Origin: Methanomassiliicoccaceae archaeon
Lineage (GTDB): Archaea > Thermoplasmatota > Thermoplasmata > Methanomassiliicoccales > Methanomethylophilaceae
Length of the DNA stretch: 64,000 nt
Assembly (NCBI GenBank): GCA_016284295.1
Contig: JAEEOP010000033.1
Location: forward strand, 7,735 to 71,734
Direction: 5' to 3'
Shown: piece by piece, positions 1 through 64,000 of the stretch
How the letters are laid out: every line of letters begins with the position of its first letter
Numbering within the stretch: position 1 is the stretch's first letter
Program-made: the position numbers and the translations under genes
The notes under the pieces: generated by a model
Seen by the model: the letters and a program-made list of their open reading frames with translations, nothing else
What the model was told of the DNA's origin: nothing
The model's database searches: none

Positions 1-114
1 CGGATAGTCATAGGAGAGGACGGTGTCGAACGGCACGATGAAAAGGGACACGAGCGCGAGGATCGCTGAGATGACCAGTAGATAGTCCTTCTTCACGTGC
101 TCTAAGATGTCCAT
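1..114 (-). CDS. Partial (runs off window) membrane protein, possibly SLC13/citrate-type anion permease
   Basis: ATG at 114 gives an open frame MDILEHVKKDYLLVISAILALVSLFIVPFDTVLSYDYP with a hydrophobic N-terminal helix; family assignment is tentative. Confidence 0.45.
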   Translation of the reverse strand, partial: MDILEHVKKDYLLVISAILALVSLFIVPFDTVLSYDYP

Positions 115-246
115 ACCGTGCTGAACGACAGGTGCCTAATAACTATATCGCTGGTAGCACACATCAGCCATCACTTGTAAGGTTTTTTAATAATCAAAGA
201 ATACGAGCAATCAGAACGGAAGGTAAAGGTCTGGGGGAGTTCTGAA

Positions 247-1920
247 TTGGACGATCTTGTAATCGCATCAGCCATTTTGACGCTACTTGCAGGCATAGGG
301 GTTTTCCTTACAGCCTGCATCATGCTGAGTTCCAATTTGGAGTCCATGAGCAGCGGACGTCTCAAGAAGATGTTCACGAAGGCTTCCAAGAGCAAACTGT
401 ATGGTGTCGGTATCGGTGCCGTAGGTACGGCGGCCATCCAGAGTTCCGGAGCCATGACCGTCATGGTCATCGGATTCGTCAACGCGGGGATCATGGCCCT
501 GCCTCTGGCGGCCACGATCATCTACGGAGCGAACATCGGTACTACGATAACCGCCCAGCTTGCCGCCATCGGTATGTTCAGCGGCAATTCGATATCCCTT
601 GCCCTCATCTTCTCCGCATTCGCCGGTATCGGCGCCTTCGCGATGACCTTCGCCAAGAATGATTCCACCAAGCTCTGGGCCGGTGTCATCACAGGTTTCG
701 GTCTGCTTTTCGTTGGACTCACCATGATGGCATCCTCCATGTCGGAGTTCGCGGAGCTGCCTGAGGTCGTCGAGTTCCTCTCTTCGATAGACAATATCAT
801 CCTTCTCCTGCTGATCGGTATCGGTCTGACCGCGCTCGTCCAGAGCTCGTCGGTCGTGACCACGTTGGCCATCACCATGGTGGTCACCGGGCTCATCAAT
901 CTCGAGCAGGGTATCTATCTGACATTGGGATCCAACATCGGATCGTGTGTCGTCGCCATCATTGCCGGATTCTCCGGAGGGCTCAACGCCAAGAGGACAT
1001 CCGTCATACATCTTCTCTTCAACGTGTTCGGAGTGGTGATATTCGTCATCGCCGGATTCGTCATGGGAACGTTCGGGGTCCAGTACTCGGGTCTCTTCGA
1101 ATCCCTGTTCCCCGGAGCGCCGTCCACCCAGCTGGCCATGTTCCACACGTTCTTCAACGTGGTGACCGTCATAATCATGCTCCCGCTGACCAACAAGCTG
1201 ATCAACCTCGTCGTCAGGCTGGTCCCCGACAAAGGGGAGCCCGAGGAGACCGAGTTCATTCCAAAGCTCCACTTCCTGAACGAGTACATGCTCAGGACCC
1301 CGCCTCTTGCGGTCCAGCAGGTGATGAAAGAGGTACTCAACATGTCCGTCATAGCCATGGACAACTACCGCAAGGCATGCCACATGATCCGCACTATGGA
1401 CTTCTCGAAGGAGAACGAATTCTGCAACAACGAATAGGAGCTGAACTTCCTCAACAAGGAGATCGCCAGGTTCCTGGTCAAGCTGTCAGAGAACAAGCTC
1501 AGCGAGAGGGACCAGATATACATCTCCACGGTGTACCACACCATCTCGGACATGGAGCGCATAGGAGATTATTCCAAGAACATCATGGAGTACGCCAAGA
1601 AGATGGATGAGCTCGGATTCAAGTTCTCAGAGGTCGCACTCCAGGAGACCATGGTCATGGAGGGGCTGATCGATCAGCTCTACGACAAGATCGAGCAGGC
1701 ATACAGCGAATCCAACGAGACCGCTTTGGAGCAGGCGTACGACATCGAGGAGAACATAGACGTCGTGACCGAGGAGATGGCGGAGAACCATGTCAAGAGG
1801 CTCAACGAAGGCGTGTGCACCCTGGATGTCGGTTCGGAGTTCCTTGCGATGACCTCGGATTCCGAGAGGGTGGCGGACCACCTGATCAACATGGGCAAGG
1901 TAATCAGGCTGTACTCCTGA
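247..1920 (+). CDS. Na/Pi cotransporter family protein (NptA-like) with C-terminal PhoU domains; one in-frame TAG at 1435-1437 (probable Pyl)
   Basis: QSSGAMTV and QSSSVVT cotransporter repeats plus GANIGTT/GSNIG motifs; track ORFs 247..1437 and 1531..1920 are in one frame separated only by a TAG (NNE-TAG-ELNFLNKEIARFL...SDMERIGDYSKNI). Confidence 0.88.
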
Positions 1921-2286
1921 TCGGACGTACGCGCTCTTCAGGCGTTTCCCGTTCCTGACCCTGCCGTAGAACATCGCGACCATCACGCAGTCGTCGGGCG
2001 TCAGGTCCCCGAGCTTGTAGTTGAATCTGCTCTTGGAAAGCTTGAACGTGCGGTCGGTCCTGACCGTGGACGTCTTGTCGAGCATCACCTCATATGGATC
2101 GACCAGTTTGATATCCGTCTCCGGATGGTGGCCGTGGGATGTGACCATGAATACTATCAGGTCGTCCCCCTTCTTGTCCAGCACGATGACCGGGCGGTTC
2201 TTCGCTCCCGTGAGGTTGTCGAAGTCGACCTTCGCGTTCCAGACCTCCATCGGTCTCGGCACGGAGGGGTCGCTCTTCAGCTTCAC
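1627..2286 (-). CDS. PemK/MazF-like protein (core ~1920-2286) with an open-frame tail antisense to the Na/Pi gene
   Basis: EVWNAKVDFDNLTGAKNRPVIVL..VFMVTS..STVRTDR pattern typical of the PemK/MazF fold; GTG start 4 nt after the ubiA-family stop. Confidence 0.65.
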   Translation of the reverse strand: MKLKSDPSVPRPMEVWNAKVDFDNLTGAKNRPVIVLDKKGDDLIVFMVTSHGHHPETDIKLVDPYEVMLDKTSTVRTDRTFKLSKSRFNYKLGDLTPDDCVMVAMFYGRVRNGKRLKSAYVRSGVQPDYLAHVDQVVRHPLGIRGHRKELRTDIQGAHAFVEPLDMVLRHLLGHDVYVLLDVVRLLQSGLVGFAVCLLDLVVELIDQPLHDHGLLECDL

Positions 2287-2290
2287 GTTA

Positions 2291-3121
2291 TCACGCGAGG
2301 AAACTGTAGTACACGGCGCTCAGGATGAATGCGAGCAGACCGAACAGCATACCGATCTTGGCCTTCTTCTCCGCCGCATGGGGGTCCGAGAAGACCTTGT
2401 AGGCGCAGTAGAAGAACGTGATGTCCGCCAGGATGACCGAGTAGTACAGGTAGTTGTTCGGATCCAGGTATATCGGGTACCAGCTGAGGATCGGGCCTGC
2501 GATGTAGAATATGGCCGCGACGATGGATGCGTTCCTGACCCCGATGGACATGGGGAGGGTCTTCCTGCCGACGTCGGACTCCATGTCCTCGATGTCCTTG
2601 GAGATCTCCCTTCCGACGGAGACCAGCGCAGCCATCCCACCGACGGCGATGTTCGCGGTCCAATCCCCGACAAGTGCGCCTGCGAGCAGGAACACCATGC
2701 CGGTGAGCAGTGCAATGGTGAGATTCCCTATGAATCCCCTCTGCTTGAGCGCGACCTCGTACAGGAACATCAGGATCACGGCGATGATGACGATCGCTAT
2801 GCATGCCACGTCCATCGTAAGGAGCGACAGCACCGCGGACAATGCCAGCATCACAAGGCCAACGTTCCTGGCCTGGACCGGGGTCATCTCCCCGGATGGC
2901 ACCGGGCGGTCTGGATGTGCAGTGCGGTCGATGTCCACATCGATGTAGTCGTTAAGGGAATTGCCTCCGGCGATGAAGGTGAACACTACGGCGAAACCTA
3001 TGACGAGGTTCACCCAATGGTCGACCATGGAGGTCCCGGCAGCCATGAAGGCGGCTATCAGGATCGCCACGGATCCTATGAGTGCGTTGTTCAGCCTGAA
3101 CAGCCGAAGGTACTTGTTCAT
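2291..3121 (-). CDS. UbiA-family prenyltransferase, probable digeranylgeranylglyceryl phosphate (DGGGP) synthase
   Basis: NDYIDVDIDRTAHPDRPVPSG and REISKDIEDMESD aspartate-rich motifs; multiple TM helices. Confidence 0.88.
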   Translation of the reverse strand: MNKYLRLFRLNNALIGSVAILIAAFMAAGTSMVDHWVNLVIGFAVVFTFIAGGNSLNDYIDVDIDRTAHPDRPVPSGEMTPVQARNVGLVMLALSAVLSLLTMDVACIAIVIIAVILMFLYEVALKQRGFIGNLTIALLTGMVFLLAGALVGDWTANIAVGGMAALVSVGREISKDIEDMESDVGRKTLPMSIGVRNASIVAAIFYIAGPILSWYPIYLDPNNYLYYSVILADITFFYCAYKVFSDPHAAEKKAKIGMLFGLLAFILSAVYYSFLA

Positions 3122-3235
3122 GACCGTACCATGGGATAAGGTCTATAATTCTGTTGGCTACGGGAATCTACGGATAGTCGAACGCTATCTTTATCTCTAA
3201 GACTACATACGGCATGTAAAAATTGGGTGTGGCAC

Positions 3236-3964
3236 ATGGGTTTGGGCGATATTTTCCAGATTTCGACAAATGATATCGTCGCCCTTGTGCTGGTCTACAT
3301 ACTGATTGTTGTCGTCCTAGCGGTCGCCCTGCTCGTTCGCAAGGGTTTCGCCGACAGGTTCGACATACGCAAGATCATCCACATAGGGATAGGAAATTTC
3401 GTCTTCATCTGGTGGATGTTCGAGCACGCATGGGTGATGGAGGCCTTCTTCGCGATACCGTTCGCGATAATCCTGTTCGCCGCCATGCTCAAGGACAACG
3501 CCATAGCCAGGTCGTCCCTGGGGGAGATCTCCAAGGATATGGGCCACAGGCAGGGCCTGTTCCTGTATGTGGTCAGCATCGTCATCCTTGTAGCGCTCTG
3601 CTTCAACGACCACTGGACGGCGGCATCCATCGGAATAGTCGCCATGACCTGGGGTGACGGTTGCGGAAGCATAATCGGCAAGAGGTTCGGGAAGCACAAG
3701 TCCTTCAACGGCAAATCCGTCGAGGGTACCCTGGCCGTTTTCGTGGCCACGGCGATAGTATCGATGATACTGGTGGTCTTCCTGGGATACATGCCTCTGC
3801 CCGATCTTACCGGGATATCGTTGGTCGCAAGCATCCCCCTGTGGGCGTGCTGCATAGTGGCCGGATGCGTCGTGGCGGTGACGGAGACGTTCTCCCCTGG
3901 CTGGATAGACAACATCGTCAACTGCCTCGCTGTGACCGGCGTGATGATACTCCTAGGACTGTGA
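3236..3964 (+). CDS. Dolichol/phytol (polyprenol) kinase family membrane protein
   Basis: RKIIHIG, GDGCGSIIGKRFGKH..KSVEGT and DNIVNCL motifs of the CTP-dependent polyprenol kinase/cytidylyltransferase family. Confidence 0.8.
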   Translation: MGLGDIFQISTNDIVALVLVYILIVVVLAVALLVRKGFADRFDIRKIIHIGIGNFVFIWWMFEHAWVMEAFFAIPFAIILFAAMLKDNAIARSSLGEISKDMGHRQGLFLYVVSIVILVALCFNDHWTAASIGIVAMTWGDGCGSIIGKRFGKHKSFNGKSVEGTLAVFVATAIVSMILVVFLGYMPLPDLTGISLVASIPLWACCIVAGCVVAVTETFSPGWIDNIVNCLAVTGVMILLGL

Positions 3965-3968
3965 TCTC

Positions 3969-4550
3969 ATGACATGGTACGCGGTCGACGGCATGGACGG
4001 TTCCGGGAAGACGACGTCTTCCGATTTCCTCAGGGAGCAGCTGATGGCGGAGGGCCGCAAGGTGCTGGAGATCACCCATCCCAATTCGGAGACCTCTTAT
4101 GGGAGGACCTCTGCCAAATACCTGTGCAGGAAGGGCAAGGGTGCAGTCATGATCTCCACACTGTTCTACATCCTGGACGTGCTCCATTCCCTCAGATACA
4201 AGAGGAAGCATGGCAAGGAGTACGACGACGTCATATTTGTCAGATACAGCCTAGCCGCCGCCTACATGCCCGAATCCCTTTGCAAGCCCATATACAAGAT
4301 AATCGAATTCGTGCTTCCTATCCCCGATGTCAAGATCTACGTGGACATCGACCCGAAGATCGCACTGGAGCGTATCTACGAGAGGGGGGAGGAGCTGGAG
4401 ACGTTTGAGACGGCGGAAAGCCTTGAGAAGACCCGCCGCCGCATGGGGATGATCACTGACTCATGGATCAAGATAGACAACTCCGGCACGCCGGAGCAGA
4501 CCCGCGAGCAGACCAAACGCATTCTCGAGGAGGTGAGGAAGCATGCATGA
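3969..4550 (+). CDS. tmk: Thymidylate kinase-like P-loop kinase
   Basis: AVDGMDGSGKTT P-loop, PDVKIYVDIDPKIALERI; the usual DRY motif reads VRY. Confidence 0.72.
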   Translation: MTWYAVDGMDGSGKTTSSDFLREQLMAEGRKVLEITHPNSETSYGRTSAKYLCRKGKGAVMISTLFYILDVLHSLRYKRKHGKEYDDVIFVRYSLAAAYMPESLCKPIYKIIEFVLPIPDVKIYVDIDPKIALERIYERGEELETFETAESLEKTRRRMGMITDSWIKIDNSGTPEQTREQTKRILEEVRKHA

Positions 4551-5166
4551 TCCCACGCACAGATTCGAAGGCGATATATCGCCGCGCACCGAGAAGGTCG
4601 CCAAGATCGTATCGCTCATTGGGCAGCCGCCGTTCCTGGCGATAGTTCCCTTCGTTGCGATATGCATGACGATGTGCGAGGACACGACGTTCGGCATCAT
4701 CTGCTCTGCGGCATCGATCTTCGCCGCTACTATCCTCCCGATAGTGAACATCATGTTCTTCTCCAAGAAGTTCAACAACACCGACAAGCTGGACGTCGTC
4801 AACAAGGAGGACAGGATGCTCCCCCTCATCGCAGGCGTTCTGGGATACGTCGTGGGTGTGGTCCTTCTGTTCCTTCTGAACGCGCCATGGCTGGCGACGG
4901 TGTTGATGATATGCTACGCGGTCGTCACCGGAGTGATTACGCTGATCACGCCCTATTGGAAGATCAGCATCCATTCATGCGGAGTGGTCGGTCCCTCGAT
5001 GGGTCTTGCAATATGCTTCTGGCCTGTCGGCCTCGCATACTTCCTGATCCTTCCGCCGGTGGTCTGGAGCCGTTATGTGCTGAAGAAGCACACTCCGATG
5101 CAGCTGCTGATGGGTGCTGTGGTCGGTTTCATCATCACCGCGATCATATTCGCGGTATTGCTTTGA
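4543..5166 (+). CDS. PAP2-like (phosphoesterase-related) membrane protein
   Basis: YWKISIHSCG and WSRYVLKKHT motifs; about 6 TM helices; overlaps the tmk stop. Confidence 0.7.
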   Translation: MHDPTHRFEGDISPRTEKVAKIVSLIGQPPFLAIVPFVAICMTMCEDTTFGIICSAASIFAATILPIVNIMFFSKKFNNTDKLDVVNKEDRMLPLIAGVLGYVVGVVLLFLLNAPWLATVLMICYAVVTGVITLITPYWKISIHSCGVVGPSMGLAICFWPVGLAYFLILPPVVWSRYVLKKHTPMQLLMGAVVGFIITAIIFAVLL

Positions 5167-5174
5167 GAAGATGC

Positions 5175-5190
5175 CCGGCCCGAGGGCCGG
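5175..5190. terminator. Hairpin between convergent genes
   Basis: CCGGCC-CGAG-GGCCGG perfect 6-bp stem between stops at 5166 and 5201. Confidence 0.45.
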
Positions 5191-5200
5191 TAAGTGGTGT

Positions 5201-5749
5201 TCAGAACTTGGATCCGATCTCAGCTGCCTGAGCGAGGAGCTGGGGGTTCTGTTCGGCGGTGTGCGGGTTGTTCCCGTCCACCATGGTGATGTTGCCGATG
5301 GGCTCCATCTTGAAGTACGAGACCATCCTTCCGGCGATCTGCGCCGCAAGCTCGTCCGCACCGGCGGATCCTGCGCTGACGACGACCGCGACCTTCTTTC
5401 CCGTAGGGATGTTGGGTGTGAACGATCCGTCGATGAAGCTGAAGAACCTGTCCTCGAGGAGCCTGTACTGTCCTGTGGGCTGTCCGAAGTAGACCGCCGT
5501 GGAGAGGATGACCCCGTCCGCTTCCCTGATGGCATCGAGCACGGGGGTGAGCTCGTCCTTCAGTACGCACTTGCCTGCCTTCTTGCATCCCATGCATGCG
5601 ATGCATCCCCTTCTGTCCTTGAGTGTGGCGACGTTGAAGACCTGGACGTCGTGTCCCTTGCCCTTTGCTGCGTCGACCATCGCTTTGACGATGGTCTCGG
5701 AGTTCCCGTCCTTCCTAGGACTGGAGATCACTGCTACTATTTTTCCCAT
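5201..5749 (-). CDS. Iron-sulfur flavoprotein / NADPH-dependent FMN reductase family
   Basis: SSPRKDGNS FMN-binding start, CIACMGC-x5-C cluster motif, STAVYFG. Confidence 0.88.
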   Translation of the reverse strand: MGKIVAVISSPRKDGNSETIVKAMVDAAKGKGHDVQVFNVATLKDRRGCIACMGCKKAGKCVLKDELTPVLDAIREADGVILSTAVYFGQPTGQYRLLEDRFFSFIDGSFTPNIPTGKKVAVVVSAGSAGADELAAQIAGRMVSYFKMEPIGNITMVDGNNPHTAEQNPQLLAQAAEIGSKF

Positions 5750-5847
5750 GTTGGTAACCTCGGTTCATCGGTAAATCTACACGTTGAAAAATGTATCGAG
5801 ATTTGTTTCGGATGAGGTCCATCAGAGTTGAATCGCTCGATCCTGGT

Positions 5848-6540
5848 TCAGATTATCCTCTGCACATCGGCCTCGACCATCTCAGGGACGTCTCCGTAGA
5901 ACGCTACCTTGCCGCCGATGCAGGCCATGCATCCTTTGACCCCTTGGAGCGATCCTACTTTCTCCAGGGCTTCCGACAGGGAGTCCTCGTCGGTCACGAG
6001 GTTCCCGAGCGCCGTGGCGCAGCAATCTGCGAGGATGACATCGTCGGAGAACACGGTGCACACATTGCTGGAGCCCAGCGATACCGAAGGTCCTATCTTT
6101 GCCGATGAAGAACATATCCCGGTGATGCCGTCGGACGATACCATGAAGGCCACGTCCTTGAGGACGGGGTGGTCCGCGAACAGCCCCACAGGGACCTGAC
6201 GGTCGGAAAGGAACGCGATGTCCCCGCCGTTCTCCACGATGGCCTCCCTGGCGCCCGCTTCCTTCGTCCTTTCAACCGCATGCACGGCAACGGCGCCGGC
6301 GACTCCGGCGAACGGGCCTACGCCGGAGATCTCGGATGCATTGCACATGCGTTGGATGAGGGTGTCGTCATCGGAACTGGCTGGATAGGGTTCGTAGGTG
6401 ATCCTGAAGAAAGGGTCCTCTGCTACTTTTCTCTCGATGATGTCCCTGGCCTCGAATATCGCCTGTTCGGCGACCTTCGCGAAGGGTTCCTCGCAGACAA
6501 TGCTGACGATGGTCTCCTTGTATTGGAAGCGCGTCCTCAT
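5848..6540 (-). CDS. UPF0280 (ApbE-superfamily) protein
   Basis: ATG at 6540 (MRTRFQYKETIV); GVGPFAGVAGAVA, ENGGDIA, GICSSSAKIGPSVSLG, ADCCATALGN motifs. Confidence 0.85.
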   Translation of the reverse strand: MRTRFQYKETIVSIVCEEPFAKVAEQAIFEARDIIERKVAEDPFFRITYEPYPASSDDDTLIQRMCNASEISGVGPFAGVAGAVAVHAVERTKEAGAREAIVENGGDIAFLSDRQVPVGLFADHPVLKDVAFMVSSDGITGICSSSAKIGPSVSLGSSNVCTVFSDDVILADCCATALGNLVTDEDSLSEALEKVGSLQGVKGCMACIGGKVAFYGDVPEMVEADVQRII

Positions 6541-6947
6541 ATGTGCAGGCCGAGGGCGTGGACGGCGCAGCTGTTCAGGCATGCGCCGCATGCGATGCAC
6601 TTGCTGTCGTCGAAGTTGATGAGGAAGGTCTTGGGATCCATGCTGATGCATCCGGTGGGGCAGATCGAGGTGCATGCTCCGCAATTCCAGCAGAGACACT
6701 CGTCGCGGTGGATGCGCTTCTCCAGCTCCTTGATGTCGAAACCGGCCTCCTCCAGCCTCTCCTCGGCCTTGACCAGCTTCTCCTCGTCGCCGACAAGCGA
6801 GAGGATCATGACTCCTGATCCGTCGCCGGAGATCTCCGCCTTCAGGATGTTGGGCCTGAGGTCGAACTCCGATACGAGGATGTACGCTACCGAATCCTGG
6901 ACGTTGGATTCCGTGAAATTGATCTTGAACTTCTTCTCGGTCATCAT
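6537..6947 (-). CDS. NIL-domain / 2x[4Fe-4S] ferredoxin (MA1822-like partner in homocysteine synthesis)
   Basis: N-terminal NIL-like domain (FDLRPNILKA), CWNCGACTSICP and CIACGACLNSC motifs; coupled to the upstream gene. Confidence 0.88.
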   Translation of the reverse strand: MMTEKKFKINFTESNVQDSVAYILVSEFDLRPNILKAEISGDGSGVMILSLVGDEEKLVKAEERLEEAGFDIKELEKRIHRDECLCWNCGACTSICPTGCISMDPKTFLINFDDSKCIACGACLNSCAVHALGLHI

Positions 6948-8101
6948 CAGCACCTCCTCTCCTCGAGCTTGTTGAGCTTCCTCTCCTTGGGGAACGGCAC
7001 ATCAGCGGGTTTGTTCAGCATGAACTCCCCGTGCTCGATCCAGTCCTTGAGCCTGTTGGCGACGTCCCTGGCTCCGGAGTAGGATGACATGGACGAGGTC
7101 CTGATGTGCTTCCCGTTGTACTCCACCTTTCCTGTCCTGAGCTGGGCGTAGCTGTACCTGGCCATGGGCGGTCTGTCCACCGGCTGGCTGTAGTCCACCA
7201 TGTCCGCGAAGATCTGGTCGTCGGATATGGCGCACCTCTCCATGATCTCCTTGTTGAGGATTGGGATGGGAATCCCGATACCGACCGCCATGGAGATCCC
7301 GTATCCGGTGATGTCCAGTCCGCGGACGTACTTGGCGTCCATCTGCTTCATGTCTCCGATGAGGGCGAGTGTCCTGGCCCCTGCGACGGGGACCCCGTTG
7401 ACCTCCTCAACATTGGTCTTGAACTGTGTGCCCGGCCATGCGACGTATCCCTCTCCTCCTCCGAGGAAGATCCTGGTGCCCATACCGATGGTCTCGAGAT
7501 GGGGGTCGTTCAGGAGCGGTGAGAGCTGTCCTGCGGAGCTGTATGTGGCGTTCTTCATCCTGGGCAGGAGCTTTCCCATGTAGGTGTAGATGGTCCTGTC
7601 GGACGTGTTGGTCGCTATCGAGTAGTTCTGATAGCAGTTGCGGGGGTTGTAAAGGTATGCGTCGTTGATGTCGTCGAGTGTGATGTAGGTGTCGATGTCC
7701 TTCCTGACGTAGCAGTCCGTACCCGGACCCCAGGCGTGGAGATGGATCTTCTTCCCTGCAATGAGGTCCTCGATGACGTGGGCGCCTCCGTAGCCGCCTT
7801 TGGAATTGGTGGTGAGCGCAGTCGCACCGATGTAGGTGTCCACGGCGGCCAGTCCTCCGTCCACGGGGACATCGTTCAGCCTGATGTCTGTCATACGGAT
7901 CGGAGGGGACGAATGTCCGAAGTTGACGAACGCTCCAGAGGAACACATGGCTCCGAAAGTCCCGGTCGTCACGACGTCCACTTCTTCCGCTGCCTTCTCC
8001 GCTCCATTGGATCTTACGAGGTCGATTACTTCCTCGGCGGTGTAGACCACCGCTTTACCGGAACGGATCTTCTCGTTGATTTGCTCGTATGTCTTCGGCA
8101 T
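6947..8101 (-). CDS. Homocysteine biosynthesis protein (DUF39 / MA1821-like aspartate-semialdehyde sulfurtransferase)
   Basis: KTYEQINEKIRSGKAVVYTAEE, VDVVTTGTFGAMCSSGA, NPRNCYQNY, LNDPHLETIGMGTRIFLGG. Confidence 0.9.
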   Translation of the reverse strand: MPKTYEQINEKIRSGKAVVYTAEEVIDLVRSNGAEKAAEEVDVVTTGTFGAMCSSGAFVNFGHSSPPIRMTDIRLNDVPVDGGLAAVDTYIGATALTTNSKGGYGGAHVIEDLIAGKKIHLHAWGPGTDCYVRKDIDTYITLDDINDAYLYNPRNCYQNYSIATNTSDRTIYTYMGKLLPRMKNATYSSAGQLSPLLNDPHLETIGMGTRIFLGGGEGYVAWPGTQFKTNVEEVNGVPVAGARTLALIGDMKQMDAKYVRGLDITGYGISMAVGIGIPIPILNKEIMERCAISDDQIFADMVDYSQPVDRPPMARYSYAQLRTGKVEYNGKHIRTSSMSSYSGARDVANRLKDWIEHGEFMLNKPADVPFPKERKLNKLEERRC

Positions 8102-8182
8102 CTGTTCACCTTTATTATGTAATAATCCATTGTTTCGCCATACATATAACTTTAGCCAGTTTGCCACGGGCATATCGGAGCG

Positions 8183-8365
8183 ATGACAATGCCCGACCAT
8201 GATGGCAAGGGACATCTAGAGAGGGAGATGAGGCCGCTGAAGGGCGTGAAGGACAATTACCACAAGACCGTTCTGACGCTCGACAGGTTCGGAATGGGGT
8301 CCGATGAAGGGATAGGGGTGGTCAACGTCATCGATTGGCTGCTCGGGAGACCATCTAAACGATGA
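8183..8365 (+). pseudogene. C-terminal remnant of an AAA_14/DUF4143-type ATPase
   Basis: EREMRPLKGVKDNYHKTVLTLDRFG..GIGVVNVIDWLL matches the typical C-terminus of this family; no ATPase domain upstream. Confidence 0.6.
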
Positions 8366-8440
8366 TGAGGTGAGAAGGACCGTTCTCCATCCGATGCCCG
8401 ATTCAATGAATTGGGGGCCGGTCCGGCCCATAGGTCATAG

Positions 8441-8477
8441 TTATGAAAATTCGGAATACAATTCCGATAAATCATAA
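8441..8477. promoter_or_regulatory. Operator-like inverted repeat
   Basis: TTATGA-AAAT-TCGGAAT-ACA-ATTCCGA-TAAA-TCATAA, about 27 nt upstream of the ATG at 8504. Confidence 0.45.
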
Positions 8478-8503
8478 AAAAGTTCGACGATGATGTTGGA
8501 ACG

Positions 8504-8785
8504 ATGATCGAGAGAACCATCTACAAGCAGATACTCCACAGCATCTCTGTCAGGCCGGTCACTCTCATAACAGGTGCCCGCCAGGTAGGAAAGACCACAC
8601 TATGCCTCAAGCTCAGGGACGAGAAGGGATTCGGACACGTGTCCCTCAGGGACAAGGACGAGCGGGCGATGGCCAGGGGGATCCCAACCCAATATCCGAT
8701 AACGGCGAAAGGGGTCCTGTGCCTCACGGAGAAGCTGTATCCGATAGAGAAAGGGATCTACGCTCTCCCGGTGTCATCGATCTGA
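8504..8785 (+). pseudogene. Internally deleted AAA_14/DUF4143-type ATPase
   Basis: Intact N-terminus with Walker A (ITGARQVGKTT) joined after ~59 aa to a family-type C-terminus (GVLCLTEKLYPIEKGIYALPVSSI); only 93 aa long. Confidence 0.7.
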
Positions 8786-8868
8786 GAACGGGTCGGCATA
8801 AGGCTGGATAGGAACCAACTTTCCGCCACTATGCCGTTATATATCTGGATGTCGGAATAGCATAGGCC

Positions 8869-9840
8869 TTGAACGGAGATGAACAGATGAGATACGAAGC
8901 GCTCGGCAACGCGATAGAGGATGCGGTCCGCAGGGCCTGCGAGGGCAAACGTGTGGGCATAGCCTTCTCCGGCGGCATGGACTCCGGTCTTATGGCCGCA
9001 TTGGCATCCAAGTACGCCAAGTCGGTCACATGCTACACCTGCGGTTCGGACGACTCCTTCGACGTGGCGGCCGGCAGGGAGCTGGCGGACATCCTCGGTC
9101 TTCCTTGGGTACAGTGCAGGATCTCCGAGGAGAACATCGAGGACACCGTCCGCGAGATGATATTCGCCACGAAGGTCTCCGACCCTTTCACCATCTCATA
9201 CGACCTCCAGCTGTTCTGCGTGTGCCGCGAGGCGGAAGAGAGGGTCATCATTACCGGCCAGGGCAGCGACGAGTACTTCGGGGGATGCGCCAACTCCGTC
9301 AACGAGGACGATTCGCAGTACAGGGAGTTCACCGACTGGGGCCTGGAGAGGCTGGAGAAGGTCTCGATCCCCTGCGAGATGTCCGCTGCCGCCCATTTCA
9401 AGAAGAAACTCTACTATCCCTATCTGGACCCTGCTGTGGTGGAGGAGGTCGGAAGGCTGGATCCCGACGAGCTCAGGCCGAAGTCCCTCGAGGACAGGAA
9501 ATCGGTGCTCAAGACGGTGGTCTCGGATCTCGGATATCCCGTTCTGGCCCATCGCACCAAGAAGGCATCTCAATATGGTTCCAGCACTACCGACCTGATC
9601 CGCGGAGCGGCCAGGAAGAAGGGTGTGAGGTACAACAGGTTCATCTCAGACATCTACGAGGGCCTCGGGCTGAGGAACGCCAACCTCTTGCGCGACGCGG
9701 CTGTGGATGTCCGCATGGACCCGATCCTGCTGCATGATGCCGAGGAATTGCTCGAAAGGAACGGTCTCACCCACTCTGAGGCCGTGGCGCTGTTCTATAA
9801 GAAGATGGTCAGAGAGGGTGACCTGAGATTCCTGGAATGA
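8869..9840 (+). CDS. Asparagine-synthase C-terminal (PP-loop) domain protein fused to a C-terminal RelB/DinJ-like RHH domain
   Basis: AFSGGMDSG PP-loop, ITGQGSDEYFGG, YPYLD, KKASQYGS; no Ntn glutaminase domain; tail VDVRMDPILLHDAEELLERNGLTHSEAVALFYKKMVREG. Confidence 0.8.
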   Translation: MNGDEQMRYEALGNAIEDAVRRACEGKRVGIAFSGGMDSGLMAALASKYAKSVTCYTCGSDDSFDVAAGRELADILGLPWVQCRISEENIEDTVREMIFATKVSDPFTISYDLQLFCVCREAEERVIITGQGSDEYFGGCANSVNEDDSQYREFTDWGLERLEKVSIPCEMSAAAHFKKKLYYPYLDPAVVEEVGRLDPDELRPKSLEDRKSVLKTVVSDLGYPVLAHRTKKASQYGSSTTDLIRGAARKKGVRYNRFISDIYEGLGLRNANLLRDAAVDVRMDPILLHDAEELLERNGLTHSEAVALFYKKMVREGDLRFLE

Positions 9841-9859
9841 TGCGTTGCGGCAGACCGGT

Positions 9860-11143
9860 TCATCCGCGGTTCAGGATCGAATCGATGGCCGCAATAGTCG
9901 TCTCCTCTATCCCACACTGTTCTGCGTACTGCCGCCAATCCCCCACAACCCGTCCGGTCTTCTGAAGCACATTCCTGCAGAAGCGTCCGCTCAATCCTAT
10001 GGACTTCCCGAATGACAGGAGATCATCCTCGGTGATGCCTTCGGATTTGCCGCAGACTGTCATCTGATGGCCGCGTAGCCATCTGTTGCCAGGGTTGTAG
10101 GCGAAGGTCAGGTCATACGCCGGCGCAAGGTCCCATACACCATCCCTGTCCATGATGAAGGATATGTTCTTCACATGGTCGTCGCAGTTCATGGCCCCGA
10201 CGTTGAACACCGTCCTTCTGTAGATCTCCTCCATCCCGCTCCTGTGAATCCCCAATCTCCTGGCGACGGATGCGCAGGTCTCGTATCCGCATAGGCACGG
10301 CTCATTGTAGTCGTAATGTCCGATAGCACCTAGCGTCTGCACGAACAGCTTCTTCGCGCCTTCGCGGTCGAAACGCCTGGTCATGAAGTGGGACATCCCG
10401 TCCTTCTTCAATATCCTGCATTCGCTCATATCGATCCCGGCATCCTTGGCCATGAGATGATACGCATATTCGATGAGGGTGTACTGTTTGGGATCCTTCT
10501 CCCCGTGGTCCCCGTTACCCCTGACCTCATCGAACTTGACGAGCCAATGATCCGATCCCGGGGCGGCAAGGGTCTGACCCGACCTGATCTCGCCGGTCTC
10601 CTCATTCAATGCGATCACGGCCTTCGCCCTGGCACCCCCGGCGGATGAGCCGATCTCCAGCATCTGCGCCATCGTGATCCGGTCGATGTCGTATGAGGCG
10701 CTTTCCTTACCGGACAGCACCATCGACGCCAGTTCTGTCAGTTTGGTCACATCGACTTCCGAATCCGGGAAATCCATGTCGGCGGCGGGCACATACTCCA
10801 GGGCTCCCATCCCGCGTCTTCCGGTGTAGCTAAGTCTTTCCAACGGCGACATGCTCCCGACCGGTCTCCCGTTCTGCTTCAGCCAGAGGTCTATGACCGC
10901 ATTGCCGAACCTGTCCGGAAGGGAATCCGCCACAAGCCCAGGAAGGCCGTGGAAGGATGCTGAATTCCCGAGTGCGGGAAATGCGTAGACCCTGTCGGAC
11001 AGAGGCATCATGAGCGGTGCGGGCTCGATGCCACTGCCGATGAAATCCCTGTCGTATTCGAACGTGGGGACGGGATCATCCTCACCCTGATGCAGTATGC
11101 CTATCCTCCTGCCCCACAGATGGACCTCGACGGTGCTGATCAT
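9860..11143 (-). CDS. hipA: HipA-family toxin (Ser/Thr kinase) with N-terminal coupling domain
   Basis: EVHLWGRRIG, DSLPDRFGN, SSAGGARAKA, WLVKFD, FMTRRFDR, NCDDHVKNISF, LAPAYDL. Confidence 0.92.
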   Translation of the reverse strand: MISTVEVHLWGRRIGILHQGEDDPVPTFEYDRDFIGSGIEPAPLMMPLSDRVYAFPALGNSASFHGLPGLVADSLPDRFGNAVIDLWLKQNGRPVGSMSPLERLSYTGRRGMGALEYVPAADMDFPDSEVDVTKLTELASMVLSGKESASYDIDRITMAQMLEIGSSAGGARAKAVIALNEETGEIRSGQTLAAPGSDHWLVKFDEVRGNGDHGEKDPKQYTLIEYAYHLMAKDAGIDMSECRILKKDGMSHFMTRRFDREGAKKLFVQTLGAIGHYDYNEPCLCGYETCASVARRLGIHRSGMEEIYRRTVFNVGAMNCDDHVKNISFIMDRDGVWDLAPAYDLTFAYNPGNRWLRGHQMTVCGKSEGITEDDLLSFGKSIGLSGRFCRNVLQKTGRVVGDWRQYAEQCGIEETTIAAIDSILNRG

Positions 11144-11484
11144 TCCTCATCTCCCCATTTCCATTGCCTGGTCTTGGTCGTTCTCTTCCTGGCGCGCTGT
11201 CTAGGTTTCGTGTTCTCGACGAACGCGGACGGGCGGATGGACTGATCGGGGATCAGTATCTCGAAATTGCCCTGCAGGTCCAAAGCTTCCATAAGTTTCA
11301 ACAGGTTGGAGAGGCCTATGTCATAACCGTTCTCGAACCTCTTGATGGTACTGAGCGACACCATCGATTTCTCGGCAAGATCGGTTTGTGTCATGGGATA
11401 GGATATCCTGTACTGTTTGAACCTTTTCGATAATTCGGATGCGATCTCTGTCGGGTCAGAGGTTGTGGTGATTTTCATTGACAT
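11140..11484 (-). CDS. XRE/HTH antitoxin-like regulator (HipB-like)
   Basis: MTQTDLAEKSMVSLSTIKRFENG HTH; ATGA overlap with the hipA start. Confidence 0.85.
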   Translation of the reverse strand: MSMKITTTSDPTEIASELSKRFKQYRISYPMTQTDLAEKSMVSLSTIKRFENGYDIGLSNLLKLMEALDLQGNFEILIPDQSIRPSAFVENTKPRQRARKRTTKTRQWKWGDEE

Positions 11485-11795
11485 TCAATAGATTAAATGT
11501 GAGATATTAAAGTATTTTTATAGGGTTAATAGCTCATATTTTAGATATTATTTTTTTGAAAAGGCAATAAATCCCGATTCCGGGAGATATGATTGTAAGA
11601 AAGTCGTGCGACCGATGTCATGTATGGGTCCGCCGCTGCGATCCGCCCAGCGTAAACATTTATCTCCGCGGTGCGGATTTGCTAGTGAATTGTGACCAGA
11701 TACCATCCATGGAATTCGGTACTGGACACATTGTTTTCTAACTCCAATAGTAACACGAATTAGTAATAAATATTACCAAACTGAATGCTAAAACC

Positions 11796-13004
11796 ATGCA
11801 ATCCAAAGCTGTTCTAGCAATCGCAGTTGCGGTAGTTGTCATCATAGTGGGCATCGGCGCATTCATGTTCCTGAACAACAACGGCAACAATGATTCCCCG
11901 ACCGGAGAGGTGACCGACGCTCTCGGCCGCACCATCAAGATCCCGTCCGACCTGGACAACGGTATCGTGACGATAGGCAGCACCGGGCCTCTCAGATTCG
12001 CTTCCATCTTCGATGTGTATGACAGGATCATCGAGGTCGACAAGGGCGACATAACCGACAACAAGAACGGAAGGGCGTACTCCTATGCATATCCCTACGA
12101 CAAGCTCGATGTCGAGACCCAATCCCATGCCGACAACAAGCTGGAATCGGCGACGGTGGAATCTATAGGGAAGAAGAATCCCAGCCTGGTCATAACCTCC
12201 GCCGGTGTGTGGAACAACTATGCCGAGAACTTCCAGACCCTGGCCAAGAAGGTCACCGTTATGGTGCTAAAGGATCAGCAGATGCAGTACATGACCGAGG
12301 ACGGCAAGCTCGCTGAATTCATCACGTTCAACATCGAGCTCCTTGGAAAGGTCCTGAAGAAGGAGTCCCGTGCCACGGAGGTCATCGACGGCATCAACGG
12401 AATAATCGCAGACATAGCGTCTCTGAAGGGGACATCGGACAGGAGCATCTACGTCGCAGGCGTCACCATCAGCGGCAGCAACACGCTGAACACGACCTTC
12501 CCCAGATACATCCCCTTCGACCTCACCGGTTCCAAGAACGCATACGCCGGCGGGTCCACCGACAGTAAAGTGGTCCTGAGCCCCGAGGAGGTGGCGAAGA
12601 TGGACATCGACATGATCATCATCGACCCGTCATCCTCGGACAAGGTGAAGGAGCAGGACAGCCAGGCGGTCCTATCGTACCTCTACGGTCTCGATGAGAG
12701 TGAGAGGCCGGACATGTACATCACCGTGCCCATAGTGTGGGACAGTATCAACTACGACTGCGCCCTGGCCAGCGCATTTGTTGTGACGTACCTCAATTAC
12801 CAGGGGTCGCTGACCCTCGAGCAGCTGGAGCAGAAGGTCGTGAACGTTTTCAAGACGTTCTACGGAACCCACGGTGATAATGTCCTGAAGGACATGAAGA
12901 CCTTCTTTGAGGGCAAATCCTCATCGAACGGACAGGAGATGCCGATCTTCCAGGAAGTAGAGGTCGTCAAGAACGGCGACATGTACGCGCTTGCAGCCGC
13001 ATGA
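11796..13004 (+). CDS. ABC transporter substrate-binding protein (iron-chelate/cobalamin, Peripla_BP_2 type)
   Basis: N-terminal membrane anchor, VTDALGRTIKIP, DMIIID; first gene of an SBP-permease-ATPase operon. Confidence 0.85.
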   Translation: MQSKAVLAIAVAVVVIIVGIGAFMFLNNNGNNDSPTGEVTDALGRTIKIPSDLDNGIVTIGSTGPLRFASIFDVYDRIIEVDKGDITDNKNGRAYSYAYPYDKLDVETQSHADNKLESATVESIGKKNPSLVITSAGVWNNYAENFQTLAKKVTVMVLKDQQMQYMTEDGKLAEFITFNIELLGKVLKKESRATEVIDGINGIIADIASLKGTSDRSIYVAGVTISGSNTLNTTFPRYIPFDLTGSKNAYAGGSTDSKVVLSPEEVAKMDIDMIIIDPSSSDKVKEQDSQAVLSYLYGLDESERPDMYITVPIVWDSINYDCALASAFVVTYLNYQGSLTLEQLEQKVVNVFKTFYGTHGDNVLKDMKTFFEGKSSSNGQEMPIFQEVEVVKNGDMYALAAA

Positions 13005-13035
13005 CAACTTCGATAAAGGGATTGATAGGGTGCTG

Positions 13036-14109
13036 ATGGACAGGACGGGGACGGAAGACAGTACCAAGGATGGATATCTGAGGTACGCCCGCAGCAAATG
13101 GCTGTTCCTCATCGGAACGGCCGTTCTGCTGGCGATCCTTTCGGTATACACGATAGGTCTCGGTGCCACCGATCTCTCGTACTTGGACATCCTGAGATAC
13201 CTGTTCTTCCCGGACGATTCGTGGGACAGCACGGTGGTCTGGGATCTCCGCTTCAAGATGATCGTGGCGGCCATATTCGCCGGAGCGGCACTCGGTATCG
13301 CGGGAACCGTGATGCAGAGCATCCTGAGGAACCCGCTGGCCTCCCCGTTCACCTTAGGCCTGTCGAACGCTTCGGCGTTCGGCGCGGCACTGGCCATCCT
13401 CTTCATGGAGGGCGGTACCATCGTGGGGCAGACGGCCGCCTATGCGAACGTCAACAACCCCATCCTTGTCACCGTCATGGCGTTCGCCATGGCCATGATC
13501 GCCACCGGCATCATGCTCCTCCTTGTCAAGATGACCGAATGCACCCCGGAATCCATCGTCTTGGCAGGGTTGGCGATCAGCTCGATATTCTCCGCGGGAC
13601 TGGCGTTCCTGCAATACATGGCAAACGATGTCGCATTGTCCGCCATCGTTTTCTGGCAGTTCGGAAGCCTGAGCAAGGTAAGCTGGTCCAACCTGTACCT
13701 GGTAGGTGCCGTGCTGGTCCTCGTCGCACTGTACTTCATCCACAAGCGCTGGGATTACAACGCACTGGAGTCCGGGGAGGACGTGGCCGCCGGCGTGGGT
13801 GTGAACGTTGAGAGGACCCGCATCATCGGATTGGTCCTGTCCGCGGTTCTGACAGCCGTTGTGGTATCGTTCATGGGCGTGATCGGGTTCATAGGGCTGA
13901 TCGGCCCCCATATAGTCAAGAGGCTGATCGGCAACGACAGCAGGTACGTCCTGATAGGCTCCATGCTGATCGGGGCGCTTGTCCTGCTGTTGGCGTACAT
14001 AATAGGGTCGTACGCATTCTACACGGTCATACCGGTGGGCATAATCACATCGGCGATAGGCGGACCCCTGTTCATCCTCATCCTCATAGGGAGGCGCAGA
14101 AGAAGATGA
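13036..14109 (+). CDS. FecCD/BtuC-family ABC permease
   Basis: LRNPLASPFTLG, GEDVAAGVGVNV (EAA-like), GVIGFIGLIGPHIVKRLIG, IPVGIITSAIGGP. Confidence 0.92.
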   Translation: MDRTGTEDSTKDGYLRYARSKWLFLIGTAVLLAILSVYTIGLGATDLSYLDILRYLFFPDDSWDSTVVWDLRFKMIVAAIFAGAALGIAGTVMQSILRNPLASPFTLGLSNASAFGAALAILFMEGGTIVGQTAAYANVNNPILVTVMAFAMAMIATGIMLLLVKMTECTPESIVLAGLAISSIFSAGLAFLQYMANDVALSAIVFWQFGSLSKVSWSNLYLVGAVLVLVALYFIHKRWDYNALESGEDVAAGVGVNVERTRIIGLVLSAVLTAVVVSFMGVIGFIGLIGPHIVKRLIGNDSRYVLIGSMLIGALVLLLAYIIGSYAFYTVIPVGIITSAIGGPLFILILIGRRRRR

Positions 14110-15062
14110 TCGATGTGAAGGACATCAGGTTCTCGTACGGGAAGAACGAGGTGCTGAAGGGGATATCCTTCCAGTCGGAGCCCAACACTGTGATATCGAT
14201 ACTCGGCCCGAACGGTACCGGTAAGACTACCTTCCTGAGATGCATCACAGGGGCCCGCAGGCCCAGCTCCGGGTAGATCACCGTGGATGGCACGGACATC
14301 TTCGCCTTGTCGGGACGCGAATTGGCGAGGAAGATCGCATACGTTCCCCAAAGCGTCCCCGCATCCAGGATGTCCGTGTTCGACACCATACTGGTCGGCA
14401 GGAGGCCGTACATCGAATGGAGCGCGACCAAGAAGGACTTGGACCGCGTATCAGAGATAATCGACGCCCTGGGGATGTCGCACATCTCCCTGAAGTACAT
14501 GGACGAGATTAGCGGCGGGGAGTTCCAGAAGGCCCAGATCGCCAGAGCGATCGTGCAGGAGCCGTCGGTCCTGATCTTGGACGAACCGACGAACAATCTC
14601 GACATCTCCAACCAGCATCGCACAATGGGGATGATCATGGACATAGTCCGTTCGCGGGGGATGTGCACGATCATGACCATGCACGACATCAACCTGGCGG
14701 TGCATTACTCGGACAGACTCCTGTTCCTTAAGGACGGCAAGGTCGCGGCCTACGGAGGACAGGAGATCGTCACCCGGGAGCTGATAGAGGATGTGTACGG
14801 CGTCGAGGCCGATGTCATCCGCCACAGAGGGGTTCCCATGGTGGTCCCCAGATATTCGATAAAATATGACGATCATGATGATGGAGAACGATACGATGGC
14901 AGAGGACCCGGAGAGGCTTATGCACCCTGTAAGGAACGACCGCGACGCAGTGATCCGCGGAAAGTTCGGCGGATATATGACGGGGTTCGCAAACGCGATG
15001 ATACTGAGGACGTCCTTCCGTTTGGGGCTGTTCGACATTGCCGCCAGCCCGGTATCCGCTAA
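14106..15062 (+). CDS. ABC transporter ATP-binding protein; in-frame TAG at 14274-14276 (probable Pyl)
   Basis: ATG at 14106 overlaps the permease TGA; Walker A GPNGTGKTT precedes RPSSG-TAG-ITVDG, then ISGGEFQK, LILDEPT, TMHDIN in the same frame. Confidence 0.88.
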
Positions 15063-15933
15063 AGAGATCTCCGGAAAGGCAGGTCTGGATGCCGATCTGA
15101 CCGTGATGCTCTGCGACAGCCTGGTGCAGATGGGCCTGCTGGACGGGGTGGAAGGAGGATACGTGGATTCGGACGCTGCATCGGCATATCTCTGCCGCGA
15201 TTCAGACACCTATCAGGGCAACACGCTCAACGGGATGTTCGACAACATGGATGAATGGATGCACTTGGAGGAACGCCTCGTAATGGGTCCAAGATATGTC
15301 CACAGGGAGGAGATGTTCGGGGAGAAGTGGCTCCGGGCGATAGCCGAGTCGTGTCTCGATGGGAGCGTCGGTGCAATCGTCGACGAGATAGATTCCCGCG
15401 TGGATCTGTCAGGATACAGGACCCTTCTCGATCTCGGAGGAGGTCACGGTCTGCACTCGATAGGCCTGGTCCACAGGCATCCGAATCTGGAGGCAACCGT
15501 GTTCGATGTGCCGATGATGTGCCCGATAGCCATGAAGAACTCGGAGAGGTACGGCGTGCCCCTGCGTACGATCGCAGGCGACTTCTATAAGGACGATCTC
15601 GGTGGCCCTTACGATGTGGTGTACTCATCGTTCAATCTTTCCACATCGGACATCAGGATGGCCGACCGTGTCCACGGGGCGGTGGCAGACGGAGGCCTTC
15701 TGATTCTCCGCCGTCATCTGCCAGCGACATCGCAGGACAGCATCCGGAACTTGGAGTGGAGCCTCAGGACCTGGGACGGGAAGGGCAAGAAGAACTACGG
15801 GGGCTCATGGCTACCCACGGCGGAGGCCTACATCGACAAACTGATCGGTCTGGGCATGTCGATGCTCGTGAGGGAACAGATGGATGGATCATCCGAACTG
15901 GTCATCATGACGAAAAGTCCGATACATCCGTAA
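14866..15933 (+). CDS. SAM-dependent methyltransferase (Methyltransf_2 with dimerisation domain)
   Basis: LLDLGGGHG motif I, VFDVP, IAGDFYKD; N-terminal wHTH dimerisation region; start may be 14896. Confidence 0.85.
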   Translation: MTIMMMENDTMAEDPERLMHPVRNDRDAVIRGKFGGYMTGFANAMILRTSFRLGLFDIAASPVSAKEISGKAGLDADLTVMLCDSLVQMGLLDGVEGGYVDSDAASAYLCRDSDTYQGNTLNGMFDNMDEWMHLEERLVMGPRYVHREEMFGEKWLRAIAESCLDGSVGAIVDEIDSRVDLSGYRTLLDLGGGHGLHSIGLVHRHPNLEATVFDVPMMCPIAMKNSERYGVPLRTIAGDFYKDDLGGPYDVVYSSFNLSTSDIRMADRVHGAVADGGLLILRRHLPATSQDSIRNLEWSLRTWDGKGKKNYGGSWLPTAEAYIDKLIGLGMSMLVREQMDGSSELVIMTKSPIHP

Positions 15934-15967
15934 TCAGGATTATAAACAGGGCAATCCTCGTAACATT

Positions 15968-16351
15968 ATGGATTTCTGCCCCAGATGCGGTAGGTACCTC
16001 AAGGATGAGGAGTTCCAATGCCCGGAATGCGGTAACATTGTGCGTGAGCTGCCCATCCGCGATCAGGTAGCGCCCGAGATCAACATGATGTACTCCGGGA
16101 ACAGGGCGGGCAGATTGGACATCAGAGACATATTCAGGGACAAGGTGTTCTACATCGTGTTCGCGATAGGTTTCGCGGCTTCGTTCTCCGTCACCTACTT
16201 CTGGAGGTTCTCGGTGTTCCTGTTCCTCATCCCGCTGCTGATGCCGGTGGGGAGGCCGAGCATAAGCCTGGGGCTCATACTCGGCATAATAGTCGGTTCC
16301 CTGATCGGCTTCGTCACGAAGACCTATCTCGTGGCCTCTTCGATAGTGTGA
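15968..16351 (+). CDS. Zinc-ribbon membrane protein
   Basis: CPRCG..CPECG followed by hydrophobic helices. Confidence 0.65.
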   Translation: MDFCPRCGRYLKDEEFQCPECGNIVRELPIRDQVAPEINMMYSGNRAGRLDIRDIFRDKVFYIVFAIGFAASFSVTYFWRFSVFLFLIPLLMPVGRPSISLGLILGIIVGSLIGFVTKTYLVASSIV

Positions 16352-16928
16352 AGTCGTAGAGTTTGTCCATGTTCTCGCCGGTCTTGGCCGAGACCTCCTG
16401 GACGGGCTTTCCGGGGAAGTTCTGTTCGAACCACGCTTTGATGTGCTCTATCTGACCGGGCTTCGCCAGGTCCATCTTGTTGATGAGGATCAGGTCCGAC
16501 CCGGACATCTGCATCTTGTAGAACGCCTCCTTCTTCTCCAGGAGCGTGTCGAACCTCTCCACGTCGGCAAGTCCGATGATCGAACACGAATCCTCGTCGA
16601 TCATGGCGTTGTGCACGAACTGCTTCACCTTGTGGGGGAGCGCCAGACCGGTGGGCTCGATGATGAGCACATCGGGGTCCAGGTCCCTCTTGATGTTCCT
16701 GAGCGTGGCCTGGAGGGTGCCGACCAGGGTGCAGCAGATGCACCCCTCGGGCAGCTCCGTCGCGCTGTACCCTTCGGCTTTGATCGTCGCTCCGTCGACC
16801 CCGACCTCTCCGGATTCGTTGACGATGATAGCCGTCTTCAGTCCCTTGCCGGTATAGACCTTGGCCAGGTCCAGGAGCATGGTGGTCTTTCCGCTTCCGA
16901 GGAATCCTCCGATTATGAATACATCCAT
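16314..16928 (-). CDS. CobW/HypB/UreG-family GTPase (metallochaperone)
   Basis: GGFLGSGKTT, NESGEVGVDG, GCICC, IEPTG, NKMD. Confidence 0.9.
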   Translation of the reverse strand: MDVFIIGGFLGSGKTTMLLDLAKVYTGKGLKTAIIVNESGEVGVDGATIKAEGYSATELPEGCICCTLVGTLQATLRNIKRDLDPDVLIIEPTGLALPHKVKQFVHNAMIDEDSCSIIGLADVERFDTLLEKKEAFYKMQMSGSDLILINKMDLAKPGQIEHIKAWFEQNFPGKPVQEVSAKTGENMDKLYDFTLSKRPRDRSS

Positions 16929-16937
16929 CGTACCGCC

Positions 16938-18554
16938 TCAGAACGACAGCCTGAGGTCGTCGTACTTGTACACTTTCTGGGGGCAGCTGAACTGGCATCT
17001 GTAGCATGCGGTACCGAGGCAGTTCTTGGTCTTGACCACGATCTTCTTGTCCTCCTGGACGGTGAGCGCGTGCTCGGGGCACTCCTTCTCGCACTTCTTG
17101 CACCCGGTGCAGCCTTCCATGTATCCGGTGAGCTCGGTACCGATGTCGTGGAGGATGTACAGTCCCCTCTCTCCCAGGTCGGGAATGTCACGCTGTACGA
17201 TTCTGTGGACCGTGGGCACGCCTTTCGGCCTGGGGAGCTCCTGGATGCCTGCGATGGCGTTGTTCCTGTTGTACATCTCCATGCTCATGCCCTCGTCACA
17301 CACGGCCAGCTCCTGGGTGTAGATCTGCTCGAAGATCTTGTCGCCTGCGAACATGATGTGGTTGGCCCTGATTCCGTTGGCGATGTCCTGGAGGGTGTCC
17401 AGGAGCTCGGGGTTCCTGAGGATGTCGGTGGCCATGGCCAGCGAGGTGTTACCGTACTGGTAGATGGTGTTGCATGACGGCGGCAGGAGACCGACCTCCC
17501 TTGCCTTCACAGCATCCACATAGGTTCCGGATGCCCCGGCCATGTACATGATGTCGAGGTCGCTGAACTTGATGCCCGCATGCTCCAGGAGGGTGAAGTG
17601 TCCCGCCCTCATCGCTCCGATCGCCTTCATGGCCTCGGAGATGTCATGCGAGTCGATGTAGATGCCGTCCTGCAGGTGGAGCAGTCCGTCGGAGGTCGTG
17701 AGCTTCCCCTTCTTCCAGAGGTGGCAGTCCAGTGCCGCGGCGACGGCGGCGATGACTCCGGTACCGGTGATACCGGTGGCCTTGCCGCTCATCGGCCCTT
17801 CGGGGGTGACGGACTCCAGGCCGAAGTCACATCTGGCCCCGTTCTCGGGGATGATGTCGTCGTTCAGGACCTTGCATATGTATTGGAAATCATATTCGAG
17901 ATCGGATATGGCGCCGGGTCCAGCGAGCATACCGTATTTGATGGACTGCCCTTCCATGGCCGGTCCCGCCGCCGCGGATCCCGTGTAGATGTCGTCCCCT
18001 ATCTTCAGGGCCATCTCGGCGTTGGTACCGTAATCCGTGACGAGGCAGTTCTCCTTCTGCTCGAGGAATCCGCTCTTGTACATCATGGCCAGCGCATCGG
18101 CGCCGATCTCGTGCCTGATCGCCGGGGGAACGCAGAGCTCGCATCCATCCCTGACATTCAGTCCGACATCCACTGCCGAGAAGACCCCGGCATCCCTTTT
18201 CTGCGCCACTATGCCTCTGGCCTTGTGCGCGTTCTCGCCCGCGAAGGCCAGGTCGTCCACCGGGATCCCTTGGAAGAGCGACAGCTGTATCGGGTTACCG
18301 CAGATGCTGACCCTCTCGACCTTGTTCAGGTCCACGCCGAGGGTGGCAATGAGCTTGTTGACGGTGTCGATCAGGATCTTGTGCGCCGTGTCCGTCCCTG
18401 CGTTTATGCAGAACGTTAGATGATCCATGATGTTCGCTCCGGGCAGCGGATGACATTCCGTGACGGAGGTTGATAGTATCTTGCCGTTCGAGAGGTCGAC
18501 GGCGTGCCCTCTTGTACCGCTCGTACCGATATCCAAAGAAATTCCTATACTCAT
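16938..18554 (-). CDS. ramA: Methyltransferase corrinoid protein reductive activase (RamA/RamM, ASKHA ATPase with C-terminal ferredoxin)
   Basis: SLDIGTSG, DYGTNAEMAL, SAAAGPAMEGQ, C-terminal CTGCKKCEKECP and CLGTACYRC; AGGTGG RBS before ATG at 18554. Confidence 0.92.
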   Translation of the reverse strand: MSIGISLDIGTSGTRGHAVDLSNGKILSTSVTECHPLPGANIMDHLTFCINAGTDTAHKILIDTVNKLIATLGVDLNKVERVSICGNPIQLSLFQGIPVDDLAFAGENAHKARGIVAQKRDAGVFSAVDVGLNVRDGCELCVPPAIRHEIGADALAMMYKSGFLEQKENCLVTDYGTNAEMALKIGDDIYTGSAAAGPAMEGQSIKYGMLAGPGAISDLEYDFQYICKVLNDDIIPENGARCDFGLESVTPEGPMSGKATGITGTGVIAAVAAALDCHLWKKGKLTTSDGLLHLQDGIYIDSHDISEAMKAIGAMRAGHFTLLEHAGIKFSDLDIMYMAGASGTYVDAVKAREVGLLPPSCNTIYQYGNTSLAMATDILRNPELLDTLQDIANGIRANHIMFAGDKIFEQIYTQELAVCDEGMSMEMYNRNNAIAGIQELPRPKGVPTVHRIVQRDIPDLGERGLYILHDIGTELTGYMEGCTGCKKCEKECPEHALTVQEDKKIVVKTKNCLGTACYRCQFSCPQKVYKYDDLRLSF

Positions 18555-18602
18555 CGTTACCACCTGACCTATCTGGTCTTTCTTATGTTTTTGTAATAGA
18601 AC

Positions 18603-18625
18603 CTAACATAAAAATGGTATGTTAG
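18603..18625. promoter_or_regulatory. Inverted repeat in ramA-mtaC intergenic region
   Basis: CTAACATA-N7-TATGTTAG perfect 8-bp arms. Confidence 0.5.
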
Positions 18626-18715
18626 ACAAGGCAACTTTTACCTGATGTTTAGTCAATTTTTTTGTTGTCATTGTCAATACTATATAAAACTTATATCCAA
18701 AGTATTTAAAGTTAC

Positions 18716-18777
18716 TGGGATATTTCATCCAACCAACCATTCCATTAAATAGTTTAGAAATACATCCAACTAACCAT
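18716..18777. promoter_or_regulatory. Operator-like repeats upstream of mtaC
   Basis: CATCCAACYAACCAT at 18726-18740 and 18763-18777; the first copy lies within TGGGAT-N5-ATCCAA. Confidence 0.55.
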
Positions 18778-18820
18778 AGGGAGTTCACGGCAGCCCCCTA
18801 GATAATAAGGAGGAAAATCA

Positions 18821-19600
18821 ATGATAGACTACTCTAAAGTAGACTTTTCTAAGATCCTCAAGCGTTACGACGTTGAGGGTCAGAACGAAATGACACCTGA
18901 GTCCGTGGCCAAGGCAATGCTGCCGAAGGACCCCGTCCTGTACAAGGTCGCCGAGTGCGTCCTGTACATGAAGTTCAAGGACGTGGGACCCGCGACCGCC
19001 GAGGCGCTGAAGACGAAAGATGCTCTTGATATCATCAACAACGGACTCGTCGTCGGAATGGAGTGTGTCGCGAAACTGTACGCAGAGCACATCTACTACC
19101 TGCCCGAGATCATGATGGCCGCAAAGACTATGGAGATCGGAATCGCACTCGCAGAGAAGCAGATCCCCGGTGGAAGGACGACAAAGGGAACCGTCGTCAT
19201 GCATGCCGCCGAAGGAGACCCCCACGACATCGGTAAGAACATCGCCGCCGTCATGATGAGGTCTTCCGGATACACCGTCGTCGACATGGGAAAGGATGTC
19301 GCAGTGGACGATGTCGTCGCCAAGGTGAAGGAGATCAAGCCCTTCATGGTGACCGGAACCGCGCTCATGACGACCACCATGACAGCATTCCCCCGCGCCG
19401 CAGCGAAGCTCGTCGCAGCCGGAATCAACATCCCGTTCATGGCAGCCGGAGGAGCAGTCAACAGGGACTTCTCGGAGTCCTTCGACCTCGGAATCTATTC
19501 CGAGAAGGCGCCTCAGACCCCGCCCATTGCGGACAAGATCCTTGAGGGATACGACTGGAGAAAGATCAGGGAAGAGTGGGACCACATCGTAGGAGAGTGA
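18821..19600 (+). CDS. mtaC: Methanol corrinoid protein
   Basis: EGDPHDIGKNI B12-binding motif (DxHxxG), GTALMTTT, AAGGAV; AGGAGG RBS. Confidence 0.93.
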   Translation: MIDYSKVDFSKILKRYDVEGQNEMTPESVAKAMLPKDPVLYKVAECVLYMKFKDVGPATAEALKTKDALDIINNGLVVGMECVAKLYAEHIYYLPEIMMAAKTMEIGIALAEKQIPGGRTTKGTVVMHAAEGDPHDIGKNIAAVMMRSSGYTVVDMGKDVAVDDVVAKVKEIKPFMVTGTALMTTTMTAFPRAAAKLVAAGINIPFMAAGGAVNRDFSESFDLGIYSEKAPQTPPIADKILEGYDWRKIREEWDHIVGE

Positions 19601-19605
19601 TTGTT

Positions 19606-20997
19606 ATGGCAAAGTACACAAAGATGGCATACGGCAGTGCGGAAGAGATGGTATTCGGACACGCGAAGGAGCCCGTCTCTTACGGTTTCGGAATCAAGGT
19701 CGGAGCAGGCAGGGTCATCCCCGAGCTGAACTACGGACCCAGGCCCGGATCCGAGGCGACACCCGAGAAACTCAGGAAGGAGTACGTCGACTACATCTCC
19801 AAGGATGTCCTCAACAGATGCGTCACCCTCGGATTCCCCGACGTCCAGCTGGAGACCGAGTGGATCTCCCAGATGGGAGACCCCAAGATGGCCACACCCG
19901 TGGTCGAGGGCCAGAAGGCAATCTGCGAGAAGTACTACGAGGAGTACGGACTGAACTGCGCCGTGAGGCAGACAATCCCCGACCAGCGTGAGGCGGAAGA
20001 GGGATACAGGCCCGGAATGGGCGGAAAGCACAGCTACCCCGAGCACCTGTTCCAGTGTGCTGAGGTCGCCTGTGAGAACGGAGCGGATGTCCTCTCGTGC
20101 GAGACCCTCGGAGGAAAGGAGCTCGGAGACTACGCGACCACGAACGGAGACATCGTCGCATTCCTGTTCGGAATCGGATACCTCGGTTCCATCGACATGG
20201 AGTACGTCTGGAAGCAGTTCGTCGATATCGCCAAGAAGAACAAGGTCATCGCCGGAGGAGACACCAACTGTTCCGGAGCCAACACCTCGATGTTCATGGC
20301 CGGCGGAATGCTGGACCAGGATGTCCAGAGGACCTACTCCGCGGTCACCCGTGCGATCTCCGCCGCAAGGACCCTTGTGGCATGGGAGCAGGGTGCATCC
20401 GGACCCGACAAGGACTGCGGTTACGAGGGACCCATCTGTAAGGCTATCGCAGGAAAGCCCTGCGCACAGGAGGGAAAGAACTGTCAGTGCGCCCACGCCG
20501 ATCTTCAGGGTAACCTGATGGCACAGGTCTGCGACCTCTGGTCCAACGAGTCCATCGAGTACCACCCCGAGTTCGGAGGAACCTCCGTCCAGTGCTGGAT
20601 GGGAAGCCTCGGATACGAGGTGGCCCTGATGAACACCGCCATCCAGACCGGCAAGCAGAAGGACCTCAGAGACCTCTACATGATCACCGACCGTGAGAGG
20701 GGACCCGAGGGACACATCCTCGCATACGACAACGCATATAAGATCGGAGAGGCTATCGTCTCTGAGGGCAACAACTACTACCTCAGGGCCAAGGCCGCCG
20801 GACTCACCGCCGCGAAGCTCATCAAGGACCACAACGACTCCAAGGAGCTCCAGCTGACCAGGAAGCAGAGGGAAGTCCTCGACTCTATCATCAAGGACCT
20901 CGAAGCTCTTCCGGATGATGAGGACAAGTTCTTCGAGTACTGCTGCAAGAAGTACGCGGACGTGCCCAACTTCAACCTGAAGAACTACGGTCTTTGA
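19606..20997 (+). CDS. mtaB: Methanol:corrinoid methyltransferase
   Basis: MAYGSAEEMVFGHAKEPVSYG, ENGADVLSCETLGGKE, GDTNCSGANT, GPDKDCGYEG, WSNESIEYHPEFGG. Confidence 0.95.
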   Translation: MAKYTKMAYGSAEEMVFGHAKEPVSYGFGIKVGAGRVIPELNYGPRPGSEATPEKLRKEYVDYISKDVLNRCVTLGFPDVQLETEWISQMGDPKMATPVVEGQKAICEKYYEEYGLNCAVRQTIPDQREAEEGYRPGMGGKHSYPEHLFQCAEVACENGADVLSCETLGGKELGDYATTNGDIVAFLFGIGYLGSIDMEYVWKQFVDIAKKNKVIAGGDTNCSGANTSMFMAGGMLDQDVQRTYSAVTRAISAARTLVAWEQGASGPDKDCGYEGPICKAIAGKPCAQEGKNCQCAHADLQGNLMAQVCDLWSNESIEYHPEFGGTSVQCWMGSLGYEVALMNTAIQTGKQKDLRDLYMITDRERGPEGHILAYDNAYKIGEAIVSEGNNYYLRAKAAGLTAAKLIKDHNDSKELQLTRKQREVLDSIIKDLEALPDDEDKFFEYCCKKYADVPNFNLKNYGL

Positions 20998-21017
20998 TAG
21001 AAGGTCTAAACTTCAGA

Positions 21018-21039
21018 TCCGGCGGGAACCCCCGCCGGA
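21018..21039 (+). terminator. Stem-loop after mtaB
   Basis: TCCGGCGGG-AACC-CCCGCCGGA perfect 9-bp stem. Confidence 0.6.
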
Positions 21040-21066
21040 CGACTTCATCAGAGGAGGTAGACTGAT

Positions 21067-21564
21067 ATGTCTGAATTCAAGCCATTGGATCCAACGGCAT
21101 GCGGATTGTTCCTGGTGGCAGTGGTGTCATTCCCTCTCGCGATCGTCAATCTGATCGATGGGCAGGTCGGACCTTCGAGCGATTTCTTCACGATAATAGG
21201 CGCACTGATCCTTGTCGTGGCGCTCCTGGCCTACAGAGCGGAGAGCAATTTCGGATTCACGGTGTTCACATTGGTCGGGGCGGCCGTGCTGCTGACCGGA
21301 CTGGGGATCGGACCCTGGGAGGACATAGCGTTCACGCTGACCTTCCTGCTGGCCATCATATGGTCCTTGAATGTGAAGGCTCCGAAAGCATTGACGATAA
21401 TCTGTTTTACCACCGCCTTGGTCTTCCTGACCGTAGGTCTCTCCGGCATAGTCGGAGGGGACTATTGGCATTGGTTGATAGGAATCGCGGCGCTGTTGAA
21501 CTTCATCTTCAACATCTATCTGTCGTTCGCACTTGCAATGGACGGTAAGATCAAGGTCTTCTGA
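21067..21564 (+). CDS. GPR1/FUN34/YaaH (SatP-like) small membrane transporter
   Basis: PLDPTACGLF resembles the NPAPLGL signature; ~6 TM helices; strong GGAGGT RBS. Confidence 0.6.
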   Translation: MSEFKPLDPTACGLFLVAVVSFPLAIVNLIDGQVGPSSDFFTIIGALILVVALLAYRAESNFGFTVFTLVGAAVLLTGLGIGPWEDIAFTLTFLLAIIWSLNVKAPKALTIICFTTALVFLTVGLSGIVGGDYWHWLIGIAALLNFIFNIYLSFALAMDGKIKVF

Positions 21565-21579
21565 TCCCGTCCCTCAAAC

Positions 21580-21598
21580 AGGTCCCTTCATGGGACCT
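21580..21598 (+). terminator. Hairpin after SatP-like gene
   Basis: AGGTCCC-TTCAT-GGGACCT followed by a pyrimidine tract. Confidence 0.5.
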
Positions 21599-21737
21599 CC
21601 TTCTCCTTGTTCAGAAGGGGCCGTCGGCATGCGGCCCCGTCATCCACGGCGATGGTCGATGATTTTTCCGATAATTCGACATACGTCGTACATGCTGGCA
21701 ACAAGCCAATAAATAGAGTCCGCTTTACGGTTCTCAG

Positions 21738-24353
21738 ATGACATCATCAAATCCACGTCCAGTGGTCCCTCTGGATTCTTCCGAACTCGATATCGGTCTG
21801 GTCGGAGGCAAGGGGATCAACATAGCCAAGATGATCTCGAGCGGATTCAGCGTGCCACCGGCGCTCTCTGTCACCGTGGACGCATACGACATGTTCCTGG
21901 ACATAACCGGTCTCAGGGGCAGGATCGCCGAGATACTGGCTAGGACGGATTTCGATGACGATGCGGATCTCAACGCATCATCCGACAGGATACGTTCGCT
22001 CTTCACCGAGGTGCCCCTTCCGGAGGAGGAGATCTCAGACCTCAAGAAGAACTTCTTCAACCTCGAAGGCGAGTACTTCGCGGTCCGCTCTTCCGCCGTG
22101 GCGGAGGACCTGGCCGATGCCAGCTTCGCAGGTCAGCAGGACACCTATCTGAACGTGAGGAAGCATGACATCATCTCCAGGGTCCTGGCCTGCTGGGCGT
22201 CGTATTGGAACGCAAGGGCGATGAAATACAGGCATGATGCATCGAAGGACCATCTCTCGCAGGGTATGGCAGTCGTCGTACAGAAGATGGTCAAATCCGA
22301 CATCAGCGGGGTCATGTTCACATCCGATCCGGTCACCGGTGAGGAGCATGTCATAATAGAGGCGTCATGGGGTCTCGGAGAATCGATAGTGTCCGGGCTC
22401 GTCACCCCCGACAGCTACAAGGTCTCGTACGACGGGAAGGTCCTGTCCGCCGAGGTCCACAACAAGGAGATCGGGTTCTTCCTCGTCGACGGGGAGAACA
22501 GGCAGGTCCCCATCGATCCCGACAAGGTCTCGGTGCGCTGTGCGGACGATACTGTGCTGAAAGCGATCGCAGCCGAGGGACTCAAGCTCAGGGACCACTT
22601 CGGATGCCCCCAGGACATCGAATGGGCCGTCGAGGCCGGCAAGGTGTACATACTCCAGTCGAGGGCGATCACGACCCTGCCGGACATGTCCGAGAAGGAC
22701 GACATCCTCTGGTCCAGGGGATACGGCGACGAGTACTGGGCGGATGCCACCACACCGATGTTCTATACGGTCATGGGAAAGCTCCTGACCGATTACGTGA
22801 ACCACGAGGGAGCGCACATGATGGGCTACAAGGATCTGGAGTCCGGACCGCTCACGAAGCTCCACAAGTCGAGGGTGTACTTCTCCGCCGTCGTGTTGGA
22901 GAGGATCTTCGCCCACTATCCCAAGTTCATACGTTCGAAGGAACTGCTCGAGTACTTCCCCCGCAGCGAGCAGGAGAGGATCTCGAAGTACCCCAACGAT
23001 TTCCTCGGAATGATCAAGTCGCAGCTCTGTCTGCTCATCCGCGACAGGGACGGGATGATCTGGAGGACGGACAAGGTCTACAGGAAGTGGGCAGAGGGAT
23101 TCCTCAAGCTGTGCGACGAGTTCGATGCCACCGATTTGACCAGAGTATCCGACAAGGAGCTGGCCGAGTGGTACGGCAGGATTCGCGTGGGATCCACCAA
23201 GCACTACCAGCTGATCCGCTACGGTATGGTGTCGCATTCGATCATGACCAATCTGCTGGTCAAGAACTGGTCCATCAAATGGTTCAAGGATGACGGTTCC
23301 GTCTATGCCGGACTGATGTCCGGGCTGGAGGACAACAAGACCGTCGAGACCAACAAGGGATTCTCCGACCTGGGCGTGGCGCTCAGGGCCGACGAGGATG
23401 TCAGGAAGAAGGCGGAGTCCATGGATGCCGAGGAGTTCGTCGAGTGGCTCCAGACATCCGACGTCCCCTTCAAGGATGTCTATAACGGATTCATAAAGGA
23501 GTTCGGGCACAGGTCCGGTACAAGAGAATTGAACGCCCTCAGGTGGGCAGAGGATCCCGATTACGTGATGTCCATGGCCTTGCAGATGTGCGATTCCGGT
23601 GTAGATCTCAGGAAGGAGTTCGAGAACGGTATCCAGCGCAGGAAGGACACGGAGGAGATGGTTCGCAAGGAGCTGGGTTTCTTCAAGAGAGCCATACTGT
23701 TCAAGGTGCTGCAGTATGCGCGCACATACCTCATATTCAGGGAGAACCAGAGGTTCTACCTCGACCATATGATGTACAGGAACAGGCTGATCTTCCTCGA
23801 GCAGGGAAGGAGGATGAAGGACATGGGCCTGATCGATGACAGGGAGGACATATTCTTCCTGGAGGACACCGAGGCCCTGGCGATCCTCAACGGAGGGGAC
23901 GCGTCCGATGCGAGGGCGGTCATCGCCCCCAGGAAGGCGGAGTTCATGAAGTACCGCGACAGGCTCCCGCCGAAGTTCCTGCTGAACGGGGTCGACTTCG
24001 ACGACGACCCCATCTCCCAGGGGGACACCCTGGTGGGTGCGGCGTCCAGCCCTGGAACGTACAGGGGAAGGGTCCGCGTCATCAGCGACGTCAGGGATCT
24101 GGGCCAGGTCGAGAAGGGCGAGATACTTGTCACGAGCAACACCGATCCCGGGTGGACGGTGGTGTTCTCGAAGCTGGGCGGGCTCATCACCGAGACAGGA
24201 GGAATCTTATGTCACGGTGCCGTCATATCCCGCGAGTACAGGATACCTGCGGTCACAGCGGTCAAATCAGCGACCTCCGTGCTGCACACAGGGGACTTGG
24301 TCTCCGTGGACGGCAGCAAGGGAGAGGTAACGATACTGGAGGAAAAGGAATGA
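21738..24353 (+). CDS. PEP-synthase/rifampicin-phosphotransferase-like enzyme (PPDK_N + central substrate domain + His swivel domain)
   Basis: VGGKG, AVRSSAVAEDLADASFAGQQDT, PQDIEWA, ILQSRAIT; C-terminal TDPGWT and GGILCHGAVISREYRIPAV. Confidence 0.88.
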   Translation: MTSSNPRPVVPLDSSELDIGLVGGKGINIAKMISSGFSVPPALSVTVDAYDMFLDITGLRGRIAEILARTDFDDDADLNASSDRIRSLFTEVPLPEEEISDLKKNFFNLEGEYFAVRSSAVAEDLADASFAGQQDTYLNVRKHDIISRVLACWASYWNARAMKYRHDASKDHLSQGMAVVVQKMVKSDISGVMFTSDPVTGEEHVIIEASWGLGESIVSGLVTPDSYKVSYDGKVLSAEVHNKEIGFFLVDGENRQVPIDPDKVSVRCADDTVLKAIAAEGLKLRDHFGCPQDIEWAVEAGKVYILQSRAITTLPDMSEKDDILWSRGYGDEYWADATTPMFYTVMGKLLTDYVNHEGAHMMGYKDLESGPLTKLHKSRVYFSAVVLERIFAHYPKFIRSKELLEYFPRSEQERISKYPNDFLGMIKSQLCLLIRDRDGMIWRTDKVYRKWAEGFLKLCDEFDATDLTRVSDKELAEWYGRIRVGSTKHYQLIRYGMVSHSIMTNLLVKNWSIKWFKDDGSVYAGLMSGLEDNKTVETNKGFSDLGVALRADEDVRKKAESMDAEEFVEWLQTSDVPFKDVYNGFIKEFGHRSGTRELNALRWAEDPDYVMSMALQMCDSGVDLRKEFENGIQRRKDTEEMVRKELGFFKRAILFKVLQYARTYLIFRENQRFYLDHMMYRNRLIFLEQGRRMKDMGLIDDREDIFFLEDTEALAILNGGDASDARAVIAPRKAEFMKYRDRLPPKFLLNGVDFDDDPISQGDTLVGAASSPGTYRGRVRVISDVRDLGQVEKGEILVTSNTDPGWTVVFSKLGGLITETGGILCHGAVISREYRIPAVTAVKSATSVLHTGDLVSVDGSKGEVTILEEKE

Positions 24354-25219
24354 GCGGAGAATTGGATTGGAACGAGAGCTATTACTTCAACTTCTTCGAT
24401 GCGAAGCAGGCCCTCACGGCCTTCATGCGCATCGGCAACAAGCCTAACAGGAACGAGAAATCCGTGTTCCTATTCGTGATGAACAAGGACGGCGTGTTCG
24501 GCATCAGGAACACCGAGCCCTGCGACGAGAACAAGACCCTCTGCTCCGGACTCAGGTTCGAGAACAAGGGCGATGTCTGGAAGATCACCTACAACGGCCC
24601 CCTGTTCGACATGTCCAAGGAGCCTGTGCCCATCATGTCCTCGCTGGACATCGACTGGAGACCCGTCAACCCCGAGATGGACTACCACGACTGCGTGGAT
24701 GCCGCCGGGGAGGCCCTGTCCGCGAAGACCGCCTCGGAGCACTTCGAGCAGTTCGGAGTCGCCACCGGAAAGGTCGTCGTCGGTGATTCCTCATTCCAGG
24801 TCGAAGCGACGGGAGAGAGGGACAAGAGCGAGGGCGTCCGCGACTGGGGATCCCCCAAGATGTGGCTCTGGCTCAACTCCGTCTACGGCGCGGATCTCGG
24901 ATGGAACGCCACCAAGCTGTCCACGCAGATGGGGGATGTCGATGCTGGATTCGTCGGGACCAAGGACTGCAACGATCCCGTCGTCAAGATCGATATCGAC
25001 CTGGACTACGACGGTGCTATACCCAAGTCCTACAGGATGACCATGCATGGCAAGAGCGGCAAGTCCTACGATGTGGAGGCCAAGATCCTCAAGTACGCCC
25101 AGCTTCCGATGCAGGGCAGCAAGGACATGATGCTCATTGAGACCATCTCGCAGACCGTCATGGACGGCCGCACCGGTTTCGGAATCGCCGAGCTCCTGGT
25201 GCCCTCCAAGAGGGAGTGA
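24350..25219 (+). CDS. Uncharacterised beta-rich protein (DUF7064/7065- or AttH/CrtC-like), translationally coupled to the phosphotransferase
   Basis: ATGA overlap at 24350-24353; WNESYYFNFFD..RIGNKPN, HFEQFG..G....G, GERDKSEGVRDW motifs. Confidence 0.7.
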   Translation: MSGELDWNESYYFNFFDAKQALTAFMRIGNKPNRNEKSVFLFVMNKDGVFGIRNTEPCDENKTLCSGLRFENKGDVWKITYNGPLFDMSKEPVPIMSSLDIDWRPVNPEMDYHDCVDAAGEALSAKTASEHFEQFGVATGKVVVGDSSFQVEATGERDKSEGVRDWGSPKMWLWLNSVYGADLGWNATKLSTQMGDVDAGFVGTKDCNDPVVKIDIDLDYDGAIPKSYRMTMHGKSGKSYDVEAKILKYAQLPMQGSKDMMLIETISQTVMDGRTGFGIAELLVPSKRE

Positions 25220-25352
25220 AACACATTTGGGGCCCACGCCCCGTTTCATCCATCCACATGGTATCCTCCTGGATACTGGCTATGTTTTATCCTTGAAGAT
25301 TCGGACCGCATCAGTCTTATAATGTCGGATGCCGATTCGAATACTGATCCAA

Positions 25353-25700
25353 ATGACCGATTGCAAAGTATGCGTGGATGCGGGTGTCTGCAAGATGAAG
25401 ACCATCATCACGGCCACTACCAATGACATGGGCCTGGTCGATCTCCATATCAAGAGCGATTGCCCGAACATCTTGAAGATGTCGTGGAGGATGGAGCCTG
25501 TCAGCCCGTATGCGGAGGTCGAGTCCGAGTTCTACAAGTCCGAGGTATACAAGTGGGCCCAGGAGACCCCTATACCCCATACGGCATGCCCTGTGCCTTC
25601 AGCGATCATCAAAGCAATAGAGTACGCCGGGGATCTAGGCCTGAAGCGCGACGTGTCCATCAGGTTCATTGACGACGATTCAGAGGCCGGGATGGACTGA
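25353..25700 (+). CDS. DUF6951-family small Cys-containing protein
   Basis: VDAGVCKMKTIITA, SDCPNI, HTACPVPSAIIKAIE, RDVSIRF. Confidence 0.7.
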   Translation: MTDCKVCVDAGVCKMKTIITATTNDMGLVDLHIKSDCPNILKMSWRMEPVSPYAEVESEFYKSEVYKWAQETPIPHTACPVPSAIIKAIEYAGDLGLKRDVSIRFIDDDSEAGMD

Positions 25701-26102
25701 TCAGATCGGCAGCTTGGTGCAGTTAGGCACCACTTTGTAGTTGTACTCGCAGAAGTAGACCTCTATATTCTGCCCCTTGTACTTCTCGAAGACCAGATGC
25801 CAGTTCTGGACGGGTATGTTGCCGCATATGACGGCGTTCACCTTCTTCCCCTCCGATAGCCTGTCGCCGATGAAGGCCTCCAACTCCCTGGGGAAGGTTA
25901 TCCTGTTGTCGGCCAGGAACTCGCGGTCCACCTTCAGGATTATGGAGTCAGGCTCCTGCCTTGCGATTTCGTCCAGGACTATCTGGATGAGAGTCTCCAT
26001 CCCTTCGGTCTTTATTCCGGATATGGCGGTGGGCTCCTTGGTGGCAACGAATCCTGCCACCAGCGGTCTTGGGTCGGTCTCGGGCGGTGTGGCGAAAACC
26101 AT
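25701..26102 (-). CDS. Hypothetical protein, tandem paralogue B
   Basis: 133 aa; collinear similarity to 26112..26513 (PPETDPRP, RLSEGK, G.IPV..W, CTKL). Confidence 0.75.
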   Translation of the reverse strand: MVFATPPETDPRPLVAGFVATKEPTAISGIKTEGMETLIQIVLDEIARQEPDSIILKVDREFLADNRITFPRELEAFIGDRLSEGKKVNAVICGNIPVQNWHLVFEKYKGQNIEVYFCEYNYKVVPNCTKLPI

Positions 26103-26111
26103 GGTATCACA

Positions 26112-26513
26112 TCATATGGTGAGCTTGGTGCAAAGCGGCACCTGACGGCAGGCCGCGGCGCAGTAGAAGACCTGCAGGTCCCTTCCTTTGAACTTCTGCA
26201 GCTCCAGGTTCCATCCGGAGACGGGAATGTCCCCTGCGATGATGAGGTTCAGCCTCTTCCCTTCGGACAGCCTCTTCTCAATGTAACCGGAGAAGTCCCT
26301 TGCGAACGTGATGTCCTCGTCGGACATCAGGTCCCTGTCCATTATGACTATGTTGGATCCGGGCTGCTGTCTGCTCAGCTCGTCGACGACGATTTGCATC
26401 AGGGCTTCCGTGCCTTCGGCCACAAGGCCTGCAAGGGCCTTGGCGTCATCATTGGATATGAATTCGGATACCTTCGGACGCGGGTCCGACTCAGGGGGAC
26501 AGGAGTTGACCAT
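26112..26513 (-). CDS. Hypothetical protein, tandem paralogue A
   Basis: 133 aa; same length and shared motifs as 25701..26102. Confidence 0.75.
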   Translation of the reverse strand: MVNSCPPESDPRPKVSEFISNDDAKALAGLVAEGTEALMQIVVDELSRQQPGSNIVIMDRDLMSDEDITFARDFSGYIEKRLSEGKRLNLIIAGDIPVSGWNLELQKFKGRDLQVFYCAAACRQVPLCTKLTI

Positions 26514-26580
26514 CTTCGCACCTGAGAAAAGTAATGGGTGAAGGCGTTTAAAACATGGGTGGAGGTCCTCAGGCCCCAGC

Positions 26581-26718
26581 TCATTTCATCTTCTTCTTCA
26601 GCTTAGCGATCTTCTTCTTTGCTTCTCCATCGCCGGCATCTGCCTGCTTCTGGAGCTCAGCAAGTTCAGCTTTCTTGGCCTGTTGCTTCTTTTCGAGCTG
26701 TTTCTTGGACATCGGCAT
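26581..26718 (-). CDS. Small Lys-rich helical protein (45 aa)
   Basis: MPMSKKQLEKKQQAKKAELAELQKQADAGDGEAKKKIAKLKKKMK; AAGGAG-like RBS upstream; host-like codon usage. Confidence 0.6.
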   Translation of the reverse strand: MPMSKKQLEKKQQAKKAELAELQKQADAGDGEAKKKIAKLKKKMK

Positions 26719-26835
26719 TCTATACGCCTGCTCCTTGAATCCACGCACCCACGATAAATGTTGCCATCGGAAGGCCCCTATGTGAATCGGCATCAGTATG
26801 ATTATTATCGGCGATGGGATTCATCGCCCGTTAAC

Positions 26836-27831
26836 ATGGACGACCGGAACAGGGTGCTCACAGCCATAGTCGCGGCGATATTCGTCATCGCAGGTCTTGT
26901 AGTGTCGCAGAACTGCTACAGTCACGATGAGAATGATGATTGGACGGTGGGCGTCATGTGGCGCACCAACCAGTCGTCTGAGTCGTATGTGTATACATGC
27001 AGGGCCATCGAGGCGGCCGGCGGCAGCGTGGTCAAAGTCGGACAGATATTCTTCGACGACCTGGAGTATGACGGCAACGGAAAGCTGGTGAGCGGCATCA
27101 ACGAGATAGGTTATCTCGATCAGGAAACGGCCGACAAGGTGAAAGGCGCAGATTGGCATCGCTCTAACATCGAGGAGGCGCTAGCAGGGGTGGATTTCGT
27201 AGTGTTCCCTGGCGGGGACGATATCAGCCCCTCCCTGTACAAGATTCCACAGGAATGGGTGGACAGCGGAGAGGACAGGGCTTTCGACCCGGAGAGGGAC
27301 GTCTCTGACTACTTGGCGATGAAATATTGCTTGGAGAAGGACATCCCGCTGGTCGGAATATGCAGGGGGATGCAGTTCCTATTCGTGGTCTCCGGTGCGG
27401 AGATGGCTCAGGACATTCCCGCATATTTCAGGGAGCATTTGTCCGATGATAGGGATACGCACAGGAATCCTATGCCCTCGCAGGGAGGGTACAGGGACTA
27501 CTCTTTTCATGACGTCGTTCTGGAGACGGGATCCTGCATCCATGGCATTATGGGCAAGGAGCTACTGACAGGATGTCCTTCATGGCACCATCAGGCTGTT
27601 CTGAACGTCGACAACACGTAGCTGAAGGTCACGGGATACACCGAGACCGACGGCATCAGAATCATCGAATCCGTTGAGAGAACCGACAAAACGTGTGCGT
27701 TCGGAGTCCAGTACCATCCAGAGGCCGCGGTCTGCAAGATCCTCGACGATCTTCCCAACAAGGATGATTACATGAGCTACGAGGATGCAATGAGACTGTT
27801 CGAATGGATCGTGGATTACGGACGATCCTGA
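26836..27831 (+). CDS. Peptidase C26 / class I glutamine amidotransferase (gamma-glutamyl hydrolase-like) with N-terminal anchor; in-frame TAG at 27619-27621 (probable Pyl)
   Basis: FPGGDDISP, GICRGMQ nucleophile elbow and SWHHQAV before the TAG; GVQYHPE catalytic His-Glu only after it; TGA at 27829-27831. Confidence 0.85.
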
Positions 27832-27846
27832 TGGCATCCGATACGG

Positions 27847-28344
27847 TCACTTGATCAGAACGCTGGCGACGCCGCGGCAGGACTTGAGCATCATGATGAC
27901 GTTCTCCTGCAGCTTGCCCTCGACGACGATCTCCAGCGTGGACCTGTCCCATTCGCCGCTGTTGCTGACGACGGCCTGCTTGAGGGTGATGCCTGAATTG
28001 TAGAGGACGGTCGTGACATCCGCTATGATGCCGGGGATCCTGGAATCGGTCGGGATGATGACCAATGCGGAGCATCCTATCTCATCGGCCATGTCTATCA
28101 TGGACAGCATGGGCCTGAGCTTGGAGAATATGCGGTCGAGCTCCGGTATGGACGAGATGTGTTCGAGTGTCGTACGTACGACACGTCTGTCCACCTCGCA
28201 GGCGCGGGCTATGCCTGCATCGGTCTGTTCGACATCCCCGCAATAGGCGACGCCGTTCTGTACCCTGATCCCATACTCGAGCAGCTTCTTCGCCACCTTC
28301 CTCTGAGAAGGATACCTCTTCAGCAGAGCAGTAACCTGTTCCAT
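27847..28344 (-). CDS. ACT-domain regulator of amino acid metabolism (COG2150-type)
   Basis: YPSQRKVAKKLLEYGIRV, IARACEVDRRVVRTT HTH, PGIIADVT ACT domain. Confidence 0.85.
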   Translation of the reverse strand: MEQVTALLKRYPSQRKVAKKLLEYGIRVQNGVAYCGDVEQTDAGIARACEVDRRVVRTTLEHISSIPELDRIFSKLRPMLSMIDMADEIGCSALVIIPTDSRIPGIIADVTTVLYNSGITLKQAVVSNSGEWDRSTLEIVVEGKLQENVIMMLKSCRGVASVLIK

Positions 28345-28517
28345 AAAATCTCATCGACTTAGCATATAAAAATAGTGTCGGTCAGTGGGCATTTTTTATG
28401 AAGATTCGTCAATAAAAATCATCATTGCACATTTTTCTATAAAAACAGCGCTTTCTGTTCCTAGTCTTCTATACCCGTGTTAAAAAGTCCCTATTATCAG
28501 TCTGTTTTAGGCTCATC

Positions 28518-29183
28518 TTAGGCTTTTTTCCACGTCTGCCAATAGATCGCGGTCCCCTGTCCTTCCTTGGTTTCGGGGGTCGGATAGGTGTCGGCAATCA
28601 ACGTAGCCACCTTGGGGAACGTCTTGCGATTGGACATCATGAACTGCGACAGCGGAGCCGGGACCGTGCTCAGGATCCTTCCGTCCATGTCGATAGATGT
28701 GCAGTCCGGATTGAATTCCACCCCGAGTATCTCCGATATCTTCTCGGCCAACTGCGTGCCCCTCTCCGATGCGGGAAGTATGACTGCTGAAGGGACCACA
28801 CGGTCGATTATATCGCATATGGTGATCGAATACACGTTGGAGTCGTAGCATTCGGAACCTTTGTCCCTCACATGGTAGATGGTCCCGGCACCGCATCCGA
28901 AGACTGACGGGTAAAGGGGCTTCAGGTCCTGACCTCCGAATATCACTGCGTATGTGCGCCCCTCGTTGATCCCGGTGGCTCTGGACAGCGCCTGCATGCT
29001 GCAATCGGATATCCTAGGTCCTTCGGGGCAGTGCAGCACCTCCAGCCATACTAGGACTCCGTCCGCGGTGGACTGGTCCAGATCGTATCTGTCCAGCATC
29101 CCCGGCGGGAGCTCGTTGTCGTCGCGGCCGTCGCCGGTAGAGCATGACGAGCACGTGGAGCAGGACCCTCCGCTGCAGCCCAT
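28518..29183 (-). CDS. Stand-alone ETF alpha N-terminal-domain-like protein with Cys-rich leader
   Basis: VLVWLE, FGCGAGTIYHV, PSAVILPASERGTQLAEKIS..LGV...DCT resemble ETF-alpha domain I; no FAD-binding domain. Confidence 0.65.
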   Translation of the reverse strand: MGCSGGSCSTCSSCSTGDGRDDNELPPGMLDRYDLDQSTADGVLVWLEVLHCPEGPRISDCSMQALSRATGINEGRTYAVIFGGQDLKPLYPSVFGCGAGTIYHVRDKGSECYDSNVYSITICDIIDRVVPSAVILPASERGTQLAEKISEILGVEFNPDCTSIDMDGRILSTVPAPLSQFMMSNRKTFPKVATLIADTYPTPETKEGQGTAIYWQTWKKA

Positions 29184-29260
29184 ATCAGGGCCTCCTCTGG
29201 GATGTCAGGACATCATACATGCCATTCCGATGGGGGTCATGATATAAAAGTGGGAATAGG

Positions 29261-29278
29261 GGGCCCCTTCCGGGGCCC
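29261..29278 (-). terminator. Hairpin downstream of Zn-ribbon gene
   Basis: GGGCCCC-TTCC-GGGGCCC, 5 nt past the stop at 29284. Confidence 0.5.
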
Positions 29279-29283
29279 GGGTT

Positions 29284-30570
29284 TCAATTGTTGTTTATGC
29301 GCCTGCTGGTGGTGCGTTTGTAGAGGAAGGTATCGCTCTGACGCTCGATCTTCATGCTTCCGCTACGGTAGTAGTTCCTGGCGCCGTGCTGGAACTCGAC
29401 GGACTTCAGTTTGGACTTGAAGTGCGAGTAGAAGATCGCTGCCGCGATACCTCCGAATATCAGACCCATGACGAGTCCAGAGATGAGGTCTCCCTCGGAG
29501 GACAGGAACATTATTCCAAAGAATACCGCGAACACCAGCGCGAATATCCCTGCGGTCGCTCCGCCCAGCTTGAGCATGTCCGCCGGGAGGTTGCCGACCA
29601 TCTTGCCGGTCTGACCGTTCATTGCGAAGATGAATTTCCGTCCGTTCCAATCCGTGTTCATGAGCCACACGGGGTACAGGACGTAGTTGACGGTGGATGA
29701 TCTGGCGGAGATGTCGCTTCTCTCCACGCTGACCGTATCGTATCCGTTGACGGTGGTCTGGAACTGCTCGGCGGCGCCGTCGGCCATCCTCTGTCTGGCA
29801 CGGGGACGCTGCTGGTCCTGGTCCAGGTCGTACTTGTCGGCCACGTATCCGGACAGGTATCCGGTCGTGAAGTCCGCGGCCTGGTCGTAGTCGAAGGGCT
29901 CGATGGATTCCATGAGGTCGTCGGGCATCTTTGTCGATCCGTCCACGGGGACATGGTCGAACGAGATCTGTCCGGACCTCTTGACATCGTAGTACTTCGT
30001 CTCCGTGTACTCGGTGTCACCGGAGGTCCACTTGTGCACGGTGGTGCACCTGTATGTGACGTCCGCATCGAGGTCCGCATCGTACACCCAGAACGGGACA
30101 TACAGGCCCTTGATCTCCTCGAGCCTGTTGTTCTCGATGAACTTCTTGGGGACGAACCTCTGTCCTCCGCAGTGCTTCTTCAGACCCTCTATGGCCTGCT
30201 CCTTCGTCTGCTTGAACGGCATGACCTTGTCGGGCTTCAGCACACCGCTGAGACGTCCCTTCAGGATGACCGCGTTGCCGCAGTACGGGCAGATCGTGGC
30301 CGATGTGGTCTCTTCCGAGTAGATGTTTCCTCCGCAGGAGTTGCACTGGTACTCTGTCATACCGTACAGCTCCTTCTCGGACCACTCCATTCCTCCGTCG
30401 GATGCGAGATCCACGTTGTCCGCAGCTACGGACAGGTCCCCCTCGTTCTTCATCGTAGTGGACACATCGAACTCGCTGTCGCAGTACGGACATTTGACCA
30501 TCTGCGACCCGGCGTCGAACTGCAGCGTTGCACCGCAGCACGGGCATTTGTGATCGAAAGTATCAGACAT
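29284..30570 (-). CDS. Double zinc-ribbon membrane protein (SPFH-operon associated)
   Basis: ATG at 30570; CPCCG..CPYCD, CNSCGG..CPYCG, YVPFWVYD, MNGQTGKMVG; two C-terminal TM helices. Confidence 0.85.
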   Translation of the reverse strand: MSDTFDHKCPCCGATLQFDAGSQMVKCPYCDSEFDVSTTMKNEGDLSVAADNVDLASDGGMEWSEKELYGMTEYQCNSCGGNIYSEETTSATICPYCGNAVILKGRLSGVLKPDKVMPFKQTKEQAIEGLKKHCGGQRFVPKKFIENNRLEEIKGLYVPFWVYDADLDADVTYRCTTVHKWTSGDTEYTETKYYDVKRSGQISFDHVPVDGSTKMPDDLMESIEPFDYDQAADFTTGYLSGYVADKYDLDQDQQRPRARQRMADGAAEQFQTTVNGYDTVSVERSDISARSSTVNYVLYPVWLMNTDWNGRKFIFAMNGQTGKMVGNLPADMLKLGGATAGIFALVFAVFFGIMFLSSEGDLISGLVMGLIFGGIAAAIFYSHFKSKLKSVEFQHGARNYYRSGSMKIERQSDTFLYKRTTSRRINNN

Positions 30571-30578
30571 ATTATCAC

Positions 30579-31946
30579 TCAACTCTTGTTTCCGAACGGA
30601 CTGCCACACTCGGGACAGAACTTGGGGACCTTGGTCGGATCCTCGGGGGTCCATCCGCAATTGTCGCATTTTGCAGGAGCTGCCTCGGGTCTCTTGGCAC
30701 CGCACTCCTGACAGAATTTGCCTTTGTTCACCGCACCGCACGAGCACTTCCATCCTTCCTCCGGCCTCTTGGAGCCGCACTCGGGACAGAACTTTCCGGC
30801 AGCCATGGCACCGCACGAGCATTTCCACATGTCTGCGGACATCTGCTGGGTCCCCTGCTGCTGAGAGGTCCCCTGTCTGGGAGCGTATCCCTGCTGTTGG
30901 GAGTATCCCTGCTGTTGCTGATAGCCCTGCTGCTGGTTCGCCATGTTGTAGTATCCTTGTGCGTTCATGCTTCCTCCGCCCATCTGGCCCAGCATACCGA
31001 TACCCATGAGTCCGGTGACCGCACCGGCCTCGTTGCTGGCAGCGGCCTTGAGGGCCTCGGCCTGGGCTCCCACAAGGGTCGCACCAGCCATACTGGGGTC
31101 ACGGAGGATAGCGGTCTTCTGCGCCTCCTTGATCATCTGGGCGTCCTCTTCGGGCAGGGTCAGGGATCCGATGGCTATGGATACCACGACGATTCCGCGA
31201 AGCTGGGACCATTTATCGGAGAGGGCGTCGTTCATTGCCAACTGGAGATCGTCCACATGGGCGACGATCTGGTTGGGACGGAGCCCCATGTCCGACATCT
31301 TTCCGAATCCCGGCTGGAGGGCCGCGGCGAACTCCGTCTTGAGCTGGCCGTCGATCTCGCCTCTCGTGTACTTCTCGGATACGTTACCGCACACGTTGAC
31401 ATAGAACAGAATCGGGTCCGCAATCTTATACGAGAACGTTCCCGAGCAAGTGACTGCGACGTCGATATCGAGGTTGATGTTCATATCGACGACACGGAAC
31501 GGTATGGGGTTGGTTGTCTTGAACTTGTTGTCGATGATCTCTTTGGTGTTGATGTAGTAGACGCGCTGGTCCTTGCCGGTGTCCCCGCCGTAGGCGAAAC
31601 GTCCGAACATCGTCTTGAATGTGTTGATGATGCTCTTTCCGAGGCTACCTGCGAAGACGCTGGGCTCGGTGGACTTATCGAATGTGTACTGTCCGGGTTC
31701 GGCACAGACCTCAACGATCCTTCCCTGCTCGACGATCAGCATGCACTGACCGTCCGCAACAGCGATTCCGGATCCGTTGGAGATGATGTTGTCATTTCCG
31801 CTCGTGTTCGTGGAGCGGGGTCCTGTACGCTTTACCCCTTTTACCATCAGCACGTCCGGAGGCATGGACTCGCAGTAGAAGAATTCCTTCCACTGGTCGG
31901 CCAAGGTACCTCCTACCGCGCCGGTTATCGCCTTGATTAGACCCAT
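30579..31946 (-). CDS. SPFH (band 7)-domain protein with Q-rich linker and C-terminal zinc ribbons
   Basis: MGLIKA..LADQWKE, IAVADGQCMLIVEQG, QQQGY repeats, WKCSCG..GKFCPECG repeated. Confidence 0.88.
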   Translation of the reverse strand: MGLIKAITGAVGGTLADQWKEFFYCESMPPDVLMVKGVKRTGPRSTNTSGNDNIISNGSGIAVADGQCMLIVEQGRIVEVCAEPGQYTFDKSTEPSVFAGSLGKSIINTFKTMFGRFAYGGDTGKDQRVYYINTKEIIDNKFKTTNPIPFRVVDMNINLDIDVAVTCSGTFSYKIADPILFYVNVCGNVSEKYTRGEIDGQLKTEFAAALQPGFGKMSDMGLRPNQIVAHVDDLQLAMNDALSDKWSQLRGIVVVSIAIGSLTLPEEDAQMIKEAQKTAILRDPSMAGATLVGAQAEALKAAASNEAGAVTGLMGIGMLGQMGGGSMNAQGYYNMANQQQGYQQQQGYSQQQGYAPRQGTSQQQGTQQMSADMWKCSCGAMAAGKFCPECGSKRPEEGWKCSCGAVNKGKFCQECGAKRPEAAPAKCDNCGWTPEDPTKVPKFCPECGSPFGNKS

Positions 31947-32036
31947 GTTGACGGTATGTGTTTCTTACAATAAAACTGATACTCTGACAGTTTGGTTTTT
32001 GTACCCTTACATGCGTCCATCCATCGGAGCACGGAT

Positions 32037-32477
32037 ATGTCGTCGAAACCTTCAATGTTGGTCATTGCGGCTGTGATTATAGCGGTCTCGATAGCAGTGG
32101 CCGTGCAGCTCGGACAGCCGGATGCCGTCAGGGCCGCAGACGATGCGGTCTTAGAAACGGCGGACCCTGCGGAGTCGGATATCATGGATGAAGGAGTTAT
32201 CAATGTCAAGGCAGGAGAGGAGTTCAGAATAACGCTCAGAGGGAACGTCACTACCGGCTTCCATTGGTTCGCCACCTCGTACGACGGTCTCAGGCTCGTC
32301 AGGGACTGGTACGCGACGGATGTGGTCGACGGCCCGCCCAGATGCGGTGTCGGAGGCAAGCACACGTTCGTGTTCTCAGCCGATGAGGCGGGCACGTACA
32401 GGATCGTGCTCGACTATGCCCGTCAGTGGGAGGGCCATCCCATAGAGACCGAGACGTACACCGTGACCGTCGAATGA
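32037..32477 (+). CDS. Chagasin/I42 protease-inhibitor domain protein, secreted or anchored
   Basis: LRGNVTTGFHW, GVGGKHTFVF, LDYARQWE motifs after a signal anchor. Confidence 0.88.
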   Translation: MSSKPSMLVIAAVIIAVSIAVAVQLGQPDAVRAADDAVLETADPAESDIMDEGVINVKAGEEFRITLRGNVTTGFHWFATSYDGLRLVRDWYATDVVDGPPRCGVGGKHTFVFSADEAGTYRIVLDYARQWEGHPIETETYTVTVE

Positions 32478-33482
32478 TCATCCGGATAGGTCGTACGAAA
32501 TCCTGCCCTTCGCGCCCGTCACTGTGAACGTGGCCTTGGCACCGTTTATGAAGGTCATCCTAGGTGCCTTGTGGCCGATATCGGCATCGAAGACCTTGGG
32601 CACGTCGTAATCCTTCAGACAGTCTAGGATGACTTCCCTGTAGTCCCCGCCCTTGTAGAACAGCGGTCTGCCGAAAACGAATCCGCTCACACCCTCGAAC
32701 CACCCGTCATCGGACATGCCCTCGAACATCTTCCTGACCCTGGCCTCGTCCATGTCGTAGGTCTCCATGTACCATATGATGCCATCCTTGGCATACCTGC
32801 CGGTGAACCCTGACATGTCGACGATGCCCTTTCTCTGATACCATTCGAGGACGTCCATGCATCCGCCGATCAGCCTTCCGGAGAACTCGGCATCGCCGTC
32901 CGGACACTCCCAGATGACGACCTTCTCCTCGTTGTAAGGCTCCAGCCCGGTCTCCCTCTCGGAGAATCCGTCCTGATACATCAGGAACGATTCCTGCTCC
33001 GTCCTCTTCCCTTCGAGGAACTCGAGGTTCTCCTCCACGGCGCGATGCCACGGCTCCATCCCGAAGTCGCCGAAGTTGCTGCCGTATATGGTGGCGATGT
33101 CATGCTCCGCGGTTATCTTGAACAGGAGGACGGTGTTGTCCGAGAACCCCTGTATCCACTTGGGATGCCTCTCTATGAAATCCCAGTCCATGCCCATCAG
33201 CATCTCGCACTGGTAGTCCCCTCCGCTGGCGGAGATCACCACGCCGACCCTGTCATCTTCCAGAAGGCTCCCGAGCTCCATCACGCGCTGCATCATGGGC
33301 GAGCTCCTGCCGGTCTCGTCCGCAGTGTGGACGTTGGGTGTCTCAAGGACGCGGTACCCTCTCTCAAGGAGCTTCTCCTTGCCGTGGTCGAAGCGTGCGA
33401 TATCCACCGGGTCGACCACGCCGAACGAGGGTGCGGTCACGCCTATCAGGTCGCCTTCCTTGAGGAATTTCGGGATTATCAT
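32478..33482 (-). CDS. S66 peptidase (LD-carboxypeptidase/MccF-like)
   Basis: GDLIGVTAPS, SGGD, QGFSDNT (Ser), YMET (Glu), DIGHKAP (His). Confidence 0.9.
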   Translation of the reverse strand: MIIPKFLKEGDLIGVTAPSFGVVDPVDIARFDHGKEKLLERGYRVLETPNVHTADETGRSSPMMQRVMELGSLLEDDRVGVVISASGGDYQCEMLMGMDWDFIERHPKWIQGFSDNTVLLFKITAEHDIATIYGSNFGDFGMEPWHRAVEENLEFLEGKRTEQESFLMYQDGFSERETGLEPYNEEKVVIWECPDGDAEFSGRLIGGCMDVLEWYQRKGIVDMSGFTGRYAKDGIIWYMETYDMDEARVRKMFEGMSDDGWFEGVSGFVFGRPLFYKGGDYREVILDCLKDYDVPKVFDADIGHKAPRMTFINGAKATFTVTGAKGRISYDLSG

Positions 33483-33541
33483 GATGCCATGAATCGGAAG
33501 ATAAGAGATAATCTTTATCGGCCCGCACCGATGACGGTGGC

Positions 33542-34033
33542 ATGGCGATACTGTCGGACAAGGACATCTTGGAAGGAATGGAGACCGGATATCTGGGGAT
33601 CAGCGACTACCACGAGAGGGGACTGACCCCCAACGGCTACGACCTCCGCATCAAGGAGATCATGGTAAGAGGGGACCTGGACCTCAAGACCGAAGGGAAT
33701 GTCACGATCCCTCCGAGGACCATGTTCTACGTGTCCACCATCGAGAGGGTGAGGATGCCCAAGGATGTCTGCGCGCAGCTGTGGCTGAGGACCACATGGA
33801 TCAGGAAGGGTGTCATAGGCTCCTTCGGGAAGATAGATGCGGGATTCGAGGGAACATTGACCCTCGGAGCGTACAACGCGACCGACGATCCGATAGAGCT
33901 GCCGATAGGCGAGAGGTTCTGCCAGATGGTCTTCGAGACGCTGAACAGCGGTACCATCAAGGATTATTCCGAAAGGAGCGGACACTACCAGGGGCAGACC
34001 GGCGTGACCCTCGAGCAGATAAGGAAGGACTGA
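33542..34033 (+). CDS. dcd: dCTP deaminase
   Basis: ILSDKDI, PNGYDLR, LRTTWIRKG, IDAGFEGTLTL, RFCQMVF, YQGQTGVT. Confidence 0.9.
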   Translation: MAILSDKDILEGMETGYLGISDYHERGLTPNGYDLRIKEIMVRGDLDLKTEGNVTIPPRTMFYVSTIERVRMPKDVCAQLWLRTTWIRKGVIGSFGKIDAGFEGTLTLGAYNATDDPIELPIGERFCQMVFETLNSGTIKDYSERSGHYQGQTGVTLEQIRKD

Positions 34034-35032
34034 TCAGAGCTTAGTTATCCTCATAGAATAGACGCTCATCGTGGGGGAGTAGGTCTTCAGCTCGTAGCTG
34101 TCGATGGCTATGCTGTGGCCCAGCTCTCCCATGTCCTTTTCCAGCTTTTCGCAGAATCCAGGGAACTCGGCCCTCTCGATGATCTTGTACATGTGGGCGA
34201 TCGAGCCGGCATGCATCCTGTCCAGCGCATATCTCAGGAACCTATCGGCTATCTGGGGGAGGTTCATGATCACATGATCGGCCTCCGGCAGGTCGTAGAT
34301 CAGCTTGGAGGAGTCGCCGGTCATCGGCACTATGCAGTCGACATGGTTCTTTTCCGCATTGATCCTGGCGAAGTGCTCGGCCTCAGGGTTGAGGTCTATC
34401 GAATAGACCACTTTAGGATGTGAGAGTTTCCCGATGACCGTGCCGAACGGCGCTACGCCGGCAAACATGTCTATGACGACATCCCCGTCCTTGACCATCT
34501 GCGCTATCCTGGACCTCTCCGATGACAGCCTGGGATTGAAGTACACCTTGGAAGGGTCTGTATAGAGGTTGACCCCGAACTCCTTATGGACGGTCTCCGA
34601 GGTCCCTTCTCCGGCGATCTTCTCCAGGTCCCTTATCCTGAAGTCGCCCTTGACCCCGTAGTCATGGAACACCACGCGGATGTTCTTGTTCACTTTGATG
34701 AGGGCCTCTCCTATCTGCGTCCTGTACTCCCAGAGCTCATCAGGGATCTTGATCATCGCGACATCGCCGACCACGTCGAACGAGCTGGGGAGGTCCTTCC
34801 TCAGATTCTCGGGAACATCGGCTATCTCTGTGTAATCCGAGACCTTGTGCTCCTGGACGGCGAGCTCGGCATCCACGACCTCGTAATCCTCGAAGGAGCC
34901 GCAGGTGATGGGGATGAGAAGGCAGTCGCCGTCCGAGCGGATCTTAGCATCGAGGTCCAGATGTCCTTCGTCGAAGAGAGCGGCGCGTACCCTCTCCCCT
35001 TCCTTCTTCGGGACCCTGATGCATCTGGTCAT
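34034..35032 (-). CDS. trm5: Trm5/Met-10+ family tRNA methyltransferase
   Basis: SFDVVGDVAMI, VYFNPRLSSER, IDMFAGVAPF, IDLNP, IMNLP. Confidence 0.85.
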   Translation of the reverse strand: MTRCIRVPKKEGERVRAALFDEGHLDLDAKIRSDGDCLLIPITCGSFEDYEVVDAELAVQEHKVSDYTEIADVPENLRKDLPSSFDVVGDVAMIKIPDELWEYRTQIGEALIKVNKNIRVVFHDYGVKGDFRIRDLEKIAGEGTSETVHKEFGVNLYTDPSKVYFNPRLSSERSRIAQMVKDGDVVIDMFAGVAPFGTVIGKLSHPKVVYSIDLNPEAEHFARINAEKNHVDCIVPMTGDSSKLIYDLPEADHVIMNLPQIADRFLRYALDRMHAGSIAHMYKIIERAEFPGFCEKLEKDMGELGHSIAIDSYELKTYSPTMSVYSMRITKL

Positions 35033-35089
35033 GATCCGACCAATGCGAATACGGATAAAAATACCATGGCCGGTCGCCCGGCCACGGTC

Positions 35090-35890
35090 TCATTGGGTGA
35101 TGCTGACCCTCTTGGGCAGCACGTACAGGTCCCCTTCGGAATCAATACCGACGGAGGCCTCGACGCCGTACACGTCCTTGATCAGTTCCGGGGTGATGAC
35201 CTTCTTCGGCTCTCCGACGGCCACCAGCTCCCCTTTCTTCATGATCACGCACAGGTCGCAGTACCTCGCCATCAGGGAGATGTCGTGCTCCGCGACAAGG
35301 ATCGTCATGTCCTTCTTGACCATGGCCTTCAGGTACTCCATGACCTCGAGCTTGAACTTCATGTCAAGGTGGGACGTGGGCTCGTCGACCAGCATCAACC
35401 TGGGCTCCTGCACGTAGGCCTTGGCGATCAGCACACGCTGCTGCTCTCCGGAGGAGAGCATGTTGAGGGCGCGGTCCTGAAGATGATGGACACCGAACTT
35501 CTCCAGCGTCTCCTCCACGAGGGTCTCGTCCTCGTCGGTCTCCCACCACATGTTCTGCAGATAGGGATATCTTCCGAGCATGACGGTCTCGAACACGGTC
35601 AGTCCGAAGGATGCGGTCATCTCCGCCGGCACGTTGGACACCAGCTTGGCGACCTCCGTGGGGGTCTTCGGTATGACCGATTCCCCGTCGATGAGGATGT
35701 CCCCGCTGGTGAGCATGTGCATCTTGTTGATGCATCTCATCATCGTGGTCTTCCCGCAGCCGTTGGGCCCGATGAGGCCTACGAGCTTTCCCGATGGGAT
35801 CGAGAAGCTTACATCCCTGTCGGCATGGTAGCCGTTTTCGTATATCTTATCCAAATGACGGATCTCTAATAACGGAACCTCATCATCCAT
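35090..35890 (-). CDS. ABC transporter ATP-binding protein (FecE/BtuD-like)
   Basis: GPNGCGKTT, LSSGEQQR, LVDEPTSHLD, AEHD. Confidence 0.92.
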   Translation of the reverse strand: MDDEVPLLEIRHLDKIYENGYHADRDVSFSIPSGKLVGLIGPNGCGKTTMMRCINKMHMLTSGDILIDGESVIPKTPTEVAKLVSNVPAEMTASFGLTVFETVMLGRYPYLQNMWWETDEDETLVEETLEKFGVHHLQDRALNMLSSGEQQRVLIAKAYVQEPRLMLVDEPTSHLDMKFKLEVMEYLKAMVKKDMTILVAEHDISLMARYCDLCVIMKKGELVAVGEPKKVITPELIKDVYGVEASVGIDSEGDLYVLPKRVSITQ

Positions 35891-36995
35891 TGTACATCTT
35901 CCCCCTTATGAACAGAAGGTAGGCGAACACAGGCACGCCTATCAAAGTAGTAATGGCTCCCACAGGGAGCTCGTTTCCAGGAATTATCATTCTCGCCGCC
36001 AGGTCTGCGGCCATCATCAGCACGCCTCCCAGGGCTATCGATCCCGGGAGCACCAGGCGGTGGTCGCCTCCGAACAGCATACGGCACAGGTGGGGCACCA
36101 CCAGTCCGACGAAACCGATGATACCGCAGAACGCGACGCAGAAGGCCGTCATTATGGACGCCAGGGTAAGGATCATGGCGTTGAACCTCTTCACGTTCAG
36201 GCCCATCTGCCTCGCCTGTCCCTCTCCCAGAAGCACCAGGTTCATCTCCTTGGCGTACCTGAAGATGAACAGGCTGATTATGATCACAGGGATCAGGATG
36301 AAGATCGCCTTCTCCCAGGTGATGTTAGAGAAGGATCCGAACAGCCACAGCATGACGTTGGAGACCTTGTTCCCCGAGAACACGATCATTATTGTCTGGG
36401 CGGCACCGAACACCAGTCCGATGACGACTCCCGACAGGACGTAGGCGTTGGTCGTTCCTCCGGCGCGGAGGGCCAGGGCCATGGTGAGCAGGAACGCGAC
36501 CAGTCCTCCCACGATCGCCGCCACGGCGATCAGGTAGATCGAGTATGCGGACATCAGTCCGAAGAACGTGAAGTCGAATGCGATCACGGCTATCGCCAGG
36601 GTGCCCGCTCCCGAGGACACTCCCATGATGTACGGGTCCACGAGCGGGTTCCTGATGACGGCCTGATAGGCCGCACCGGCTACGGACAGTCCCAATCCGA
36701 CGGCCAGGGCCGCTATCGCCCTGGGCGTGCGCGAGCTGTAGATCAGGATCTCGTCCGGGCTCATGACCGAGCCGTCCTTCCCTATGGCCGAGAACAGGCT
36801 CGTCAGCGCCGTTATCGGATCCACGATCTTCGTGGGTCCGATGCATAGCATCGCCAGGAACATTATCACGGAGAGGACGGTCCCCAGGAGCACTATCATC
36901 TTCATCCTGTGCCTCTTCCTCTGCATGTGGGTATCGCCGCCTCCGTCCAGGAAGCGCTTGGCGGATGCCCTGAAGCTCCTTTCCTCGTCAGACAT
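35883..36995 (-). CDS. FecCD/BtuC-family permease
   Basis: IRNPLVDPYIMGVSSGA, GEGQARQMG, GFVGLVVPHLCR, ELPVGAIT. Confidence 0.92.
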   Translation of the reverse strand: MSDEERSFRASAKRFLDGGGDTHMQRKRHRMKMIVLLGTVLSVIMFLAMLCIGPTKIVDPITALTSLFSAIGKDGSVMSPDEILIYSSRTPRAIAALAVGLGLSVAGAAYQAVIRNPLVDPYIMGVSSGAGTLAIAVIAFDFTFFGLMSAYSIYLIAVAAIVGGLVAFLLTMALALRAGGTTNAYVLSGVVIGLVFGAAQTIMIVFSGNKVSNVMLWLFGSFSNITWEKAIFILIPVIIISLFIFRYAKEMNLVLLGEGQARQMGLNVKRFNAMILTLASIMTAFCVAFCGIIGFVGLVVPHLCRMLFGGDHRLVLPGSIALGGVLMMAADLAARMIIPGNELPVGAITTLIGVPVFAYLLFIRGKMYNG

Positions 36996-39948
36996 CGTAA
37001 CTCCTCCCTCTCTTGATCAGGAGATATGCGAACACGGGCACTCCTATCGCGGTCGTTATCGCCCCCACGGGGAGCTCGTAACCAGATAGCAGCACCCTGG
37101 ACAATAGGTCGGCCGCTACCATCAGGAATCCTCCGAAGGCCATCGTCGCAGGGAGCATCAGGCGGTGGTCACCGCCCAGGATCATCCTGCTGAGGTGGGG
37201 AATGACCAGTCCCACGAATCCTATGACTCCGCAGAATGCCACGCAGAACGACGTGAGCACGGATGCTATGATCAGCATGACCGCATCGAAGCGCTTGGCG
37301 TTCAGACCCATCTGCTTGGCCTGGTCCTCTCCCAAGAGGATCAGGTTGAACTCCTTTGCCCAAATCAGCGGGATCATGGACAGGAACATGGCGGGGATTA
37401 GCACCAGCCACACCTTGTCCCATGTCATGGTGCTGAACGATCCGTACAGCCAGGACAGGGCGCTGGACACCTTGGTCCCCGCACCTATCATCAGCAGCGA
37501 CTGCACGGCAGAGAACACCAGTCCTATGACTATTCCGGCTAGGACGTAGTTGATCGATTTGCCTCCGGTCTTCATCGCCAGCAGCATCGTCAGTCCGAAG
37601 GCCAGGAGACCTCCGAAGATCGCAGAGAATGCGGTGAGGTAGATGCTGTTGGCCGCGAAGAGGCCGAAGAACGTGAAATTGAATGTAAGGACTGCCACGG
37701 CGAACGTTCCCGCTCCCGAGGACACTCCCATGATGTAAGGCTCCACCAGAGGGTTCTTGATGACCGCCTGATACATCGCACCTGCAACAGATAATCCGAT
37801 ACCGACTCCGATGGCGGCGAGGACACGGGGCAGACGCTGGTTGTAGATCAGCATCTCCTCATACGTCAGATTGTGCCCGCCCTTGCTTATAGCGGATATC
37901 GCCGCGTTGACGGCATCGCCTATGCTCATGGTGGTCTCCGACCCGACGCACAGCGATACAAGCGAGATGGCCACGGTGATCACCACTCCGAAGAGCACCA
38001 CTGCACGCACCTTGCGCTTGCTCTTTTTGTTGTGCGTGTATTCGGCCCCGAAGAAGAAGTGCATGATGTGCGCACGGAGGTCGCTGAACGGATGCTCCCA
38101 CTTCAGCGCGAATCTCAGGACGATCCAGAGCGCGATCAGGAAGATGACCAGCCCAATCAGGACGTACATTATGATCTTCCACAGTCCGTCGTCCGTCGGA
38201 ACGGGCGTTGGGGGCGCATACTCCGGATAGTTGGCGTAGAACGTTTGAAGGCCGGTATCATCTGATACCAGGACAAGTCCGTCAATGACAACGGGTCCGA
38301 CCATCGCGTAGTTGCTGATGCCGGAATTCAGTCCGATCCTGCCGGTGGACAGGTCGTACGACACCGTGCTCTTGGAGCCGTAGGTGGTCATGTACAGGAT
38401 CTCGCCGTTGACCAGCACGGGCGTGCTGTGGAGGCTGTGGTATCCTGAGATGAAATCCGTGAGAAGAGTTGCGTCACCGTTCTCATCCACCTTGTAGAGT
38501 CCTTTGTAGAATCCTATTATGATCCCTTTGAAACTGTCGGTCTCGTATCTTGTGGAGTATGTACCGGTGTTCCCGAGGGTGGTCTTGAAGTCCTTAACGA
38601 GCTTGGTTATCTTCTCCTTTGCATCGAAGGTGTAGATCACCAGGCTGCTGTATTTGGAATCCATTCCGAGACCGTCGGAGCATGTGATGAATACGGTGTA
38701 TAGATCGTCTCCATCCTTGTAGACCTGGGAGACGTTCGCGGATCCGCACTTGCCCTTGAAGTCCTCGGTCTGATAGACGACCTGGCTGGTGATAAGTTCA
38801 CCAGTGGCCTGATCGATGATGTACAGGGTTCCGTCGTAGCATCCTGCGAAGACGTATCCGTCGAAGACGGTCGGAGTGGAATAGTAGGTGTGCCCGCCCA
38901 TCTGGTAGGACCATACGAGGTTCAGGTCGCTGTCGAAGCAGTAGCACATACCGTTGTATCCCTTGACGTAGATGGAACCGGAATCCGCTACCATGGAGGT
39001 GATGATGCTGGTGTAGGAGACGTACCAATCGATGTCTATGGTCTTCTCGGGGATGACAGCCTTCTCGTCATCGTAGGGTGCACCGCCGATGGTGGTCACG
39101 TTGCAGTAGTTGTCGCCAGGCCCTTCCCTCCAATCGAACTTGTAGATATGCCCGTTATTGCTTCCGACATACACGTACTGGCCCATGACGCAGGCGGAGG
39201 TGGTGTCCATCATCTTGGCGTAGAACTCGAAGGACCAGATCTCTTCCCCGGTCTCTATATCGAATGCCTTGACGCCCGCGTTCCCGGTGGTACCCGATGC
39301 CGCTCCGAATTTGGCGATGACCATGTCCCTGGTGACCAGGACCCCTCCGTACAGTCCGGCCGGGTCGGGTCCGCCGAATTTGGGCATGACCTCCCAGGAC
39401 CTTCCGGACTTGTCGGTCTTGTACTCGGTGGTCTGGTTCGCGCTGTTCCAGGAATCTCCCTCGATGGCCGTCCAGGAGGACTTGCGGTCGGGGGTCTCTA
39501 CGGGGATGAGGTCCTCAGGATAGAAACCGACGGCGACCGGCGATCCGTCGTAAGAGGATGAGAGGTCGCTCTTCACCCACTCCGATCCGGACCAGATGTA
39601 GAAGTTCCATCCGCTGGTCTGCTTGACTCCGGTGGCACCGGGGAGGGACAGGGATCCGCCGGTGGATTCGGTACCGATGGTGACCTCGGATATGCCGTCG
39701 ATGGTCTTCAGGTCCTCGGAATACGGGATCGATGCAGCCTTCAGCGACGATGCGATGGTGGATGATAGGTCCTCGCCCTTCTCCAGTGCTATCCAGGTTG
39801 TTCTACCGTTCCCGTAATCGACCAGGAAGTCCCCTCCGTAGACATCGCCTTCTGCGGCAGACGTCTCATCGGACAGGAACTGGAGCGGGAATACGGCTAT
39901 AGCCGCAACTAGGATTGCCAGGATGATGCGGCGGTCCATCTCACTCAC
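36988..39948 (-). CDS. Fusion: signal anchor + beta-grasp-like domain + PQQ-type beta-propeller + FecCD/BtuC permease
   Basis: Repeats such as AFDIETGEEIWS, CFDSDLNLVWSYQ and IIDQATGE indicate a propeller; C-terminal ~330 aa carries IKNPLVEPYIMGVSSGA and GFVGLVIPHLSR. Confidence 0.88.
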   Translation of the reverse strand: MSEMDRRIILAILVAAIAVFPLQFLSDETSAAEGDVYGGDFLVDYGNGRTTWIALEKGEDLSSTIASSLKAASIPYSEDLKTIDGISEVTIGTESTGGSLSLPGATGVKQTSGWNFYIWSGSEWVKSDLSSSYDGSPVAVGFYPEDLIPVETPDRKSSWTAIEGDSWNSANQTTEYKTDKSGRSWEVMPKFGGPDPAGLYGGVLVTRDMVIAKFGAASGTTGNAGVKAFDIETGEEIWSFEFYAKMMDTTSACVMGQYVYVGSNNGHIYKFDWREGPGDNYCNVTTIGGAPYDDEKAVIPEKTIDIDWYVSYTSIITSMVADSGSIYVKGYNGMCYCFDSDLNLVWSYQMGGHTYYSTPTVFDGYVFAGCYDGTLYIIDQATGELITSQVVYQTEDFKGKCGSANVSQVYKDGDDLYTVFITCSDGLGMDSKYSSLVIYTFDAKEKITKLVKDFKTTLGNTGTYSTRYETDSFKGIIIGFYKGLYKVDENGDATLLTDFISGYHSLHSTPVLVNGEILYMTTYGSKSTVSYDLSTGRIGLNSGISNYAMVGPVVIDGLVLVSDDTGLQTFYANYPEYAPPTPVPTDDGLWKIIMYVLIGLVIFLIALWIVLRFALKWEHPFSDLRAHIMHFFFGAEYTHNKKSKRKVRAVVLFGVVITVAISLVSLCVGSETTMSIGDAVNAAISAISKGGHNLTYEEMLIYNQRLPRVLAAIGVGIGLSVAGAMYQAVIKNPLVEPYIMGVSSGAGTFAVAVLTFNFTFFGLFAANSIYLTAFSAIFGGLLAFGLTMLLAMKTGGKSINYVLAGIVIGLVFSAVQSLLMIGAGTKVSSALSWLYGSFSTMTWDKVWLVLIPAMFLSMIPLIWAKEFNLILLGEDQAKQMGLNAKRFDAVMLIIASVLTSFCVAFCGVIGFVGLVIPHLSRMILGGDHRLMLPATMAFGGFLMVAADLLSRVLLSGYELPVGAITTAIGVPVFAYLLIKRGRSYDV

Positions 39949-41374
39949 TGATCCTTTTGGTTATGTCAAGGTAATCGGTGTAGTCGTCTCCGACCGCTTT
40001 GGGAAGCGGTTTCTCCCTGTATGCGCCGGGGTCGATGGCCATTCCCATGATCTCCATCAGCTGGACGAACCTCGGTCCGGCCCTGCTGCCCATCTCTCCC
40101 AGGCCCTCCGCGAAAAGATAGATGTCGCCGTTCTTGTACGCATCCGTTGATTTCCATTCGTTGGAGAGGATCTTCATCATCTCGTCGTATTTGTCGGCTC
40201 CGTACTTGTAGCTGTCAAGGACGATTATGCAGTCAGGGTTCTTCTGTGCGACGGATTCCGCTGTGACGTTGGTCCAGCCGGGAACATCCGCGAACACGTT
40301 CTCCCCTCCCAGGTTCCCTATGAGGTCGTTGATGTAGGTGTAGTTTCCTGCGATCCACGGCGAAGGGTCGTTGCTGAGAGTCAGCATCACCCTGCGGCCG
40401 TCCTGGCCGTTAACCGTCTTCTTGATCTCCTCGACGGAGTAGTTGAGCTTCAGGATGTATGCCTGGGCGGCAAGGGTGTGACCCATGGAGGCCCCGGTAA
40501 TGAAGACGTTCTTGATGATGGTGTTGATGTCCTCGCCGTTGTACAGGACGACGGCGTTCACGTTGGAGGCCCTGAGCATCCCTGCCATCTGGACATCGTT
40601 GTAGGTGGATGCATCGCAGTATACCATGTCAGGGGTCGTGTTCATGATAGCTTCATAGCTGGGATCGGTGTAGGAGCCCACGATGGATATGGAACCGTCC
40701 TTGTGACCCTCGTCGATGTACTGGGGGTAGTTGCTGTACGAATCGGTTCCGACGACCTTCTGGATGGCTAGGGCCGCATTGACGTTCTCGGTACATACGG
40801 GCGACAGGGATACGATCCTTTCAGGCTCCGCGTAACCGTAGATGGAAGTCGCGGTGGCATCGACTGCTGGCATAGGTTTGTCACCCGTGGAGGTGTACGC
40901 CCAGATGACGACAGAATAATCCGATACCTTGATGGAGTACGTGCCGGATTTCACAGCATCGAATTCCTTCTCTTGGATGTACCATAGGTCCCATGAATGG
41001 TCAGCGTCGTTAGCATACACCGTTCCGCTGTAGGAGACTGAGGTGAGCTTTCCGTCCGTGATGACGTAGTCGAAGCTCGCTGACATGTGCTCCGCCTTCA
41101 CGGCATCGAGCAGGGACACGGGGTCGTCATCCTTGTTCAGATCGGCGTTGGTCCATGCAGTGTTGTAATCTCCGAAATCGACCAAGATGCCCTCGGACTT
41201 GTACTGAGTCGCATTAGATCCCAACCCGTTGCAGGCAACTGTCGCTATGAAGCAGATAACGATGATCGCCAGGGTGAGTATTACCTTGGTCCTAGTCGCG
41301 TTGGTAGGACCGGAACCGTTGCTTGCCCTATCCGTTTTTATCCATGAATTGTCAACCATTCGGGAACGCTCCAT
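39941..41374 (-). CDS. BtuF-like substrate-binding protein with extra N-terminal domain
   Basis: PERIVSLSPVCTE, VVGTDSYSNYP, SYEAIMNTTPD, GSRAGPRFVQ; extra ~120 aa after the TM anchor. Confidence 0.88.
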   Translation of the reverse strand: MERSRMVDNSWIKTDRASNGSGPTNATRTKVILTLAIIVICFIATVACNGLGSNATQYKSEGILVDFGDYNTAWTNADLNKDDDPVSLLDAVKAEHMSASFDYVITDGKLTSVSYSGTVYANDADHSWDLWYIQEKEFDAVKSGTYSIKVSDYSVVIWAYTSTGDKPMPAVDATATSIYGYAEPERIVSLSPVCTENVNAALAIQKVVGTDSYSNYPQYIDEGHKDGSISIVGSYTDPSYEAIMNTTPDMVYCDASTYNDVQMAGMLRASNVNAVVLYNGEDINTIIKNVFITGASMGHTLAAQAYILKLNYSVEEIKKTVNGQDGRRVMLTLSNDPSPWIAGNYTYINDLIGNLGGENVFADVPGWTNVTAESVAQKNPDCIIVLDSYKYGADKYDEMMKILSNEWKSTDAYKNGDIYLFAEGLGEMGSRAGPRFVQLMEIMGMAIDPGAYREKPLPKAVGDDYTDYLDITKRISE

Positions 41375-41392
41375 TCATTCCTGTCCCAATCA

Positions 41393-41578
41393 ATTGGATA
41401 CTTTATCCAATAACCATTTTCATACTTAAAAAAGTTGGAAAGTTGGACTAATTTGGTTGTTTCACCAGTCTGGCTATAGGGGCGAGCATGTTCATCGGCA
41501 ACGTATTACAGATGAAGATAGTCAAGTGAATTGTGGCCATCTTTATAATATAGGATGAATATTACATATCATCCAACT
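41393..41578. promoter_or_regulatory. Operator-like palindromes in divergent promoter
   Basis: ATTGGATA-CTT-TATCCAAT (41393-41411), AAGTTGGA twice (41432-41447), GGATGA-N10-TCATCC(AACTAA) (41553-41580). Confidence 0.55.
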
Positions 41579-41666
41579 AATGGCTCTGCGGGTGTTCCTT
41601 ACCTAAAGGATATCCGAAGAGTCAGATGAGCTTGGGTTCACTAAAACATCTGAATAAGGTGGAAAT

Positions 41667-42662
41667 ATGGCAGATAAGAAGATCATTATCGCTGTCGTAG
41701 TAGTGGCTGTAGTTGTTGTTGTGGCTGTTGCAGCATTTATGCTGATGAACAACAATAACAACCAGAACACGGATGAGACATATTACTTCTACATCAATTA
41801 CGGCGACAACGATACGAAGACCGGTTGGTATTCAGCGGCTGGAGCCAACCCCGATGACGCCCTCGCGAAGGCAGTCAAGGATAAGGGAATAACAGTCGAC
41901 TACGGAAAGTATGGATACCCCAACTTTGACGACGGCACGTGGGGAGTTTTCAACTACACATGGAACATTTGCGATTCTACGACTGCGACCGAGAGTATCG
42001 TCTACCCTCAGTATGACTCCTACAAATCATTTGTCAAGTCCAACGGATGGGATTCCTTCTCGGGATACGGAAGCGATGGGAAGAAGCTCCAGCAGAGCGA
42101 TTCCAATGTGTTCTATTTCGCGAAGTACGATGCGGCAACATACGAAATCGCCGATCCCACCGAGTGCAAGCTCTGGGCGACCGCCAACGGCAGCCCCTTC
42201 CAGAAGAAAGTGGACAACACCACCGAGACGGACTACTACTTCTACATCAACTTCGGTGATAACAACGCGAAGACTGGATGGTACACCGCCAAGGCGAAGA
42301 ACGCAGACGATGCGCTTGCAGCAGCCATCAAGGACAAGGGAATAACAGTCGACTACGGAAAGTATGGATACCCCAACTTTGACGACGGCACGTGGGGAAT
42401 CTTCAACTACACCTGGTTCCTGACCAACCCCACGACTGCGACCGAGAGTATCGTCTACCCTCAGTATGACGCCTACAAATCATTTGTCAAGTCCAACGGA
42501 TGGGATTCCTTCTCGGGATATGGAACCGAAGCGAAGAAAGTGCACCAGTCCATGTCTGAAGTGTTCTACTTCGCAAAGTACGATGCGGCAACATACGAAA
42601 TCGCCGATCCTACCGAGTGTAAGCTCTGGGCGACCGCCAACGGCAGTCCCTTCGCAGCCTGA
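41667..42662 (+). CDS. Membrane-anchored protein of two tandem ~140-aa domains
   Basis: Hydrophobic N-terminal anchor; internal duplication with 453-bp period. Confidence 0.88.
   Translation: MADKKIIIAVVVVAVVVVVAVAAFMLMNNNNNQNTDETYYFYINYGDNDTKTGWYSAAGANPDDALAKAVKDKGITVDYGKYGYPNFDDGTWGVFNYTWNICDSTTATESIVYPQYDSYKSFVKSNGWDSFSGYGSDGKKLQQSDSNVFYFAKYDAATYEIADPTECKLWATANGSPFQKKVDNTTETDYYFYINFGDNNAKTGWYTAKAKNADDALAAAIKDKGITVDYGKYGYPNFDDGTWGIFNYTWFLTNPTTATESIVYPQYDAYKSFVKSNGWDSFSGYGTEAKKVHQSMSEVFYFAKYDAATYEIADPTECKLWATANGSPFAA
41781..42653 (+). repeat. Intragenic direct repeat, 2 x 420 bp (41781-42200, 42234-42653)
   Basis: 63-bp identical block (41883-41945 vs 42336-42398) and 89-bp block with one mismatch (41979-42067 vs 42432-42520). 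Confidence 0.95.
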
Positions 42663-42670
42663 ATATAAAC

Positions 42671-42695
42671 GATGGTTGCGGTTTCCGCAACCATC
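42671..42695 (+). terminator. Intrinsic terminator-like hairpin
   Basis: GATGGTTGCGG-TTT-CCGCAACCATC 11-bp stem followed by a T-rich tract. Confidence 0.7.
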
Positions 42696-42896
42696 ACCTT
42701 ATCTTTTTGACTACTCAAACTGGCGATACAGAATTAAGGCACGTCTCCAAATAAATCGGAGAACTGGATGTCGTTACCGGAGCGGTCCAATCACCCCCTG
42801 GACGATCTGGATAACTTATGGATGAGAAGGTGAAGAGGGTCAGGAGGGGCCTGACCCGTCGCAAACATTAGCGAAGTTTTTCAGAGCCGGGTGAAC

Positions 42897-43694
42897 TCAC
42901 TCGTCCTCGATTATCTCTTCAGGTGCTCCAGCGAATTTCACGAGGGCGTACTGCTCCATGAAATGCAGGTTGCCGGGAAGGACAAGTGTGAACAGCGGTT
43001 CTCCCAGATCCATCTTCAGGAGGTCCTGAGGATATCCGGCGAAGATCTTCTCGTTGGGGGATCCCACCTGAGATGCGACGCACAGGATTGTCTTGTCGTC
43101 GATGAGGCCTTCCTGCCATTTCTCCTCTCCGAGGATGAGCCATTCGATGGCCTCATGGGCAGTCATGTAGCGCATCTCGTCAGCATGGATGTCGAGCAGG
43201 ATCATGGTGTGGAGGCCCATCTTCTTGTTCTGCATGATGTGGTCGTAAGGCGACTTGGGGTGGTATCCCTGCTCGATGAAAGGCAGAGTCACCGCTCTTC
43301 CGAACTTGTAGTTCTGGAGTCCGAACACCGTCGGGCAAGCTGAGAATATTGTAATGCCGTTGTACAGCCTTACAGGTATCCCAAGCTCCGTGGCCTGTAT
43401 CCTGAGGTCCACATGCGTGGTTGCGGACATGGTGTCGCCGGCGGTCACGAAACCCACCCTCATCTCCATGGCATCCTTGATTATGTCGTCGCATTCTTCG
43501 ACCTGGGCCCTGTAGAGGACCTTGATCTTCTTGCCGATGACCTCTTCGAGTTCCTCGACCTTCGTCCCGATCAGGAACGATGTGTAGAATTCTGCATAGA
43601 TCTTGTCGCATTCCTTCAAGGCGTTGAGCGCTTTAACTGTCATGCCGTCCGTGCCGCTGAGGCCAAGTCCTACGAAGATGAGTTCAGAGGTCAT
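42897..43694 (-). CDS. dph5: Diphthine synthase
   Basis: FVGLGL, IYAEFYTS, TAGDTMSATTH, LQNYKFGRAVT, HTMILLDI, VLPGNLHFME. Confidence 0.95.
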   Translation of the reverse strand: MTSELIFVGLGLSGTDGMTVKALNALKECDKIYAEFYTSFLIGTKVEELEEVIGKKIKVLYRAQVEECDDIIKDAMEMRVGFVTAGDTMSATTHVDLRIQATELGIPVRLYNGITIFSACPTVFGLQNYKFGRAVTLPFIEQGYHPKSPYDHIMQNKKMGLHTMILLDIHADEMRYMTAHEAIEWLILGEEKWQEGLIDDKTILCVASQVGSPNEKIFAGYPQDLLKMDLGEPLFTLVLPGNLHFMEQYALVKFAGAPEEIIEDE

Positions 43695-43999
43695 TGTCCG
43701 CGTCTATGTTATCGTATTATAAAACGTGCTCAGTCTGGTTCCATGATGCCATGAGCATTCCGTCGATGCGCTCGAACCAGGACGTGGGGGAAGGTCTCCT
43801 GCCGAAGTTCGGGCCTCTGGTCCGATAACAGCGGACGCAGAGGTTCAATCAGGGATCCAAGACCTCGACAGGAGGTGATTTAAGCGCTTCTGCAAATGAA
43901 TTGTCGGCCTCTTCCGCAAGGAGGATTTCGGCTAACCATTACGATTGGCGACATAACAATCGTAATAGATTGGTTATAAAACCATCGGAATGGTGAAGT

Positions 44000-44064
44000 C
44001 CGGGTCACTTTACGACCCGGGGGTCAGCCGGTGTCGATCTCCAAGTGAGCCGGCGGCCCTCACA
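44000..44064 (+). ncRNA. Candidate kink-loop small RNA
   Basis: TTATAAAA box at 43974-43981; hairpin 44000-44020; second hairpin 44021-44059 capped by 3-nt bulge, tandem G.A pairs, U.U and C-G; ACA at 44062-44064. Confidence 0.4.
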
Positions 44065-44078
44065 CTCCTAAATAATAA

Positions 44079-44100
44079 GGGCCCGGGTCCCCCCGGGTTT
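44079..44100 (-). terminator. Hairpin downstream of acd
   Basis: CCCGGG-TCCC-CCCGGG core just past the stop at 44106. Confidence 0.5.
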
Positions 44101-44105
44101 TAAGT

Positions 44106-46208
44106 TCATTCTTTGACCAATGTCACGAGCGCATCCACGGCGTAGGCTCCCTTGCCCTCGACCTGGACGATGACGGGGTTGATCTCCAGCTCGTGGATCT
44201 CAGGGTTCTCCACCGCGATGAGGGCGATCCTCTTGATGGCCTCCTTCATCGCCGGGATGTCGGACTTGGCAAGACCCCTTGCACCGGACATGAGCTTGTA
44301 TGCCTTGGTGGATGTGATCATCTCGTCGAGCTGCTCCTCGGTCATGGGCACATGCGCCTGGGAGATCTCCCTCAGGATCTCGACGTAGATTCCTCCGAGT
44401 CCGAAGGACACGACGGGTCCGAACTGCGCATCCCTGATCATGGAGAGGATGACCTCCTGTCCGGAGACCATCTGCTGGATGGAGACGCCGTCGATCTTGG
44501 CGCCGGGCACGTTCTTGGTGCATGAGTCCATGATCTTGTTGTATGCCTCGCGTGCCGCTGCGGAGTCCTTGACGCCGACCACGACACCTCCGACATCCGT
44601 CTTGTGCTTGATGTCGGGGGAGACGATCTTCATGACGACGGGGTAGCCGATCCTGTCGCTCTCCTTGACGGCCTCATCCGCGGATGTCACGGTAGCCTCT
44701 CCGGGAGTGGGCACTCCGTATGCCTTGAGGATCTCCTTTCCTTCCGCCTCGGAGAGGGAGTCCCTTCCCTCGGCCTTGGCCTTGTCGATGACTTTCTTGG
44801 CTGCATCCCTTCCTCCGCCGGCGGGGGCGGGGTAGGACATGGGCGTGTGGGTCTTCTCCTTGTTGATCGTGTATGTCCTGAGGACGTCCAGTGCGTGGAT
44901 GGCCCTGTCAGGGGTGGGGTACGTCGGGATGCCGGCCTCCTTCAGGTAGTTGTTGGCCTTGTCGCACTTGTGGCCTCCGGCGAAGCAGACTACGAAGGGC
45001 ACGGGGATCTCGTCCTTGATCTGGACGATGGACTGCGCGACAGATTCCAGATCGGCCGTGTCGAGGGGCGATCCCATGATGACCAGCGCACCGACCTCGG
45101 GGTCGTGCGACAGGATGTCGATGACCTCCTTGAAGTACTCGGGCTTCGCATCTCCGCGGATGTCGATGGGGTTGGTGACACCGGCGACGGTGGGGACCCT
45201 CGTCCTGATCTCCTTGATCGTCTCGTCGGAGAACTTGACCGCGTAGACGTTCTTCGCATCGTATGCCGCATCGGCGGACATGACTCCGAGTCCTCCGGCG
45301 TTGGTGATGATTCCGAGTCCGCCCTTCTTCATCTCGTCGCAGCCGCTGAACACGTTGAGTACGTCGAACATGTCGTCCAGGCTGCTGGCCCTGTAGACGT
45401 TGAGCTTCTTGAAGATGACGTTGTTGACCGCATCGGCCCCGGCCAGGGATCCCGTGTGTGAGGATGCGGCTGCTGCCCCGGCCTGTGTCCTTCCTGACTT
45501 GTAGACGACGATGGGCTTTTCGATGGGCATGTCCTCGATGGCGGATACGAACCTGTGTCCGTGGGAGATTCCCTCGCAGTACATTCCGATGACCTTCGTG
45601 TTGGGGTCCTCGGAGATCTCGGGGATGATGTCCGCCTCGTCCAGGTCGGCCTTGTTACCGAATGTGACGAAGTTCGCGATTCCGATCTTGTTGAAGTATG
45701 CCCAGTCTATGATCGAGGATCCGACCGCTCCGGACTGCGAGAAGATGGAGATGTGTCCTTTGCGGGGCAGGAGGTGCGCGAAGGTCGCGTTGACGCCGGC
45801 CCAGGGGTTCATGTTACCGAAACAGTTGGGTCCGAAGAACTTGACACCCGCCTCCTTTGCGGCGGCTACCAGCTTCTGCTCGAGGATCTTGCCTTCGGGG
45901 CTGTCCTCTTTGAATCCTGCTGTGAGGATTGTGGCGCAGTGGCATCCGTTCTTCTTCAGGTTCGCCATCTCGTCGGGGACGAGGTTGGCCTTGATGGAGA
46001 TGACAGCGAGGTCCACGGGCTCGGGGATCTCGGTGATGGATGTGTAGGCCTTCAGACCCTGTATCTCTCCTCCCTTGGGGTTGACGGGGTAGAGGTGTCC
46101 CTTGAAGCCTGCGTTGATCATGTTCTTGAGAAGCATTCCACCTAGCTTCGACTCATCATTGGAGGCACCAATGATTGCGACAGAGTTGGGTGTCAGTAAT
46201 CCATTCAT
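44106..46208 (-). CDS. acd: ADP-forming acetate--CoA ligase, fused alpha/beta
   Basis: VAIIGAS, FFGPNCFG, SQSGAVG, KSGRT..AAASSHTGSLAG (phospho-His), ITNAGGLG, KIVSPDIKHKTDVGGV, LEINPV. Confidence 0.93.
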   Translation of the reverse strand: MNGLLTPNSVAIIGASNDESKLGGMLLKNMINAGFKGHLYPVNPKGGEIQGLKAYTSITEIPEPVDLAVISIKANLVPDEMANLKKNGCHCATILTAGFKEDSPEGKILEQKLVAAAKEAGVKFFGPNCFGNMNPWAGVNATFAHLLPRKGHISIFSQSGAVGSSIIDWAYFNKIGIANFVTFGNKADLDEADIIPEISEDPNTKVIGMYCEGISHGHRFVSAIEDMPIEKPIVVYKSGRTQAGAAAASSHTGSLAGADAVNNVIFKKLNVYRASSLDDMFDVLNVFSGCDEMKKGGLGIITNAGGLGVMSADAAYDAKNVYAVKFSDETIKEIRTRVPTVAGVTNPIDIRGDAKPEYFKEVIDILSHDPEVGALVIMGSPLDTADLESVAQSIVQIKDEIPVPFVVCFAGGHKCDKANNYLKEAGIPTYPTPDRAIHALDVLRTYTINKEKTHTPMSYPAPAGGGRDAAKKVIDKAKAEGRDSLSEAEGKEILKAYGVPTPGEATVTSADEAVKESDRIGYPVVMKIVSPDIKHKTDVGGVVVGVKDSAAAREAYNKIMDSCTKNVPGAKIDGVSIQQMVSGQEVILSMIRDAQFGPVVSFGLGGIYVEILREISQAHVPMTEEQLDEMITSTKAYKLMSGARGLAKSDIPAMKEAIKRIALIAVENPEIHELEINPVIVQVEGKGAYAVDALVTLVKE

Positions 46209-46419
46209 GCTTGGTAATCAGAAACCTTTTATTAAAAAACATACGGAACTGTATTGAAGAATTTGGCTGATTACGATAGTTTCTATTCGATTTTCGTAGA
46301 ATTTCTGTGAAAATATTATGAAATCAGTAGAATTCGTCATACGTCTAACAAAAATCATGGTTTTCATACGATTCTTTTGATGTTAGTTCGACGATTGACG
46401 ATTTTAAACAACGTCGATA

Positions 46420-47154
46420 TCATATCCTGTCGAAGATGCCCTTGATCTTCCCGAGGGGCTTGAACGCAGGCTCCAGGAGACGTCTGGCATGCCCGATCAC
46501 GAACGCCATGTAAAGTTCCTTGGTGGACCTGGGGAAGTATGATAGCACCCTGTTGCGGTCCAGCTTTGCCGCGGTCATGATGATGTTCGAGTGGAATCCC
46601 CTGATGCCGAGGTCCAGGCCTTTGGCTATCATCCTGTTGGATGCGATCACCGCCCTGTCCGCGCTGTCTGCGAAGATGAAGAGGACCTGGCTTCCTTCCC
46701 AGAGCACCGGGTTGGGCTGCAGGATGTCCCTCTTGTCCCTCCATTCGCCCCATTCCCTGACGATCGGGGTGTCCGCCTCCTTGTCCTTCACGATCTGCCA
46801 GACGGTCTCCATGAAGCTGTTGAGCTCCTCGCCCTGGAGGACGAAGAACTCGCACCTCCTTTTGCCGTGGTCCATCGCGTAGAACAGATCCTGAAGATCC
46901 TCTTCCGAGACCACCCTGCCATCGAACATCTTGCCCTTCTTGATCGTATCGAAGAGGCCCTCGTCCTTCGCCTCCTTCGGCGCCAATTGGATGGCCCCTT
47001 TGGGGCATGAGGATACGCAATGGGAGCATTCCAGGCAGCCGTTCCCGGTCTCCTTCGCCTTGCGGTTCTCTATGACGATGTTGTTCTTCATGCACATGCG
47101 CGCGCATTTCCCGCAGCCGATGCACTTCTCCGTATCGATTATGAGGTGGTTCAT
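46420..47154 (-). CDS. 2x[4Fe-4S] ferredoxin fused to a divergent nitroreductase-like domain
   Basis: CIGCGKCARMC and CLECSHCVSSCP; downstream region has nitroreductase-like layout but no RRSxR or APSxxNxQ motif. Confidence 0.7.
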   Translation of the reverse strand: MNHLIIDTEKCIGCGKCARMCMKNNIVIENRKAKETGNGCLECSHCVSSCPKGAIQLAPKEAKDEGLFDTIKKGKMFDGRVVSEEDLQDLFYAMDHGKRRCEFFVLQGEELNSFMETVWQIVKDKEADTPIVREWGEWRDKRDILQPNPVLWEGSQVLFIFADSADRAVIASNRMIAKGLDLGIRGFHSNIIMTAAKLDRNRVLSYFPRSTKELYMAFVIGHARRLLEPAFKPLGKIKGIFDRI

Positions 47155-47503
47155 TCCACGGACGACTGTCCGTACGCAGATAAACAAGTATCGAGGAGAA
47201 ATGCTGGGATCGCGAACCATCCGCGGTCACCGATATCGAGGGGACTAAGCCTTGCACTAATCTGTTTAAATAGTCGGAAAGGGTCATCGCGCTGTCGTAC
47301 CGGCGAAGGGGCGTGATATCGTGATCGTCATGTGCACGGGACGGCATACAGTGGCCCTATCCCAACTTAGTTTGGGCTCCCGCGGGAGTCGGTGACGTGT
47401 CGTCACAGCAATGACCGGGGGTCAACGTGGGGTCCGACACATACCCCCGGTGTAAGTCAGTGCTCCGAGATCGGCGTCATCGTCGTTACCGTGAAAGAGT
47501 GTG

Positions 47504-48208
47504 TTAGCATTCGGGGGACAAGTTCTTCAGCACAGACATACCGAGGCAGTCCATCTGCTCCATGAGCCTGTCGCTGTCCGGGTACGCATCGATCTTCCTC
47601 ATGAACTGCCTGTTGCGGATCAGCGGATCTGCCCCGTACTCCAGAGATACGAAGGTCACCTGCGTGTAGAGCCCGAAGTCCAGCAGTTCGCTTTCGATGA
47701 TCGGCGCGTCCAGCCTGCGGCTGAGGCACACGGACCTCATGAGCGCGCTGGAGTGGCCCACCGTGCCTTCTCTGACCAGCGGAAGCCAGCCGATGGAGAG
47801 GTTCGGGACCCTCTCCACGAGCTTCTGGCCGATAAGCCTCTCGTACGATTCGAGGACGTTCTTGTAGCGGAAGTCCTCCGCACGGGTCATCCCGTCCAGC
47901 CTGCCCAGGTAGATCGGCTGGTTCCTCTTCACGAAATCGTCCGATTTCAGGTATTCCAGTGCCTTGTCGGAGTAGGGCACCTGGGAATCATCGGTGATCC
48001 TGGAGTAGATCGTGGTCGCCAGCGACTTGAGGACGTCCTCCGGGGCATCCTCGATGTAGTCGCTCACCCAGAAGTCTATGGACCCGTTCATGCGCCTCCA
48101 GGCGACCTTGAGGTCGGTCTCCTGGGAGTAGCCGGCGGTCACATGGGTGAATCCGTAATCCAGGCCCTTCTCGGTGAAGACCCTCGTCAGCATCTTATTG
48201 TCTGTCAT
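47504..48208 (-). CDS. Hypothetical protein, M48/SprT-like fold lacking HExxH
   Basis: DLKVAWRR..SIDFWVSDYIEDAPEDVL, GHSSALMRSVCLSRRLD; LYTQVTFV at the position where HExxH is expected. Confidence 0.55.
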   Translation of the reverse strand: MTDNKMLTRVFTEKGLDYGFTHVTAGYSQETDLKVAWRRMNGSIDFWVSDYIEDAPEDVLKSLATTIYSRITDDSQVPYSDKALEYLKSDDFVKRNQPIYLGRLDGMTRAEDFRYKNVLESYERLIGQKLVERVPNLSIGWLPLVREGTVGHSSALMRSVCLSRRLDAPIIESELLDFGLYTQVTFVSLEYGADPLIRNRQFMRKIDAYPDSDRLMEQMDCLGMSVLKNLSPEC

Positions 48209-48368
48209 CTGTCTTTTCCTGCTCTGCCGTAGAGCGGACCAGGACTCTCGGCGTGCAGATTATAAAGGTGACCTGTACGGTAACAGTGCCTTTCGTTTTA
48301 TCAGCGATTACAGGGTGTAAGTGAAAGAATTCGTTCCAGTATCATCAAGGTACCGACGGTGTACAAAG

Positions 48369-48384
48369 GTTACCTGCAAGTAAC
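48369..48384. promoter_or_regulatory. Candidate HxlR-type operator
   Basis: GTTAC-CTGCAA-GTAAC palindrome in the divergent intergenic region upstream of an operon that includes an HxlR regulator. Confidence 0.45.
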
Positions 48385-48471
48385 GCTGTTACTCATTAGT
48401 TACTTTATTACATGTAAGTATCTTTTTCATACTTATATCCCGATGTGAATGCAGTGTCGGAGTTGAAACAA

Positions 48472-49263
48472 ATGACAACCACAACAGAACAGCTCTCGAA
48501 AGGGAAAGTCACGACGATCGAATGCGGGGACCTTAACGTCCGCGTCTACAGCACGAACGATGCGATCAACGACCAGGTGATCCTTCTGGATCGTGCAGGG
48601 AAGGGAGTGGTCATAGAGCTCCCCTGCTTCCGCGACAGCATCGAGGAGATGACAGCTTACATCAAGGGGAAGGACATCTCCATCGAGGGAAAGCTCGTCT
48701 CATATCACGCGGCGGGATCCTCATTCCTCCCGGATGTCAAGAGCTACATGACGGATTCGTCGGTAGCCTACAATACGGACGGCGAGGGGGCGCAGTTAAT
48801 CAAGGGTTTCACAGGTGCATTCGGCTCCGGATTCGATTCGGGAACGGTCAACAGCGGAGAGAGGATCGGCGCCGGCACGATCGGCATCGGGGGAATAGAG
48901 CTCGAGATCATCCCTAACGGGGACGCATTCGAGGTGTACATCCCTGCCGCCAAGGCGGTCTATGTGCACATGATCGGACACGACTGCCATTCCATCGTGG
49001 GGAGTCCTGCACACGCCGATTCGATCATCAGGAACCTCAGAGGATACCTTGACAGGGGGACGCAGATCTTCCTCTCGTCCCACTACGGCCCCGAGACCAG
49101 GGAGGATGTGGAGGCAAAGATCGCATACCTCCAGGAGCTCAAGGACATCGCCGCCGGCAGCGAGGACAGGGAGGACTTCAAGGCCAGGGTCAACGCGATG
49201 TTCCCGGGGTATTCTGGTTCCAACTATCTCGACATGACGGCCGGTTTCCTCTTCAGGGACTGA
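48472..49263 (+). CDS. Metallo-beta-lactamase-fold-like protein (degenerate metal motif)
   Basis: VILLD..GVVIELP, LVSYHAAG, VYVHMIGHDCHS, FLSSHYGPE. Confidence 0.6.
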   Translation: MTTTTEQLSKGKVTTIECGDLNVRVYSTNDAINDQVILLDRAGKGVVIELPCFRDSIEEMTAYIKGKDISIEGKLVSYHAAGSSFLPDVKSYMTDSSVAYNTDGEGAQLIKGFTGAFGSGFDSGTVNSGERIGAGTIGIGGIELEIIPNGDAFEVYIPAAKAVYVHMIGHDCHSIVGSPAHADSIIRNLRGYLDRGTQIFLSSHYGPETREDVEAKIAYLQELKDIAAGSEDREDFKARVNAMFPGYSGSNYLDMTAGFLFRD

Positions 49264-49301
49264 GGGACAAGGATAAACCGTCGAAGGGAGATACGGGGAA
49301 C

Positions 49302-49628
49302 ATGAGAGAACTTCCAGCATGCCCTGTCGAGACCACTCTGCTCATGATAGGGGAGAAATGGAAAGTGCTGATACTGCGGGAGCTGCTCACGGGGACCAAG
49401 CGTTTCAGTGAGATCAAGGCGGCAGTATCGGGGGTATCGCAGAAGGTGCTCACGCAGAAGCTCCGCGAGATGGAATCCGACGGGTTGCTAACCCGCGAGG
49501 TGTTCCCCGAAGTCCCTCCGAGGGTGGAGTACACCCTTACCGATCTGGGCGAGACGCTCAGACCGATCCTCGATTCCATGAGGGATTGGGGAGCGGAGTA
49601 TCGGAACATCAATAAGGAGAATCGATGA
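49302..49628 (+). CDS. HxlR-family winged-helix regulator
   Basis: CPVETTLLMIGEKWKVLIL, RFSEI, SQKVLTQKLREME, VPPRVEYTLT. Confidence 0.93.
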   Translation: MRELPACPVETTLLMIGEKWKVLILRELLTGTKRFSEIKAAVSGVSQKVLTQKLREMESDGLLTREVFPEVPPRVEYTLTDLGETLRPILDSMRDWGAEYRNINKENR

Positions 49629-50473
49629 GTTCATCAGATGATTACAGGGAGGGGCTGCTGGAAGGGCTCATGTCGGAGACCGACGTAAGATTCCGGACCG
49701 GCGACATATCCGGCGCCGATTTGCAGAGGATGCTGATCCGCGCCTACATGAACATAAGGCGGCCGGCCCCCGCTACGGAGGAACTGCTCAGGATACAGGA
49801 CCTGTACCTGTCGGCACGGAGATCGGAGAGAGGTGTCGTGGATTCCGCGGGCATCCCCACGATCGACAGGTCGCTGGGGAGCACACGTCCCTTCTCGGAC
49901 AGGATCTGCCTCTGGCGGGGTGACATCACTACACTGGACTGCGACGCCATCGTAAACGCGGCGAATTCGCAGATGCTGGGGTGCTTCCAGCCATGCCATG
50001 CCTGCATCGACAACTGCATACACACGTATGCGGGCATGCAGATGAGGATGGAGTGTGATGCCAGGATGCGGGAGCTGAGGGCAAGATTCGGGGGCGGCTA
50101 CGAGCAGCCTACTGCTATACCGATGCTCACGGATGCATACAACCTCCCGTGCAGGAAAGTCATCCACGTTGTCGGACCGATCGTGCAGGAAACGCTCACC
50201 CCTGATCTGGAGAGGGATCTGGGCGATTGCTACAGGAACGTCCTCGACATGTGCAGGGACAACGGGATCAGATCCGTGGCCCTCTGTTGCATATCCACGG
50301 GCGTGTTCCACTTCCCTAACAAGCGGGCGGCGGAGATCGCGGTATCAGCAGTGGGCGGGTGGCTCGAGAACAACAGGGATTCGATGGACAGGGTGATATT
50401 CAATGTATTCCTCGAAAAGGACTGGAGCATCTACAAGGGACTTCTTTCTCGAGGTCCCGGACGGCTACCGTGA
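49625..50473 (+). CDS. Zinc-dependent macrodomain protein-ADP-ribose hydrolase
   Basis: GDITTLDCDAIVNAANSQMLGCFQPCHACIDNCIHTYAG, VIHVVGP, CISTGVFHFP. Confidence 0.92.
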   Translation: MSSSDDYREGLLEGLMSETDVRFRTGDISGADLQRMLIRAYMNIRRPAPATEELLRIQDLYLSARRSERGVVDSAGIPTIDRSLGSTRPFSDRICLWRGDITTLDCDAIVNAANSQMLGCFQPCHACIDNCIHTYAGMQMRMECDARMRELRARFGGGYEQPTAIPMLTDAYNLPCRKVIHVVGPIVQETLTPDLERDLGDCYRNVLDMCRDNGIRSVALCCISTGVFHFPNKRAAEIAVSAVGGWLENNRDSMDRVIFNVFLEKDWSIYKGLLSRGPGRLP

Positions 50474-51446
50474 GACCATATCCGAAGGTCAGAAGGCGAT
50501 CGGGTTCCTCGACAGGAGTCTCATGAGGGGGCCGGGCACCAAGGAGGGGAATATGAGGAGGCTCAGGGAGGCGATCGATTCCGCCGACGCCATAGTCGTC
50601 GGGGCCGGCGCAGGATTGAGCACATCCGCCGGTTTCACCTACAGCGGACCACGGTTCATGAGGTACTTCGGGGATTTCTTCGTCGCTTACGGGATCACGG
50701 ACATGTACTCCGGCGGATTCTATCCGTTCCCGGAGCCGGAGATTCAATGGGCATGGTGGAGCAGGCACATTTACTTCAACCGGTACGTGGACGCTCCCAA
50801 ACCGGTGTACAGGGACCTGCTCGGGCTCCTTGAGGGCAGGGAATACTTCGTTATCACCACGAATGTCGACCACCAGTTCCAAAGGGCCGGCATCGACAAG
50901 AGACGTCTCTTCTACACCCAGGGGGATTACGGCCTTCTCCAGACGAAGGACGGGAGGAACCGCAGGACGTATGACAACGAGGACATGGTCATCAGGATGA
51001 TGGAATCTCAGGGATTCGTCAGGGGCGGGAACGGCGAGTTCGCCATCCCGGAGGGAGGTGTGAGGATGAGGGTTTCCACCGAACTCATACCAAGGGATGA
51101 AACGACGGGCGAGCCGCTCGTGATGAACCTGCGCAGCGACGATTCCTTTTCCGAGGACGACGGCTGGGTCAGGGCATCTGCCGCATACTCAGATTTCCTG
51201 AGAAGGCATGACGGTCAGAAGGTCCTTTACATGGAACTGGGGGTGGGTTCGAACACCCCGGTGATCATCAAATTCCCGTTCTGGTACCGCACGTGGAAGA
51301 ACCCGAAGGCGACATATGCGTGTCTGAACCTCGGCGAGACGTTCTGTCCCAAGGGTATCTCGGACAGATCCATCTGCATAGACGGCGACCTGGCCGAGAC
51401 CATCTCGGCGTTGAAGGGGATAGAGGAAAGCCAGCGCACCGTATGA
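50403..51446 (+). CDS. Class M sirtuin (SirTM-like ADP-ribosyltransferase)
   Basis: GAGAGLSTSAG, FVITTNVDHQF, YTQGDYG, MNLRSDDSF, ELGVGSNTPVIIKFPFW; alternative start at 50553. Confidence 0.9.
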   Translation: MYSSKRTGASTRDFFLEVPDGYRETISEGQKAIGFLDRSLMRGPGTKEGNMRRLREAIDSADAIVVGAGAGLSTSAGFTYSGPRFMRYFGDFFVAYGITDMYSGGFYPFPEPEIQWAWWSRHIYFNRYVDAPKPVYRDLLGLLEGREYFVITTNVDHQFQRAGIDKRRLFYTQGDYGLLQTKDGRNRRTYDNEDMVIRMMESQGFVRGGNGEFAIPEGGVRMRVSTELIPRDETTGEPLVMNLRSDDSFSEDDGWVRASAAYSDFLRRHDGQKVLYMELGVGSNTPVIIKFPFWYRTWKNPKATYACLNLGETFCPKGISDRSICIDGDLAETISALKGIEESQRTV

Positions 51447-51544
51447 GGTCTCTTAGACGCTTCTCTATGATGCACCATCGCCCATGTGGTTTCCACGGGG
51501 CGGCGATGATAAGGCTTAAACGGAATCAACATCGTCGGCCACCC

Positions 51545-51931
51545 ATGCAGGAAGATTCCGAGCAGCGCAAGAAGACTGATATGATATTGAAGGCCATCGA
51601 GAACGAATATGGTTTCATCCCCGTGGTGAACCAGGTCCTGAGTGACCGTCCTGATATCTTCCTCCCGTCGGTGGCATTCAGCCAGACGGTCCTCGAGAAC
51701 AAGAACGGAGCCATCGGCAAGAAGGAAAGGTACCTCTGCGCCATCTCGGCAGCGGCGGCGGTCGGAGGGGAGTACTGCCTGAAGGTGCAGATCCAGCACG
51801 CCAAGGACGCAGGTGCATCCAAGGACGAGATCCTCGAGAGCATTATGATCGGCTCCATGATGTCCATGACGCGCTCCGAGTCCTATGCTCTAAGGGCCTA
51901 CGCCGATGCCTTCGATATCGAGTACAAGTAA
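51545..51931 (+). CDS. Carboxymuconolactone decarboxylase / AhpD-like protein
   Basis: KKERYLCAISAAAAVGGEYCLKVQIQHAKDAGASKDEILESI. Confidence 0.85.
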   Translation: MQEDSEQRKKTDMILKAIENEYGFIPVVNQVLSDRPDIFLPSVAFSQTVLENKNGAIGKKERYLCAISAAAAVGGEYCLKVQIQHAKDAGASKDEILESIMIGSMMSMTRSESYALRAYADAFDIEYK

Positions 51932-52052
51932 TCATTGGCGCATCCATCCAAACAGCCAGCCACGTGCTGGCTCTTTCTCCGACCCTACCGAAGTCCCGAA
52001 GAATCCGGGGCCATGTTTTATATTATCGTCGTTGTTAAGAGGGACGATACCA

Positions 52053-52379
52053 ATGGTAACCATCACTGAGGACGCAGAGAAGTTCATAACCGATCTGCTC
52101 GAGAAGAACCAGAAGACTGGATATGGAATCAAGATCTACGTCGCGGGATTCGCATGCTCCGGACCCCAGTTCGGTATGTCCTTCCAGGAGAAGGAGGCCG
52201 AGGGAGACATCATCGACGACACCGCAAAGGGATTCAAGATGTACTACGACGACGAGACCAAGAAGGAGCTCGACGAGTGCGTCATCGAATTCATCGACGA
52301 CCCCAACTTCGGAACGGGTCTCACCATCCGCAACCCCAACTTCAACGGTTGCGCCTCCTGCGGCGGCGGATGCCACTAA
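52053..52379 (+). CDS. HesB/IscA-family Fe-S cluster carrier
   Basis: ITEDA, YVAGFACSGPQFGM, NPNFNGCASCGGGCH. Confidence 0.85.
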   Translation: MVTITEDAEKFITDLLEKNQKTGYGIKIYVAGFACSGPQFGMSFQEKEAEGDIIDDTAKGFKMYYDDETKKELDECVIEFIDDPNFGTGLTIRNPNFNGCASCGGGCH

Positions 52380-52468
52380 ACCTATCCAGGGGCCAAGCGC
52401 CCCGTCAAACCTTTCTTCCAGACTTTCTCTCATAATCTATTTTTGATTGTTCCCTATACCGTCAGACG

Positions 52469-54037
52469 ATGAGTTCCGTAGTCCACCCCTGCATCGCTCC
52501 GGACAAGGTCGAGGAGCGCAGCTACCAGACCAACGTCGTGGCCAGCTGCATCAGGGCCAACACGCTGGTGATCCTGCCCACCGGTCTGGGCAAGACCATC
52601 ATAGCCCTGCGTGTCGCTGCGGAGTACATCGGTTCGGGCAAGATCCTTATCCTCGCCCCGACCAAGCCGCTGCTGGACCAGCATCTGGACACCTTTAGTA
52701 CGCTGATGGTCGGGCATACCGTCACCGTCCTCAACGGATCCATCACGCCGAAGAAGAGGGCGGAGGTCATCGCGCAGTACGACGTTGTCATCGCCACCCC
52801 CCAGACAATTTCAAATGACCTCCAGGAGGGGAGGTACAATCTGGACCCGTTCTCCCTGATAATCTACGACGAGGCACACAGGGGCGTGGGGGATTACGCA
52901 TACGTCACCATCGCCCAGTACTGCAACCGCAGGATGCGCTCCATCGGAATGACCGCGTCCCCCGGTGCGAACATGGAGAAGATCAAGCAGGTGTGCGTGA
53001 ACCTGGACCTGCGCCGCATAGAGGCCAAGTCCGAGGACGACCGCGATGTATCGCCATATGTCCACGACACCTACGTGACCGAGGTCAGGGTGAACCTCCC
53101 GGACGATATCGTGGCGATAGACCACTTCCTCAAGACGCTCCTGAGCCATTACGTGAGCGAGCTGACCAGCCTGAGGCTGATGAATCCCGCCAGGCCTCCG
53201 ACCAGGGGGCACTTCCTGGACATCCAGAGGATGCTGCAGGTGAGGCTGAACAGCGGGGAGAAGACCGCGCTTATCTACAGGGGACTGTCTTTGACGGCCA
53301 AGGGGAACAAGATCCTCCATGCCATCAAGCTGGCGGAGACGCAGGGCATAACGCCGCTCAGGCTGTACATCGACAAGCTGGAGGCGGAGGCCGCCCAGGA
53401 CAAGGGCGGGAGGACGGCCAGGGAGATCATCGGGCGCCAGGAGTACAAGGACATGAGGAAGGTCTTGGACTCCACCAACGTGGAGCATCCCAAGGTGTCC
53501 AAGGCGCTGTCCATCGTGAGCAGGACGCTCAACGACGATCCCGGCTCCAAGGTGATGATATTCACAGAGCTGAGGGACACGTGCGACATGCTGGTGTCCA
53601 AGCTTTCCGCAGTAAGCGGGGCCAGGGTGGCCAAGCTGGTGGGCCAGTCCAAGGACGGGATGTCGCAGAAGGAACAGGTGGAGCTCCTCGAGAGGCTCCG
53701 TTCCGGAGAGGTCAACGTAATCGTGGCAACATCCGTCGGGGAGGAGGGTCTGGACATCTCGAGCACCAACGCCGTCGTGTTCTATGAGCCGGTGCCGTCG
53801 GAGATCCGCACGATCCAGAGGAGGGGCCGTACAGGCAGGAAGAACGACGGCGACGTGTACGTCCTCATCGCCAACGGTACAATGGACGAGGGAACGGAGG
53901 CATCCAGCAAGCGCAAGGAGGAGGCCATGAGGGCCAACATAGCCAAGCTCAACGAGGATCTCAGCCGCGGGAAGCCCTGGATACAGGATACCGCCCAGAC
54001 CGGACTGGACAGCTACCGCCGCATCGACGGACAGTAA
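52469..54037 (+). CDS. hef: Hef/FANCM-type SF2 helicase without ERCC4 nuclease domain
   Basis: RSYQ, LPTGLGKT, LAPTKPL, DEAH, GMTASPG, VATSVGEEGLDI, QRRGRTGR. Confidence 0.9.
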   Translation: MSSVVHPCIAPDKVEERSYQTNVVASCIRANTLVILPTGLGKTIIALRVAAEYIGSGKILILAPTKPLLDQHLDTFSTLMVGHTVTVLNGSITPKKRAEVIAQYDVVIATPQTISNDLQEGRYNLDPFSLIIYDEAHRGVGDYAYVTIAQYCNRRMRSIGMTASPGANMEKIKQVCVNLDLRRIEAKSEDDRDVSPYVHDTYVTEVRVNLPDDIVAIDHFLKTLLSHYVSELTSLRLMNPARPPTRGHFLDIQRMLQVRLNSGEKTALIYRGLSLTAKGNKILHAIKLAETQGITPLRLYIDKLEAEAAQDKGGRTAREIIGRQEYKDMRKVLDSTNVEHPKVSKALSIVSRTLNDDPGSKVMIFTELRDTCDMLVSKLSAVSGARVAKLVGQSKDGMSQKEQVELLERLRSGEVNVIVATSVGEEGLDISSTNAVVFYEPVPSEIRTIQRRGRTGRKNDGDVYVLIANGTMDEGTEASSKRKEEAMRANIAKLNEDLSRGKPWIQDTAQTGLDSYRRIDGQ

Positions 54038-54069
54038 ACCATTTTACGGAGCCTTGCGATTGAGGTCCC

Positions 54070-55836
54070 ATGTTGTATTCCGAGCTCGCTGAAATGTTCG
54101 ACAGACTGGAGGCCACCGGCAGCCGTCTCGAGATGACCTCGATCCTGGCGGATTTCCTGGCCAAGGTCGACAGGAAGGAGCTCAGGAGGATCGTGTACCT
54201 ATCCCAGGGGAAGCTGCATCCGGATTTCGTCGCCAAGGAGCTCGGGATGGCCGACAGGCTGGTCCTGAAGGCGATATCATTCACGTCCGGTACTCAGGAG
54301 TCCGTGGCCGAGGAGCTGTGGATAAAGACCGGCGATCCCGGGGAGGTGGCGGAGAAGCTGATCTCGAAGAAGAAGCAGATGACGCTCTTCGCCGAGGAGC
54401 TCACCGTGGACAGGGTGTACAACGGCCTGACGGCCATCCAGGATGCCGAGGGGAAGGACTCCCAGGACAAGAAGATGAAGCTCCTGTCCAACATGCTCCA
54501 CGATTCCGGCCCTGTCGAGGCACGCTACCTCTGCAGGATAGTCACCGGCAGGATGAGGGTCGGCGCAGGGGACATGACGATACTCGACGCCCTGGCCGAG
54601 GCGTTCGCCTCCAAGGAGGACAGGCCCGCCATCGAGAGGGCGTTCAACATCACATGCGACATAGGTTTCGTTGCGGAGACCATAGCAGAAGGCGGAATGG
54701 ACGCCATAAGGGCCGTGCAGGTCACGATAAACAACCCCATCAAGGTCATGCTCGCGGAGCGTCTGCCGTCGGTGTCCGAGGTGGTCGCCAAGATGGGCGG
54801 CAAGTGCGCCATAGAGTACAAGTACGACGGTATAAGGGTCCAGGCCCATATCGGCAGGGATTCTGTCAAGCTGTACTCCCGCAGGCTGGAGGATCTCACG
54901 AGCAACTTCCCCGACATCGCCAAGGCGCTGAGGGAGAGGTGCAGGTACGGGGAGGTCATCATCGAGGGAGAGTGCGTGGCCGTGGATCCGGAGACCGGGT
55001 TCATGCTCCCGTTCCAGGCGGTCACCCACCGCAGGAAGAAGCACGGCATGGACGAGGCCGTAAAGGAGGTCAGCGTCAGGATATTCATGTTCGACATCCT
55101 CTTCCGCGATGGGGAGGACATGACCAATGTTCCGTATCTGCAGCGCAGGTCGGAGTTGGAATCGTCGTTCGAGATCGGCGACAAGGTGCAGATGACCACC
55201 ATGCGCCTGGTCAACAGCCCCGAGGAGGGCGAGGACTTCTTCGCCAATGCCATTGCAGCGAGGTGCGAGGGGATAATGGCCAAGTCCGTCGCGCCCGAAT
55301 CGATATACAGGGCGGGTTCCAGGGGATTCCTGTGGATCAAGTACAAGAAGGACTACCAGCAGGCCTTGACCGACTCCTTCGACCTCTCCGTCGTGGGAGC
55401 GTTCTACGGCATGGGGAAGAGGGCCGGGAAGTACGGTGCGCTCCTCATGGCCGCGTTCAACGAGGATTCCGGAAGGTTCGAGACCGTCTGCAAGCTTGGA
55501 ACGGGATTCGACGACGCGTTCCTGGACTCCATGCCCGAGCTGCTTAACTCCGGTCTCTCCGAGAGCAGGCCCCGCTCCGTCGATGCCGAGATGGTCCCCG
55601 ACGTATGGTTCGAGCCGTCCGTGGTCCTGGAGGTCGTGGCCGCAGAGATAACCTTGAGCCCGATCCACACGGCTGCCAGAGGGGTCCTGAAGGAGGACGC
55701 CGGGCTGGGCATAAGGTTCCCCAGGTTCACCGGCCGTGTGAGGGACGACAAGTCCCCCGAGCAGTGCACCACCGTCGGCGAGATCATCGAGATGTACGAG
55801 ATGCAGGCCCACGATTCCGATGGTCTCTCGGAGTGA
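54070..55836 (+). CDS. lig: ATP-dependent DNA ligase
   Basis: EYKYDGIRVQ, IIEGECV, MFDILF, EGIMAK, WIKYKKDY, RFPRF. Confidence 0.96.
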   Translation: MLYSELAEMFDRLEATGSRLEMTSILADFLAKVDRKELRRIVYLSQGKLHPDFVAKELGMADRLVLKAISFTSGTQESVAEELWIKTGDPGEVAEKLISKKKQMTLFAEELTVDRVYNGLTAIQDAEGKDSQDKKMKLLSNMLHDSGPVEARYLCRIVTGRMRVGAGDMTILDALAEAFASKEDRPAIERAFNITCDIGFVAETIAEGGMDAIRAVQVTINNPIKVMLAERLPSVSEVVAKMGGKCAIEYKYDGIRVQAHIGRDSVKLYSRRLEDLTSNFPDIAKALRERCRYGEVIIEGECVAVDPETGFMLPFQAVTHRRKKHGMDEAVKEVSVRIFMFDILFRDGEDMTNVPYLQRRSELESSFEIGDKVQMTTMRLVNSPEEGEDFFANAIAARCEGIMAKSVAPESIYRAGSRGFLWIKYKKDYQQALTDSFDLSVVGAFYGMGKRAGKYGALLMAAFNEDSGRFETVCKLGTGFDDAFLDSMPELLNSGLSESRPRSVDAEMVPDVWFEPSVVLEVVAAEITLSPIHTAARGVLKEDAGLGIRFPRFTGRVRDDKSPEQCTTVGEIIEMYEMQAHDSDGLSE

Positions 55837-55986
55837 ATCTGTCCCTACCGTATCTTGTTTGTCCCTTCAGAGACAGCAGGTATCCCTGGGGGACAATCGA
55901 CGGGTTTTCGGCGAAGGACAGTTTTAAGAACAGGGATTGATACGCAGCGTTTTGTGGCAACGGATTCGCTTACCCCGGAACAGAGG

Positions 55987-58794
55987 ATGAAGGTGGCCGC
56001 ATCTACGGATGTGGAGACCGTCATCGAGCAGTACAACAGCAGGATCGAGGGTCACTACAACGAGGAGCTCACGACATCGCGTATCAGGTACGGCGAGAAC
56101 GTGGTCTCCAACCACAACACCCATGTGATCCTCAGAAGGCTGTACCACTCATTCGTGAACATCTTCATCATCGCCCTTGTCGTCATAGACATACTCTGGC
56201 TCACCCCCGGCATAGGATACGAGGTCGGCGGGGAGCCCGATATGATATACTTCTACATCCTGACCACGCTGATCCTCGTCAGCGGTACGATGACCTTCAT
56301 CCAGGAGACCCGCAGCAGCAAGGCAGCGGCCAAACTGGTGAACATGGTGACCACGATCATCACGGTCCGCCGTGAGAACGTGGAGATAGAGGTGGACTCC
56401 TGCGACCTTGTCGTCGGGGACATCCTGATCCTGGACACCGGGGACATCATACCCGCCGATGTCAGGATAATCAAATCCAATCATCTGAAGGTGGACCAGT
56501 CCGCGCTCACCGGGGAGTCGGAGGCGGCAACCAAGTATTCGGAGCCGGTCGTATGCGACGGGAGCATCCTGGACTGCAACAACATGGCCTTCATGGGAAC
56601 GAGCGTGATGGAAGGTTCCGCCGAGGCCGTGGTCATCGCCGTCGGCGACGACACTGTCATAGGATCCATGGCGGAGAAGCTCTCGGCCAGGTCCGTCAAG
56701 ACCACGTACGACAAGGGAAGCACAGCGATCGTGAAGGTCCTGGTGAAGCTCATGCTCTACACCATCCCTCCGGTATTCATCATCATGATCCTCAAGGGAT
56801 ACCTCAACAGCGGGGCCTTCCTAGAGGAGGACATAAGGGGAGCGATCCAGTTCACCGTATCTCTGGCGATAGGCCTGATGCCCGAGATGCTGGCCACGAT
56901 AGTCTCTACAAATCTTGCGAAGGGCGCCGTGGACATGTCCAAGAGGAAGGTCATCGTCAAGGACGTGAACGCCATCCAGAACTTCGGAGCGATGGACGTC
57001 CTATGTTCAGACAAGACCGGTACCCTGACGGAGAACAGGATCTTCGTCCAGTCCAGCAACGACATCTACGGGACCCAGAGCACGCTGGTGGAGAGGCTTG
57101 TCTGCCTGAACAGCACGAAGCTCACATCCGCCACCAACCAGATCGACTGGGCCATCCAGGAGCACGCCGAGGACGAATACCTTATGGAGGGGCTGGATGA
57201 ATACAAATGGGTCGGCGACGTGCCGTTCGACTTCGTCAGGAGGAGGGCCACGGTCGTTGTCACCAAGGACGGGGAGATAGACCTGATGGTCACCAAGGGT
57301 GCCGTGCCCGAGATCCTCGCCATATCGACAAGATACCTCAACGAGGCGGGGGAGATCACCGACCTGGACGATGCCACCGTCAGCAAGATTCTCGGTCTGG
57401 TGGAATGGTACAGCAACAAGGGGATGCGCGTATTGGGGGTCACCCACAAGTACTTCCCCCACGGGAAGGGCGAGTTCTCGCCCTCAGACGAGACCGAGCA
57501 GATATTCGCCGGGTTCGTCGTGTTCACCGATCCGGTGAAGAGGACCGCCAGGAAGGCGATCAAGGACCTCAACGACTACGGCATCAGGGTGAAGGTCCTC
57601 ACCGGCGACAACGAGTACGTGTCCCGTTACGTCTGCGACGAGATCGGCATCAACTGCCATGTCGGTGAGAAGGACATCTCCATGATCGAGGATGCGGATC
57701 TGGAGAAGATGAGATCATCGATCATCACCGGCCCGCAGATCGACAGGATGTCCGACGATATGCTCAGGAAGGTGGTCGAGGTCAACGACGTGTTCGTGAG
57801 GCTGACTCCGGACAACAAGTCCCGCATAGTCGTCGCACTGCGCGACAACGGCCACTGCGTCGGACTCATGGGCGACGGTATCAACGATGTGCTGGCGATG
57901 AAGAACGCCGATGTGAGCATATCCGTGGACACCGGAACGGACATCGCAAAGGAAACGGCTAGCATGATTCTGCTGGAGAAGGACCTGGGCATCCTCAAGG
58001 ACGGGGCCATCGAGGGAAGGAAGGTCTACGTCAATTCCATCAAGTACGTCAAGATGATCGGTTCGATCAACTTCGGATACATGTTCTCGCTGATCATGGC
58101 CACGATCCTGTTCAACTTTAGCCCGATCGGCGCCGTGATGATCCTGATATTCAATCTGATCAACGACTTCGCCTGCCTCATCATCCCGTGGGACAAGGTG
58201 GAGGACGAGTTCGTCAGGGAGCCGAGGAAGTGGGATGCGGTCAATCTGAAGAACGTCATGTTCCATTACGGTCCGATGTGCCCGCTGACGGATCTGATGA
58301 CCTGGGGTTTCATGATATTCGTCATATTCGGGTCGATGTCCATGATGGACATCCTGGATGCGGACGGGAACGTCGCGTTCGCCGCAGGCTCGTACGAGAA
58401 CATAGGTGCGCTCATACTGTCCGGACAGGACCTGAGCGGCACCAGCGTTGAGGCATGGTTCCAGGCGATATGGGTGATAGAGCAGTACTGGATGCAGGTA
58501 TGGTCCATCCACATCGTCCGTACGAACAAGCTGCCGTTCTTCCAGACCTGGTCATGCAAGGCCCTGGTGGTATCCGCGCTCCTTGCTTTGGCTGTAGGGA
58601 CGCTGCTGCCCTTCACCGGAGGCCTCTGGGAGTACATCTCGGAGTTCCCGGCCGAGATATTCCAGAGTGTGTTCTTCAACGACATCGCTCCCGTGGCGAT
58701 GCTGTGGATGCCACTGATCGCATGCATCTACTTTTTCGGGAGTCATTTGGTCAAGAAGAGGATGCTCGGGAAGTACGGGTACTTCGCCTGCTGA
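55987..58794 (+). CDS. mgtA: Magnesium-translocating P-type ATPase (start uncertain, 55954-55987)
   Basis: LTGES, GLMPEML, CSDKTGTLTEN, TKGA, LTGDN, GDGIND, KYVKM, PWDKV. Confidence 0.9.
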   Translation: MKVAASTDVETVIEQYNSRIEGHYNEELTTSRIRYGENVVSNHNTHVILRRLYHSFVNIFIIALVVIDILWLTPGIGYEVGGEPDMIYFYILTTLILVSGTMTFIQETRSSKAAAKLVNMVTTIITVRRENVEIEVDSCDLVVGDILILDTGDIIPADVRIIKSNHLKVDQSALTGESEAATKYSEPVVCDGSILDCNNMAFMGTSVMEGSAEAVVIAVGDDTVIGSMAEKLSARSVKTTYDKGSTAIVKVLVKLMLYTIPPVFIIMILKGYLNSGAFLEEDIRGAIQFTVSLAIGLMPEMLATIVSTNLAKGAVDMSKRKVIVKDVNAIQNFGAMDVLCSDKTGTLTENRIFVQSSNDIYGTQSTLVERLVCLNSTKLTSATNQIDWAIQEHAEDEYLMEGLDEYKWVGDVPFDFVRRRATVVVTKDGEIDLMVTKGAVPEILAISTRYLNEAGEITDLDDATVSKILGLVEWYSNKGMRVLGVTHKYFPHGKGEFSPSDETEQIFAGFVVFTDPVKRTARKAIKDLNDYGIRVKVLTGDNEYVSRYVCDEIGINCHVGEKDISMIEDADLEKMRSSIITGPQIDRMSDDMLRKVVEVNDVFVRLTPDNKSRIVVALRDNGHCVGLMGDGINDVLAMKNADVSISVDTGTDIAKETASMILLEKDLGILKDGAIEGRKVYVNSIKYVKMIGSINFGYMFSLIMATILFNFSPIGAVMILIFNLINDFACLIIPWDKVEDEFVREPRKWDAVNLKNVMFHYGPMCPLTDLMTWGFMIFVIFGSMSMMDILDADGNVAFAAGSYENIGALILSGQDLSGTSVEAWFQAIWVIEQYWMQVWSIHIVRTNKLPFFQTWSCKALVVSALLALAVGTLLPFTGGLWEYISEFPAEIFQSVFFNDIAPVAMLWMPLIACIYFFGSHLVKKRMLGKYGYFAC

Positions 58795-58804
58795 AATGAT
58801 TCAA

Positions 58805-58824
58805 GGCCGGGGCCTTCCCCGGCC
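58805..58824 (+). terminator. Hairpin after mgtA
   Basis: GGCCGGGG-CCTT-CCCCGGCC 8-bp stem. Confidence 0.55.
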
Positions 58825-58859
58825 ATACTATTAATTAGGACGTAGCCTACGGAGTCATC

Positions 58860-59096
58860 ATGCTGTCTTTGGAGCTCAGGTTCGAATATCCCGATGCGAA
58901 GGTCGCTGAGGCCGTCATGAAGTCGCTCGAGCCCGACAACGGGGGATACGTCGAGACCGTCCGTGAGGATAATGTTCTCAGATTCTTTATGGAAGCGGAC
59001 AACGCCGGTTCGCTGAGGAACACGGCGGATGACCTTCTGGCCTGCATAAAGATCGCCGAGGAGACGATCGGTATCGGCTCCTCGAAGAAGATGTGA
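58860..59096 (+). CDS. pcc1: KEOPS complex subunit Pcc1
   Basis: AVMKSLEPDN..EADNAGSLRNTADDLLACIKIAE; 78 aa. Confidence 0.85.
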   Translation: MLSLELRFEYPDAKVAEAVMKSLEPDNGGYVETVREDNVLRFFMEADNAGSLRNTADDLLACIKIAEETIGIGSSKKM

Positions 59097-59105
59097 TCCC
59101 GGGGA

Positions 59106-59525
59106 TCAGAAATCAGATTCTACCAGACCCACTAACTCCCTCAGCTTCTCGGCCACCGCATGGCCCTTCTCGGTCATGACTATCACATTGTTGTTCGTCT
59201 TGCCCGTGGTGTAGATGCGGATGATGCCGTAATCCTCGAGGTCCTTGATCTTGTCCAGGATGGTGCCGGTCCTGGCGACGTCGTTGTAGATGTCGCTCTT
59301 GATAACGGGGGACATCTTGTCCAGATAGATTATGAGGGAGAGCATGTGCTTGCCCTCGAGCTTATGGATGACTGTGCCCCTGTCCCCGCCGTTGCGCCTC
59401 CTGTCCTTGATATATTTCTTGACCTCCTCCGGCAGCTCGTCGTACGAATGGGGCTCCTTGTTGACGTTCTTACGGGTGTCGAGACTCTCCCCTATCTTGA
59501 CGCTGACTGTCTTGGTTTCCTCCAT
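59106..59525 (-). CDS. Winged-helix DNA-binding protein
   Basis: LEGKHMLSLIIYL..KSDIYNDV..IKDLEDYGII..MTEKGHAVA. Confidence 0.75.
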   Translation of the reverse strand: MEETKTVSVKIGESLDTRKNVNKEPHSYDELPEEVKKYIKDRRRNGGDRGTVIHKLEGKHMLSLIIYLDKMSPVIKSDIYNDVARTGTILDKIKDLEDYGIIRIYTTGKTNNNVIVMTEKGHAVAEKLRELVGLVESDF

Positions 59526-59626
59526 GTTGTCATCCCTCCATGGAAATGCGGCAAAGACGATCCGGAGCCGGAACGGCGGTGTCGATCATGTGGGAAGAGG
59601 CCTTTCCGTTGTCCGAATTGTCTGGA

Positions 59627-59702
59627 CATGAAATATGGACATATTTCATGCAACATTTCATGAACATGCATTATAATCATTGCATATAATAGATATTTCA
59701 TG
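59627..59702. promoter_or_regulatory. Operator-like palindrome with extra half-sites
   Basis: CATGAAATAT-GGAC-ATATTTCATG (59627-59650); ATTTCATG again at 59655 and ATATTTCATG at 59693. Confidence 0.55.
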
Positions 59703-59842
59703 CTCTTTGTACATGAATGTTTCAGCACGGACAATGAAGAACCCAGCCAGACAGTTCTATCTGGATGGTCCGATGCGGTGTGGCAGGCCGACCGTCAGGT
59801 CCACGTTAAGTATTTATCAGACGATTATCTGTCAGATTTTGT

Positions 59843-59915
59843 GGGCCCGTGGGGTAGCTTGGTATCCTTGTGGCTTCGGGAGCCATTGACTCCGGTTCAA
59901 ATCCGGGCGGGCCCA
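59843..59915 (+). tRNA. tRNA-Pro(CGG), CCA not encoded
   Basis: GGGCCCG/CGGGCCC acceptor stem, GTGGC-TTCGGGA-GCCAT anticodon arm, TCCGG-TTCAAAT-CCGGG T arm. Confidence 0.96.
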
Positions 59916-60191
59916 CTCATTTCTACTGGATTTTCCCTGCAATTGAGCTATCAGCGTGGATTCTGGATGCCAATCTTACCGTTAATAATCGCTCAAGTAT
60001 GTGATCTGATGAGGTTGTGGGTTCGATCCCTTCGAAAAACCAACCCACTTGTTCTTGACAGGTTCGTCTCGTTGAGTCGTCTCTGATAGCTACGATCCAG
60101 TATGGTTTCTTTCGTCTATTGCATCCAGCCGTATTTGGACGGGTGTGTTGCGTTGAATGGACTGTTTCATGAACGGATGTATTTGAAATCC

Positions 60192-60221
60192 GGTGTCCGC
60201 GTCTGAACGGTCACGGACACC
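60192..60221 (-). terminator. Hairpin downstream of small membrane gene
   Basis: GGTGTCCG-N14-CGGACACC. Confidence 0.35.
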
Positions 60222-60253
60222 TGTTTATGGTTGGTCGTTGGAAGGCAGTTCCG

Positions 60254-60493
60254 TCAAGCATCGCGATGTGATTGCCGGTTGCGGAAATACCTGATTACGA
60301 ACGCCACTGTCGGTATCGCGACTAGCAACAATCCGAGATAGGGCAGTACGTCCGCGACATAGAATATCTTGCTGATGCGCCCGGTACTGATCAGAAAATT
60401 ACCGCCCATGATCTCGAAGAATAAGGATCCGAGGAACATGATCCATCCGCTTATGAACAATGTGCAGTAGACATTCACCTTGTTGCCGTCCAT
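60254..60493 (-). CDS. Small two-helix membrane protein
   Basis: 79 aa with two hydrophobic segments; GGATG/GGCGG upstream. Confidence 0.55.
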   Translation of the reverse strand: MDGNKVNVYCTLFISGWIMFLGSLFFEIMGGNFLISTGRISKIFYVADVLPYLGLLLVAIPTVAFVIRYFRNRQSHRDA

Positions 60494-60548
60494 CCTTGCA
60501 TCCGCCCCCTGTACATTTCCCTCTGGTCCATGCCGGTCTCGAAGGAGT

Positions 60549-61088
60549 TCATTGCAGATACCCTCCCTTCTTGACCTGTTCGTATATCCAGCAGTATGTC
60601 TTGGCCATCGCTTTCCCGGTTCCGCCGTCGTCTATGCTGCTGCATTTGAAGCTCGAGCCATCGGAGGCCTTGAACGCGCTGTATGTGTCGCAATCCTCCA
60701 TGAAGGCCTTGAAGTTCAGTACGGGGTTCCTGAGGAACAGGTCCGGCGAGTCCAGGACCGTCACTATAACGCCGGAATCCAGTAGAGATTTCACGTACAC
60801 ATCCATCTTCGACGTATTCTGCGACTTCGCCCAATCATCATCGATGATGACCGCCTTGGCATCCGCCGCATCTGTCAGCTCGGTGCTGGTACGGATATCG
60901 CTGGTCCCGAAGGATATCTTCTCCGAGATGTCCGAGGCTTCGTCTGACAGGATCAGCACCGGTATGTCGGTACCGGTCGCTTCGCGGAACTCCCCCTGCT
61001 CGGAGGCTTCTATCGTCGCTATGGCGATGCACGCGGAACCGACGATCAGAACGGTCGCAAACACAATGTAGAGTGCCCTAGGATTCAC
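60549..61088 (-). CDS. Hypothetical secreted/anchored protein
   Basis: GTG start with AGGAGGG RBS; N-terminal hydrophobic helix. Confidence 0.7.
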   Translation of the reverse strand: MNPRALYIVFATVLIVGSACIAIATIEASEQGEFREATGTDIPVLILSDEASDISEKISFGTSDIRTSTELTDAADAKAVIIDDDWAKSQNTSKMDVYVKSLLDSGVIVTVLDSPDLFLRNPVLNFKAFMEDCDTYSAFKASDGSSFKCSSIDDGGTGKAMAKTYCWIYEQVKKGGYLQ

Positions 61089-61159
61089 GATTCTCCCTCC
61101 TGTATGTCGTATATTGTCATTTCTTCGACCTCCTTAGGTCTGATATAACATCGATCAAC

Positions 61160-61200
61160 TAGTATATATTGTGTATGTTCAATAATTACAATATACACTA
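61160..61200. promoter_or_regulatory. YtrA/GntR-type operator
   Basis: TAGTATATATTGT-N15-ACAATATACACTA (13-bp arms, one mismatch) upstream of the GntR gene. Confidence 0.65.
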
Positions 61201-61233
61201 TAAATAGTAGTTTTGCCTAATAATGAGTGTATT

Positions 61234-61836
61234 ATGGACCTTGTAATCAGCCCCACGTCCGGAAAACCGATTTACGAGCAGCTGGAGGAGCAGATCAAGA
61301 ATCTGATCATCACGAAGAGGCTGCTTCCAGGGGACCCCCTGCCCAGCATGAGGGACCTTGCCAAGGACCTGGGTATAAGCCTGATCACCACCAAGCGCAC
61401 CTACAAGGACCTGGAGGAACAGGGTTTCATAGTCTCCATGGTCGGAAAGGGAAGCTTCGTATCCGAGAACAATCTGGAGTTCCTGTCAGAATACAAGTAC
61501 AAGGAGGTGGAGCAGTCCCTCAGGAAGGCCATCGAGCAGTCGAGGATGTGCGACATGTCCCTGGATGACATGATAGAGGTCCTGAGGATGCTGTACGAGG
61601 AGGATGCCGATGAGCGAGGTCATCGAGGTCAACGGCCTCAGGAAATCATTCAAGGATTTCGTGCTGGGCCCTATCGACATGAAGATCCACAAGGGCGCTG
61701 TGACCGCTGTGCTCGGAAGCAATGCATCCGGGAAGACCACCTTTCTGAAGTGCCTGGGAAGGCAGTACGTCTGCGACAGGGGATACGGAAGCTATCAGGA
61801 GGAGAACGGTCAGTTGAGGGTGGGCTTCGTCTTTGA
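61234..61836 (+). CDS. GntR-family (YtrA-like) regulator; the frame runs ~75 codons past the normal end into the ABC gene
   Basis: KPIYEQLEEQIK, GDPLPSMRDLAKDLGISLITTKRTYKDLE, GKGSFV. Confidence 0.88.
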   Translation: MDLVISPTSGKPIYEQLEEQIKNLIITKRLLPGDPLPSMRDLAKDLGISLITTKRTYKDLEEQGFIVSMVGKGSFVSENNLEFLSEYKYKEVEQSLRKAIEQSRMCDMSLDDMIEVLRMLYEEDADERGHRGQRPQEIIQGFRAGPYRHEDPQGRCDRCARKQCIREDHLSEVPGKAVRLRQGIRKLSGGERSVEGGLRL

Positions 61837-62680
61837 TGAATGCCCTTACCCAGGGTCGCACACCATACAGAGATTGACCAAATTGCTGTCCGGCCTCTAT
61901 CCGGATTGGGATCAGAGGTGCTTTTCGGACCTGTGCTCCCGTTTCGGTCTTGAAGATGGCCGGCGGATCGAGGAACTGTCCAAAGGCTCGAAGATGAAGC
62001 TGCAGGTCGCCGTGAATCTGTCGCATAAGGTGGATCTGCTCTTGTTGGACGAGTTCACTTCCGGTCTCGACGACCGTTCCAAAAGGATTGTGATGGAGGC
62101 GGTGAAGGCCAATCTCGATGATGATAACGCCGTGGTCATGTCCACGAACGACACCTCGGACCTGGAAAGGTTCGCAGACCGCATCGTTATCCTCAGGGAC
62201 GGAATGGTAGTACTAGACACCGACGTCCCCACATTGCAGGATTCTTTCATGATCGTAAGGACCACCGACCCGAACATCGCCATCTGTACGGACGATCTGG
62301 TGAAGGTCAGGAAGGAAGGATACGGGTCGGTATACCTGGTCAGGAATAGCGGCAGGATGCCGGAGGCCGTAGGTAACACGGTGGTGGAGAAAGCATCCGT
62401 CAGGGAGGTCCTGGCGTTGTACACGGAGGGCCGAGTCCATGAACGATGTCGTGAGGTCGCTCGTATCCGGCAATCTGCGTGCATCCCGTTACGTGGTGAC
62501 CCTGGTGCCCGTACTGTCATCCCTGCTCATGATAGCAGCGTGGATTGGCGGAGACAGGAACTATCAGTACTTCTCCTTCCCGCTGATCTGCTCCCTTCTC
62601 GTGGCATCCTCATTCGCTCTGATCGGCGCATACAACGACGTGCAGAGCAGATGGTGCTCCTTCGTCGTATCGTATCGTAA
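61610..62680 (+). CDS. ABC-2/YtrB-like ATP-binding protein; the frame runs ~80 codons into the permease gene
   Basis: GSNASGKTT, LSKGSKMK, LLLLDEFTSGLD; H-loop reads STN. Confidence 0.85.
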   Translation: MSEVIEVNGLRKSFKDFVLGPIDMKIHKGAVTAVLGSNASGKTTFLKCLGRQYVCDRGYGSYQEENGQLRVGFVFDECPYPGSHTIQRLTKLLSGLYPDWDQRCFSDLCSRFGLEDGRRIEELSKGSKMKLQVAVNLSHKVDLLLLDEFTSGLDDRSKRIVMEAVKANLDDDNAVVMSTNDTSDLERFADRIVILRDGMVVLDTDVPTLQDSFMIVRTTDPNIAICTDDLVKVRKEGYGSVYLVRNSGRMPEAVGNTVVEKASVREVLALYTEGRVHERCREVARIRQSACIPLRGDPGARTVIPAHDSSVDWRRQELSVLLLPADLLPSRGILIRSDRRIQRRAEQMVLLRRIVS

Positions 62681-63053
62681 CGATCGCAAGGGGATGATCT
62701 GTTCGATCATGGCGACGTTCTACCTGGAGGTGGCGATCAGCTGCATCATCGCCATATTAATACTCATGCTGTTCGATTCCCGCATTCTTGCACATGTGGC
62801 TCCAGCACTGGTAGTCTCATTGATAGGTGTCGCACTGGTGTTCTCGGCTGCCTTGCTGGCGTATTCGTCTTTCGGTGCGCATTCCGCATTCATAGTAGCT
62901 GTGCCGGTGTTGGCCATATACGGCGGGATCATCTTGTATCTGTCCGTGGCCCGTCTGCTGACAATCGAACCGTATATCCTGCTGATCGCTTGTGCCGGCA
63001 TACTTGCGATGAACATGCTGTCGTTTAGGGCGATAACGCGTCTGGACTTGTGA
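62439..63053 (+). CDS. ABC-2-type membrane permease
   Basis: About 6 TM helices; GGAGGG RBS; follows the ATPase. Confidence 0.75.
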   Translation: MNDVVRSLVSGNLRASRYVVTLVPVLSSLLMIAAWIGGDRNYQYFSFPLICSLLVASSFALIGAYNDVQSRWCSFVVSYRNDRKGMICSIMATFYLEVAISCIIAILILMLFDSRILAHVAPALVVSLIGVALVFSAALLAYSSFGAHSAFIVAVPVLAIYGGIILYLSVARLLTIEPYILLIACAGILAMNMLSFRAITRLDL

Positions 63054-63057
63054 TACC

Positions 63058-63693
63058 ATGATGACGAGGACGATGACAGGTATTGTATGCATCTCCGTAG
63101 GTGTGATACTGTTCGCCGTCCTGCTGCTGGTGACGTATGATGGTGTCGACCCGGAAGACAGTGTCATAGATCCTGTAGATGTATCCGTGTCCTTCGGGGA
63201 TGAATGGAGAGAGGAGGTGACAACGGATGCCGGTACGATCACATACGCCTTCTCCATATTGGAGAGGGAGCCGATCCAGGGGCACAGGTGCGTATCTCTT
63301 GTTGTAGAAGTCGAAGCCGAATCGGAGATGTCGCTGGACAGAGCGATAATAAACTGCAACGGCGACGTTAGGATGGATGGGCTCAAGATAAGCTCGGAGA
63401 GTTCGATGGCCAATACAAAGAAAGAACTGATCGGTGGTGTCCAATACGGCACGAACGAGGACCCCTTCATGCACAGGGCGACTGGATTCGCTACTGTTTT
63501 CGTCAAATCCGGCGGGTCGGACGATCATAGCAGAATAGTCCTGGACTTCCTGATCATAATGTTCGATGACCGCTGCTGGCTTTCGATGCGTTCCATCACT
63601 TCATATTCAGATGATGACGTTACGAAGAGTTACGGTCAAATGTTCCATGTATCGGTGAATGCAACAGAGAACGGCACAGATGGGATTGCATAA
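63058..63693 (+). CDS. Hypothetical membrane-anchored protein
   Basis: N-terminal TM helix; 4 nt after the permease stop. Confidence 0.65.
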   Translation: MMTRTMTGIVCISVGVILFAVLLLVTYDGVDPEDSVIDPVDVSVSFGDEWREEVTTDAGTITYAFSILEREPIQGHRCVSLVVEVEAESEMSLDRAIINCNGDVRMDGLKISSESSMANTKKELIGGVQYGTNEDPFMHRATGFATVFVKSGGSDDHSRIVLDFLIIMFDDRCWLSMRSITSYSDDDVTKSYGQMFHVSVNATENGTDGIA

Positions 63694-63909
63694 CGGCTTC
63701 AATCCGAACGAAGGCCATCATACGTACTTTGAACCGAACAAGACCTGGTGATCGCATTCCCAGAGTTCTGGATCTGCCCTCGATCGACCTGTTGCCGATT
63801 TTATAGGCAGACTGCATTCCATGTGTGATGTCAGCGAGCAGAAGCGAACTTCACACTCTCCATGCAATCCAGTCGGAAGCCGCATGTCCGCTGTCCGGAG
63901 GAACGATAC

Positions 63910-64000
63910 ATGGCAACCGATCCGTCCGAGATCATGAGGTCGTACATCATCGATCTGGAATGCTACAATCTTGCCGAGCAGGCGGGGATGTTCTGCGAGG
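63910..64000 (+). CDS. Partial CDS (runs off window)
   Basis: GGAGG RBS then MATDPSEIMRSYIIDLECYNLAEQAGMFCE open to the window end. Confidence 0.55.
   Translation, partial: MATDPSEIMRSYIIDLECYNLAEQAGMFCE

Follow-up and report, generated by a model that had tools for sequence, protein, structure and literature searches.

An in-frame UAG codon, most probably read as pyrrolysine, is conserved in a Na/Pi cotransporter-PhoU gene of gut Methanomethylophilaceae

The use of TAG as a pyrrolysine (Pyl) codon in genes other than methyltransferases of this archaeal family has already been published (Borrel 2014; Kivenson 2024). Borrel et al. predicted 16 non-methyltransferase Pyl proteins in 'Ca. Methanomethylophilus alvus', in which TAG makes up 1.6% of stops (PMC4153887), and 46 genes with in-frame amber codons have been listed for ISO4-H5 (PMC5011839). 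Using proteomics, Kivenson et al. assigned Pyl to every detectable TAG of M. alvi and M. burtonii, and they proposed Genetic Code 34; in their account, Pyl sites outside the methyltransferases are almost always singletons confined to a single genome or genus (bioRxiv 10.1101/2024.09.30.615893). The M. alvi proteomics agree with the premise of a first-pass annotation of the DNA studied here, namely that Methanomassiliicoccales decode UAG as Pyl. In M. acetivorans, Shalvarjian et al. (2025) described both long and short products of UAG-containing genes and proposed a Pyl-containing read-through sensor (PMC12626013).

The window that we analyzed, a stretch of 64,000 nucleotides, contains one Na/Pi cotransporter-PhoU gene whose UAG codon 397 is most probably read as pyrrolysine. 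This gene resembles the Category 1 Pyl proteins of Kivenson et al. and the M. alvus set of Borrel et al. in its two-sided homology, its extension of more than 15 aa, the scarcity of TAG stops around it, and the family of its host. Most of the non-methyltransferase Pyl sites in the literature are singletons; the transporter site, in contrast, occurs in at least ten species-level lineages that probably represent about one genus, and it is this retention of the codon, together with the protein family, that is unusual. A Na/Pi cotransporter-PhoU protein is absent from the M. alvus table and from the ISO4-H5 list, the 1903 predicted Pyl proteins of Kivenson et al. lying outside this comparison, and we found no relevant literature that links pyrrolysine to PhoU or to a Pi cotransporter. 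The parts of the gene are as follows.

233..239, + strand: Shine-Dalgarno-like GGGGGAG, 7 nt upstream of the TTG start, read from the sequence.
247..1434, + strand: codons 1-396, comprising an SLC34/PNaS-type Na+/phosphate cotransporter membrane domain, a linker, helix 1 of PhoU repeat 1 and the start of its helix 2 (PF02690, NF037997 and SLC34A2 profile matches).
1435..1437, + strand: in-frame TAG, codon 397, putative pyrrolysine (same codon in 10 lineages; independent contigs X8, X14 and X9).
1438..1917, + strand: codons 398-557, the remainder of PhoU repeat 1 and the whole of PhoU repeat 2 (TIGR02135 phoU_full, E=2.1e-14; Pfam PhoU; dN/dS).
1918..1920, + strand: TGA, the real terminator (from the sequence; the relatives' protein ends at the same point).

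Positions 247-1920 are a single gene for a predicted transporter, made up of a Na/Pi cotransporter and two C-terminal PhoU repeats. The first-pass annotation placed the membrane domain and both PhoU domains in one frame broken only by TAG, and this description is borne out by a 557-codon ORF with Pfam matches on both sides of the interruption. As read from the sequence, the TAG at 1435-1437 (forward strand) stands in the context AAC GAA TAG GAG CTG, and the frame from TTG at 247 to TGA at 1918-1920 holds 557 sense codons with one TAG and no other stop. Pfam assigns Na_Pi_cotrans (PF02690; E=2e-44, 151.4 bits against a cut-off of 29.1) and PhoU (PF01895; E=3.3e-18, 66.3 bits against a cut-off of 23.5), each in two stretches, and the best PhoU stretch, which is also the first (residues 364-449), runs over the TAG at codon 397. 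The NCBIfam model NF037997 (Na/Pi symporter) matches the N-terminal part at 165.9 bits against a cut-off of 50, and TIGR00704 scores 188.7, under its cut-off of 210.1. In the membrane domain there are two Na_Pi_cotrans repeats with QSSG/QSSS motifs. The family profile aligns with the two repeats in the SLC34A2 transporter structures (9z60/9z64), and its residues 357-550 match the free-standing PhoU proteins 1T72, 4Q25, 1XWM and 2I0M, the alignment of the PhoU region to 1T72 extending over 193 residues. Judged by these similarities, the predicted protein carries both the SLC34/PNaS cotransporter repeats and the PhoU domain pair, and its C-terminal PhoU-like module would be the regulatory part of a Na+/phosphate cotransporter. 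Bacterial Na/Pi cotransporter family proteins have the same domain order, length, QSSS-type repeats and PhoU E/DxxxD motifs as the archaeal gene; the E. coli YjbB type is one such bacterial protein with a C-terminal PhoU pair. Stop triplets account for about 3% of codons in the non-coding frames of the window, and the chance of finding 160 open codons past a real stop is about 0.008, which excludes a chance open frame even before the PhoU homology is counted.

Selection on the gene does not relax after the TAG. We estimated dN/dS as the mean Nei-Gojobori value over 45 pairs of ten lineages, and omega was 0.115 upstream of the TAG, 0.069 in the 31 codons directly after it, and 0.116 in the remainder downstream, each with dS of about 1.1. 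Thus the impression of the first-pass annotation that the sequence after the TAG is undecayed is upheld, with downstream values of 0.07-0.12 as low as the 0.115 found upstream. These values also bear on whether the locus might be two genes, a 396-aa transporter that ends at the TAG and a separate PhoU-like protein that starts downstream. Gene callers split the locus in this way in all records, into proteins of 393-403 aa and 111-159 aa (the latter named 'PhoU (weak)'), and free-standing PhoU proteins such as 1T72 are known. We nevertheless consider two genes highly improbable, and rejected re-initiation because the positions of possible starts vary and the dN/dS immediately after the TAG is 0.069. 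These 31 codons, which precede the first possible downstream start in the window, have the lowest dN/dS of the gene. None of the ten lineages shares a conserved in-frame start after the TAG, candidate positions differing from lineage to lineage, and lineage L084 has no in-frame start codon within 39 codons past it; separate initiation of PhoU is therefore not a conserved mechanism, and the ribosome must pass the UAG. In addition, the split point lies inside a PhoU helix, and all non-TAG orthologues are single proteins of 551-571 aa. Homology on both sides of the TAG, an extension of 160 codons (above the >15 aa of Kivenson 'Category 1'), purifying selection downstream, and a need for read-through with no alternative start are the properties of a predicted Pyl protein.

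We found no sign of a PYLIS-like conserved stem-loop 3' of the UAG, where RNAalifold gives a consensus of -6.5 kcal/mol and hardly any covariation, and folding of the single sequence after the TAG gives no structure signal (z=+0.48 vs shuffles). PYLIS has been reported to be dispensable for Pyl decoding, which matches the missing structure here (bioRxiv 10.1101/2024.09.30.615893).

The same TAG is shared by diverged relatives. Orthologues were aligned at this codon for ten distinct lineages with DNA, namely the window, four GTDB species genomes (L001-L004) and five metagenome contigs (L083-L087), and in 10/10 of these gut or rumen Methanomethylophilaceae lineages a TAG stands at the identical codon and is the sole in-frame TAG. 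The lineages share 76-93% amino-acid identity, with synonymous sites saturated, and in every one of them 157-160 codons follow the TAG, intact and collinear, ending in ...GKVIRLYS. Nine protein clusters at 82-99% identity stop exactly at the TAG residue (...C[NE]NE), and the 110 other orthologues are single proteins of 551-571 aa, none with a stop codon at column 397. Synteny is kept as well, with CitMHS, the transporter gene, a PemK-like ORF, UbiA, a hypothetical gene and Tmk. Because neighboring genes are 64-85% identical among members of the TAG clade, and those of L007 are about as close (66-81%), the clade is roughly of genus level.

A lone in-frame stop is a classic sign of a pseudogene, and a nonsense mutation or a miscalled base could in principle have inactivated the PhoU tail. 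Moreover, locus L081, which encodes an identical protein, is 100% identical to the window over a 5005-nt overlap and was not counted as independent. Still, we give this explanation almost no credence. The TAG is common to ten lineages, there are no frameshifts and no further stops, and omega downstream equals that upstream; relaxed selection, extra stops or frameshifts, and loss in relatives, the marks by which a pseudogene would be recognized, are not seen. As for assembly error, contigs of three other runs, X8 (DNA), X14 (RNA) and X9, show no change at 1435-1437; the GAG that the first-pass annotation had envisaged as a possible correct reading does not appear in these contigs, and an error of assembly was rejected. 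The X9 contig over the site is 31 kb long with 97.6% identity. A shared-pipeline artefact in the relatives is implausible because their sequences come from ENA, JGI and NCBI sources. The X14 metatranscriptome includes a 1738-nt contig that covers 229-1966, which is the whole ORF plus short leaders in one RNA, and in the same metatranscriptome the mtaCB region is at very high depth.

Stop-codon use in the window is consistent with sense decoding of the TAG. With a codon-usage model built from the 21 longest ORFs, we made 61 ORF-based gene calls, whose terminators are TGA (52), TAA (7) and TAG (2), and the two TAG-ending calls are the read-through candidates themselves, the transporter and a gene with a TAG at 27619-27621. 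TAG thus terminates none of the approximately 59 other genes of the window, as the first-pass annotation had noted for the confident coding sequences that it checked. With TAG treated as sense, these two sites are the only TAGs inside coding sequence; all other in-frame TAGs fall in 5' leaders with a negative coding score. The triplet itself is not rare, since TAG occurs 370 times among 57,315 off-frame codons, vs 199 for TAA. Median TAG stop use is 22% in Pyl-minus archaea vs 4.1% in Pyl-plus Methanomethylophilaceae (PMC12626013), and by our own calculation a set of about 59 genes would be free of TAG stops with a probability of about 4e-7 at 22% (0.78^59) and about 0.08 at 4.1%. The window therefore displays a Genetic Code 34-type pattern, and the flanks of related loci display the same pattern of stop codons. 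In the genome as a whole, TAG as a terminator would be essentially abandoned.

The window's host is a ruminant-gut member of the Methanomethylophilaceae and a methyl-reducing methanogen with mtaCB. Homologues are labeled Candidatus Methanomethylophilaceae, the window encodes MtaB, MtaC and a RamA-type corrinoid activator at a G+C of 52-60%, and near-identical sequence occurs in many sheep and bovine gut metagenomes. Within the 64-kb window, ARAGORN, Rfam and Pfam (the last over about 50 ORFs) detected no pyl genes, tRNA-Pyl or methylamine methyltransferases, and no tRNA with a CUA anticodon. Tblastn searches with PylS, PylB, PylC, PylD, MtmB and MtmC against the window and loci L001-L087 returned only the MtaC and RamA paralogues. 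In the family itself the pyl operon is common and PylS is abundant; one cluster, P0241, is matched at 100% by what we take to be the M. alvus PylRS sequence. A human-gut locus shows the usual layout of mtmC, mtmB, pylT, pylS, pylB, pylC, pylD and ramA. Our metagenome scan recovered about 20 species-level PylS lineages, 84-95% identical in amino-acid sequence to the query PylS (P0312), and these derive from the ruminant projects that also yielded the window's relatives. Locus L096 carries mtmC, mtmB, pylT, pylS, pylB, pylC and pylD, with the two halves of mtmB aligning on either side of a gap, as with TAG-split mtmB elsewhere.

The metagenome X9 offers a link between such an operon and the window. 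There two contigs, at depths of 96.3 and 76.7 and with about 97.5% identity, represent the window's genome, and there is no second long relative at >=80% likeness over window positions 20001-40000. The mtmB-pylT-pylSBCD region of L096 is covered, at about 83% identity, by just one contig, which is 31.7 kb long and has a depth of 81.1. Given the equal abundance and the lack of a competitor, this pyl-operon contig likely belongs to the window's genome, the evidence being of the binning type, namely co-abundance in one metagenome. Pyl-minus Methanomethylophilaceae genomes have been mentioned, so that some Methanomassiliicoccales are without pyl (PMC12626013).

We also weighed read-through by some means other than Pyl, such as a different suppressor tRNA, or the insertion of Gln, Tyr or Lys by near-cognate decoding. 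The identity of residue 397 is deduced indirectly, and the window holds no tRNA with a CUA anticodon. We regard this possibility as very unlikely. Pyl is the only natural sense decoding of UAG described in the archaeal literature that we consulted, de novo-assisted proteomics of M. alvi recovered no other residue at TAG, and the pylT-pylSBCD contig is co-abundant with the window's genome in X9. We infer the insertion of Pyl at this codon as well as the presence of the pyl genes in the same genome. The proposal of the first-pass annotation that TAG is read as Pyl in a non-methanogenesis protein thus receives strong, if indirect, support from the ten lineages, the purifying selection, the lack of TAG terminators in the window, the proteomics in the family and the co-abundant pyl contig. 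By this account, Pyl-tRNA(CUA) would decode UAG 397 to yield a full-length protein of 557 residues.

The history of the site can be outlined from its relatives. Column 397 is among the most variable of the family, with N 50, K 29, E 19, D 12 and R 4, as well as A, T, Q, V, I and S, among 137 sequences. In an NJ tree of the N-terminal part, the TAG sequences group together; the non-TAG sequence P0001/L082, in which the codon is AGG (Arg), is nested in or sister to this group, and the next outgroups are L007 with GAG and P0004 with Asp. The simplest reading would be one TAG origin followed by retention, and the TAG may have arisen once near the base of the roughly genus-level clade. The first-pass annotation inferred that Pyl replaced a probable Glu through GAG>TAG. 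This remains plausible insofar as the nearest outgroup has GAG, but the column is highly variable, one lineage has AGG, and AAG and CAG are equally one step from TAG; the AGG of P0001 suggests that the codon passed through AAG at some point. Because P0001/L082 has AGG, Pyl is not indispensable at codon 397.

Codon 397 lies in the first PhoU repeat next to a conserved motif. In the alignment with Aquifex PhoU 1T72, 'NNE-O-ELNFL' stands opposite 'KGD-D-TIDLL', E396 is invariant across the family and forms, with N/D400, the first PhoU E/DxxxD motif, and the TAG codon is position +1 of this E396-x-x-x-N/D400 motif. The site would be of the surface type and family-variable, beside the invariant Glu of the motif. 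For a structural view we used the AlphaFold model of the homologue P0001 (75% identical; mean pLDDT 77.5), in which a flexible linker of low confidence at 329-337 precedes six helices (353-384, 390-415, 421-456, 463-489, 492-522 and 527-557). The site of codon 397 maps to helix 390-415, which is the second of the three helices in the first PhoU bundle, at a pLDDT of about 90 and approximately 50 residues beyond the linker. Because the TAG is inside this helix, a product terminated at codon 397 would end within a broken bundle and not at a domain border.

This geometry is relevant to whether the TAG might serve as a dual-output switch, developing the Pyl-dependent switch raised in the first-pass annotation, in which UAG 397 sometimes terminates translation and sometimes specifies Pyl, and the ratio of PhoU-less to full-length transporter reports the supply of Pyl-tRNA, and hence methylamine or lysine status. 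As the UAG of M. acetivorans genes gives long and short products, some termination at UAG 397 may occur here by analogy. RdmS, a Pyl protein of M. acetivorans, exists in long and short forms, a sensor of read-through that contains Pyl has been put forward (PMC12626013), and aRF1 is kept in all Pyl archaea. The retention of the codon also seemed at first to favor a switch. The NJ tree of the ten lineages has a length of 4.8 substitutions per site at 4-fold sites, and only 4/158 (2.5%) of the 4-fold columns, taken at conserved-prefix sites, are invariant over the ten lineages. The T of TAG is nevertheless unchanged in 10/10 lineages, although T>A, T>C and T>G would give Lys, Gln and Glu, all of which are found in the column elsewhere. 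It follows that the codon did not merely escape mutation.

A second control tempers this impression. Of the family columns whose variability equals or exceeds that of column 397, 10/50 (20%) are likewise invariant in the clade, and 22/76 (29%) at a slightly looser cut. The special selection on TAG that the 4-fold control had suggested was therefore dropped, since 20-29% of the comparable columns are also invariant; codon 397 appears to behave like an ordinary, moderately constrained residue, its retention being ordinary as well, and the TAG would since have been kept like any other constrained residue. Against a switch there are also the position of the TAG in helix 390-415, some 50 residues past the linker at 329-337, which would leave the short form with a broken bundle, the lack of conserved RNA structure after the TAG, the change of the codon to Arg in one lineage, and the finding that every detected TAG-spanning M. 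alvi peptide had Pyl (bioRxiv 10.1101/2024.09.30.615893). The helix position and the ordinary conservation speak mildly against a switch, which is a legitimate hypothesis but one that we consider quite improbable. A broader proposition is that Pyl397, or the UAG itself, is functionally selected in the PhoU module, either because a bulky electrophilic side chain beside the invariant Glu of the E/DxxxD motif, which senses metal or phosphate, alters gating of the transporter by the tail or because competition between Pyl-tRNA and release factor couples regulation of the transporter to methylamine or Pyl status. We think this unlikely too; if true, Pyl397 would be one of very few Pyl sites with a physiological role outside methylamine methyltransferases.

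Decoding of UAG 397 as Pyl would have consequences for how these genomes are read. Public records split the gene into a 396-aa 'Na/Pi cotransporter' and a small 'PhoU', so that phosphate uptake and its regulation are mis-described across a clade of rumen methanogens. Such genomes need gene calling with TAG as sense, for which the transporter provides a concrete case. With it, a transporter-regulator fusion joins the list of Pyl proteins, and one more gene of an essential type ties methane producers to the Pyl machinery. The site may also serve as a test case for whether Pyl has a role outside methylamine methyltransferases and whether UAG is still partly a stop in Methanomethylophilaceae.

Two M. 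acetivorans proteins make useful comparisons. In the sensor kinase RdmS (PMC12626013), as in the transporter, the TAG lies within a regulatory domain and truncation removes the regulatory part. The long and short forms of RdmS have been shown experimentally, whereas the transporter is known here from sequence, and the present genome appears far more depleted of TAG stops than Methanosarcina. The other is the tRNA-His guanylyltransferase Thg1, cited by Kivenson et al. for Pyl with 'appearance by neutral evolution'; the two cases are alike in having Pyl at a non-catalytic variable position of a housekeeping-type protein, at which ordinary residues replace it in relatives. They differ in that the transporter codon has been kept over a deep radiation, as a constrained residue and not as a recent neutral event.

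The second TAG gene in the window is the better analogue of the Thg1 case. It encodes a Peptidase_C26/GATase, and its TAG at 27619-27621 falls between the catalytic Cys (GICRG) and the His/Glu of GVQYHPE. A third long ORF ended by TAG, at 60457-61071 on the forward strand, was set aside as an antisense shadow of a minus-strand gene that has its own RBS and signal peptide. Just beyond the window, at positions 4933-5475 of L081, a gene carries a TAG close to where it would naturally end, with 12 more codons before a stop, an ambiguous arrangement of the 'Category 2' kind.

A second in-frame TAG lies at 27619-27621 in another gene of the window:

26758-27831, plus strand, membrane-anchored Peptidase_C26/class-I glutamine amidotransferase

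Here the TAG falls between the catalytic Cys (GICRG), which precedes it, and the His/Glu of GVQYHPE, which follows. Because the nearest homologue, protein cluster P0121 (331 aa, 97% identical), has Ser at this position, and a 97% identical contig from sequencing run X1 carries TCT, the amidotransferase TAG is, judging from these sequences, young and strain-specific, in a variable column. A search for an independent assembly carrying the same TAG found none. A further TAG was found near the end of a gene that lies about 2.4 kb before the window begins, in the same genome:

L081 (locus identical to the window across their overlap) 4933-5475, acetyltransferase

This TAG sits at about the end point of the orthologue in L087, a metagenome contig of a related lineage, and is followed by 12 codons and then a stop; as a case of short extension, it may either terminate translation or encode Pyl.

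Transporter orthologues with 53-59% identity are present in many gut bacterial MAGs, including Bacteroidales, Lachnospiraceae, and Christensenellales (loci L009-L080). Because these interleave with Methanomassiliicoccales sequences in the neighbor-joining tree, the phylogeny suggests either gene transfer between domains in the gut or contigs assigned to the wrong bins. Between the window and the outgroup locus L007, neighboring genes are close (66-81% identical), whereas the transporter gene is only 64% identical.

The transporter gene is also met by a convergent ORF:

1627-2286, minus strand, PemK/MazF-like toxin

In the relatives L085 and L087, this ORF terminates at a TGA directly beside the transporter stop. 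CGA replaces that TGA in the window and in L086, giving an antisense run-on into the PhoU-coding region that extends for 294 nt in the window and for 33 codons, terminated by TAG, in L086.

A methanol methyltransferase cluster occupies 16938-20997:

16938-18563, minus strand, RamA-like corrinoid activator
18821-19600, plus strand, MtaC
19576-20997, plus strand, MtaB

In metatranscriptome run X14, contig depth was 1000-2400 over the mtaCB region, compared with 16 over the transporter. The same run shows expression, at a depth of about 32, of two adjoining genes:

6947-8215, minus strand, homocysteine-biosynthesis enzyme (HcyBio, E=5e-150)
6537-6953, minus strand, NIL-ferredoxin

Two other loci are as follows:

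9860-11484, minus strand, HipA-like kinase toxin gene (HipA_C and Couple_hipA, 427 aa) with a small ORF ahead
36988-39948, minus strand, 986-aa fusion of a PQQ/beta-propeller-like N-terminal part and an FecCD-type ABC permease

The small ORF (11140-11484), which precedes and overlaps the kinase gene, may be its antitoxin. In the cluster around the fusion gene (34-41 kb), another FecCD permease is encoded together with an ABC ATPase and a periplasmic binding protein, and an additional pair of binding protein and FecCD permease lies at 11.8-14.1 kb.

What the first reader, a model, noticed from the sequence alone, without database searches (positions are those of the whole stretch)
14274..14276. 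Amber codon between Walker A and signature motif of an ABC ATPase
Seen: MIDVKDI...GPNGTGKTT...RPSSG-TAG-ITVDG continues in frame to ISGGE/DEPT/HD, so the ORF track misses the first 59 codons. Stopping here would destroy the ATPase. Inference: this uptake system, next to ramA/mtaCB, works only when Pyl-tRNA is charged, which could tie cofactor import to Pyl availability. The site matches the usual PxxG-E-I pattern, so a neutral E>O change is the simpler alternative.
Basis: partly seen in the sequence, partly recalled or inferred. Interest (0 to 1): 0.68.

Follow-up and report, generated by a model that had tools for sequence, protein, structure and literature searches.

The report
Strain-specific pyrrolysine codon in ABC ATPase
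The in-frame TAG is real, but it sits in a gut methanogen that appears to read every TAG as the amino acid pyrrolysine, so it is most likely a recent, harmless Glu-to-Pyl change at a variable surface position rather than a switch controlling cofactor uptake.

Summary
TAG at 14274-14276 is codon 57 of an ABC-importer ATPase (14106-15062), between Walker A and the signature motif. Contigs from three separate metagenome samples carry the same TAG, so it is not a read error.

The TAG is not conserved. Seven other sources of the same species-level clade (93-98% nt) carry GAG. About 100 homologues in Methanomassiliicoccales and other genomes carry 12 different residues at this site and never TAG.

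The wider window changes the picture:
- None of 62 modelled genes ends in TAG.
- Two more genes have internal TAGs inside conserved domains.
- One of these, in a Na/Pi-PhoU transporter, is kept in three other species (79-82% aa identity). All six changes seen downstream of it in a sister strain are at third codon positions.
- pylT-pylS is present in the nearest relatives and in the sister strain's run.

This matches the published Genetic Code 34 (all TAG = Pyl), described for Methanomethylophilus and relatives. In that work most non-methyltransferase Pyl sites are neutral singletons.

The best reading is a recent, near-neutral Glu57-to-Pyl change. The proposed regulatory link to Pyl supply has no support, and early pseudogenisation is a minor rival. 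This is an ordinary new member of a known kind.

The parts
14106..15062 (+). ABC-importer ATPase gene (BtuD/FepC/FhuC-like), 318 codons when TAG is read as sense
   Evidence: Translation. Pfam ABC_tran residues 17-163. 98% identical to full-length P0001. Nearest solved importer NBDs are FhuC 7lb8 and HmuV 4g1u.
14274..14276 (+). In-frame TAG, codon 57; GAG (Glu) in all sister strains; proposed pyrrolysine codon
14205..14228 (+). Walker A, GPNGTGKT (codons 34-41), upstream of the TAG
   Evidence: invariant columns.
14508..14522 (+). ABC signature ISGGE (codons 135-139), downstream of the TAG
14568..14585 (+). Walker B, VLILDE (codons 155-160); the H-loop His193 is at 14682-14684
14889..14891 (+). 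Codon 262: CGA here, TGA stop in some sister strains; a polymorphic stop that decides whether a 57-codon tail is added
   Evidence: CGA in the window, X1-X3, X5, X6, X8. TGA in L001, X9, X12, X14, X22.
11796..13004 (+). Substrate-binding protein of the same operon (Peripla_BP_2)
   Evidence: synteny in L170, L113, L172.
12991..14109 (+). FecCD-family permease; its stop overlaps the ATPase start (ATGA)
   Evidence: Pfam FecCD 1-310/311, E=2e-82.
14866..15933 (+). O-methyltransferase-like gene conserved downstream of the ATPase (likely true start near 14896)
   Evidence: Pfam Dimerisation + Methyltransf_2; same position in L170 and L113.
1435..1437 (+). Second in-frame TAG in the window, in a Na/Pi cotransporter-PhoU gene (337-1920); conserved across species
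   Evidence: The PhoU match spans it. TAG is kept in X5, X6, X8 and in L188, L189, L190 at 79-82% aa identity.
27619..27621 (+). Third in-frame TAG, in a Peptidase_C26/GATase gene (26836-27831), before the GVQYHPE motif; strain-specific
   Evidence: The Pfam match spans it. TCG in X6 and X8, TAG in X1.
14290..14379 (+). Local RNA hairpin 3' of the TAG (arms 14290-14302 and 14367-14379); judged incidental
   Evidence: z = -3.07. The arms are identical in the GAG strain L001 and are not conserved in other orthologues.

Best explanation
The window comes from a ruminant or gut Methanomethylophilaceae archaeon in which TAG is a sense codon for pyrrolysine and only TGA and TAA terminate. This is the published 'Genetic Code 34' situation. 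In one strain lineage, a single G-to-T change turned GAG (Glu57) of the importer ATPase into TAG. Pyl-tRNA(CUA) reads the codon, and a full-length ATPase is made with Pyl at a solvent-facing, hypervariable position at the start of the beta-strand that follows the Walker A helix. The change is neutral or nearly so. It is a young singleton of the kind that accumulates by drift once TAG is no longer a stop.

Shown here: the TAG is real and strain-specific; the site is variable; TAG is never a terminator in the window; other internal TAGs exist, one of them conserved with selection acting downstream; pylT and pylS occur in the clade.

Inferred: Pyl is actually inserted at this codon, and the resulting protein is active.
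For: (1) All ATPase motifs lie in one frame across the TAG.
(2) The TAG allele is present in three samples. Sister strains have GAG: L001, X5, X6, X8, X9, X14, X21.
(3) Between the window and L001 the ATPase has 24 synonymous changes against 5 replacements. All 9 changes upstream of the TAG are synonymous. The permease and binding protein are intact.
(4) Position 57 ranks 18th of 250 in entropy. It holds 12 residue types in 97 homologues, including K or R in 20. It alternates with conserved V/I at positions 58 and 60, the pattern of an exposed strand face.
(5) Of 62 modelled genes, 53 end in TGA, 9 in TAA and none in TAG. The TAG trinucleotide is nevertheless common off-frame (234 occurrences).
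(6) Two more genes have internal TAGs spanned by Pfam domains.
(7) The Na/Pi-PhoU TAG is retained in three other species representatives at 79-82% aa identity with intact downstream sequence. All six X6 differences seen downstream of it are at third codon positions.
(8) tRNA-Pyl(CUA) and pylS occur in the same MAGs as L188 and L190 (L303, L304). In run X6 they lie on a 31.7-kb contig at depth 81, against 96 and 77 for the window-like contigs. Runs X1 and X3 hold them at about 5x.
(9) Literature: Pyl was detected by proteomics at TAG in M. alvi grown on methanol, and most non-methyltransferase Pyl sites are singletons thought to be neutral (10.1101/2024.09.30.615893). M. alvus has 1.6% TAG stops and 16 extra predicted Pyl proteins (PMC4153887).
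Against: No protein-level evidence exists for this organism or this codon. The pyl genes are not in the window, and their link to this exact genome rests on matching depth in metagenome runs. The allele is too young to show selection acting after the TAG arose, so a very recent loss of function cannot be excluded. In Methanosarcina acetivorans UAG is read both as stop and as Pyl (PMC12626013), so some termination at codon 57 is possible. All TAG-bearing contigs come from one study at low depth (2-4x).
Confidence: 0.78

Rival explanations
1. Recent loss of function. In this strain the TAG terminates translation wholly or largely after 56 residues. The downstream GTG-start product lacks Walker A, so this importer is dead or dying. 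The loss is tolerated because paralogous importers exist.
For: The TAG is derived and confined to one lineage. Truncation would remove every catalytic motif after Walker A. A second FecCD-type importer operon with its own ATPase lies in the same window at 35090-41359. Relatives carry several paralogues, e.g. 'BtuD4'. UAG can still terminate in a Pyl-using archaeon (PMC12626013).
Against: No gene in the window uses TAG as a stop, and two other genes need read-through of TAG to keep their conserved domains. One of those TAGs has been maintained across species. The rest of the operon has no lesions. The only other oddity, the missing stop at codon 262, is shared with GAG strains and so is not part of a decay process.
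Confidence: 0.13
2. Regulatory coupling. UAG-57 makes ATPase output depend on the supply of charged Pyl-tRNA, so that corrinoid or metal import next to mtaCB/ramA follows methylamine and Pyl status.
For: The genomic context is as described. In M. acetivorans the pyl genes rise at least 4-fold on trimethylamine, and UAG is read ambiguously, so dose effects are conceivable in principle.
Against: The TAG is absent from all sister strains and from about 100 homologues. The site is hypervariable. No conserved 3' element is present. Unrelated housekeeping-type genes in the same window also carry TAG. In the related M. alvi, Pyl is inserted during growth on methanol, which points to constitutive machinery.
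Confidence: 0.05
3. Sequencing or assembly artefact: the true base is G.
For: The supporting depth is low (2-4x), and the supporting runs are from one study, possibly the source of the assembly.
Against: Three separate samples give contigs identical to the window across the site, and none gives G. A second strain-specific TAG (27619) is likewise confirmed in X1.
Confidence: 0.02

Closest known systems
Singleton pyrrolysine sites in 'Genetic Code 34' archaea (Methanomethylophilus alvi, Methanococcoides burtonii and others; Kivenson et al., bioRxiv 10.1101/2024.09.30.615893)
   Same: Internal TAG with homology on both sides in an ordinary, non-methyltransferase protein. The genome does not use TAG as a stop. 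The site is limited to one genome or lineage. No PYLIS is present. The setting is a gut methyl-reducing methanogen family.
   Different: The polymorphism here is seen within a species-level clade (TAG in one strain lineage, GAG in seven other sources). The genus differs from M. alvi: pylS of the nearest relatives is only about 62% identical to my M. alvi-type query. No proteomics is available.
Pyl in tRNA-His guanylyltransferase (Thg1) of Methanosarcina acetivorans (Heinemann et al. 2009, from my own knowledge; cited as ref. 39 and ref. 21)
   Same: Pyl at a non-conserved, dispensable position, explained by neutral drift in an organism that already decodes UAG.
   Different: In Thg1 the Pyl was shown experimentally. 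Methanosarcina still uses some TAG stops, and decoding there is ambiguous.
Predicted Pyl proteins of 'Ca. Methanomethylophilus alvus' (Borrel et al. 2014, PMC4153887)
   Same: TAG-interrupted CDSs whose two halves hit the same protein. TAG is extremely rare as a stop (1.6%). The authors argue that new in-frame TAGs become stable mutations.
   Different: I did not see an ABC-importer ATPase in the part of their table that I read. The list is for a different species.
Catalytic Pyl of methylamine methyltransferases MtmB, MtbB and MttB
   Same: Same codon and same tRNA/PylRS machinery.
   Different: There the Pyl position is conserved and catalytically required. Here it is unconserved, surface-facing and recent.
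RdmS sensor kinase of M. acetivorans (PMC12626013)
   Same: A non-methyltransferase protein with an internal UAG. It shows that a truncated form can coexist with the full-length form.
   Different: Dual decoding was shown in an organism that still terminates at some TAGs. The window shows no TAG terminators.

Membership tests
Genetic Code 34 (genome-wide TAG = Pyl) | Pyl machinery (pylT, pylS, pylBCD) present in the genome | tested here: met
   Indirect. No pyl gene or tRNA-Pyl is in the window (Pfam). tRNA-Pyl(CUA)+pylS are in L303 and L304, the same MAGs as L188 and L190. They lie on an X6 contig at depth 81 (window-like contigs 96 and 77) and in X1/X3 at about 5x. pylBCD was not examined.
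Genetic Code 34 (genome-wide TAG = Pyl) | Internal TAGs with homologous sequence before and after the codon ('Category 1' genes) | tested here: met
   Three genes: ATPase, Na/Pi-PhoU and Peptidase_C26. A Pfam domain spans each TAG.
Genetic Code 34 (genome-wide TAG = Pyl) | TAG not used as a terminator; no read-through producing large out-of-frame overlaps | tested here: met
   0 of 62 modelled genes end in TAG (53 TGA, 9 TAA), while off-frame TAG is common (234). This covers 64 kb only, not the whole genome.
Genetic Code 34 (genome-wide TAG = Pyl) | Pyl detected at TAG positions by mass spectrometry | not testable with these tools
   Only shown for M. alvi and M. burtonii in the literature.
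ABC type II importer ATPase (BtuD/FepC/FhuC-like) | Walker A, Q-loop, signature LSGGQ-type motif, Walker B and H-loop in one polypeptide | tested here: met
   All are present in one frame if TAG is read through. ABC_tran E=5e-31. FhuC 7lb8 E=6e-40 and HmuV 4g1u.
ABC type II importer ATPase (BtuD/FepC/FhuC-like) | Encoded with a FecCD permease and a Peripla_BP_2 binding protein | tested here: met
   Genes at 11796-13004 and 12991-14109; the order is conserved in relatives.
ABC type II importer ATPase (BtuD/FepC/FhuC-like) | Substrate is cobalamin or another corrinoid | not testable with these tools
   The only support is a database name (BtuD4 in M. termitum) and the neighbourhood (ramA, mtaCB, cobW). 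No cobalamin riboswitch was found.
PYLIS-assisted recoding (as in mtmB) | Conserved stem-loop immediately 3' of the UAG | tested here: not met
   A hairpin exists (z = -3.07), but it starts 16 nt downstream, is identical in the GAG strain, and is absent from other orthologues.
Pseudogene | Additional lesions or relaxed selection in the gene or operon | tested here: inconclusive
   No frameshifts were found. There are 24 synonymous changes against 5 replacements versus L001. The stop-loss at codon 262 is shared with GAG strains. No divergence since the TAG arose is available to measure.

The most novel reading that the evidence does not exclude
Pyl-57 is not neutral. Because UAG can still be read partly as stop, the codon would throttle the ATPase, and hence the corrinoid or metal importer beside mtaCB/ramA, in proportion to charged Pyl-tRNA. 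That would be a strain-level regulatory innovation linking cofactor uptake to methylamine metabolism.
Probability: 0.05. Interest if true: 0.6.

Novelty: new member of a known kind. Interest (0 to 1): 0.25.

Why it matters
Practically, standard gene callers split or truncate this ATPase and at least two other genes in the window. Annotating this genome needs a TAG = Pyl translation table.

Scientifically, the case adds a small population-level snapshot to the Code 34 story. Within one species-level clade, two of three TAG codons in 64 kb are strain-specific (GAG to TAG, and TCG versus TAG), and one is fixed across species. This suggests that Pyl codons are still being gained by drift at a measurable rate.

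It does not reveal a new mechanism.

Tried and rejected
- **Profile-based locus search** for the ATPase in genome contigs. It was swamped by the generic Walker A pattern and returned only distant bacterial homologues. I replaced it with a specific degenerate DNA pattern for MTMHDINLA.
- **Exact 31-mer around the TAG**, with N at the first codon base, in genome contigs. It found no match, so the species representative lacks this stretch or the species is absent from the collection.
- **PYLIS-like element.** A hairpin with z = -3.07 was found. I rejected it because it predates the TAG and is not conserved.
- **'Stops' inside tblastn alignments** of L106, L099 and L181. These turned out to be the normal gene ends at positions 250-252.
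- **Missing stop at codon 262 as a second lesion.** Rejected as a sign of decay because GAG strains X5, X6 and X8 share CGA.
- **Rfam scan** for a riboswitch or tRNA-Pyl in the window. Only tRNA-Pro was found.
- **RNA evidence**. There is only one fecal metatranscriptome contig, from a GAG strain, which says nothing about translation.
- **Structure prediction** was not run. The tool reports no solvent exposure, and the alignment already gives the variability pattern.

Full report
**Observation**

The plus strand from ATG 14106 reads MIDVKDIRFSYGK...GPNGTGKTT...RRPSSG, then TAG at 14274-14276 (codon 57), then ITVDG... The frame continues through Q82, ISGGE (codons 135-139), VLILDE (155-160) and H193. 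Pfam ABC_tran aligns over residues 17-163, straight across the TAG. Under the standard code the ORF list shows a 56-aa stub (14106-14276) and a GTG-start ORF from 14283.

The gene is the third in an operon: Peripla_BP_2 binding protein (11796-13004), FecCD permease (12991-14109), then this ATPase. After it come an O-methyltransferase-like gene (14866-15933), a small zinc-ribbon ORF and cobW (16314-16928, minus strand). Then come RamA (16938-18563, minus strand), MtaC (18821-19600) and MtaB (19576-20997).

**Is the base real?**

Logan contigs of three samples from one gut-metagenome study match the window exactly across the TAG: X1 (14029-14386), X3 (14046-14279) and X4 (14232-14501). Depth is only 2-4x. 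A sequencing artefact is unlikely.

**Is the TAG conserved?**

It is not.
- The closest database protein, P0001 (98% identity, full length), has Glu at this position.
- Its contig, L001, is 96.1% identical in DNA and reads GAG.
- Contigs of related strains from other studies all read G at 14274: X5, X6, X8, X9, X14, and a metatranscriptome contig from X21.
- Among roughly 100 homologues pulled from one-genome-per-species collections of Methanomassiliicoccales and other taxa, none has TAG here. The site holds S, T, R, K, E, A, N, C, Q, G, Y or D.
- It ranks 18th of 250 positions in entropy. It is flanked by invariant G56 and by conserved V/I at 58 and 60. This alternation suggests a strand with residue 57 facing solvent, which is an inference.
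- The closest orthologues use GAG, so the change was a single G-to-T step.

**Is the gene decaying?**

Between the window and L001 the ATPase differs at 32 nucleotides. Of these, 24 are synonymous, including all 9 upstream of the TAG. Five codons carry replacements. The remaining two differences are the TAG/GAG site and codon 262. The permease shows the same purifying pattern, and the domains of all neighbouring genes are intact.

Codon 262 is CGA in the window but TGA in L001, so here the frame runs 57 codons further to TAA 15060-15062. This looked like a second lesion. However, CGA is shared with the GAG strains X5, X6 and X8, while TGA occurs in L001, X9, X12, X14 and X22. It is an independent polymorphism in a family whose C-terminal tails vary greatly.

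**The wider window changes the question**

I trained a simple codon-usage model on the Pfam-confirmed genes. It yields 62 gene models covering about 19,000 codons. Of these, 53 end in TGA, 9 in TAA and none in TAG. The TAG trinucleotide is nonetheless common off-frame, with 234 occurrences against 169 for TAA.

Only three models contain an in-frame TAG, and each lies inside a recognised domain:
- the ATPase;
- a Na/Pi cotransporter-PhoU gene (337-1920, TAG at 1435-1437, inside the PhoU match);
- a Peptidase_C26/GATase gene (26836-27831, TAG at 27619-27621, before the GVQYHPE motif).

The C26 TAG is strain-specific like the ATPase one: TCG in X6 and X8, TAG in X1.

The Na/Pi TAG is kept in X5, X6 and X8. 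It is also kept in three other species representatives at 79-82% amino-acid identity (L188, L189, L190), with alignment continuing to the C-terminus. More distant orthologues have E, K or D. All six differences listed for X6's 31-kb contig (7 differences in total) downstream of that TAG are at third codon positions. TAG is therefore translated in this clade.

**Pyl machinery**

The window holds no pyl gene and only tRNA-Pro. It was validated by 94% matches to Methanomethylophilaceae loci. The search found pylS in L303 and L304, which belong to the same MAGs as L188 and L190. A tRNA-Pyl(CUA) lies directly upstream in both.

Laid on L303, run X6 gives one 31.7-kb contig at depth 81 covering pylT-pylS. 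The window-like contigs of X6 have depths of 96 and 77. Runs X1 and X3, which hold the window's own allele, give matching pieces at about 5x.

**Known framework**

Borrel et al. (PMC4153887) found 1.6% TAG stops and 16 extra predicted Pyl proteins in 'Ca. M. alvus'. They argued that new in-frame TAGs become stable mutations there.

Kivenson et al. (10.1101/2024.09.30.615893) defined Genetic Code 34, in which all TAG codons encode Pyl. They confirmed Pyl by proteomics in M. alvi grown on methanol and named Methanomethylophilus, Methanogranum and Methanoplasma among the genera rich in internal-TAG genes. Outside the methylamine methyltransferases, nearly all Pyl sites in their data are singletons, probably neutral, and none of the genes they examined has a PYLIS.

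The window meets the sequence-level criteria of that framework. The ATPase TAG is a typical singleton, caught here while still polymorphic within a species-level clade.

**Recoding signal**

The 120 nt from the TAG onward fold better than shuffled controls (z = -3.07), through a 13-bp stem with arms at 14290-14302 and 14367-14379. The arms are identical in the GAG strain L001. The stem disappears in other orthologues, which use different serine codons. I treat it as incidental.

**Mechanism and rivals**

Most likely (about 0.78), Pyl-tRNA reads codon 57 and a full-length, active ATPase carries Pyl at a tolerant surface position. K or R occupy this position in 20 of 97 homologues.

The main rival (about 0.13) is a very recent null allele. 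It could be tolerated because a second FecCD-type importer lies at 35090-41359 and relatives carry several paralogues. Partial termination is also conceivable, since UAG is read both ways in M. acetivorans (PMC12626013).

The regulatory-coupling idea (about 0.05) has nothing specific in its favour. An artefact is very unlikely (about 0.02).

**Verdict**

This is a new member of a known kind and of modest interest. Its main value is as an annotation warning and as a small example of ongoing gain of Pyl codons.

Noticed in passing
window 337-1920 (TAG at 1435-1437): A Na/Pi cotransporter-PhoU gene has an in-frame TAG inside its PhoU domain. The TAG is conserved in sister strains and in three other species representatives (79-82% aa identity). 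More distant orthologues have E, K or D. It is a rare case of a non-methyltransferase Pyl codon kept across species.
   Followed up: yes
window 26836-27831 (TAG at 27619-27621): A Peptidase_C26/class-I glutamine amidotransferase gene has an in-frame TAG just before the GVQYHPE motif. Sister strains X6 and X8 read TCG (Ser), while X1 reads TAG. The direction of change was not determined with outgroups.
   Followed up: partly
window 14889-14891 and 14892-15062: The ATPase stop is polymorphic in the clade: CGA here and in X5, X6, X8; TGA in L001, X9, X12, X14, X22. With CGA the ATPase gains 57 codons that overlap the O-methyltransferase-like gene out of frame by about 170-200 nt, which is unusually long for a prokaryote.
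   Followed up: partly
window 14866-15933; L170, L113: An O-methyltransferase-like gene (dimerisation + Methyltransf_2 domains) is conserved directly after the importer ATPase in relatives. Orthologous ATPases carry His-rich C-terminal tails of varying length, and cobW sits next door. Together these hint at a metal or corrinoid substrate. Function unknown.
   Followed up: no
window 35090-41359 (minus strand): A second FecCD-type importer operon: Peripla_BP_2 (39941-41359), a 986-aa fusion of a beta-propeller/PQQ-like domain with a FecCD permease (36988-39948), a second FecCD permease (35883-36995) and an ABC ATPase (35090-35854).
   Followed up: no
window 9860-11478 (minus strand) and 1627-2286 (minus strand): A HipA-like kinase toxin gene (HipA_C + Couple_hipA) with a small upstream ORF (11140-11478), and a weak PemK/MazF-like hit. 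These are possible toxin-antitoxin loci.
   Followed up: no
L188, L303, L089; L285, L286, L291, L292, L313: Public bins look mislabelled. A bin titled 'uncultured Methanomicrobiales archaeon' carries Methanomethylophilaceae-type genes including pylT-pylS. Contigs holding pylS sit in bins titled Prevotella hominis, Lachnospiraceae, Bacteroidaceae, Firmicutes and Dialister hominis.
   Followed up: no
window 14290-14302 / 14367-14379: A 13-bp inverted repeat within the ATPase coding sequence (codons for GTDIF and RMSVF) gives an unusually stable local RNA fold (z = -3.07). It is present regardless of TAG or GAG and only in this clade and partly in L170.
   Followed up: yes

Follow-up and report, generated by a model that had tools for sequence, protein, structure and literature searches.

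The window, a 64-kb stretch of 64,000 nucleotides from an archaeon of the Methanomethylophilaceae (order Methanomassiliicoccales), contains two divergent promoter regions of interest (Table 1). In the first, the mtaCB operon for methanol:corrinoid methyl transfer faces ramA, with a CobW-like GTPase gene downstream of ramA. Pfam and NCBIfam searches confirmed the ramA and mtaC assignments that an earlier, sequence-only reading had assumed, and the closest MtaC relatives are 93-96% identical. In the second, an ABC importer operon with a BtuFCD architecture (Peripla_BP_2 SBP, FecCD permease and ABC ATPase by Pfam) faces a gene for a membrane-anchored protein that has no Pfam or NCBIfam family and whose ortholog occupies the same position in a related locus, L092. 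Each region holds a 15-19-bp palindrome of the form TGGAT-N5-ATCCA, a conserved cis-element common to the mtaCB and ABC-transporter promoters and a putative regulator site.

Table 1. Genes and promoter features of the two regions (positions in the window)
Feature	Position	Strand	Basis or comment
CobW-like (COG0523-type) GTPase, downstream of ramA	16314..16928	-	Pfam cobW
ramA, corrinoid protein reductive activase, divergent from mtaC	16938..18554	-	Pfam RACo domains; NCBIfam TIGR04270, 712 bits
mtaCB upstream palindrome CTGGGAT-ATTTC-ATCCAAC, core TGGAY-N5-ATCCA	18715..18733	.	Putative upstream activating site; conserved in relatives
TGGGATATTTCATCCAACCAACCAT, upstream of mtaC	18716..18740		String confirmed in the window
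ATCCAACCAACCAT, extension of right half-site (ATCCATCCATCCA in relatives)	18727..18740	+	Alignment of relatives
TATA box of mtaCB, ATTAAATA	18744..18751	+	TTAAATA kept across relatives; RNA contigs begin at 18788
Proximal box ATCCAACTAACCAT, single ATCCA half-site between TATA box and RNA 5' end	18764..18777	+	Putative function, inferred
mtaC, methanol corrinoid protein	18821..19600	+	Pfam B12-binding and B12-binding_2
mtaB, methanol:corrinoid methyltransferase	19606..20997	+	Pfam MtaB, E 2.8e-203; start taken at MAKYTKMAY
ABC ATPase of the importer operon	35090..35890	-	Pfam ABC_tran
Second FecCD permease	35883..36995	-	Pfam FecCD
FecCD permease fused to ~640-aa N-terminal region with beta-propeller (PQQ-like) repeats	36988..39948	-	Pfam FecCD, PQQ_2, Beta-prop
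SBP of ABC importer	39941..41359	-	Pfam Peripla_BP_2; start at conserved MVDNSWIK, ATG at 41359
Putative ABC-operon operator, perfect 19-bp palindrome ATTGGAT-ACTTT-ATCCAAT centred on SBP transcription start	41393..41411	.	Conserved place in orthologs
TTGGATACTTTATCCAATAACCAT, ABC/SBP promoter	41394..41417		String confirmed in the window
TATA box of SBP/ABC operon, TTTTAAGTA	41423..41431	-	TT(T)AAGTA kept in orthologs; centre 25-26 nt from RNA 5' end
Two TCCAACTT repeats just upstream of SBP TATA box, where BRE (TFB recognition element) would lie	41432..41447	-	Present in window
TATA-like box TTTATAAT of divergent 331-aa gene	41542..41549	+	ATAAAGATGG (reverse strand) shared with L092
ATCCAACTAA, single half-site ~21 nt after TATA box of 331-aa gene	41571..41580	+	Two sequences compared (window, L092)
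331-aa membrane-anchored protein, two ~147-aa tandem repeats, divergent from ABC operon	41667..42662	+	Sequence

Every string quoted in the sequence-only reading is present in the window where that reading had placed it. TGGGAT-ATTTC-ATCCAA (18716-18732) and TTGGAT-ACTTT-ATCCAA (41394-41410) are the sole two such palindromes in the 64 kb. The pattern TKGGAT-N5-ATCCAA, with at most one mismatch allowed, matches only at 18716 and 41394; counted over the whole window, the 4 strand-matches compare with an expectation of 0.77, and a count of 4 is attained in 3 of 100 shuffles. A PWM built from the mtaC sites of other genomes only assigns the two window sites scores of 14.5 and 14.0. The next-best non-coding score is 8.1, and 0.06 hits of at least 14 are expected in the non-coding DNA of the window. 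By both shuffles and PWM the two palindromes exceed chance expectation and so are not at background frequency. A PWM scan found no site in the second Peripla_BP_2/FecCD operon of the window (11796-14109), which argues that the element is not general to such transporters or to AT-rich promoters. One other PWM match, at 15879-15897, is within coding sequence and 45 nt from the next TATA-like box, and probably arose by chance.

Phylogenetic footprinting showed that both palindromes are conserved at fixed promoter positions in other Methanomassiliicoccales. In an alignment of the ramA-mtaC intergenic region from the window and five close relatives there are few conserved blocks, the main one being TGGAY-N5-ATCCAWCCAWCCA, directly upstream of the conserved TTAAATA. 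The segment marked out by the sequence-only reading starts at 18603, before the first string that it describes; that part holds only a non-conserved, unrelated inverted repeat, CTAACATA-N7-TATGTTAG. Over 78 species-level mtaC loci the consensus is TGGATATAACATCCATCC: ATCCATCC occurs in 43 of the promoters and the strict palindrome TGGAY-N5-ATCCA in 26, always at about -100 from the ATG. The conserved element was revealed by alignment and a relaxed pattern, the stricter T[TG]GGA[TA]..[AT]TCC[AC]A matching none of the 78 loci. Spacing is conserved as well, with exactly 12 nt between ATCCA and the TATA box in 13 of 18 scorable mtaC promoters and 12 nt between the palindrome end and the TATA box in the window. 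Elsewhere in these loci, over 450 kb, there are only ~13 unique strict sites; four of them fall in a conserved mtaB coding stretch, and the intergenic ones are upstream of mtaC paralogs or of a diamide synthase gene.

For the importer, we compared 14 non-identical promoters from sixteen loci encoding SBP orthologs (58-80% protein identity; L079, L080, L082-L093). These keep a TT(T)AAGTA TATA box followed, 13-16 nt downstream, by TGGAY-N5-WNCCA. The mtaC-trained matrix finds its best match at this same position in 12 of the 14 promoters, each with p <= 0.055; the promoters are not phylogenetically independent, so that combining these p-values overstates the significance. The perfect 19-bp form ATTGGAT-N5-ATCCAAT is found in the window, in L092 (TGGATACAGAATCCA) and in L093 (TGGATTTAGTATCCA); the corresponding sites of L082 and L079 read TGGATATAATATCCA and TGGACGTTATAACCA.

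The smaller motifs that the sequence-only reading had attached to the palindromes fared less well. An AACCAT does trail both palindromes in the window, and ATCCAA-N1-3-AACCAT occurs three times there, all within the mtaC and ABC promoters, but it is not kept in mtaC orthologs, which have ATCCATCCATCCA instead, and of the 14 SBP-ortholog promoters only 4 have it next to the palindrome, on the side opposite to that in the window. The two TCCAACTT half-sites are present on the minus strand, yet only the CCAAC beside the TATA box is kept (L092), which is weak evidence for any role of the pair. Single half-sites of the ATCCAACTAA type are likewise where they had been reported, but they are kept in the closest relatives only (L002-L004 for mtaC; an aligned ATCCAAT in L092). 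At mtaC, a second conserved block, CATCCAACTAAC, follows the TATA box by 12 nt in the window and L002-L004; L001 and L064 lack it. At best, AACCAT, the TCCAACTT pair and ATCCAACTAA would be lineage-specific additions to the conserved palindrome.

A third class of sites emerged at an a,c-diamide synthase (CbiA-like) gene of Methanoplasma, where the palindrome is placed between TATA box and start codon. In all six Methanoplasma-lineage loci it is found at -19/-20, with a TTAAAATA box 5-6 nt before it and the ATG 2-3 nt after it; a single-protein scan for the enzyme covered close relatives only. This is the predicted layout of a leaderless gene, with a putative operator between TATA box and start. 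An alignment-based CbiA scan with universal CbiA peptides returned only bacteria among the matches listed. The 452-aa product has CbiA and GATase_3 domains and scores above the cobB/CobB cut-offs, with 491 and 488 bits; its highest score, 497 bits, is to the model of the F430 enzyme CfbB, below the 560-bit cut-off of that model. As a tetrapyrrole a,c-diamide synthase, the protein most likely serves the corrinoid pathway, although it could be CfbB.

To place the sites relative to transcription, we used assembled metatranscriptome contigs of closely related strains, whose 5' ends are good to roughly +/-10 nt. Three runs from two studies have mtaC contigs that start at 18788; in two other runs the start is at 18798 and at 18831. 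The ramA contig ends at 18568, and no metatranscriptome contig covers the mtaC palindrome and intergenic core. SBP contigs from three runs end at 41400-41403, inside the palindrome, and show the kind of fold-back artefacts that typify 5' ends of cDNA. The transcription start of the ABC operon is therefore at the centre of its site, and the mtaC site, upstream of the core promoter, is untranscribed. On the other side of the ABC promoter, the contig at the 331-aa gene extends to about 41587 in X35.

One palindrome thus occupies three class-specific positions relative to the TATA box, which argues that it is not a basal promoter element and is a putative binding site for a factor. Half-sites of 5+5 (up to 7+7) bases that flank an AT-rich spacer and are separated by one helical turn would suit a dimeric HTH or winged-helix protein. 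We put at roughly 55% the reading that a single dimeric transcription factor recognizes TGGAT-N5-ATCCA at all of these promoters, with an effect that depends on position and, most likely, on cofactor status; the involvement of one protein, the direction of its effect and the signal are the inferred parts of this proposal.

The case for a single factor comes largely from comparing the site classes. With a PWM made from the SBP and diamide-synthase sites only, 40 of 75 mtaC promoters have a match at -150..-80, compared with 4 of 75 for a control region of equal size; the same PWM gives the window mtaC site a score of 16.4. Since each class can be found with a PWM built from the other, and with high specificity for position, the classes predict each other. 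This speaks against two or more paralogous regulators with similar half-sites and separate regulons, in which case the promoters would not be co-regulated. That arrangement would account for the asymmetric RTGGAT-N5-ATCCATCC at mtaCB as opposed to the symmetric (A/G)TTGGAT-N5-ATCCAAT at the ABC and diamide-synthase genes, the flanking bases being class-specific and conserved within each class. The TGGAT/ATCCA pairs with N9 and N13 spacings at mtaC2-type paralog promoters also suggest a family of related sites. Nevertheless, the classes do not differ in 5+5 core, N5 spacing or AT-rich spacer, and the window mtaC site, with its ATCCAAC, looks like the ABC type. On balance we consider separate paralogous regulators unlikely.

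A second alternative keeps the element and the kind of factor but changes the signal to a metal (Co, Ni, Zn or Fe), so that the ABC operon would import a metal chelate, heme or a siderophore and the sites would define a metal-homeostasis regulon for metalloenzyme maturation. The genes usually divergent from mtaC point in this direction: in other lineages they encode a homolog of the CobW/COG0523-type GTPase, which in Methanoplasma is divergent from the diamide synthase, and a His-rich protein. Members of COG0523 have been linked to metal homeostasis (PMC2770081). Features of the importer do so too. The solved structures nearest to the SBP are binders of iron, siderophores or heme, with BtuF ranking below them, and the operon has two distinct FecCD permease genes, as in siderophore systems. 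The second FecCD permease is as close to FhuB as to BtuC and HmuU. Neither the SBP (51 bits against a 234-bit cut-off) nor the permeases (210-220 bits against 334) qualify for the BtuF and BtuC equivalogs, and the SBP reaches no NCBIfam equivalog cut-off. The score of the diamide synthase on the model of the Ni enzyme CfbB also fits a metal signal. Against it stand, none of them decisively, the identity of the most conserved target, the corrinoid protein operon mtaCB; the cobB/CobB assignment of the diamide synthase, which fails the cut-off for CfbB; and one SBP ortholog gene (L090) directly downstream of an MtaA/MtbA-type URO-D gene. We rate a metal signal as unlikely, though a live alternative.

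The same data bear on the claim, made from the window alone, that the shared motif independently supports a corrinoid substrate for the importer. The diamide-synthase sites and the gene order in L090 favor a corrinoid and are consistent with a cofactor-related regulon, but the missed BtuF and BtuC cut-offs and the iron-, siderophore- and heme-binding relatives of the SBP do not; the case for corrinoid as the ABC substrate is circumstantial, and protein sequence does not discriminate a putative corrinoid importer from a heme or siderophore importer. The neighboring 'TP_methylase' gene encodes diphthine synthase according to NCBIfam and is not a cob gene.

Two further explanations concern the palindrome itself. 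As an inverted repeat, it might form an RNA hairpin (leader or riboswitch-like) or be a remnant of transposon terminal inverted repeats. An Rfam gathering scan of the whole window returned one tRNA only, with no riboswitch and no cobalamin covariance-model match. Together with the untranscribed mtaC site, which lies upstream of the TATA box, and the SBP transcript that begins mid-palindrome, this excludes a leader-RNA or riboswitch reading; in addition, the half-sites are kept in sequence rather than covarying. The transposon variant draws on a distant relative of IS1634-type transposases that is always divergent from mtaC2 paralogs, at promoters that carry TGGAT/ATCCA repeats. As candidate IS ends these repeats were rejected: around the IS1634-like gene, L052, L058, L059 and L070 have no flanking inverted-repeat pairs. 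Taken as a whole, an RNA or transposon origin is very improbable. Chance likeness of short AT-rich palindromes in AT-rich intergenic DNA, without common function, could appeal to the short core, the moderate significance of the whole-window shuffle and the ~5% likelihood of the ABC site taken alone, but it is scarcely credible and appears effectively refuted by phylogenetic footprinting, given conservation at fixed positions in dozens of species while flanking DNA diverges and the absence of the site from control regions and the second ABC promoter.

For the single dimeric factor, the most instructive precedent is TrmBL1 of Pyrococcus and Thermococcus, which binds the Thermococcales glycolytic motif (TGM) TATCAC-N5-GTGATA, a 6-N5-6 palindrome, and with which one factor achieves opposite outputs (PMC4706686). 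Sites upstream of BRE/TATA activate, whereas those downstream of the TATA box, including sites at ABC-transporter operons, prevent the recruitment of RNA polymerase and thereby repress (PMC4706686). The element described here is also a 6-N5-6 palindrome (TTGGAT-N5-ATCCAA; 7-N5-7 at the ABC operon), and its positions match in a comparison of layout alone: 12 nt upstream of the TATA box at mtaC, and downstream of it by 13-16 nt at SBP and 5-6 nt at the diamide synthase. The half-sites, TGGAT/ATCCA, do not conform to the TGM consensus, so the two are analogous in layout only. TrmBL1 moreover belongs to another archaeal order and acts in sugar metabolism rather than in methylotrophic methanogenesis and cofactor supply, and no TrmB-family gene is linked to the loci examined here.

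Activation at mtaCB and repression elsewhere follow from the TrmBL1 rule. At mtaCB, where the site is centred at about -51, bound factor would help to recruit TBP and TFB and so activate. At the ABC importer operon, factor bound on the transcription start would block RNA polymerase recruitment, and the Methanoplasma diamide synthase would be repressed in the same way by factor bound between the TATA box and the leaderless start. The earlier proposal that one regulator co-controls methanol methyl transfer and cofactor uptake is thus upheld in that the two promoters have a conserved common cis-element and their site classes cross-predict; because the sites occupy different promoter positions, however, the mtaCB and ABC operons are probably regulated in opposite rather than parallel fashion. 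A signal reporting cofactor status (a corrinoid or its metal) seems most likely, since it would make opposite regulation coherent: the corrinoid protein is called for when cofactor is present and acquisition when it is absent. With sufficient cofactor, the corrinoid-dependent methanol methyltransferase would be made and cofactor acquisition would be off. The upstream mtaC site could instead mediate repression by steric hindrance. In M. luminyensis, which belongs to another family of this order, mtaC showed no differential expression between substrates at the transcript level (PMC5688252), which counts against the proposed regulation.

A search for the regulator gene found no DNA-binding gene linked to the loci by Pfam and NCBIfam analysis of ~50 window ORFs, inspection of SBP-ortholog neighbors and ORF clustering over 95 loci; the only HTH proteins, a HipB-type antitoxin and a TrpY-like protein, are both far from the sites. 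In Methanosarcina, transcription of the methanol methyltransferase operons mtaCB is under positive or negative control by MsrA/B/D/E and MreA (PMC11218639, PMC3419521). Methanosarcina belongs to a different order, and no regulator gene stands beside mtaCB in the window or in the 78 related loci, where the neighbors are ramA, the CobW-like GTPase, the His-rich protein or the IS1634-like protein and include no HTH family. In the literature searched, there is no report of TGGAT-N5-ATCCA for the Msr/MreA regulators.

Bacteria control btuFCD and cob genes through the cobalamin riboswitch (B12 element), and we know of no archaea with B12 riboswitches. The proposed system resembles the riboswitch in its cofactor-dependent shut-off of uptake and biosynthesis genes and differs in that the element would be a palindrome in promoter DNA, not a structured leader RNA. 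It is tempting, though tentative and somewhat doubtful, to suppose that a corrinoid- or cobalt-sensing protein factor takes the place of B12 riboswitches, with one palindrome switching methanol methyltransferase on and corrinoid uptake and biosynthesis off. Rodionov et al. reportedly proposed in 2003 (J Biol Chem) a 'CBL-box' upstream of B12-related genes as a candidate signal for a hypothetical archaeal B12 regulator; to our knowledge, the Methanomassiliicoccales were not yet known in that year. Full-text literature searches, with this 2003 B12 comparative-genomics paper outside the comparison, found no description of the motif.

Methanomassiliicoccales are methyl-reducing methanogens of the human gut and rumen, with relevance to the removal of trimethylamine in the gut and to lower methane emissions. 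We know of nothing on their cis-regulatory code or regulators, and the palindrome is a conserved putative transcription-factor operator, with a candidate regulon, in an order for which none has been described. It offers an order-wide handle on the regulator, with a predicted regulon of mtaCB, the ABC importer and a tetrapyrrole amidase. If the signal is corrinoid status, the element would bear on how archaea control B12 acquisition without riboswitches and would point to an importer for corrinoids taken from the community. If the proposal of a corrinoid- or cobalt-sensing factor is true, the sites would mark a cofactor-economy regulon across the order, and the beta-propeller-fused FecCD system would be the corrinoid importer of gut and rumen methanogens.

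Across the order, the gene that usually diverges from mtaC encodes a CobW/COG0523-type GTPase (25 loci), and the next gene after it usually encodes a His-rich protein of ~225 aa without a family. The clade represented by the window lacks the His-rich gene and has ramA inserted between the promoter and the GTPase gene. The ramA-mtaC intergenic region also contains two other repeats. One is an inverted repeat that coincides with position 18603, where the sequence-only reading placed the start of its operator-like region; this repeat is not conserved in the related-genome loci L002-L004. The other, a GTCAAT pair, is kept in the same loci together with its TATA-like box, as TCAAT...TCAA(T/C)-ATTATTTAAAG, and may represent a separate ramA-side promoter element.

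The top score in the window for the palindrome's weight matrix (PWM) lies 45 nt upstream of the TATA-like box of a zinc-ribbon gene at 15968, and is probably a chance match. The promoter of a second Peripla_BP_2/FecCD system lacks the palindrome; it carries ATCCATGGA at about 11704, with the half-site order reversed and no spacer.

Features of the window and of related-genome loci (L-numbers)
Feature	Location	Strand	Remarks
Inverted repeat CTAACATA-N7-TATGTTAG	18603-18625		ramA promoter region
GTCAAT repeat pair, ~17 nt apart	18652-18690		adjoins TATA-like box CTATATAAAA
CobW/COG0523-type GTPase	16314-16928	-	also L005, L009, L024, L026, L047 and others
PWM match GATGGATGGATCATCCGAA, score 18.5	15879-15897		3' end of O-methyltransferase-like ORF
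Second Peripla_BP_2/FecCD ABC system	11796-14109	+	promoter 11485-11795
FecCD permease, ~640-aa N-terminal extension	36988-39948	-	PQQ-like beta-propeller repeats
331-aa gene	41667-42662	+	divergent from ABC operon
URO-D family gene	L090:22-1062	+	MtaA/MtbA-type methylcobamide:CoM methyltransferase fold
Transposase-like protein, 440-510 aa	L052:1220-2731	-	also L055, L058-L060, L062, L066, L070
More distant copies of the same	L013, L017, L018, L022, L040, L046, L067, L074
Small Cys-rich DUF6951 protein	25329-25700	+	also L062:820-1158, L075 and others
Two paralogous 133-aa genes	25701-26102, 26112-26513		adjoin DUF6951 gene; no family
HipA-like kinase, XRE/HipB-type HTH partner	9860-11484	-	toxin-antitoxin
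PemK/MazF-like protein	1627-2286	-	toxin-antitoxin
Low-GC3 ORFs	about 59100-62000		flank tRNA gene 59843-59915

Within the ABC operon, one of the two FecCD permeases bears an N-terminal beta-propeller extension, a fusion that is unusual for this transporter class. The divergent 331-aa protein comprises an N-terminal anchor and two tandem repeats of ~147 aa (ETYYFYINYGDN...GSPF, twice) and belongs to no known family; in L092 an ortholog is found at the equivalent position. At L090, a locus with an ortholog of the operon's substrate-binding protein, that gene lies directly downstream of a URO-D family gene on the same strand. Elsewhere in the window, ORFs flanking its only tRNA gene have a third-position GC of 0.32-0.52, versus about 0.78 in other regions, and may belong to an integrated foreign element.

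At loci encoding the mtaC paralog type mtaC2, a transposase-like protein is always divergent from mtaC2. Pfam gives no match for this protein; it is distantly related to IS1634 transposases, scoring below the cut-off against NF033559 (E 1e-17 to 1e-22). The window holds no clear copy of this gene; the DUF6951 gene, which recurs near mtaC2 (7 loci), is found there 4.3 kb downstream of mtaB. Sequence identity of the transposase-like protein follows species divergence, and no inverted repeats flank its gene. It has the appearance of a domesticated transposase in a syntenic location. The intergenic region that it shares with mtaC2 contains TGGAT/ATCCA repeats, and the protein is a possible candidate for a regulator.

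Follow-up and report, generated by a model that had tools for sequence, protein, structure and literature searches.

Two overlapping genes at positions 21738 to 25219 of the window (the whole stretch of DNA analyzed, 64,000 nucleotides from a Methanomassiliicoccaceae archaeon, a gut methanogen) encode a predicted dikinase and a β-rich partner protein, and on balance the pair probably constitutes an AMP-forming, ATP-dependent dehydratase, a two-enzyme "activate-then-eliminate" module. The partner is a homolog of 25-phosphosteroid lyase (25-PSL), whose substrate, a tertiary alcohol in phosphorylated form, loses its phosphate by elimination; this homology, seen with sequence profiles and a structural model, supports the proposal of the first-pass annotation that a hydroxylated compound is first phosphorylated by the pair and then processed. 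The genes and surrounding elements are arranged as follows:

18821-19600, upstream of the pair: mtaC
19576-20997, upstream of the pair: mtaB
21708..21715, plus strand: possible archaeal TATA box AATAAATA, inferred from reading the sequence
21738..24353, plus strand: dikinase gene (gene 1), 871 aa, labeled in databases as PEP synthase/PpsA
24350..24353, plus strand: ATGA start/stop overlap of genes 1 and 2, which couples both genes
24350..25219, plus strand: partner gene (gene 2), 289 aa, 25-phosphosteroid-lyase-like, predicted phosphoester C-O lyase
25229..25246, plus strand: GC hairpin GGGGC-CCAC-GCCCC followed by GTTT, read from the sequence

Both genes are long conserved open reading frames (ORFs) with strong family matches and are hence not due to chance. 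The ORFs at 21738..24353 and 24350..25219, with the ATGA overlap to a 289-aa protein, were confirmed as first annotated. A mechanical ORF list gives gene 2 in a longer frame with a GTG start (24152..25219); since all 25 of the aligned partner homologs begin where the ATG at 24350 lies, the 289-aa frame is correct. Among 65 genomic loci, the gap between the two genes does not exceed 10 nt in 23 and ranges from 10 to 300 nt in 37. RNA contigs of the upstream unit end at 21525, those of the pair begin at about 21739-21762, and the junction of genes 1 and 2 is covered, showing that the pair is transcribed jointly, at a low level that looks constitutive. The element AATAAATA is located 23 to 30 nt 5′ of the dikinase ATG and, if it is a TATA box, might produce a leaderless or near-leaderless dikinase transcript; the GC hairpin, 10 nt past the gene 2 stop, could conceivably mark the transcript end of the pair. 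The earlier description of the pair as lying downstream of mtaCB is literally true, with a 165-aa ORF and a 173-nt spacer separating mtaB from the dikinase gene. A functional association did not hold up: mtaCB is found next to the pair in the closest relatives only, and the transcript depth of the pair is more than 100-fold lower than that of the mtaCB neighborhood, so the association is incidental and without functional meaning.

The dikinase comprises the following parts:

21798..22697, plus strand: ATP-grasp nucleotide-binding domain (aa 21-320; Pfam PPDK_N, PF01326, E 2e-88; rifampicin phosphotransferase [RPH] alignment)
22698..24017, plus strand: central, mainly helical substrate-binding domain (aa ~321-760; RPH alignment; Rph_4th on orthologs)
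24111..24323, plus strand: C-terminal swivelling phosphohistidine domain (aa 792-862; Pfam PEP-utilizers, PF00391, E 9e-23)
24213-24215, plus strand: codon of the catalytic His826, within GGILCHGAVISREY

The initial reading of an 871-aa enzyme with the RPH domain order and no PEP barrel was borne out by the Pfam scan of gene 1, in which the PEP-utilizers_C TIM barrel (PF02896) was absent, and by comparison with known structures. Listeria RPH was the best match in a profile search of the PDB (E 2e-136) and the best full-length match in a fold search with the dikinase model (E 7e-40 over 921 columns), which has a moderate mean pLDDT of 76 and is of low confidence in the family-specific central part, aa 314-387. 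In the alignment, dikinase K25, R117, and T136 correspond to K22, R117, and T136 of the Listeria enzyme (RPH-Lm), R668-E669 has its counterpart in RPH R666-E667, R672 in K670, and H826 in H825; all of these dikinase residues are invariant in 25 orthologs. Mutagenesis ties these residues to the two half-reactions of RPH (PMC4844700), and the dikinase thus retains every RPH catalytic residue. The comparison of the central domain with RPH, proposed at the outset, gave a divided result. Its second half aligns with the rifampin-binding domain of RPH, and precomputed Pfam annotation of orthologs places PF27448 ("Rph_4th") in the center of the dikinase, whereas its first half (aa ~317-510) is family specific, is not alignable with RPH, and has invariant motifs of its own. 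The family-specific residues include W325, R327, YGDEYWAD (329-336), and NHEGA (355-359), and searches with the motifs YGDEYWA and KHY[QR]LIRY returned pair-bearing loci only.

The NCBIfam profiles RedH and PRK06241.2-2 align over the whole length of the dikinase, which we assign by sequence to the RPH-type small-molecule dikinases (PRK06241 group). It scores below every NCBIfam cut-off tested for PEP synthase (TIGR01418, 370 bits versus 740), RPH (equivalog NF041857, 400 versus 999; NF000283, 292 versus 1700), and PigC and RedH (392 versus 1350 and 366 versus 1300 bits). A rifamycin-inactivating RPH proper was rejected on these equivalog cut-offs and on the unalignable segment at aa 317-510, and a prodiginine ligase of the PigC/RedH type was rejected because there is no equivalog-level similarity.

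Three features define the partner:

aa 6-164 of the partner: DUF7065 (Pfam, 41.3 bits; cut-off, 27)
aa 166-282 of the partner: DUF7064 (Pfam, 43.3 bits; cut-off, 24.7)
24812..24850, plus strand: signature motif GERDKSEGVRDWG (aa 155-167), with R157, D158, S160, and R164 conserved family-wide

Both domains exceed the Pfam gathering score, in the order DUF7065 then DUF7064, and the protein also matches the NCBIfam family Rv3169_fam (E 4e-11). Its AlphaFold2 model (pLDDT 86.8) consists of 17 strands and one helix, in line with the β-rich protein first described, and adopts an AttH-like double β-barrel. Structure prediction of both proteins, suggested as a check, thus gave RPH and 25-PSL as the best folds. 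A profile built from 26 partner homologs had 25-PSL as its only PDB hit with an E-value below 0.5 (E 6.8e-10). Likewise, Foldseek placed the 25-PSL structures on top (PDB 9fzn, 9g2i, and 9g4c; E ~2e-14; TM 0.73-0.76), followed by AttH, decalin-forming Diels-Alderases, and kievitone hydratase (E ~5e-8). The fold superfamily also includes hydratases and pericyclases.

The sequences of 9fzn and 9g4c (both released in 2026, the latter a product complex) differ solely by a D→N exchange within GSRDRSWGVR. This segment of 25-PSL aligns with the invariant archaeal GERDxSxGVRDWG, and the exchanged position corresponds to partner D158; RDxSWGxR is a signature of the whole family (51 representatives, 21 to 37% identity). 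That a D→N variant structure (9g4c) was deposited is our reason to infer a catalytic role for D158. The partner family also has an invariant His131. In addition, it is rich in invariant charged residues that are shared with 25-PSL, a pattern typical of an active site. At about 18% identity, with an archaeal protein about 70 residues shorter and 25-PSL fragments scoring under the gathering thresholds of DUF7065 and DUF7064, the reaction of the partner could differ from that of 25-PSL.

The two genes are obligately linked in methanogenic archaea. The check for gene-pair conservation had a clear outcome: in a partner-based genome search, the dikinase gene was found directly upstream on the same strand at 79 of 80 loci, the exception being a locus cut by a contig end, and in a dikinase-based metagenome search, the partner was present at all 68 loci with room downstream of the dikinase. 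Across loci, the sequence identity of the dikinase closely tracks that of the partner (r = 0.98, n = 65). In some lineages, the genes are also fused: P0301 (1,178 aa) combines PPDK_N, PEP-utilizers, DUF7065, and DUF7064, and P0318 and P0342 join an ATP-grasp domain to DUF7065/7064. The pair is patchily spread across methanogen orders in variable genomic contexts, including Methanomassiliicoccales, Methanobacterium, Methanocella, and other archaea, and DNA conservation of about 80% is restricted to the 3.5-kb pair between contigs that are otherwise unalignable. Neither a third conserved neighbor gene nor genes hinting at a substrate were seen at the sampled loci, and no steroid catabolic genes were found in the window or in the flanks of these loci.

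The DUF7065/DUF7064 family extends to 1,136 clusters at 50% identity. On bacterial plasmids, its members are neighbors of APH-family kinases or share an operon with them at 4 of 5 loci inspected (for example, Pseudonocardia pBCI1-2 and a plasmid of M. paragordonae), within acyl-CoA/β-oxidation-like clusters. Rv3168 and Rv3169 of M. tuberculosis are presumably adjacent as well, judging from the locus numbering and the Rv3168 literature. With a dikinase in archaea and APH-type kinases in bacteria, the lyase family is tied to two unrelated kinase types. APH is the kinase class assigned to relatives of 25-hydroxysteroid kinase (25-HSK) (PMC8449060).

In the mechanism that we propose, ATP would be bound by the N-terminal ATP-grasp domain of the dikinase, and His826 of the swivel domain would accept the β-phosphate, yielding AMP, Pi, and enzyme-His~P. 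The swivel domain would next swing over to the central domain. There, the R668-E669/R672 site is predicted to position the phosphoryl group for transfer to the hydroxyl of the substrate, a small and probably hydrophobic molecule that the family-specific half of the central domain would hold. In the second step, the phosphoester would be bound in the β-barrel cavity of the 289-aa partner, and phosphate would be expelled, with R157 and R164 as candidate phosphate-binding residues and D158 as putative acid/base. The product would be an alkene, or at least carbocation derived, and the net reaction would be R-OH + ATP → alkene + AMP + 2 Pi. That the partner acts on the dikinase product, by elimination, is what we infer from its relationship to 25-PSL, and the substrate would be a tertiary or allylic, isoprenoid-like alcohol. 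For the ADP-forming 25-HSK, the transfer potential of the tertiary phosphoester is similar to that of ATP (Keq 0.34), and the reaction is freely reversible (PMC8449060). A dikinase spends two anhydride bonds, which would render activation irreversible and is a plausible thermodynamic reason for its use. The coupling of a dikinase to a lyase is without biochemical precedent, since the sole characterized kinase, a 40-kDa enzyme, is ADP forming and its gene is not adjacent to that of its lyase (PMC8449060). Tentatively, and with the odds against so specific a reading, the pair may be a methanogen-lineage enzyme system whose substrate is an endogenous alcohol, either an isoprenoid or a cofactor, and whose reaction is an undescribed dikinase-driven (AMP-forming, two anhydride bonds) C-O elimination. 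It might, for example, dehydrate ether-lipid chains or a lipid-soluble cofactor at tertiary hydroxyls as a means of repair or remodeling.

Other readings have to be weighed against the dehydratase. A modest chance belongs to a partner that, instead of simply eliminating phosphate, puts the phosphoester to another carbocation or leaving-group use, such as cyclization, allylic transposition, substitution by water with inversion (epimerization), or transfer to a nucleophile, following the logic of PigC/RedH, in which the phosphorylated oxygen is the leaving group for a condensation. The fold superfamily, with Diels-Alderases and hydratases that perform carbocation-like or pericyclic chemistry on hydrophobic substrates, the ranking of RedH and PigC among the best full-length NCBIfam matches of the dikinase, and the low identity to 25-PSL (18%) are compatible with this. 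However, no other solved structure comes nearly as close to the partner as 25-PSL, whether by sequence or by fold, the Asp mutated in its structure is invariant in the partner family, and there is no conserved neighbor gene to supply a second substrate. The chance is slim that the module inactivates a xenobiotic or antibiotic, with a toxic hydroxylated compound, such as a terpenoid alcohol, phenolic, or macrocycle encountered in gut or sediment, phosphorylated and then bound, delivered, or further destroyed by the partner. The closest characterized dikinases, RPH and HpeHI, do inactivate or scavenge exogenous compounds, and the variable context, patchy spread, conservation limited to the 3.5-kb pair, and low, constitutive-looking expression would suit such a role. 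Archaeal RNA polymerase is naturally insensitive to rifamycins, which makes these an unlikely target. Against inactivation in general, the dikinase is far below the RPH equivalog cut-off, the half of the central domain that would contact rifampin does not align, and known cases are inactivated by phosphorylation alone, which leaves the obligate lyase partner unexplained.

It is improbable that the partner is a phospho-acceptor or a carrier of hydrophobic ligands, with the dikinase as a protein kinase or phosphorelay or the partner presenting a lipid. Some database entries are named "phosphoenolpyruvate protein kinase," the RPH central domain partly resembles the PTS proteins HPr and EIIA (PMC4844700), the partner has the invariant His131, and carrier roles are frequent among lipocalin-like barrels; yet the invariant charged residues of the partner are active-site-like and common to a known lyase, and bacterial members of its family pair with APH small-molecule kinases. 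A DNA-binding regulator, for which the haloarchaeal PspR, an RPH-like repressor without RIF-phosphorylating activity, offers a model, is highly improbable in view of the invariance of all catalytic residues for both half-reactions, the fusion to or translational coupling with an enzyme-like partner, and the lack of a conserved target promoter or neighbor at the loci sampled. Finally, a genuine PEP synthase (pyruvate, water dikinase) can practically be dismissed, as it was in the first-pass annotation. Source annotations read "PpsA" or "pyruvate, water dikinase," and the N-terminal domain is similar to that of PEP synthase, but the absence of the defining PEP/pyruvate barrel (PF02896) contradicts this reading, the His domain is C-terminal rather than central, the TIGR01418 score is below its cut-off, PEP synthase structures match the ATP-grasp domain only, and one pair-bearing genome (L083) has a separate, canonical PpsA with PF02896.

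The dehydratase reading gives the DUF7065/DUF7064 family a testable function, proposed here as a phosphoester lyase that always occurs with a kinase of APH or dikinase type. To our knowledge, the only ATP-dependent dehydrations on record are those of NAD(P)HX repair and of a single steroid pathway in bacteria. If the proposal is true, such dehydration would be extended to archaea and to dikinase chemistry, with a thermodynamic answer to the reversible phosphorylation of tertiary alcohols; if the endogenous-alcohol reading is true, the pair would be the first archaeal ATP-dependent dehydratase and DUF7064/DUF7065 proteins would be kinase-dependent phospho-lyases. A widespread misannotation is also corrected, in that databases list these dikinase genes as PpsA/PEP synthase or rifampicin phosphotransferase, which can lead to false calls of gluconeogenesis or resistance in reconstructions of gut and rumen methanogens. 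The presence of the pair in cultured Methanobacterium species (M. petrolearium, M. subterraneum, M. ferruginis, M. oryzae, and M. aggregans) makes it experimentally accessible.

Among known systems, 25-HSK/25-PSL of Sterolibacterium denitrificans, which dehydrates a tertiary alcohol of the side chain at the expense of ATP (PMC7411048, PMC8449060), follows the order predicted here: an unreactive alcohol is phosphorylated, and phosphate is then eliminated. The motifs YYFN, FxQxG, GxRDxSxGVR, and IET...GYGxxEF are common to 25-PSL and the partner in the window. In contrast, 25-HSK is an ADP-forming phosphotransferase of about 40 kDa, unrelated to the 871-aa AMP-forming dikinase, and has no lyase gene nearby, whereas the genes in the window overlap and are inseparable; the hosts here are methanogenic archaea, and the flanks of the sampled loci are without steroid degradation genes. 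Rifamycin resistance is not needed by archaea. RPH (RPH-Lm; PDB 5fbs and 5hv1; PMC4844700) shares the order of ATP-grasp, central substrate, and C-terminal swivel His domains with the window dikinase but is only 24% identical to it and functions without a partner. HpeHI, a two-component dikinase for hydroxyphenylethanones (PMC12167813; PDB 9goj), and phenylphosphate synthase likewise rely on an ATP-grasp domain and a swivel His to activate a hydroxyl for a demanding next reaction, and the fold of HpeI matches the N-terminal domain of the dikinase (TM 0.78 on target). Unlike the single-chain dikinase, these enzymes have two components, and they act on phenols, which are incapable of elimination, with a carboxylase as follow-up enzyme. 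The split architecture of HpeHI-type dikinases explains the ATP-grasp-lyase fusions P0318 and P0342. In PigC, RedH, and HapC, RPH-like family members in which phosphorylation also turns oxygen into a leaving group, this group departs in the enzyme itself during condensation, with no separate lyase involved; the window dikinase is not accompanied by prodiginine genes. The bacterial APH and DUF7065/DUF7064 pairs have the same lyase family (by Pfam) and an adjacent kinase gene, but their kinase is of the APH fold (PF01636). The suggestion of an undescribed pathway therefore stands for the dikinase version and the archaeal substrate and falls for the principle, for which 25-HSK/25-PSL is the precedent: the kinase-then-lyase logic is already known, and the dikinase version of it is new.

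The dikinase and its partner are encoded by two overlapping open reading frames (ORFs):

21738-24353, + strand, dikinase ORF of 871 codons, from the ORF reading
24350-25219, + strand, partner ORF of 289 amino acids, with its ATG at 24350 within ATGA

In a mechanical ORF list, the partner frame opens with a GTG at 24152. Read from the sequence, an ATG at 24350 lies inside an ATGA that overlaps the TGA stop codon of the dikinase, and all of the aligned homologs (25/25) start at the methionine of this position; because both agree, the 289-amino-acid reading and the 4-nt overlap are correct. A possible archaeal TATA box, consistent with leaderless transcription, is the sequence AATAAATA located 23 to 30 nt 5' of the dikinase ATG. 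Pfam searches placed an ATP-grasp PPDK_N domain at amino acids 21 to 320 of the dikinase (E value of 2e-88) and a PEP-utilizers swivel-His domain at amino acids 792 to 862, and detected no PEP-utilizers_C barrel. The partner consists of DUF7065 (amino acids 6 to 164) followed by DUF7064 (amino acids 166 to 282), each above its gathering score, and its AlphaFold2 model (pLDDT 86.8, pTM 0.84) contains 17 strands and one helix. The first-pass annotation had described an 871-amino-acid dikinase with the ATP-grasp domain first, a C-terminal His domain, and no PEP barrel, joined by an ATGA overlap to a beta-rich protein of 289 amino acids, and this architecture is borne out.

The names given to orthologs in databases are PEP synthase, "phosphoenolpyruvate protein kinase," rifampicin phosphotransferase, and hypothetical protein. 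The dikinase scores far below the cutoff of every curated NCBIfam model that it matches (the PRK06241 "PEP synthase" subfamilies, RPH [rifampin phosphotransferase], RedH, PigC, and PEP synthase), with, for example, a score of 400 for RPH (cutoff, 999) and of 370 for TIGR01418, the model of true PEP synthase (cutoff, 740). A profile of 25 orthologs matched Listeria RPH (RPH-Lm) with an E value of 2e-136 in two blocks (amino acids 19 to 316 and 511 to 874), and the orthologs bear the newer Pfam domain "Rph_4th." RPH was also the sole full-length structural match of the AlphaFold2 model (pLDDT 76; E value of 7e-40, 921 columns, 24% identity), while matches to PEP synthase, HpeI, and PPDK cover the ATP-grasp part only. 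The dikinase lacks the pyruvate/PEP domain that defines PEP synthases and so cannot be one, in agreement with the earlier view of the enzyme as RPH-like; one pair-bearing genome also encodes, 5 kb away, a canonical PpsA with this domain.

Mutagenesis of RPH-Lm has shown that K22, R117, and T136 serve the first phosphotransfer, that R666-E667, with K670, serve the second, and that H825 is the phosphate carrier (PMC4844700). The counterparts in the dikinase are K25, R117, T136, R668-E669, R672, and H826, all of which are invariant in 25 orthologs with identities down to 51%. The dikinase differs from RPH at amino acids ∼317 to 510, which do not align with RPH, whose equivalent region is part of the rifampin-holding subdomains; this stretch has invariant motifs of its own (W325, R327, YGDEYWAD, and NHEGA), and two family-specific dikinase motifs retrieved from metagenomes only loci that bear the pair. 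From these comparisons, we conclude that the dikinase is probably an active RPH-type phosphotransferase with a substrate other than that of RPH. An archaeon would have no use for rifamycin resistance, since archaeal RNA polymerase is naturally insensitive to rifamycins.

For the partner, a single-sequence PDB search gave a marginal match to 25-phosphosteroid lyase (25-PSL; E value of 0.13). With a profile of 26 homologs, the match to 25-PSL reached 6.8e-10, and no other PDB match fell below 0.5. The partner model matched three 25-PSL entries (released January 2026) first, with E values of ∼2e-14 and query TM scores of 0.73 to 0.76, followed at ∼5e-8 by a putative AttH protein, the decalin-forming pericyclases CghA/Fsa2/Phm7, and kievitone hydratase. 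The motifs YYFN, PN, W103, FxQxG, GxRDxSxGVR, and IET...GYGxxEF are common to the partner and 25-PSL. The two deposited 25-PSL sequences differ at a single position, D to N in GSRDRSWGVR, and the N variant is the one crystallized with phosphate and the alkene product. D158 of the partner aligns with the replaced Asp, is invariant in the archaeal orthologs, and lies within the consensus GxGxRDHSWGxRDW of 51 family representatives with mutual identities of 21 to 37%. In the steroid pathway, a tertiary C25 alcohol is phosphorylated by a kinase, and the lyase then eliminates the phosphate to yield a delta-24 alkene (PMC7411048, PMC8449060, PMC11061730). Sequence comparison indicates that 25-PSL is a distant relative of the partner (18% identity, 362 versus 289 amino acids, and fragments scoring under the Pfam gathering scores of the partner's domains), which argues that the partner is not a steroid enzyme; 25-PSL is the best available model of its function.

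Conservation of the gene pair, which the first-pass annotation had named as a check, proved very strong in both directions. In a partner-based search of contigs from one genome per species, the dikinase gene lay directly upstream of the partner gene on the same strand in 79 of 80 loci, and the single exception is a contig that offers only 114 nt upstream. A dikinase-based search gave 79 metagenomic loci. Of these, 68 extend past the 3' end of the dikinase gene by 400 nt or more, and the partner gene followed on the same strand in 68/68, down to 43% dikinase identity. Identities to the window dikinase and to the window partner covary (r = 0.98, n = 65 loci). Gaps between the two genes measure ≤10 nt at 23 loci, 10 to 300 nt at 37, and more than that at 5. 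Three of these five, all from Methanobacterium, have an unrelated, oppositely oriented gene inserted between dikinase and partner. It encodes a complete alkyl sulfatase (MBL, Alkyl_sulf_dimr, and Alkyl_sulf_C domains) in locus L038 (3103-5028, − strand) and a 328-amino-acid NAD-dependent epimerase-like protein in loci L040 (5646-6632, − strand) and L062 (5657-6643, − strand). Being on the opposite strand and not conserved, these genes were rejected as part of the module; alkyl sulfatase likewise has an alcohol O-ester as its substrate, possibly by coincidence.

No conserved third gene was found when 814 flanking ORFs were clustered (the commonest cluster after the pair comprised 9 loci), and the Pfam-labeled contexts of the pair are wholly different between lineages. 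The pair occurs in Methanomethylophilaceae, other Methanomassiliicoccales, Methanobacterium/Methanobacteriaceae (including cultured species), and Methanocella, as well as in a Methanomicrobiales metagenome-assembled genome (MAG), a "Thermococci" MAG, and unassigned archaeal contigs. A bacterial origin of some loci was rejected: the human-gut MAG bins labeled Bacteroides, Prevotella, Lachnospiraceae, Bifidobacteriaceae, Dialister, and others (L018-L025, L030-L032, and L084) hold archaeal contigs, in which the pair has TiaS, Orc1/Cdc6, and A-type ATPase as neighbors, and are binning errors in public genome records. Between the Methanomassiliicoccales loci L018-L032 on one side and L026-L029 and L076 on the other, only the ∼3.5-kb pair aligns at the DNA level (77 to 83% identity), with unalignable flanks, which fits either strong purifying selection in rearranged genomes or lateral movement as a unit.

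For both proteins, the nearest relatives belong to Candidatus Methanomethylophilaceae and other Methanomassiliicoccales of ruminant and other gut metagenomes. In the window, the pair is flanked by the following features:

16938-18563, − strand, RACo/RamA-type corrinoid activase, upstream of the pair
18821-19600, mtaC, upstream of the pair
19576-20997, mtaB, upstream of the pair
21067-21564, + strand, 165-amino-acid ORF, no Pfam or family match, directly 3' of mtaB
25329-25700, + strand, DUF6951 gene, downstream of the pair
25701-26102 and 26112-26513, − strand, two tandem paralogous 133-amino-acid ORFs, no family match, 3' of the DUF6951 gene

An association with mtaCB, implied by the earlier placement of the pair downstream of these genes, did not hold up. 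Just 3/80 loci, all of them close relatives, have mtaCB upstream of the pair. In the fecal metatranscriptome run X17, contig depth was 1,600 to 3,400 for mtaCB, ∼400 for the 165-amino-acid ORF, and 3 to 10 for the pair, and no contig of this run bridged 21526-21761; such depth is a crude measure, and libraries of this type can contain DNA. A functional link of the pair to the methanol methyltransferase genes was therefore rejected. Single RNA contigs cross the dikinase/partner junction in three runs.

Several neighbors deserve mention in their own right. The 165-amino-acid ORF has the same position in L001, L003, and L074 (56 to 60% identity). In X17, it is covered by an RNA contig (20920-21525) that runs into the end of mtaB, with a depth about one-fifth that of mtaB, and it may belong to the methanol methyltransferase operon as an accessory gene. 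DUF6951 is followed by one copy of the 133-amino-acid ORF in L001 and L003, and the region 25329-26513 has an RNA depth of ∼34 in X17. At 9860-11484 (− strand), a HipA-like kinase (Couple_hipA and HipA_C) and, ahead of it, an overlapping gene for a 114-amino-acid HTH_3 protein make up a toxin-antitoxin pair of the hipBA type in this Methanomethylophilaceae genome. Two FecCD/Peripla_BP_2 ABC uptake clusters (35883-41374, − strand, and 11796-14109, + strand), one of which includes a 986-amino-acid protein at 36988-39948 in which a PQQ-like beta-propeller is fused to a FecCD permease, lie near the corrinoid-dependent mta genes and may take up corrinoids or iron chelates. An O-methyltransferase with a plant-type dimerization domain (14866-15933, + strand; PF08100 and PF00891) adjoins the corrinoid activase and mta genes.

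The third homolog search, which 2,965 proteins passed, contained archaeal orthologs only among the matches listed; distant family members were reached by a search of cluster representatives and by tblastn against plasmids. When 1.84 billion cluster representatives were searched with a profile, 1,136 belonged to the lyase family (E ≤ 1e-3), and three of the best 150 are fusions, each a single representative and conceivably an assembly artifact. P0301 (1,178 amino acids) combines PPDK_N, swivel-His, DUF7065, and DUF7064 with a short, natural-looking linker and is 43% and 40% identical to the two window proteins. P0318 and P0342 join an ATP-grasp domain by an Ala/Pro/Gly-rich linker to lyase-like domains and have no His domain. 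The two-component dikinase HpeHI carries its ATP-grasp and His/substrate parts on separate proteins (PMC12167813), and the P0318/P0342 type of fusion fits such split enzymes. P0213 (1,180 amino acids) was rejected as a fusion, its C-terminal extension having no similarity to the partner.

Among five plasmid-borne bacterial members, a kinase accompanied the lyase-like gene in Pseudonocardia (an APH-family kinase [PF01636; E value of 9e-44] ending 14 nt 5' of it), in Mycobacterium paragordonae (a "phosphotransferase family protein" beginning where it ends), in Sulfitobacter (both in one gene string), and in Variovorax (5 kb away); in Rhodococcus, no kinase was found within 4 kb. Relatives of 25-hydroxysteroid kinase (25-HSK) are "phosphotransferase family" proteins of Actinobacteria (PMC8449060). 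The NCBIfam name of the partner's family is Rv3169 family. In M. tuberculosis, Rv3169 presumably neighbors Rv3168, which has an APH-fold structure, so that a kinase association in this species points the same way. Thus, the lyase family is repeatedly found with a kinase, which has one of two unrelated folds; no other evidence argues as strongly that the family acts on a phosphorylated intermediate. Acyl-CoA/beta-oxidation-type genes surround the lyase-like gene in 5/5 bacterial plasmids; in L164, L166, L167, and L168, the DUF7064/DUF7065 genes lie amid enoyl-CoA hydratases, acyl-CoA dehydrogenases, CoA ligases, MaoC dehydratases, and lipid-transfer/thiolase proteins, with an HMG-CoA lyase in one. 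This gene content suggests that the bacterial substrates may be branched (isoprenoid or sterol side-chain) acyl-CoA intermediates.

In the mechanism that we propose, ATP would bind the ATP-grasp domain of the dikinase and charge His826 with release of AMP and Pi, as in the RPH cycle, after which His826 would swivel to the central domain, where R668-E669 and R672 would position the phosphoryl group for the substrate hydroxyl. The partner barrel would then take the phosphoester, with R157 and R164 holding the phosphate and D158 as the acid/base, and departure of the phosphate would leave an alkene or another carbocation-derived product. Homology and conserved residues support each of these predicted steps, and linkage and fusion support their coupling; the nature of the substrate and of the product is inferred. 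The earlier phosphorylate-then-process interpretation is supported by sequence and model, with its implied mtaCB link removed. By splitting two anhydride bonds, the dikinase would pull activation forward and solve a known problem.

All proteins that share the partner's fold take hydrophobic substrates, and 25-PSL and kievitone hydratase act on tertiary centers of isoprenoid-type groups; because of these analogies, a tertiary or allylic isoprenoid-like alcohol would be the most economical guess for the substrate. Three candidates considered from general knowledge seem less likely. For a coenzyme B precursor, the product of phosphorylation would be destroyed by elimination, and the pair did not turn up in all methanogen lineages; mevalonate-type polar tertiary alcohols do not suit a barrel family that takes hydrophobic ligands; and hydroxyarchaeol is typical of lineages other than those in which the pair was found. 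With regard to the partner, it might perform another phosphoester reaction (cyclization, transposition, or substitution) or be a carrier or phospho-acceptor, and the pair might detoxify an exogenous alcohol. Readings of the dikinase-like protein as a regulator, like haloarchaeal PspR, or as a real PEP synthase are contradicted, the former by the conserved catalytic residues and the latter by the missing domain.

Neither the papers searched nor the source annotations of the homologs describe the obligate coupling, and occasional fusion, of an RPH-type dikinase to a 25-PSL-like protein, the restriction of this dikinase-lyase version, with no pathway context, to methanogenic and other archaea, or the general kinase association of the DUF7064/DUF7065 family. 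The principle of a kinase followed by a phosphate-eliminating lyase is itself already known from one bacterial steroid pathway.
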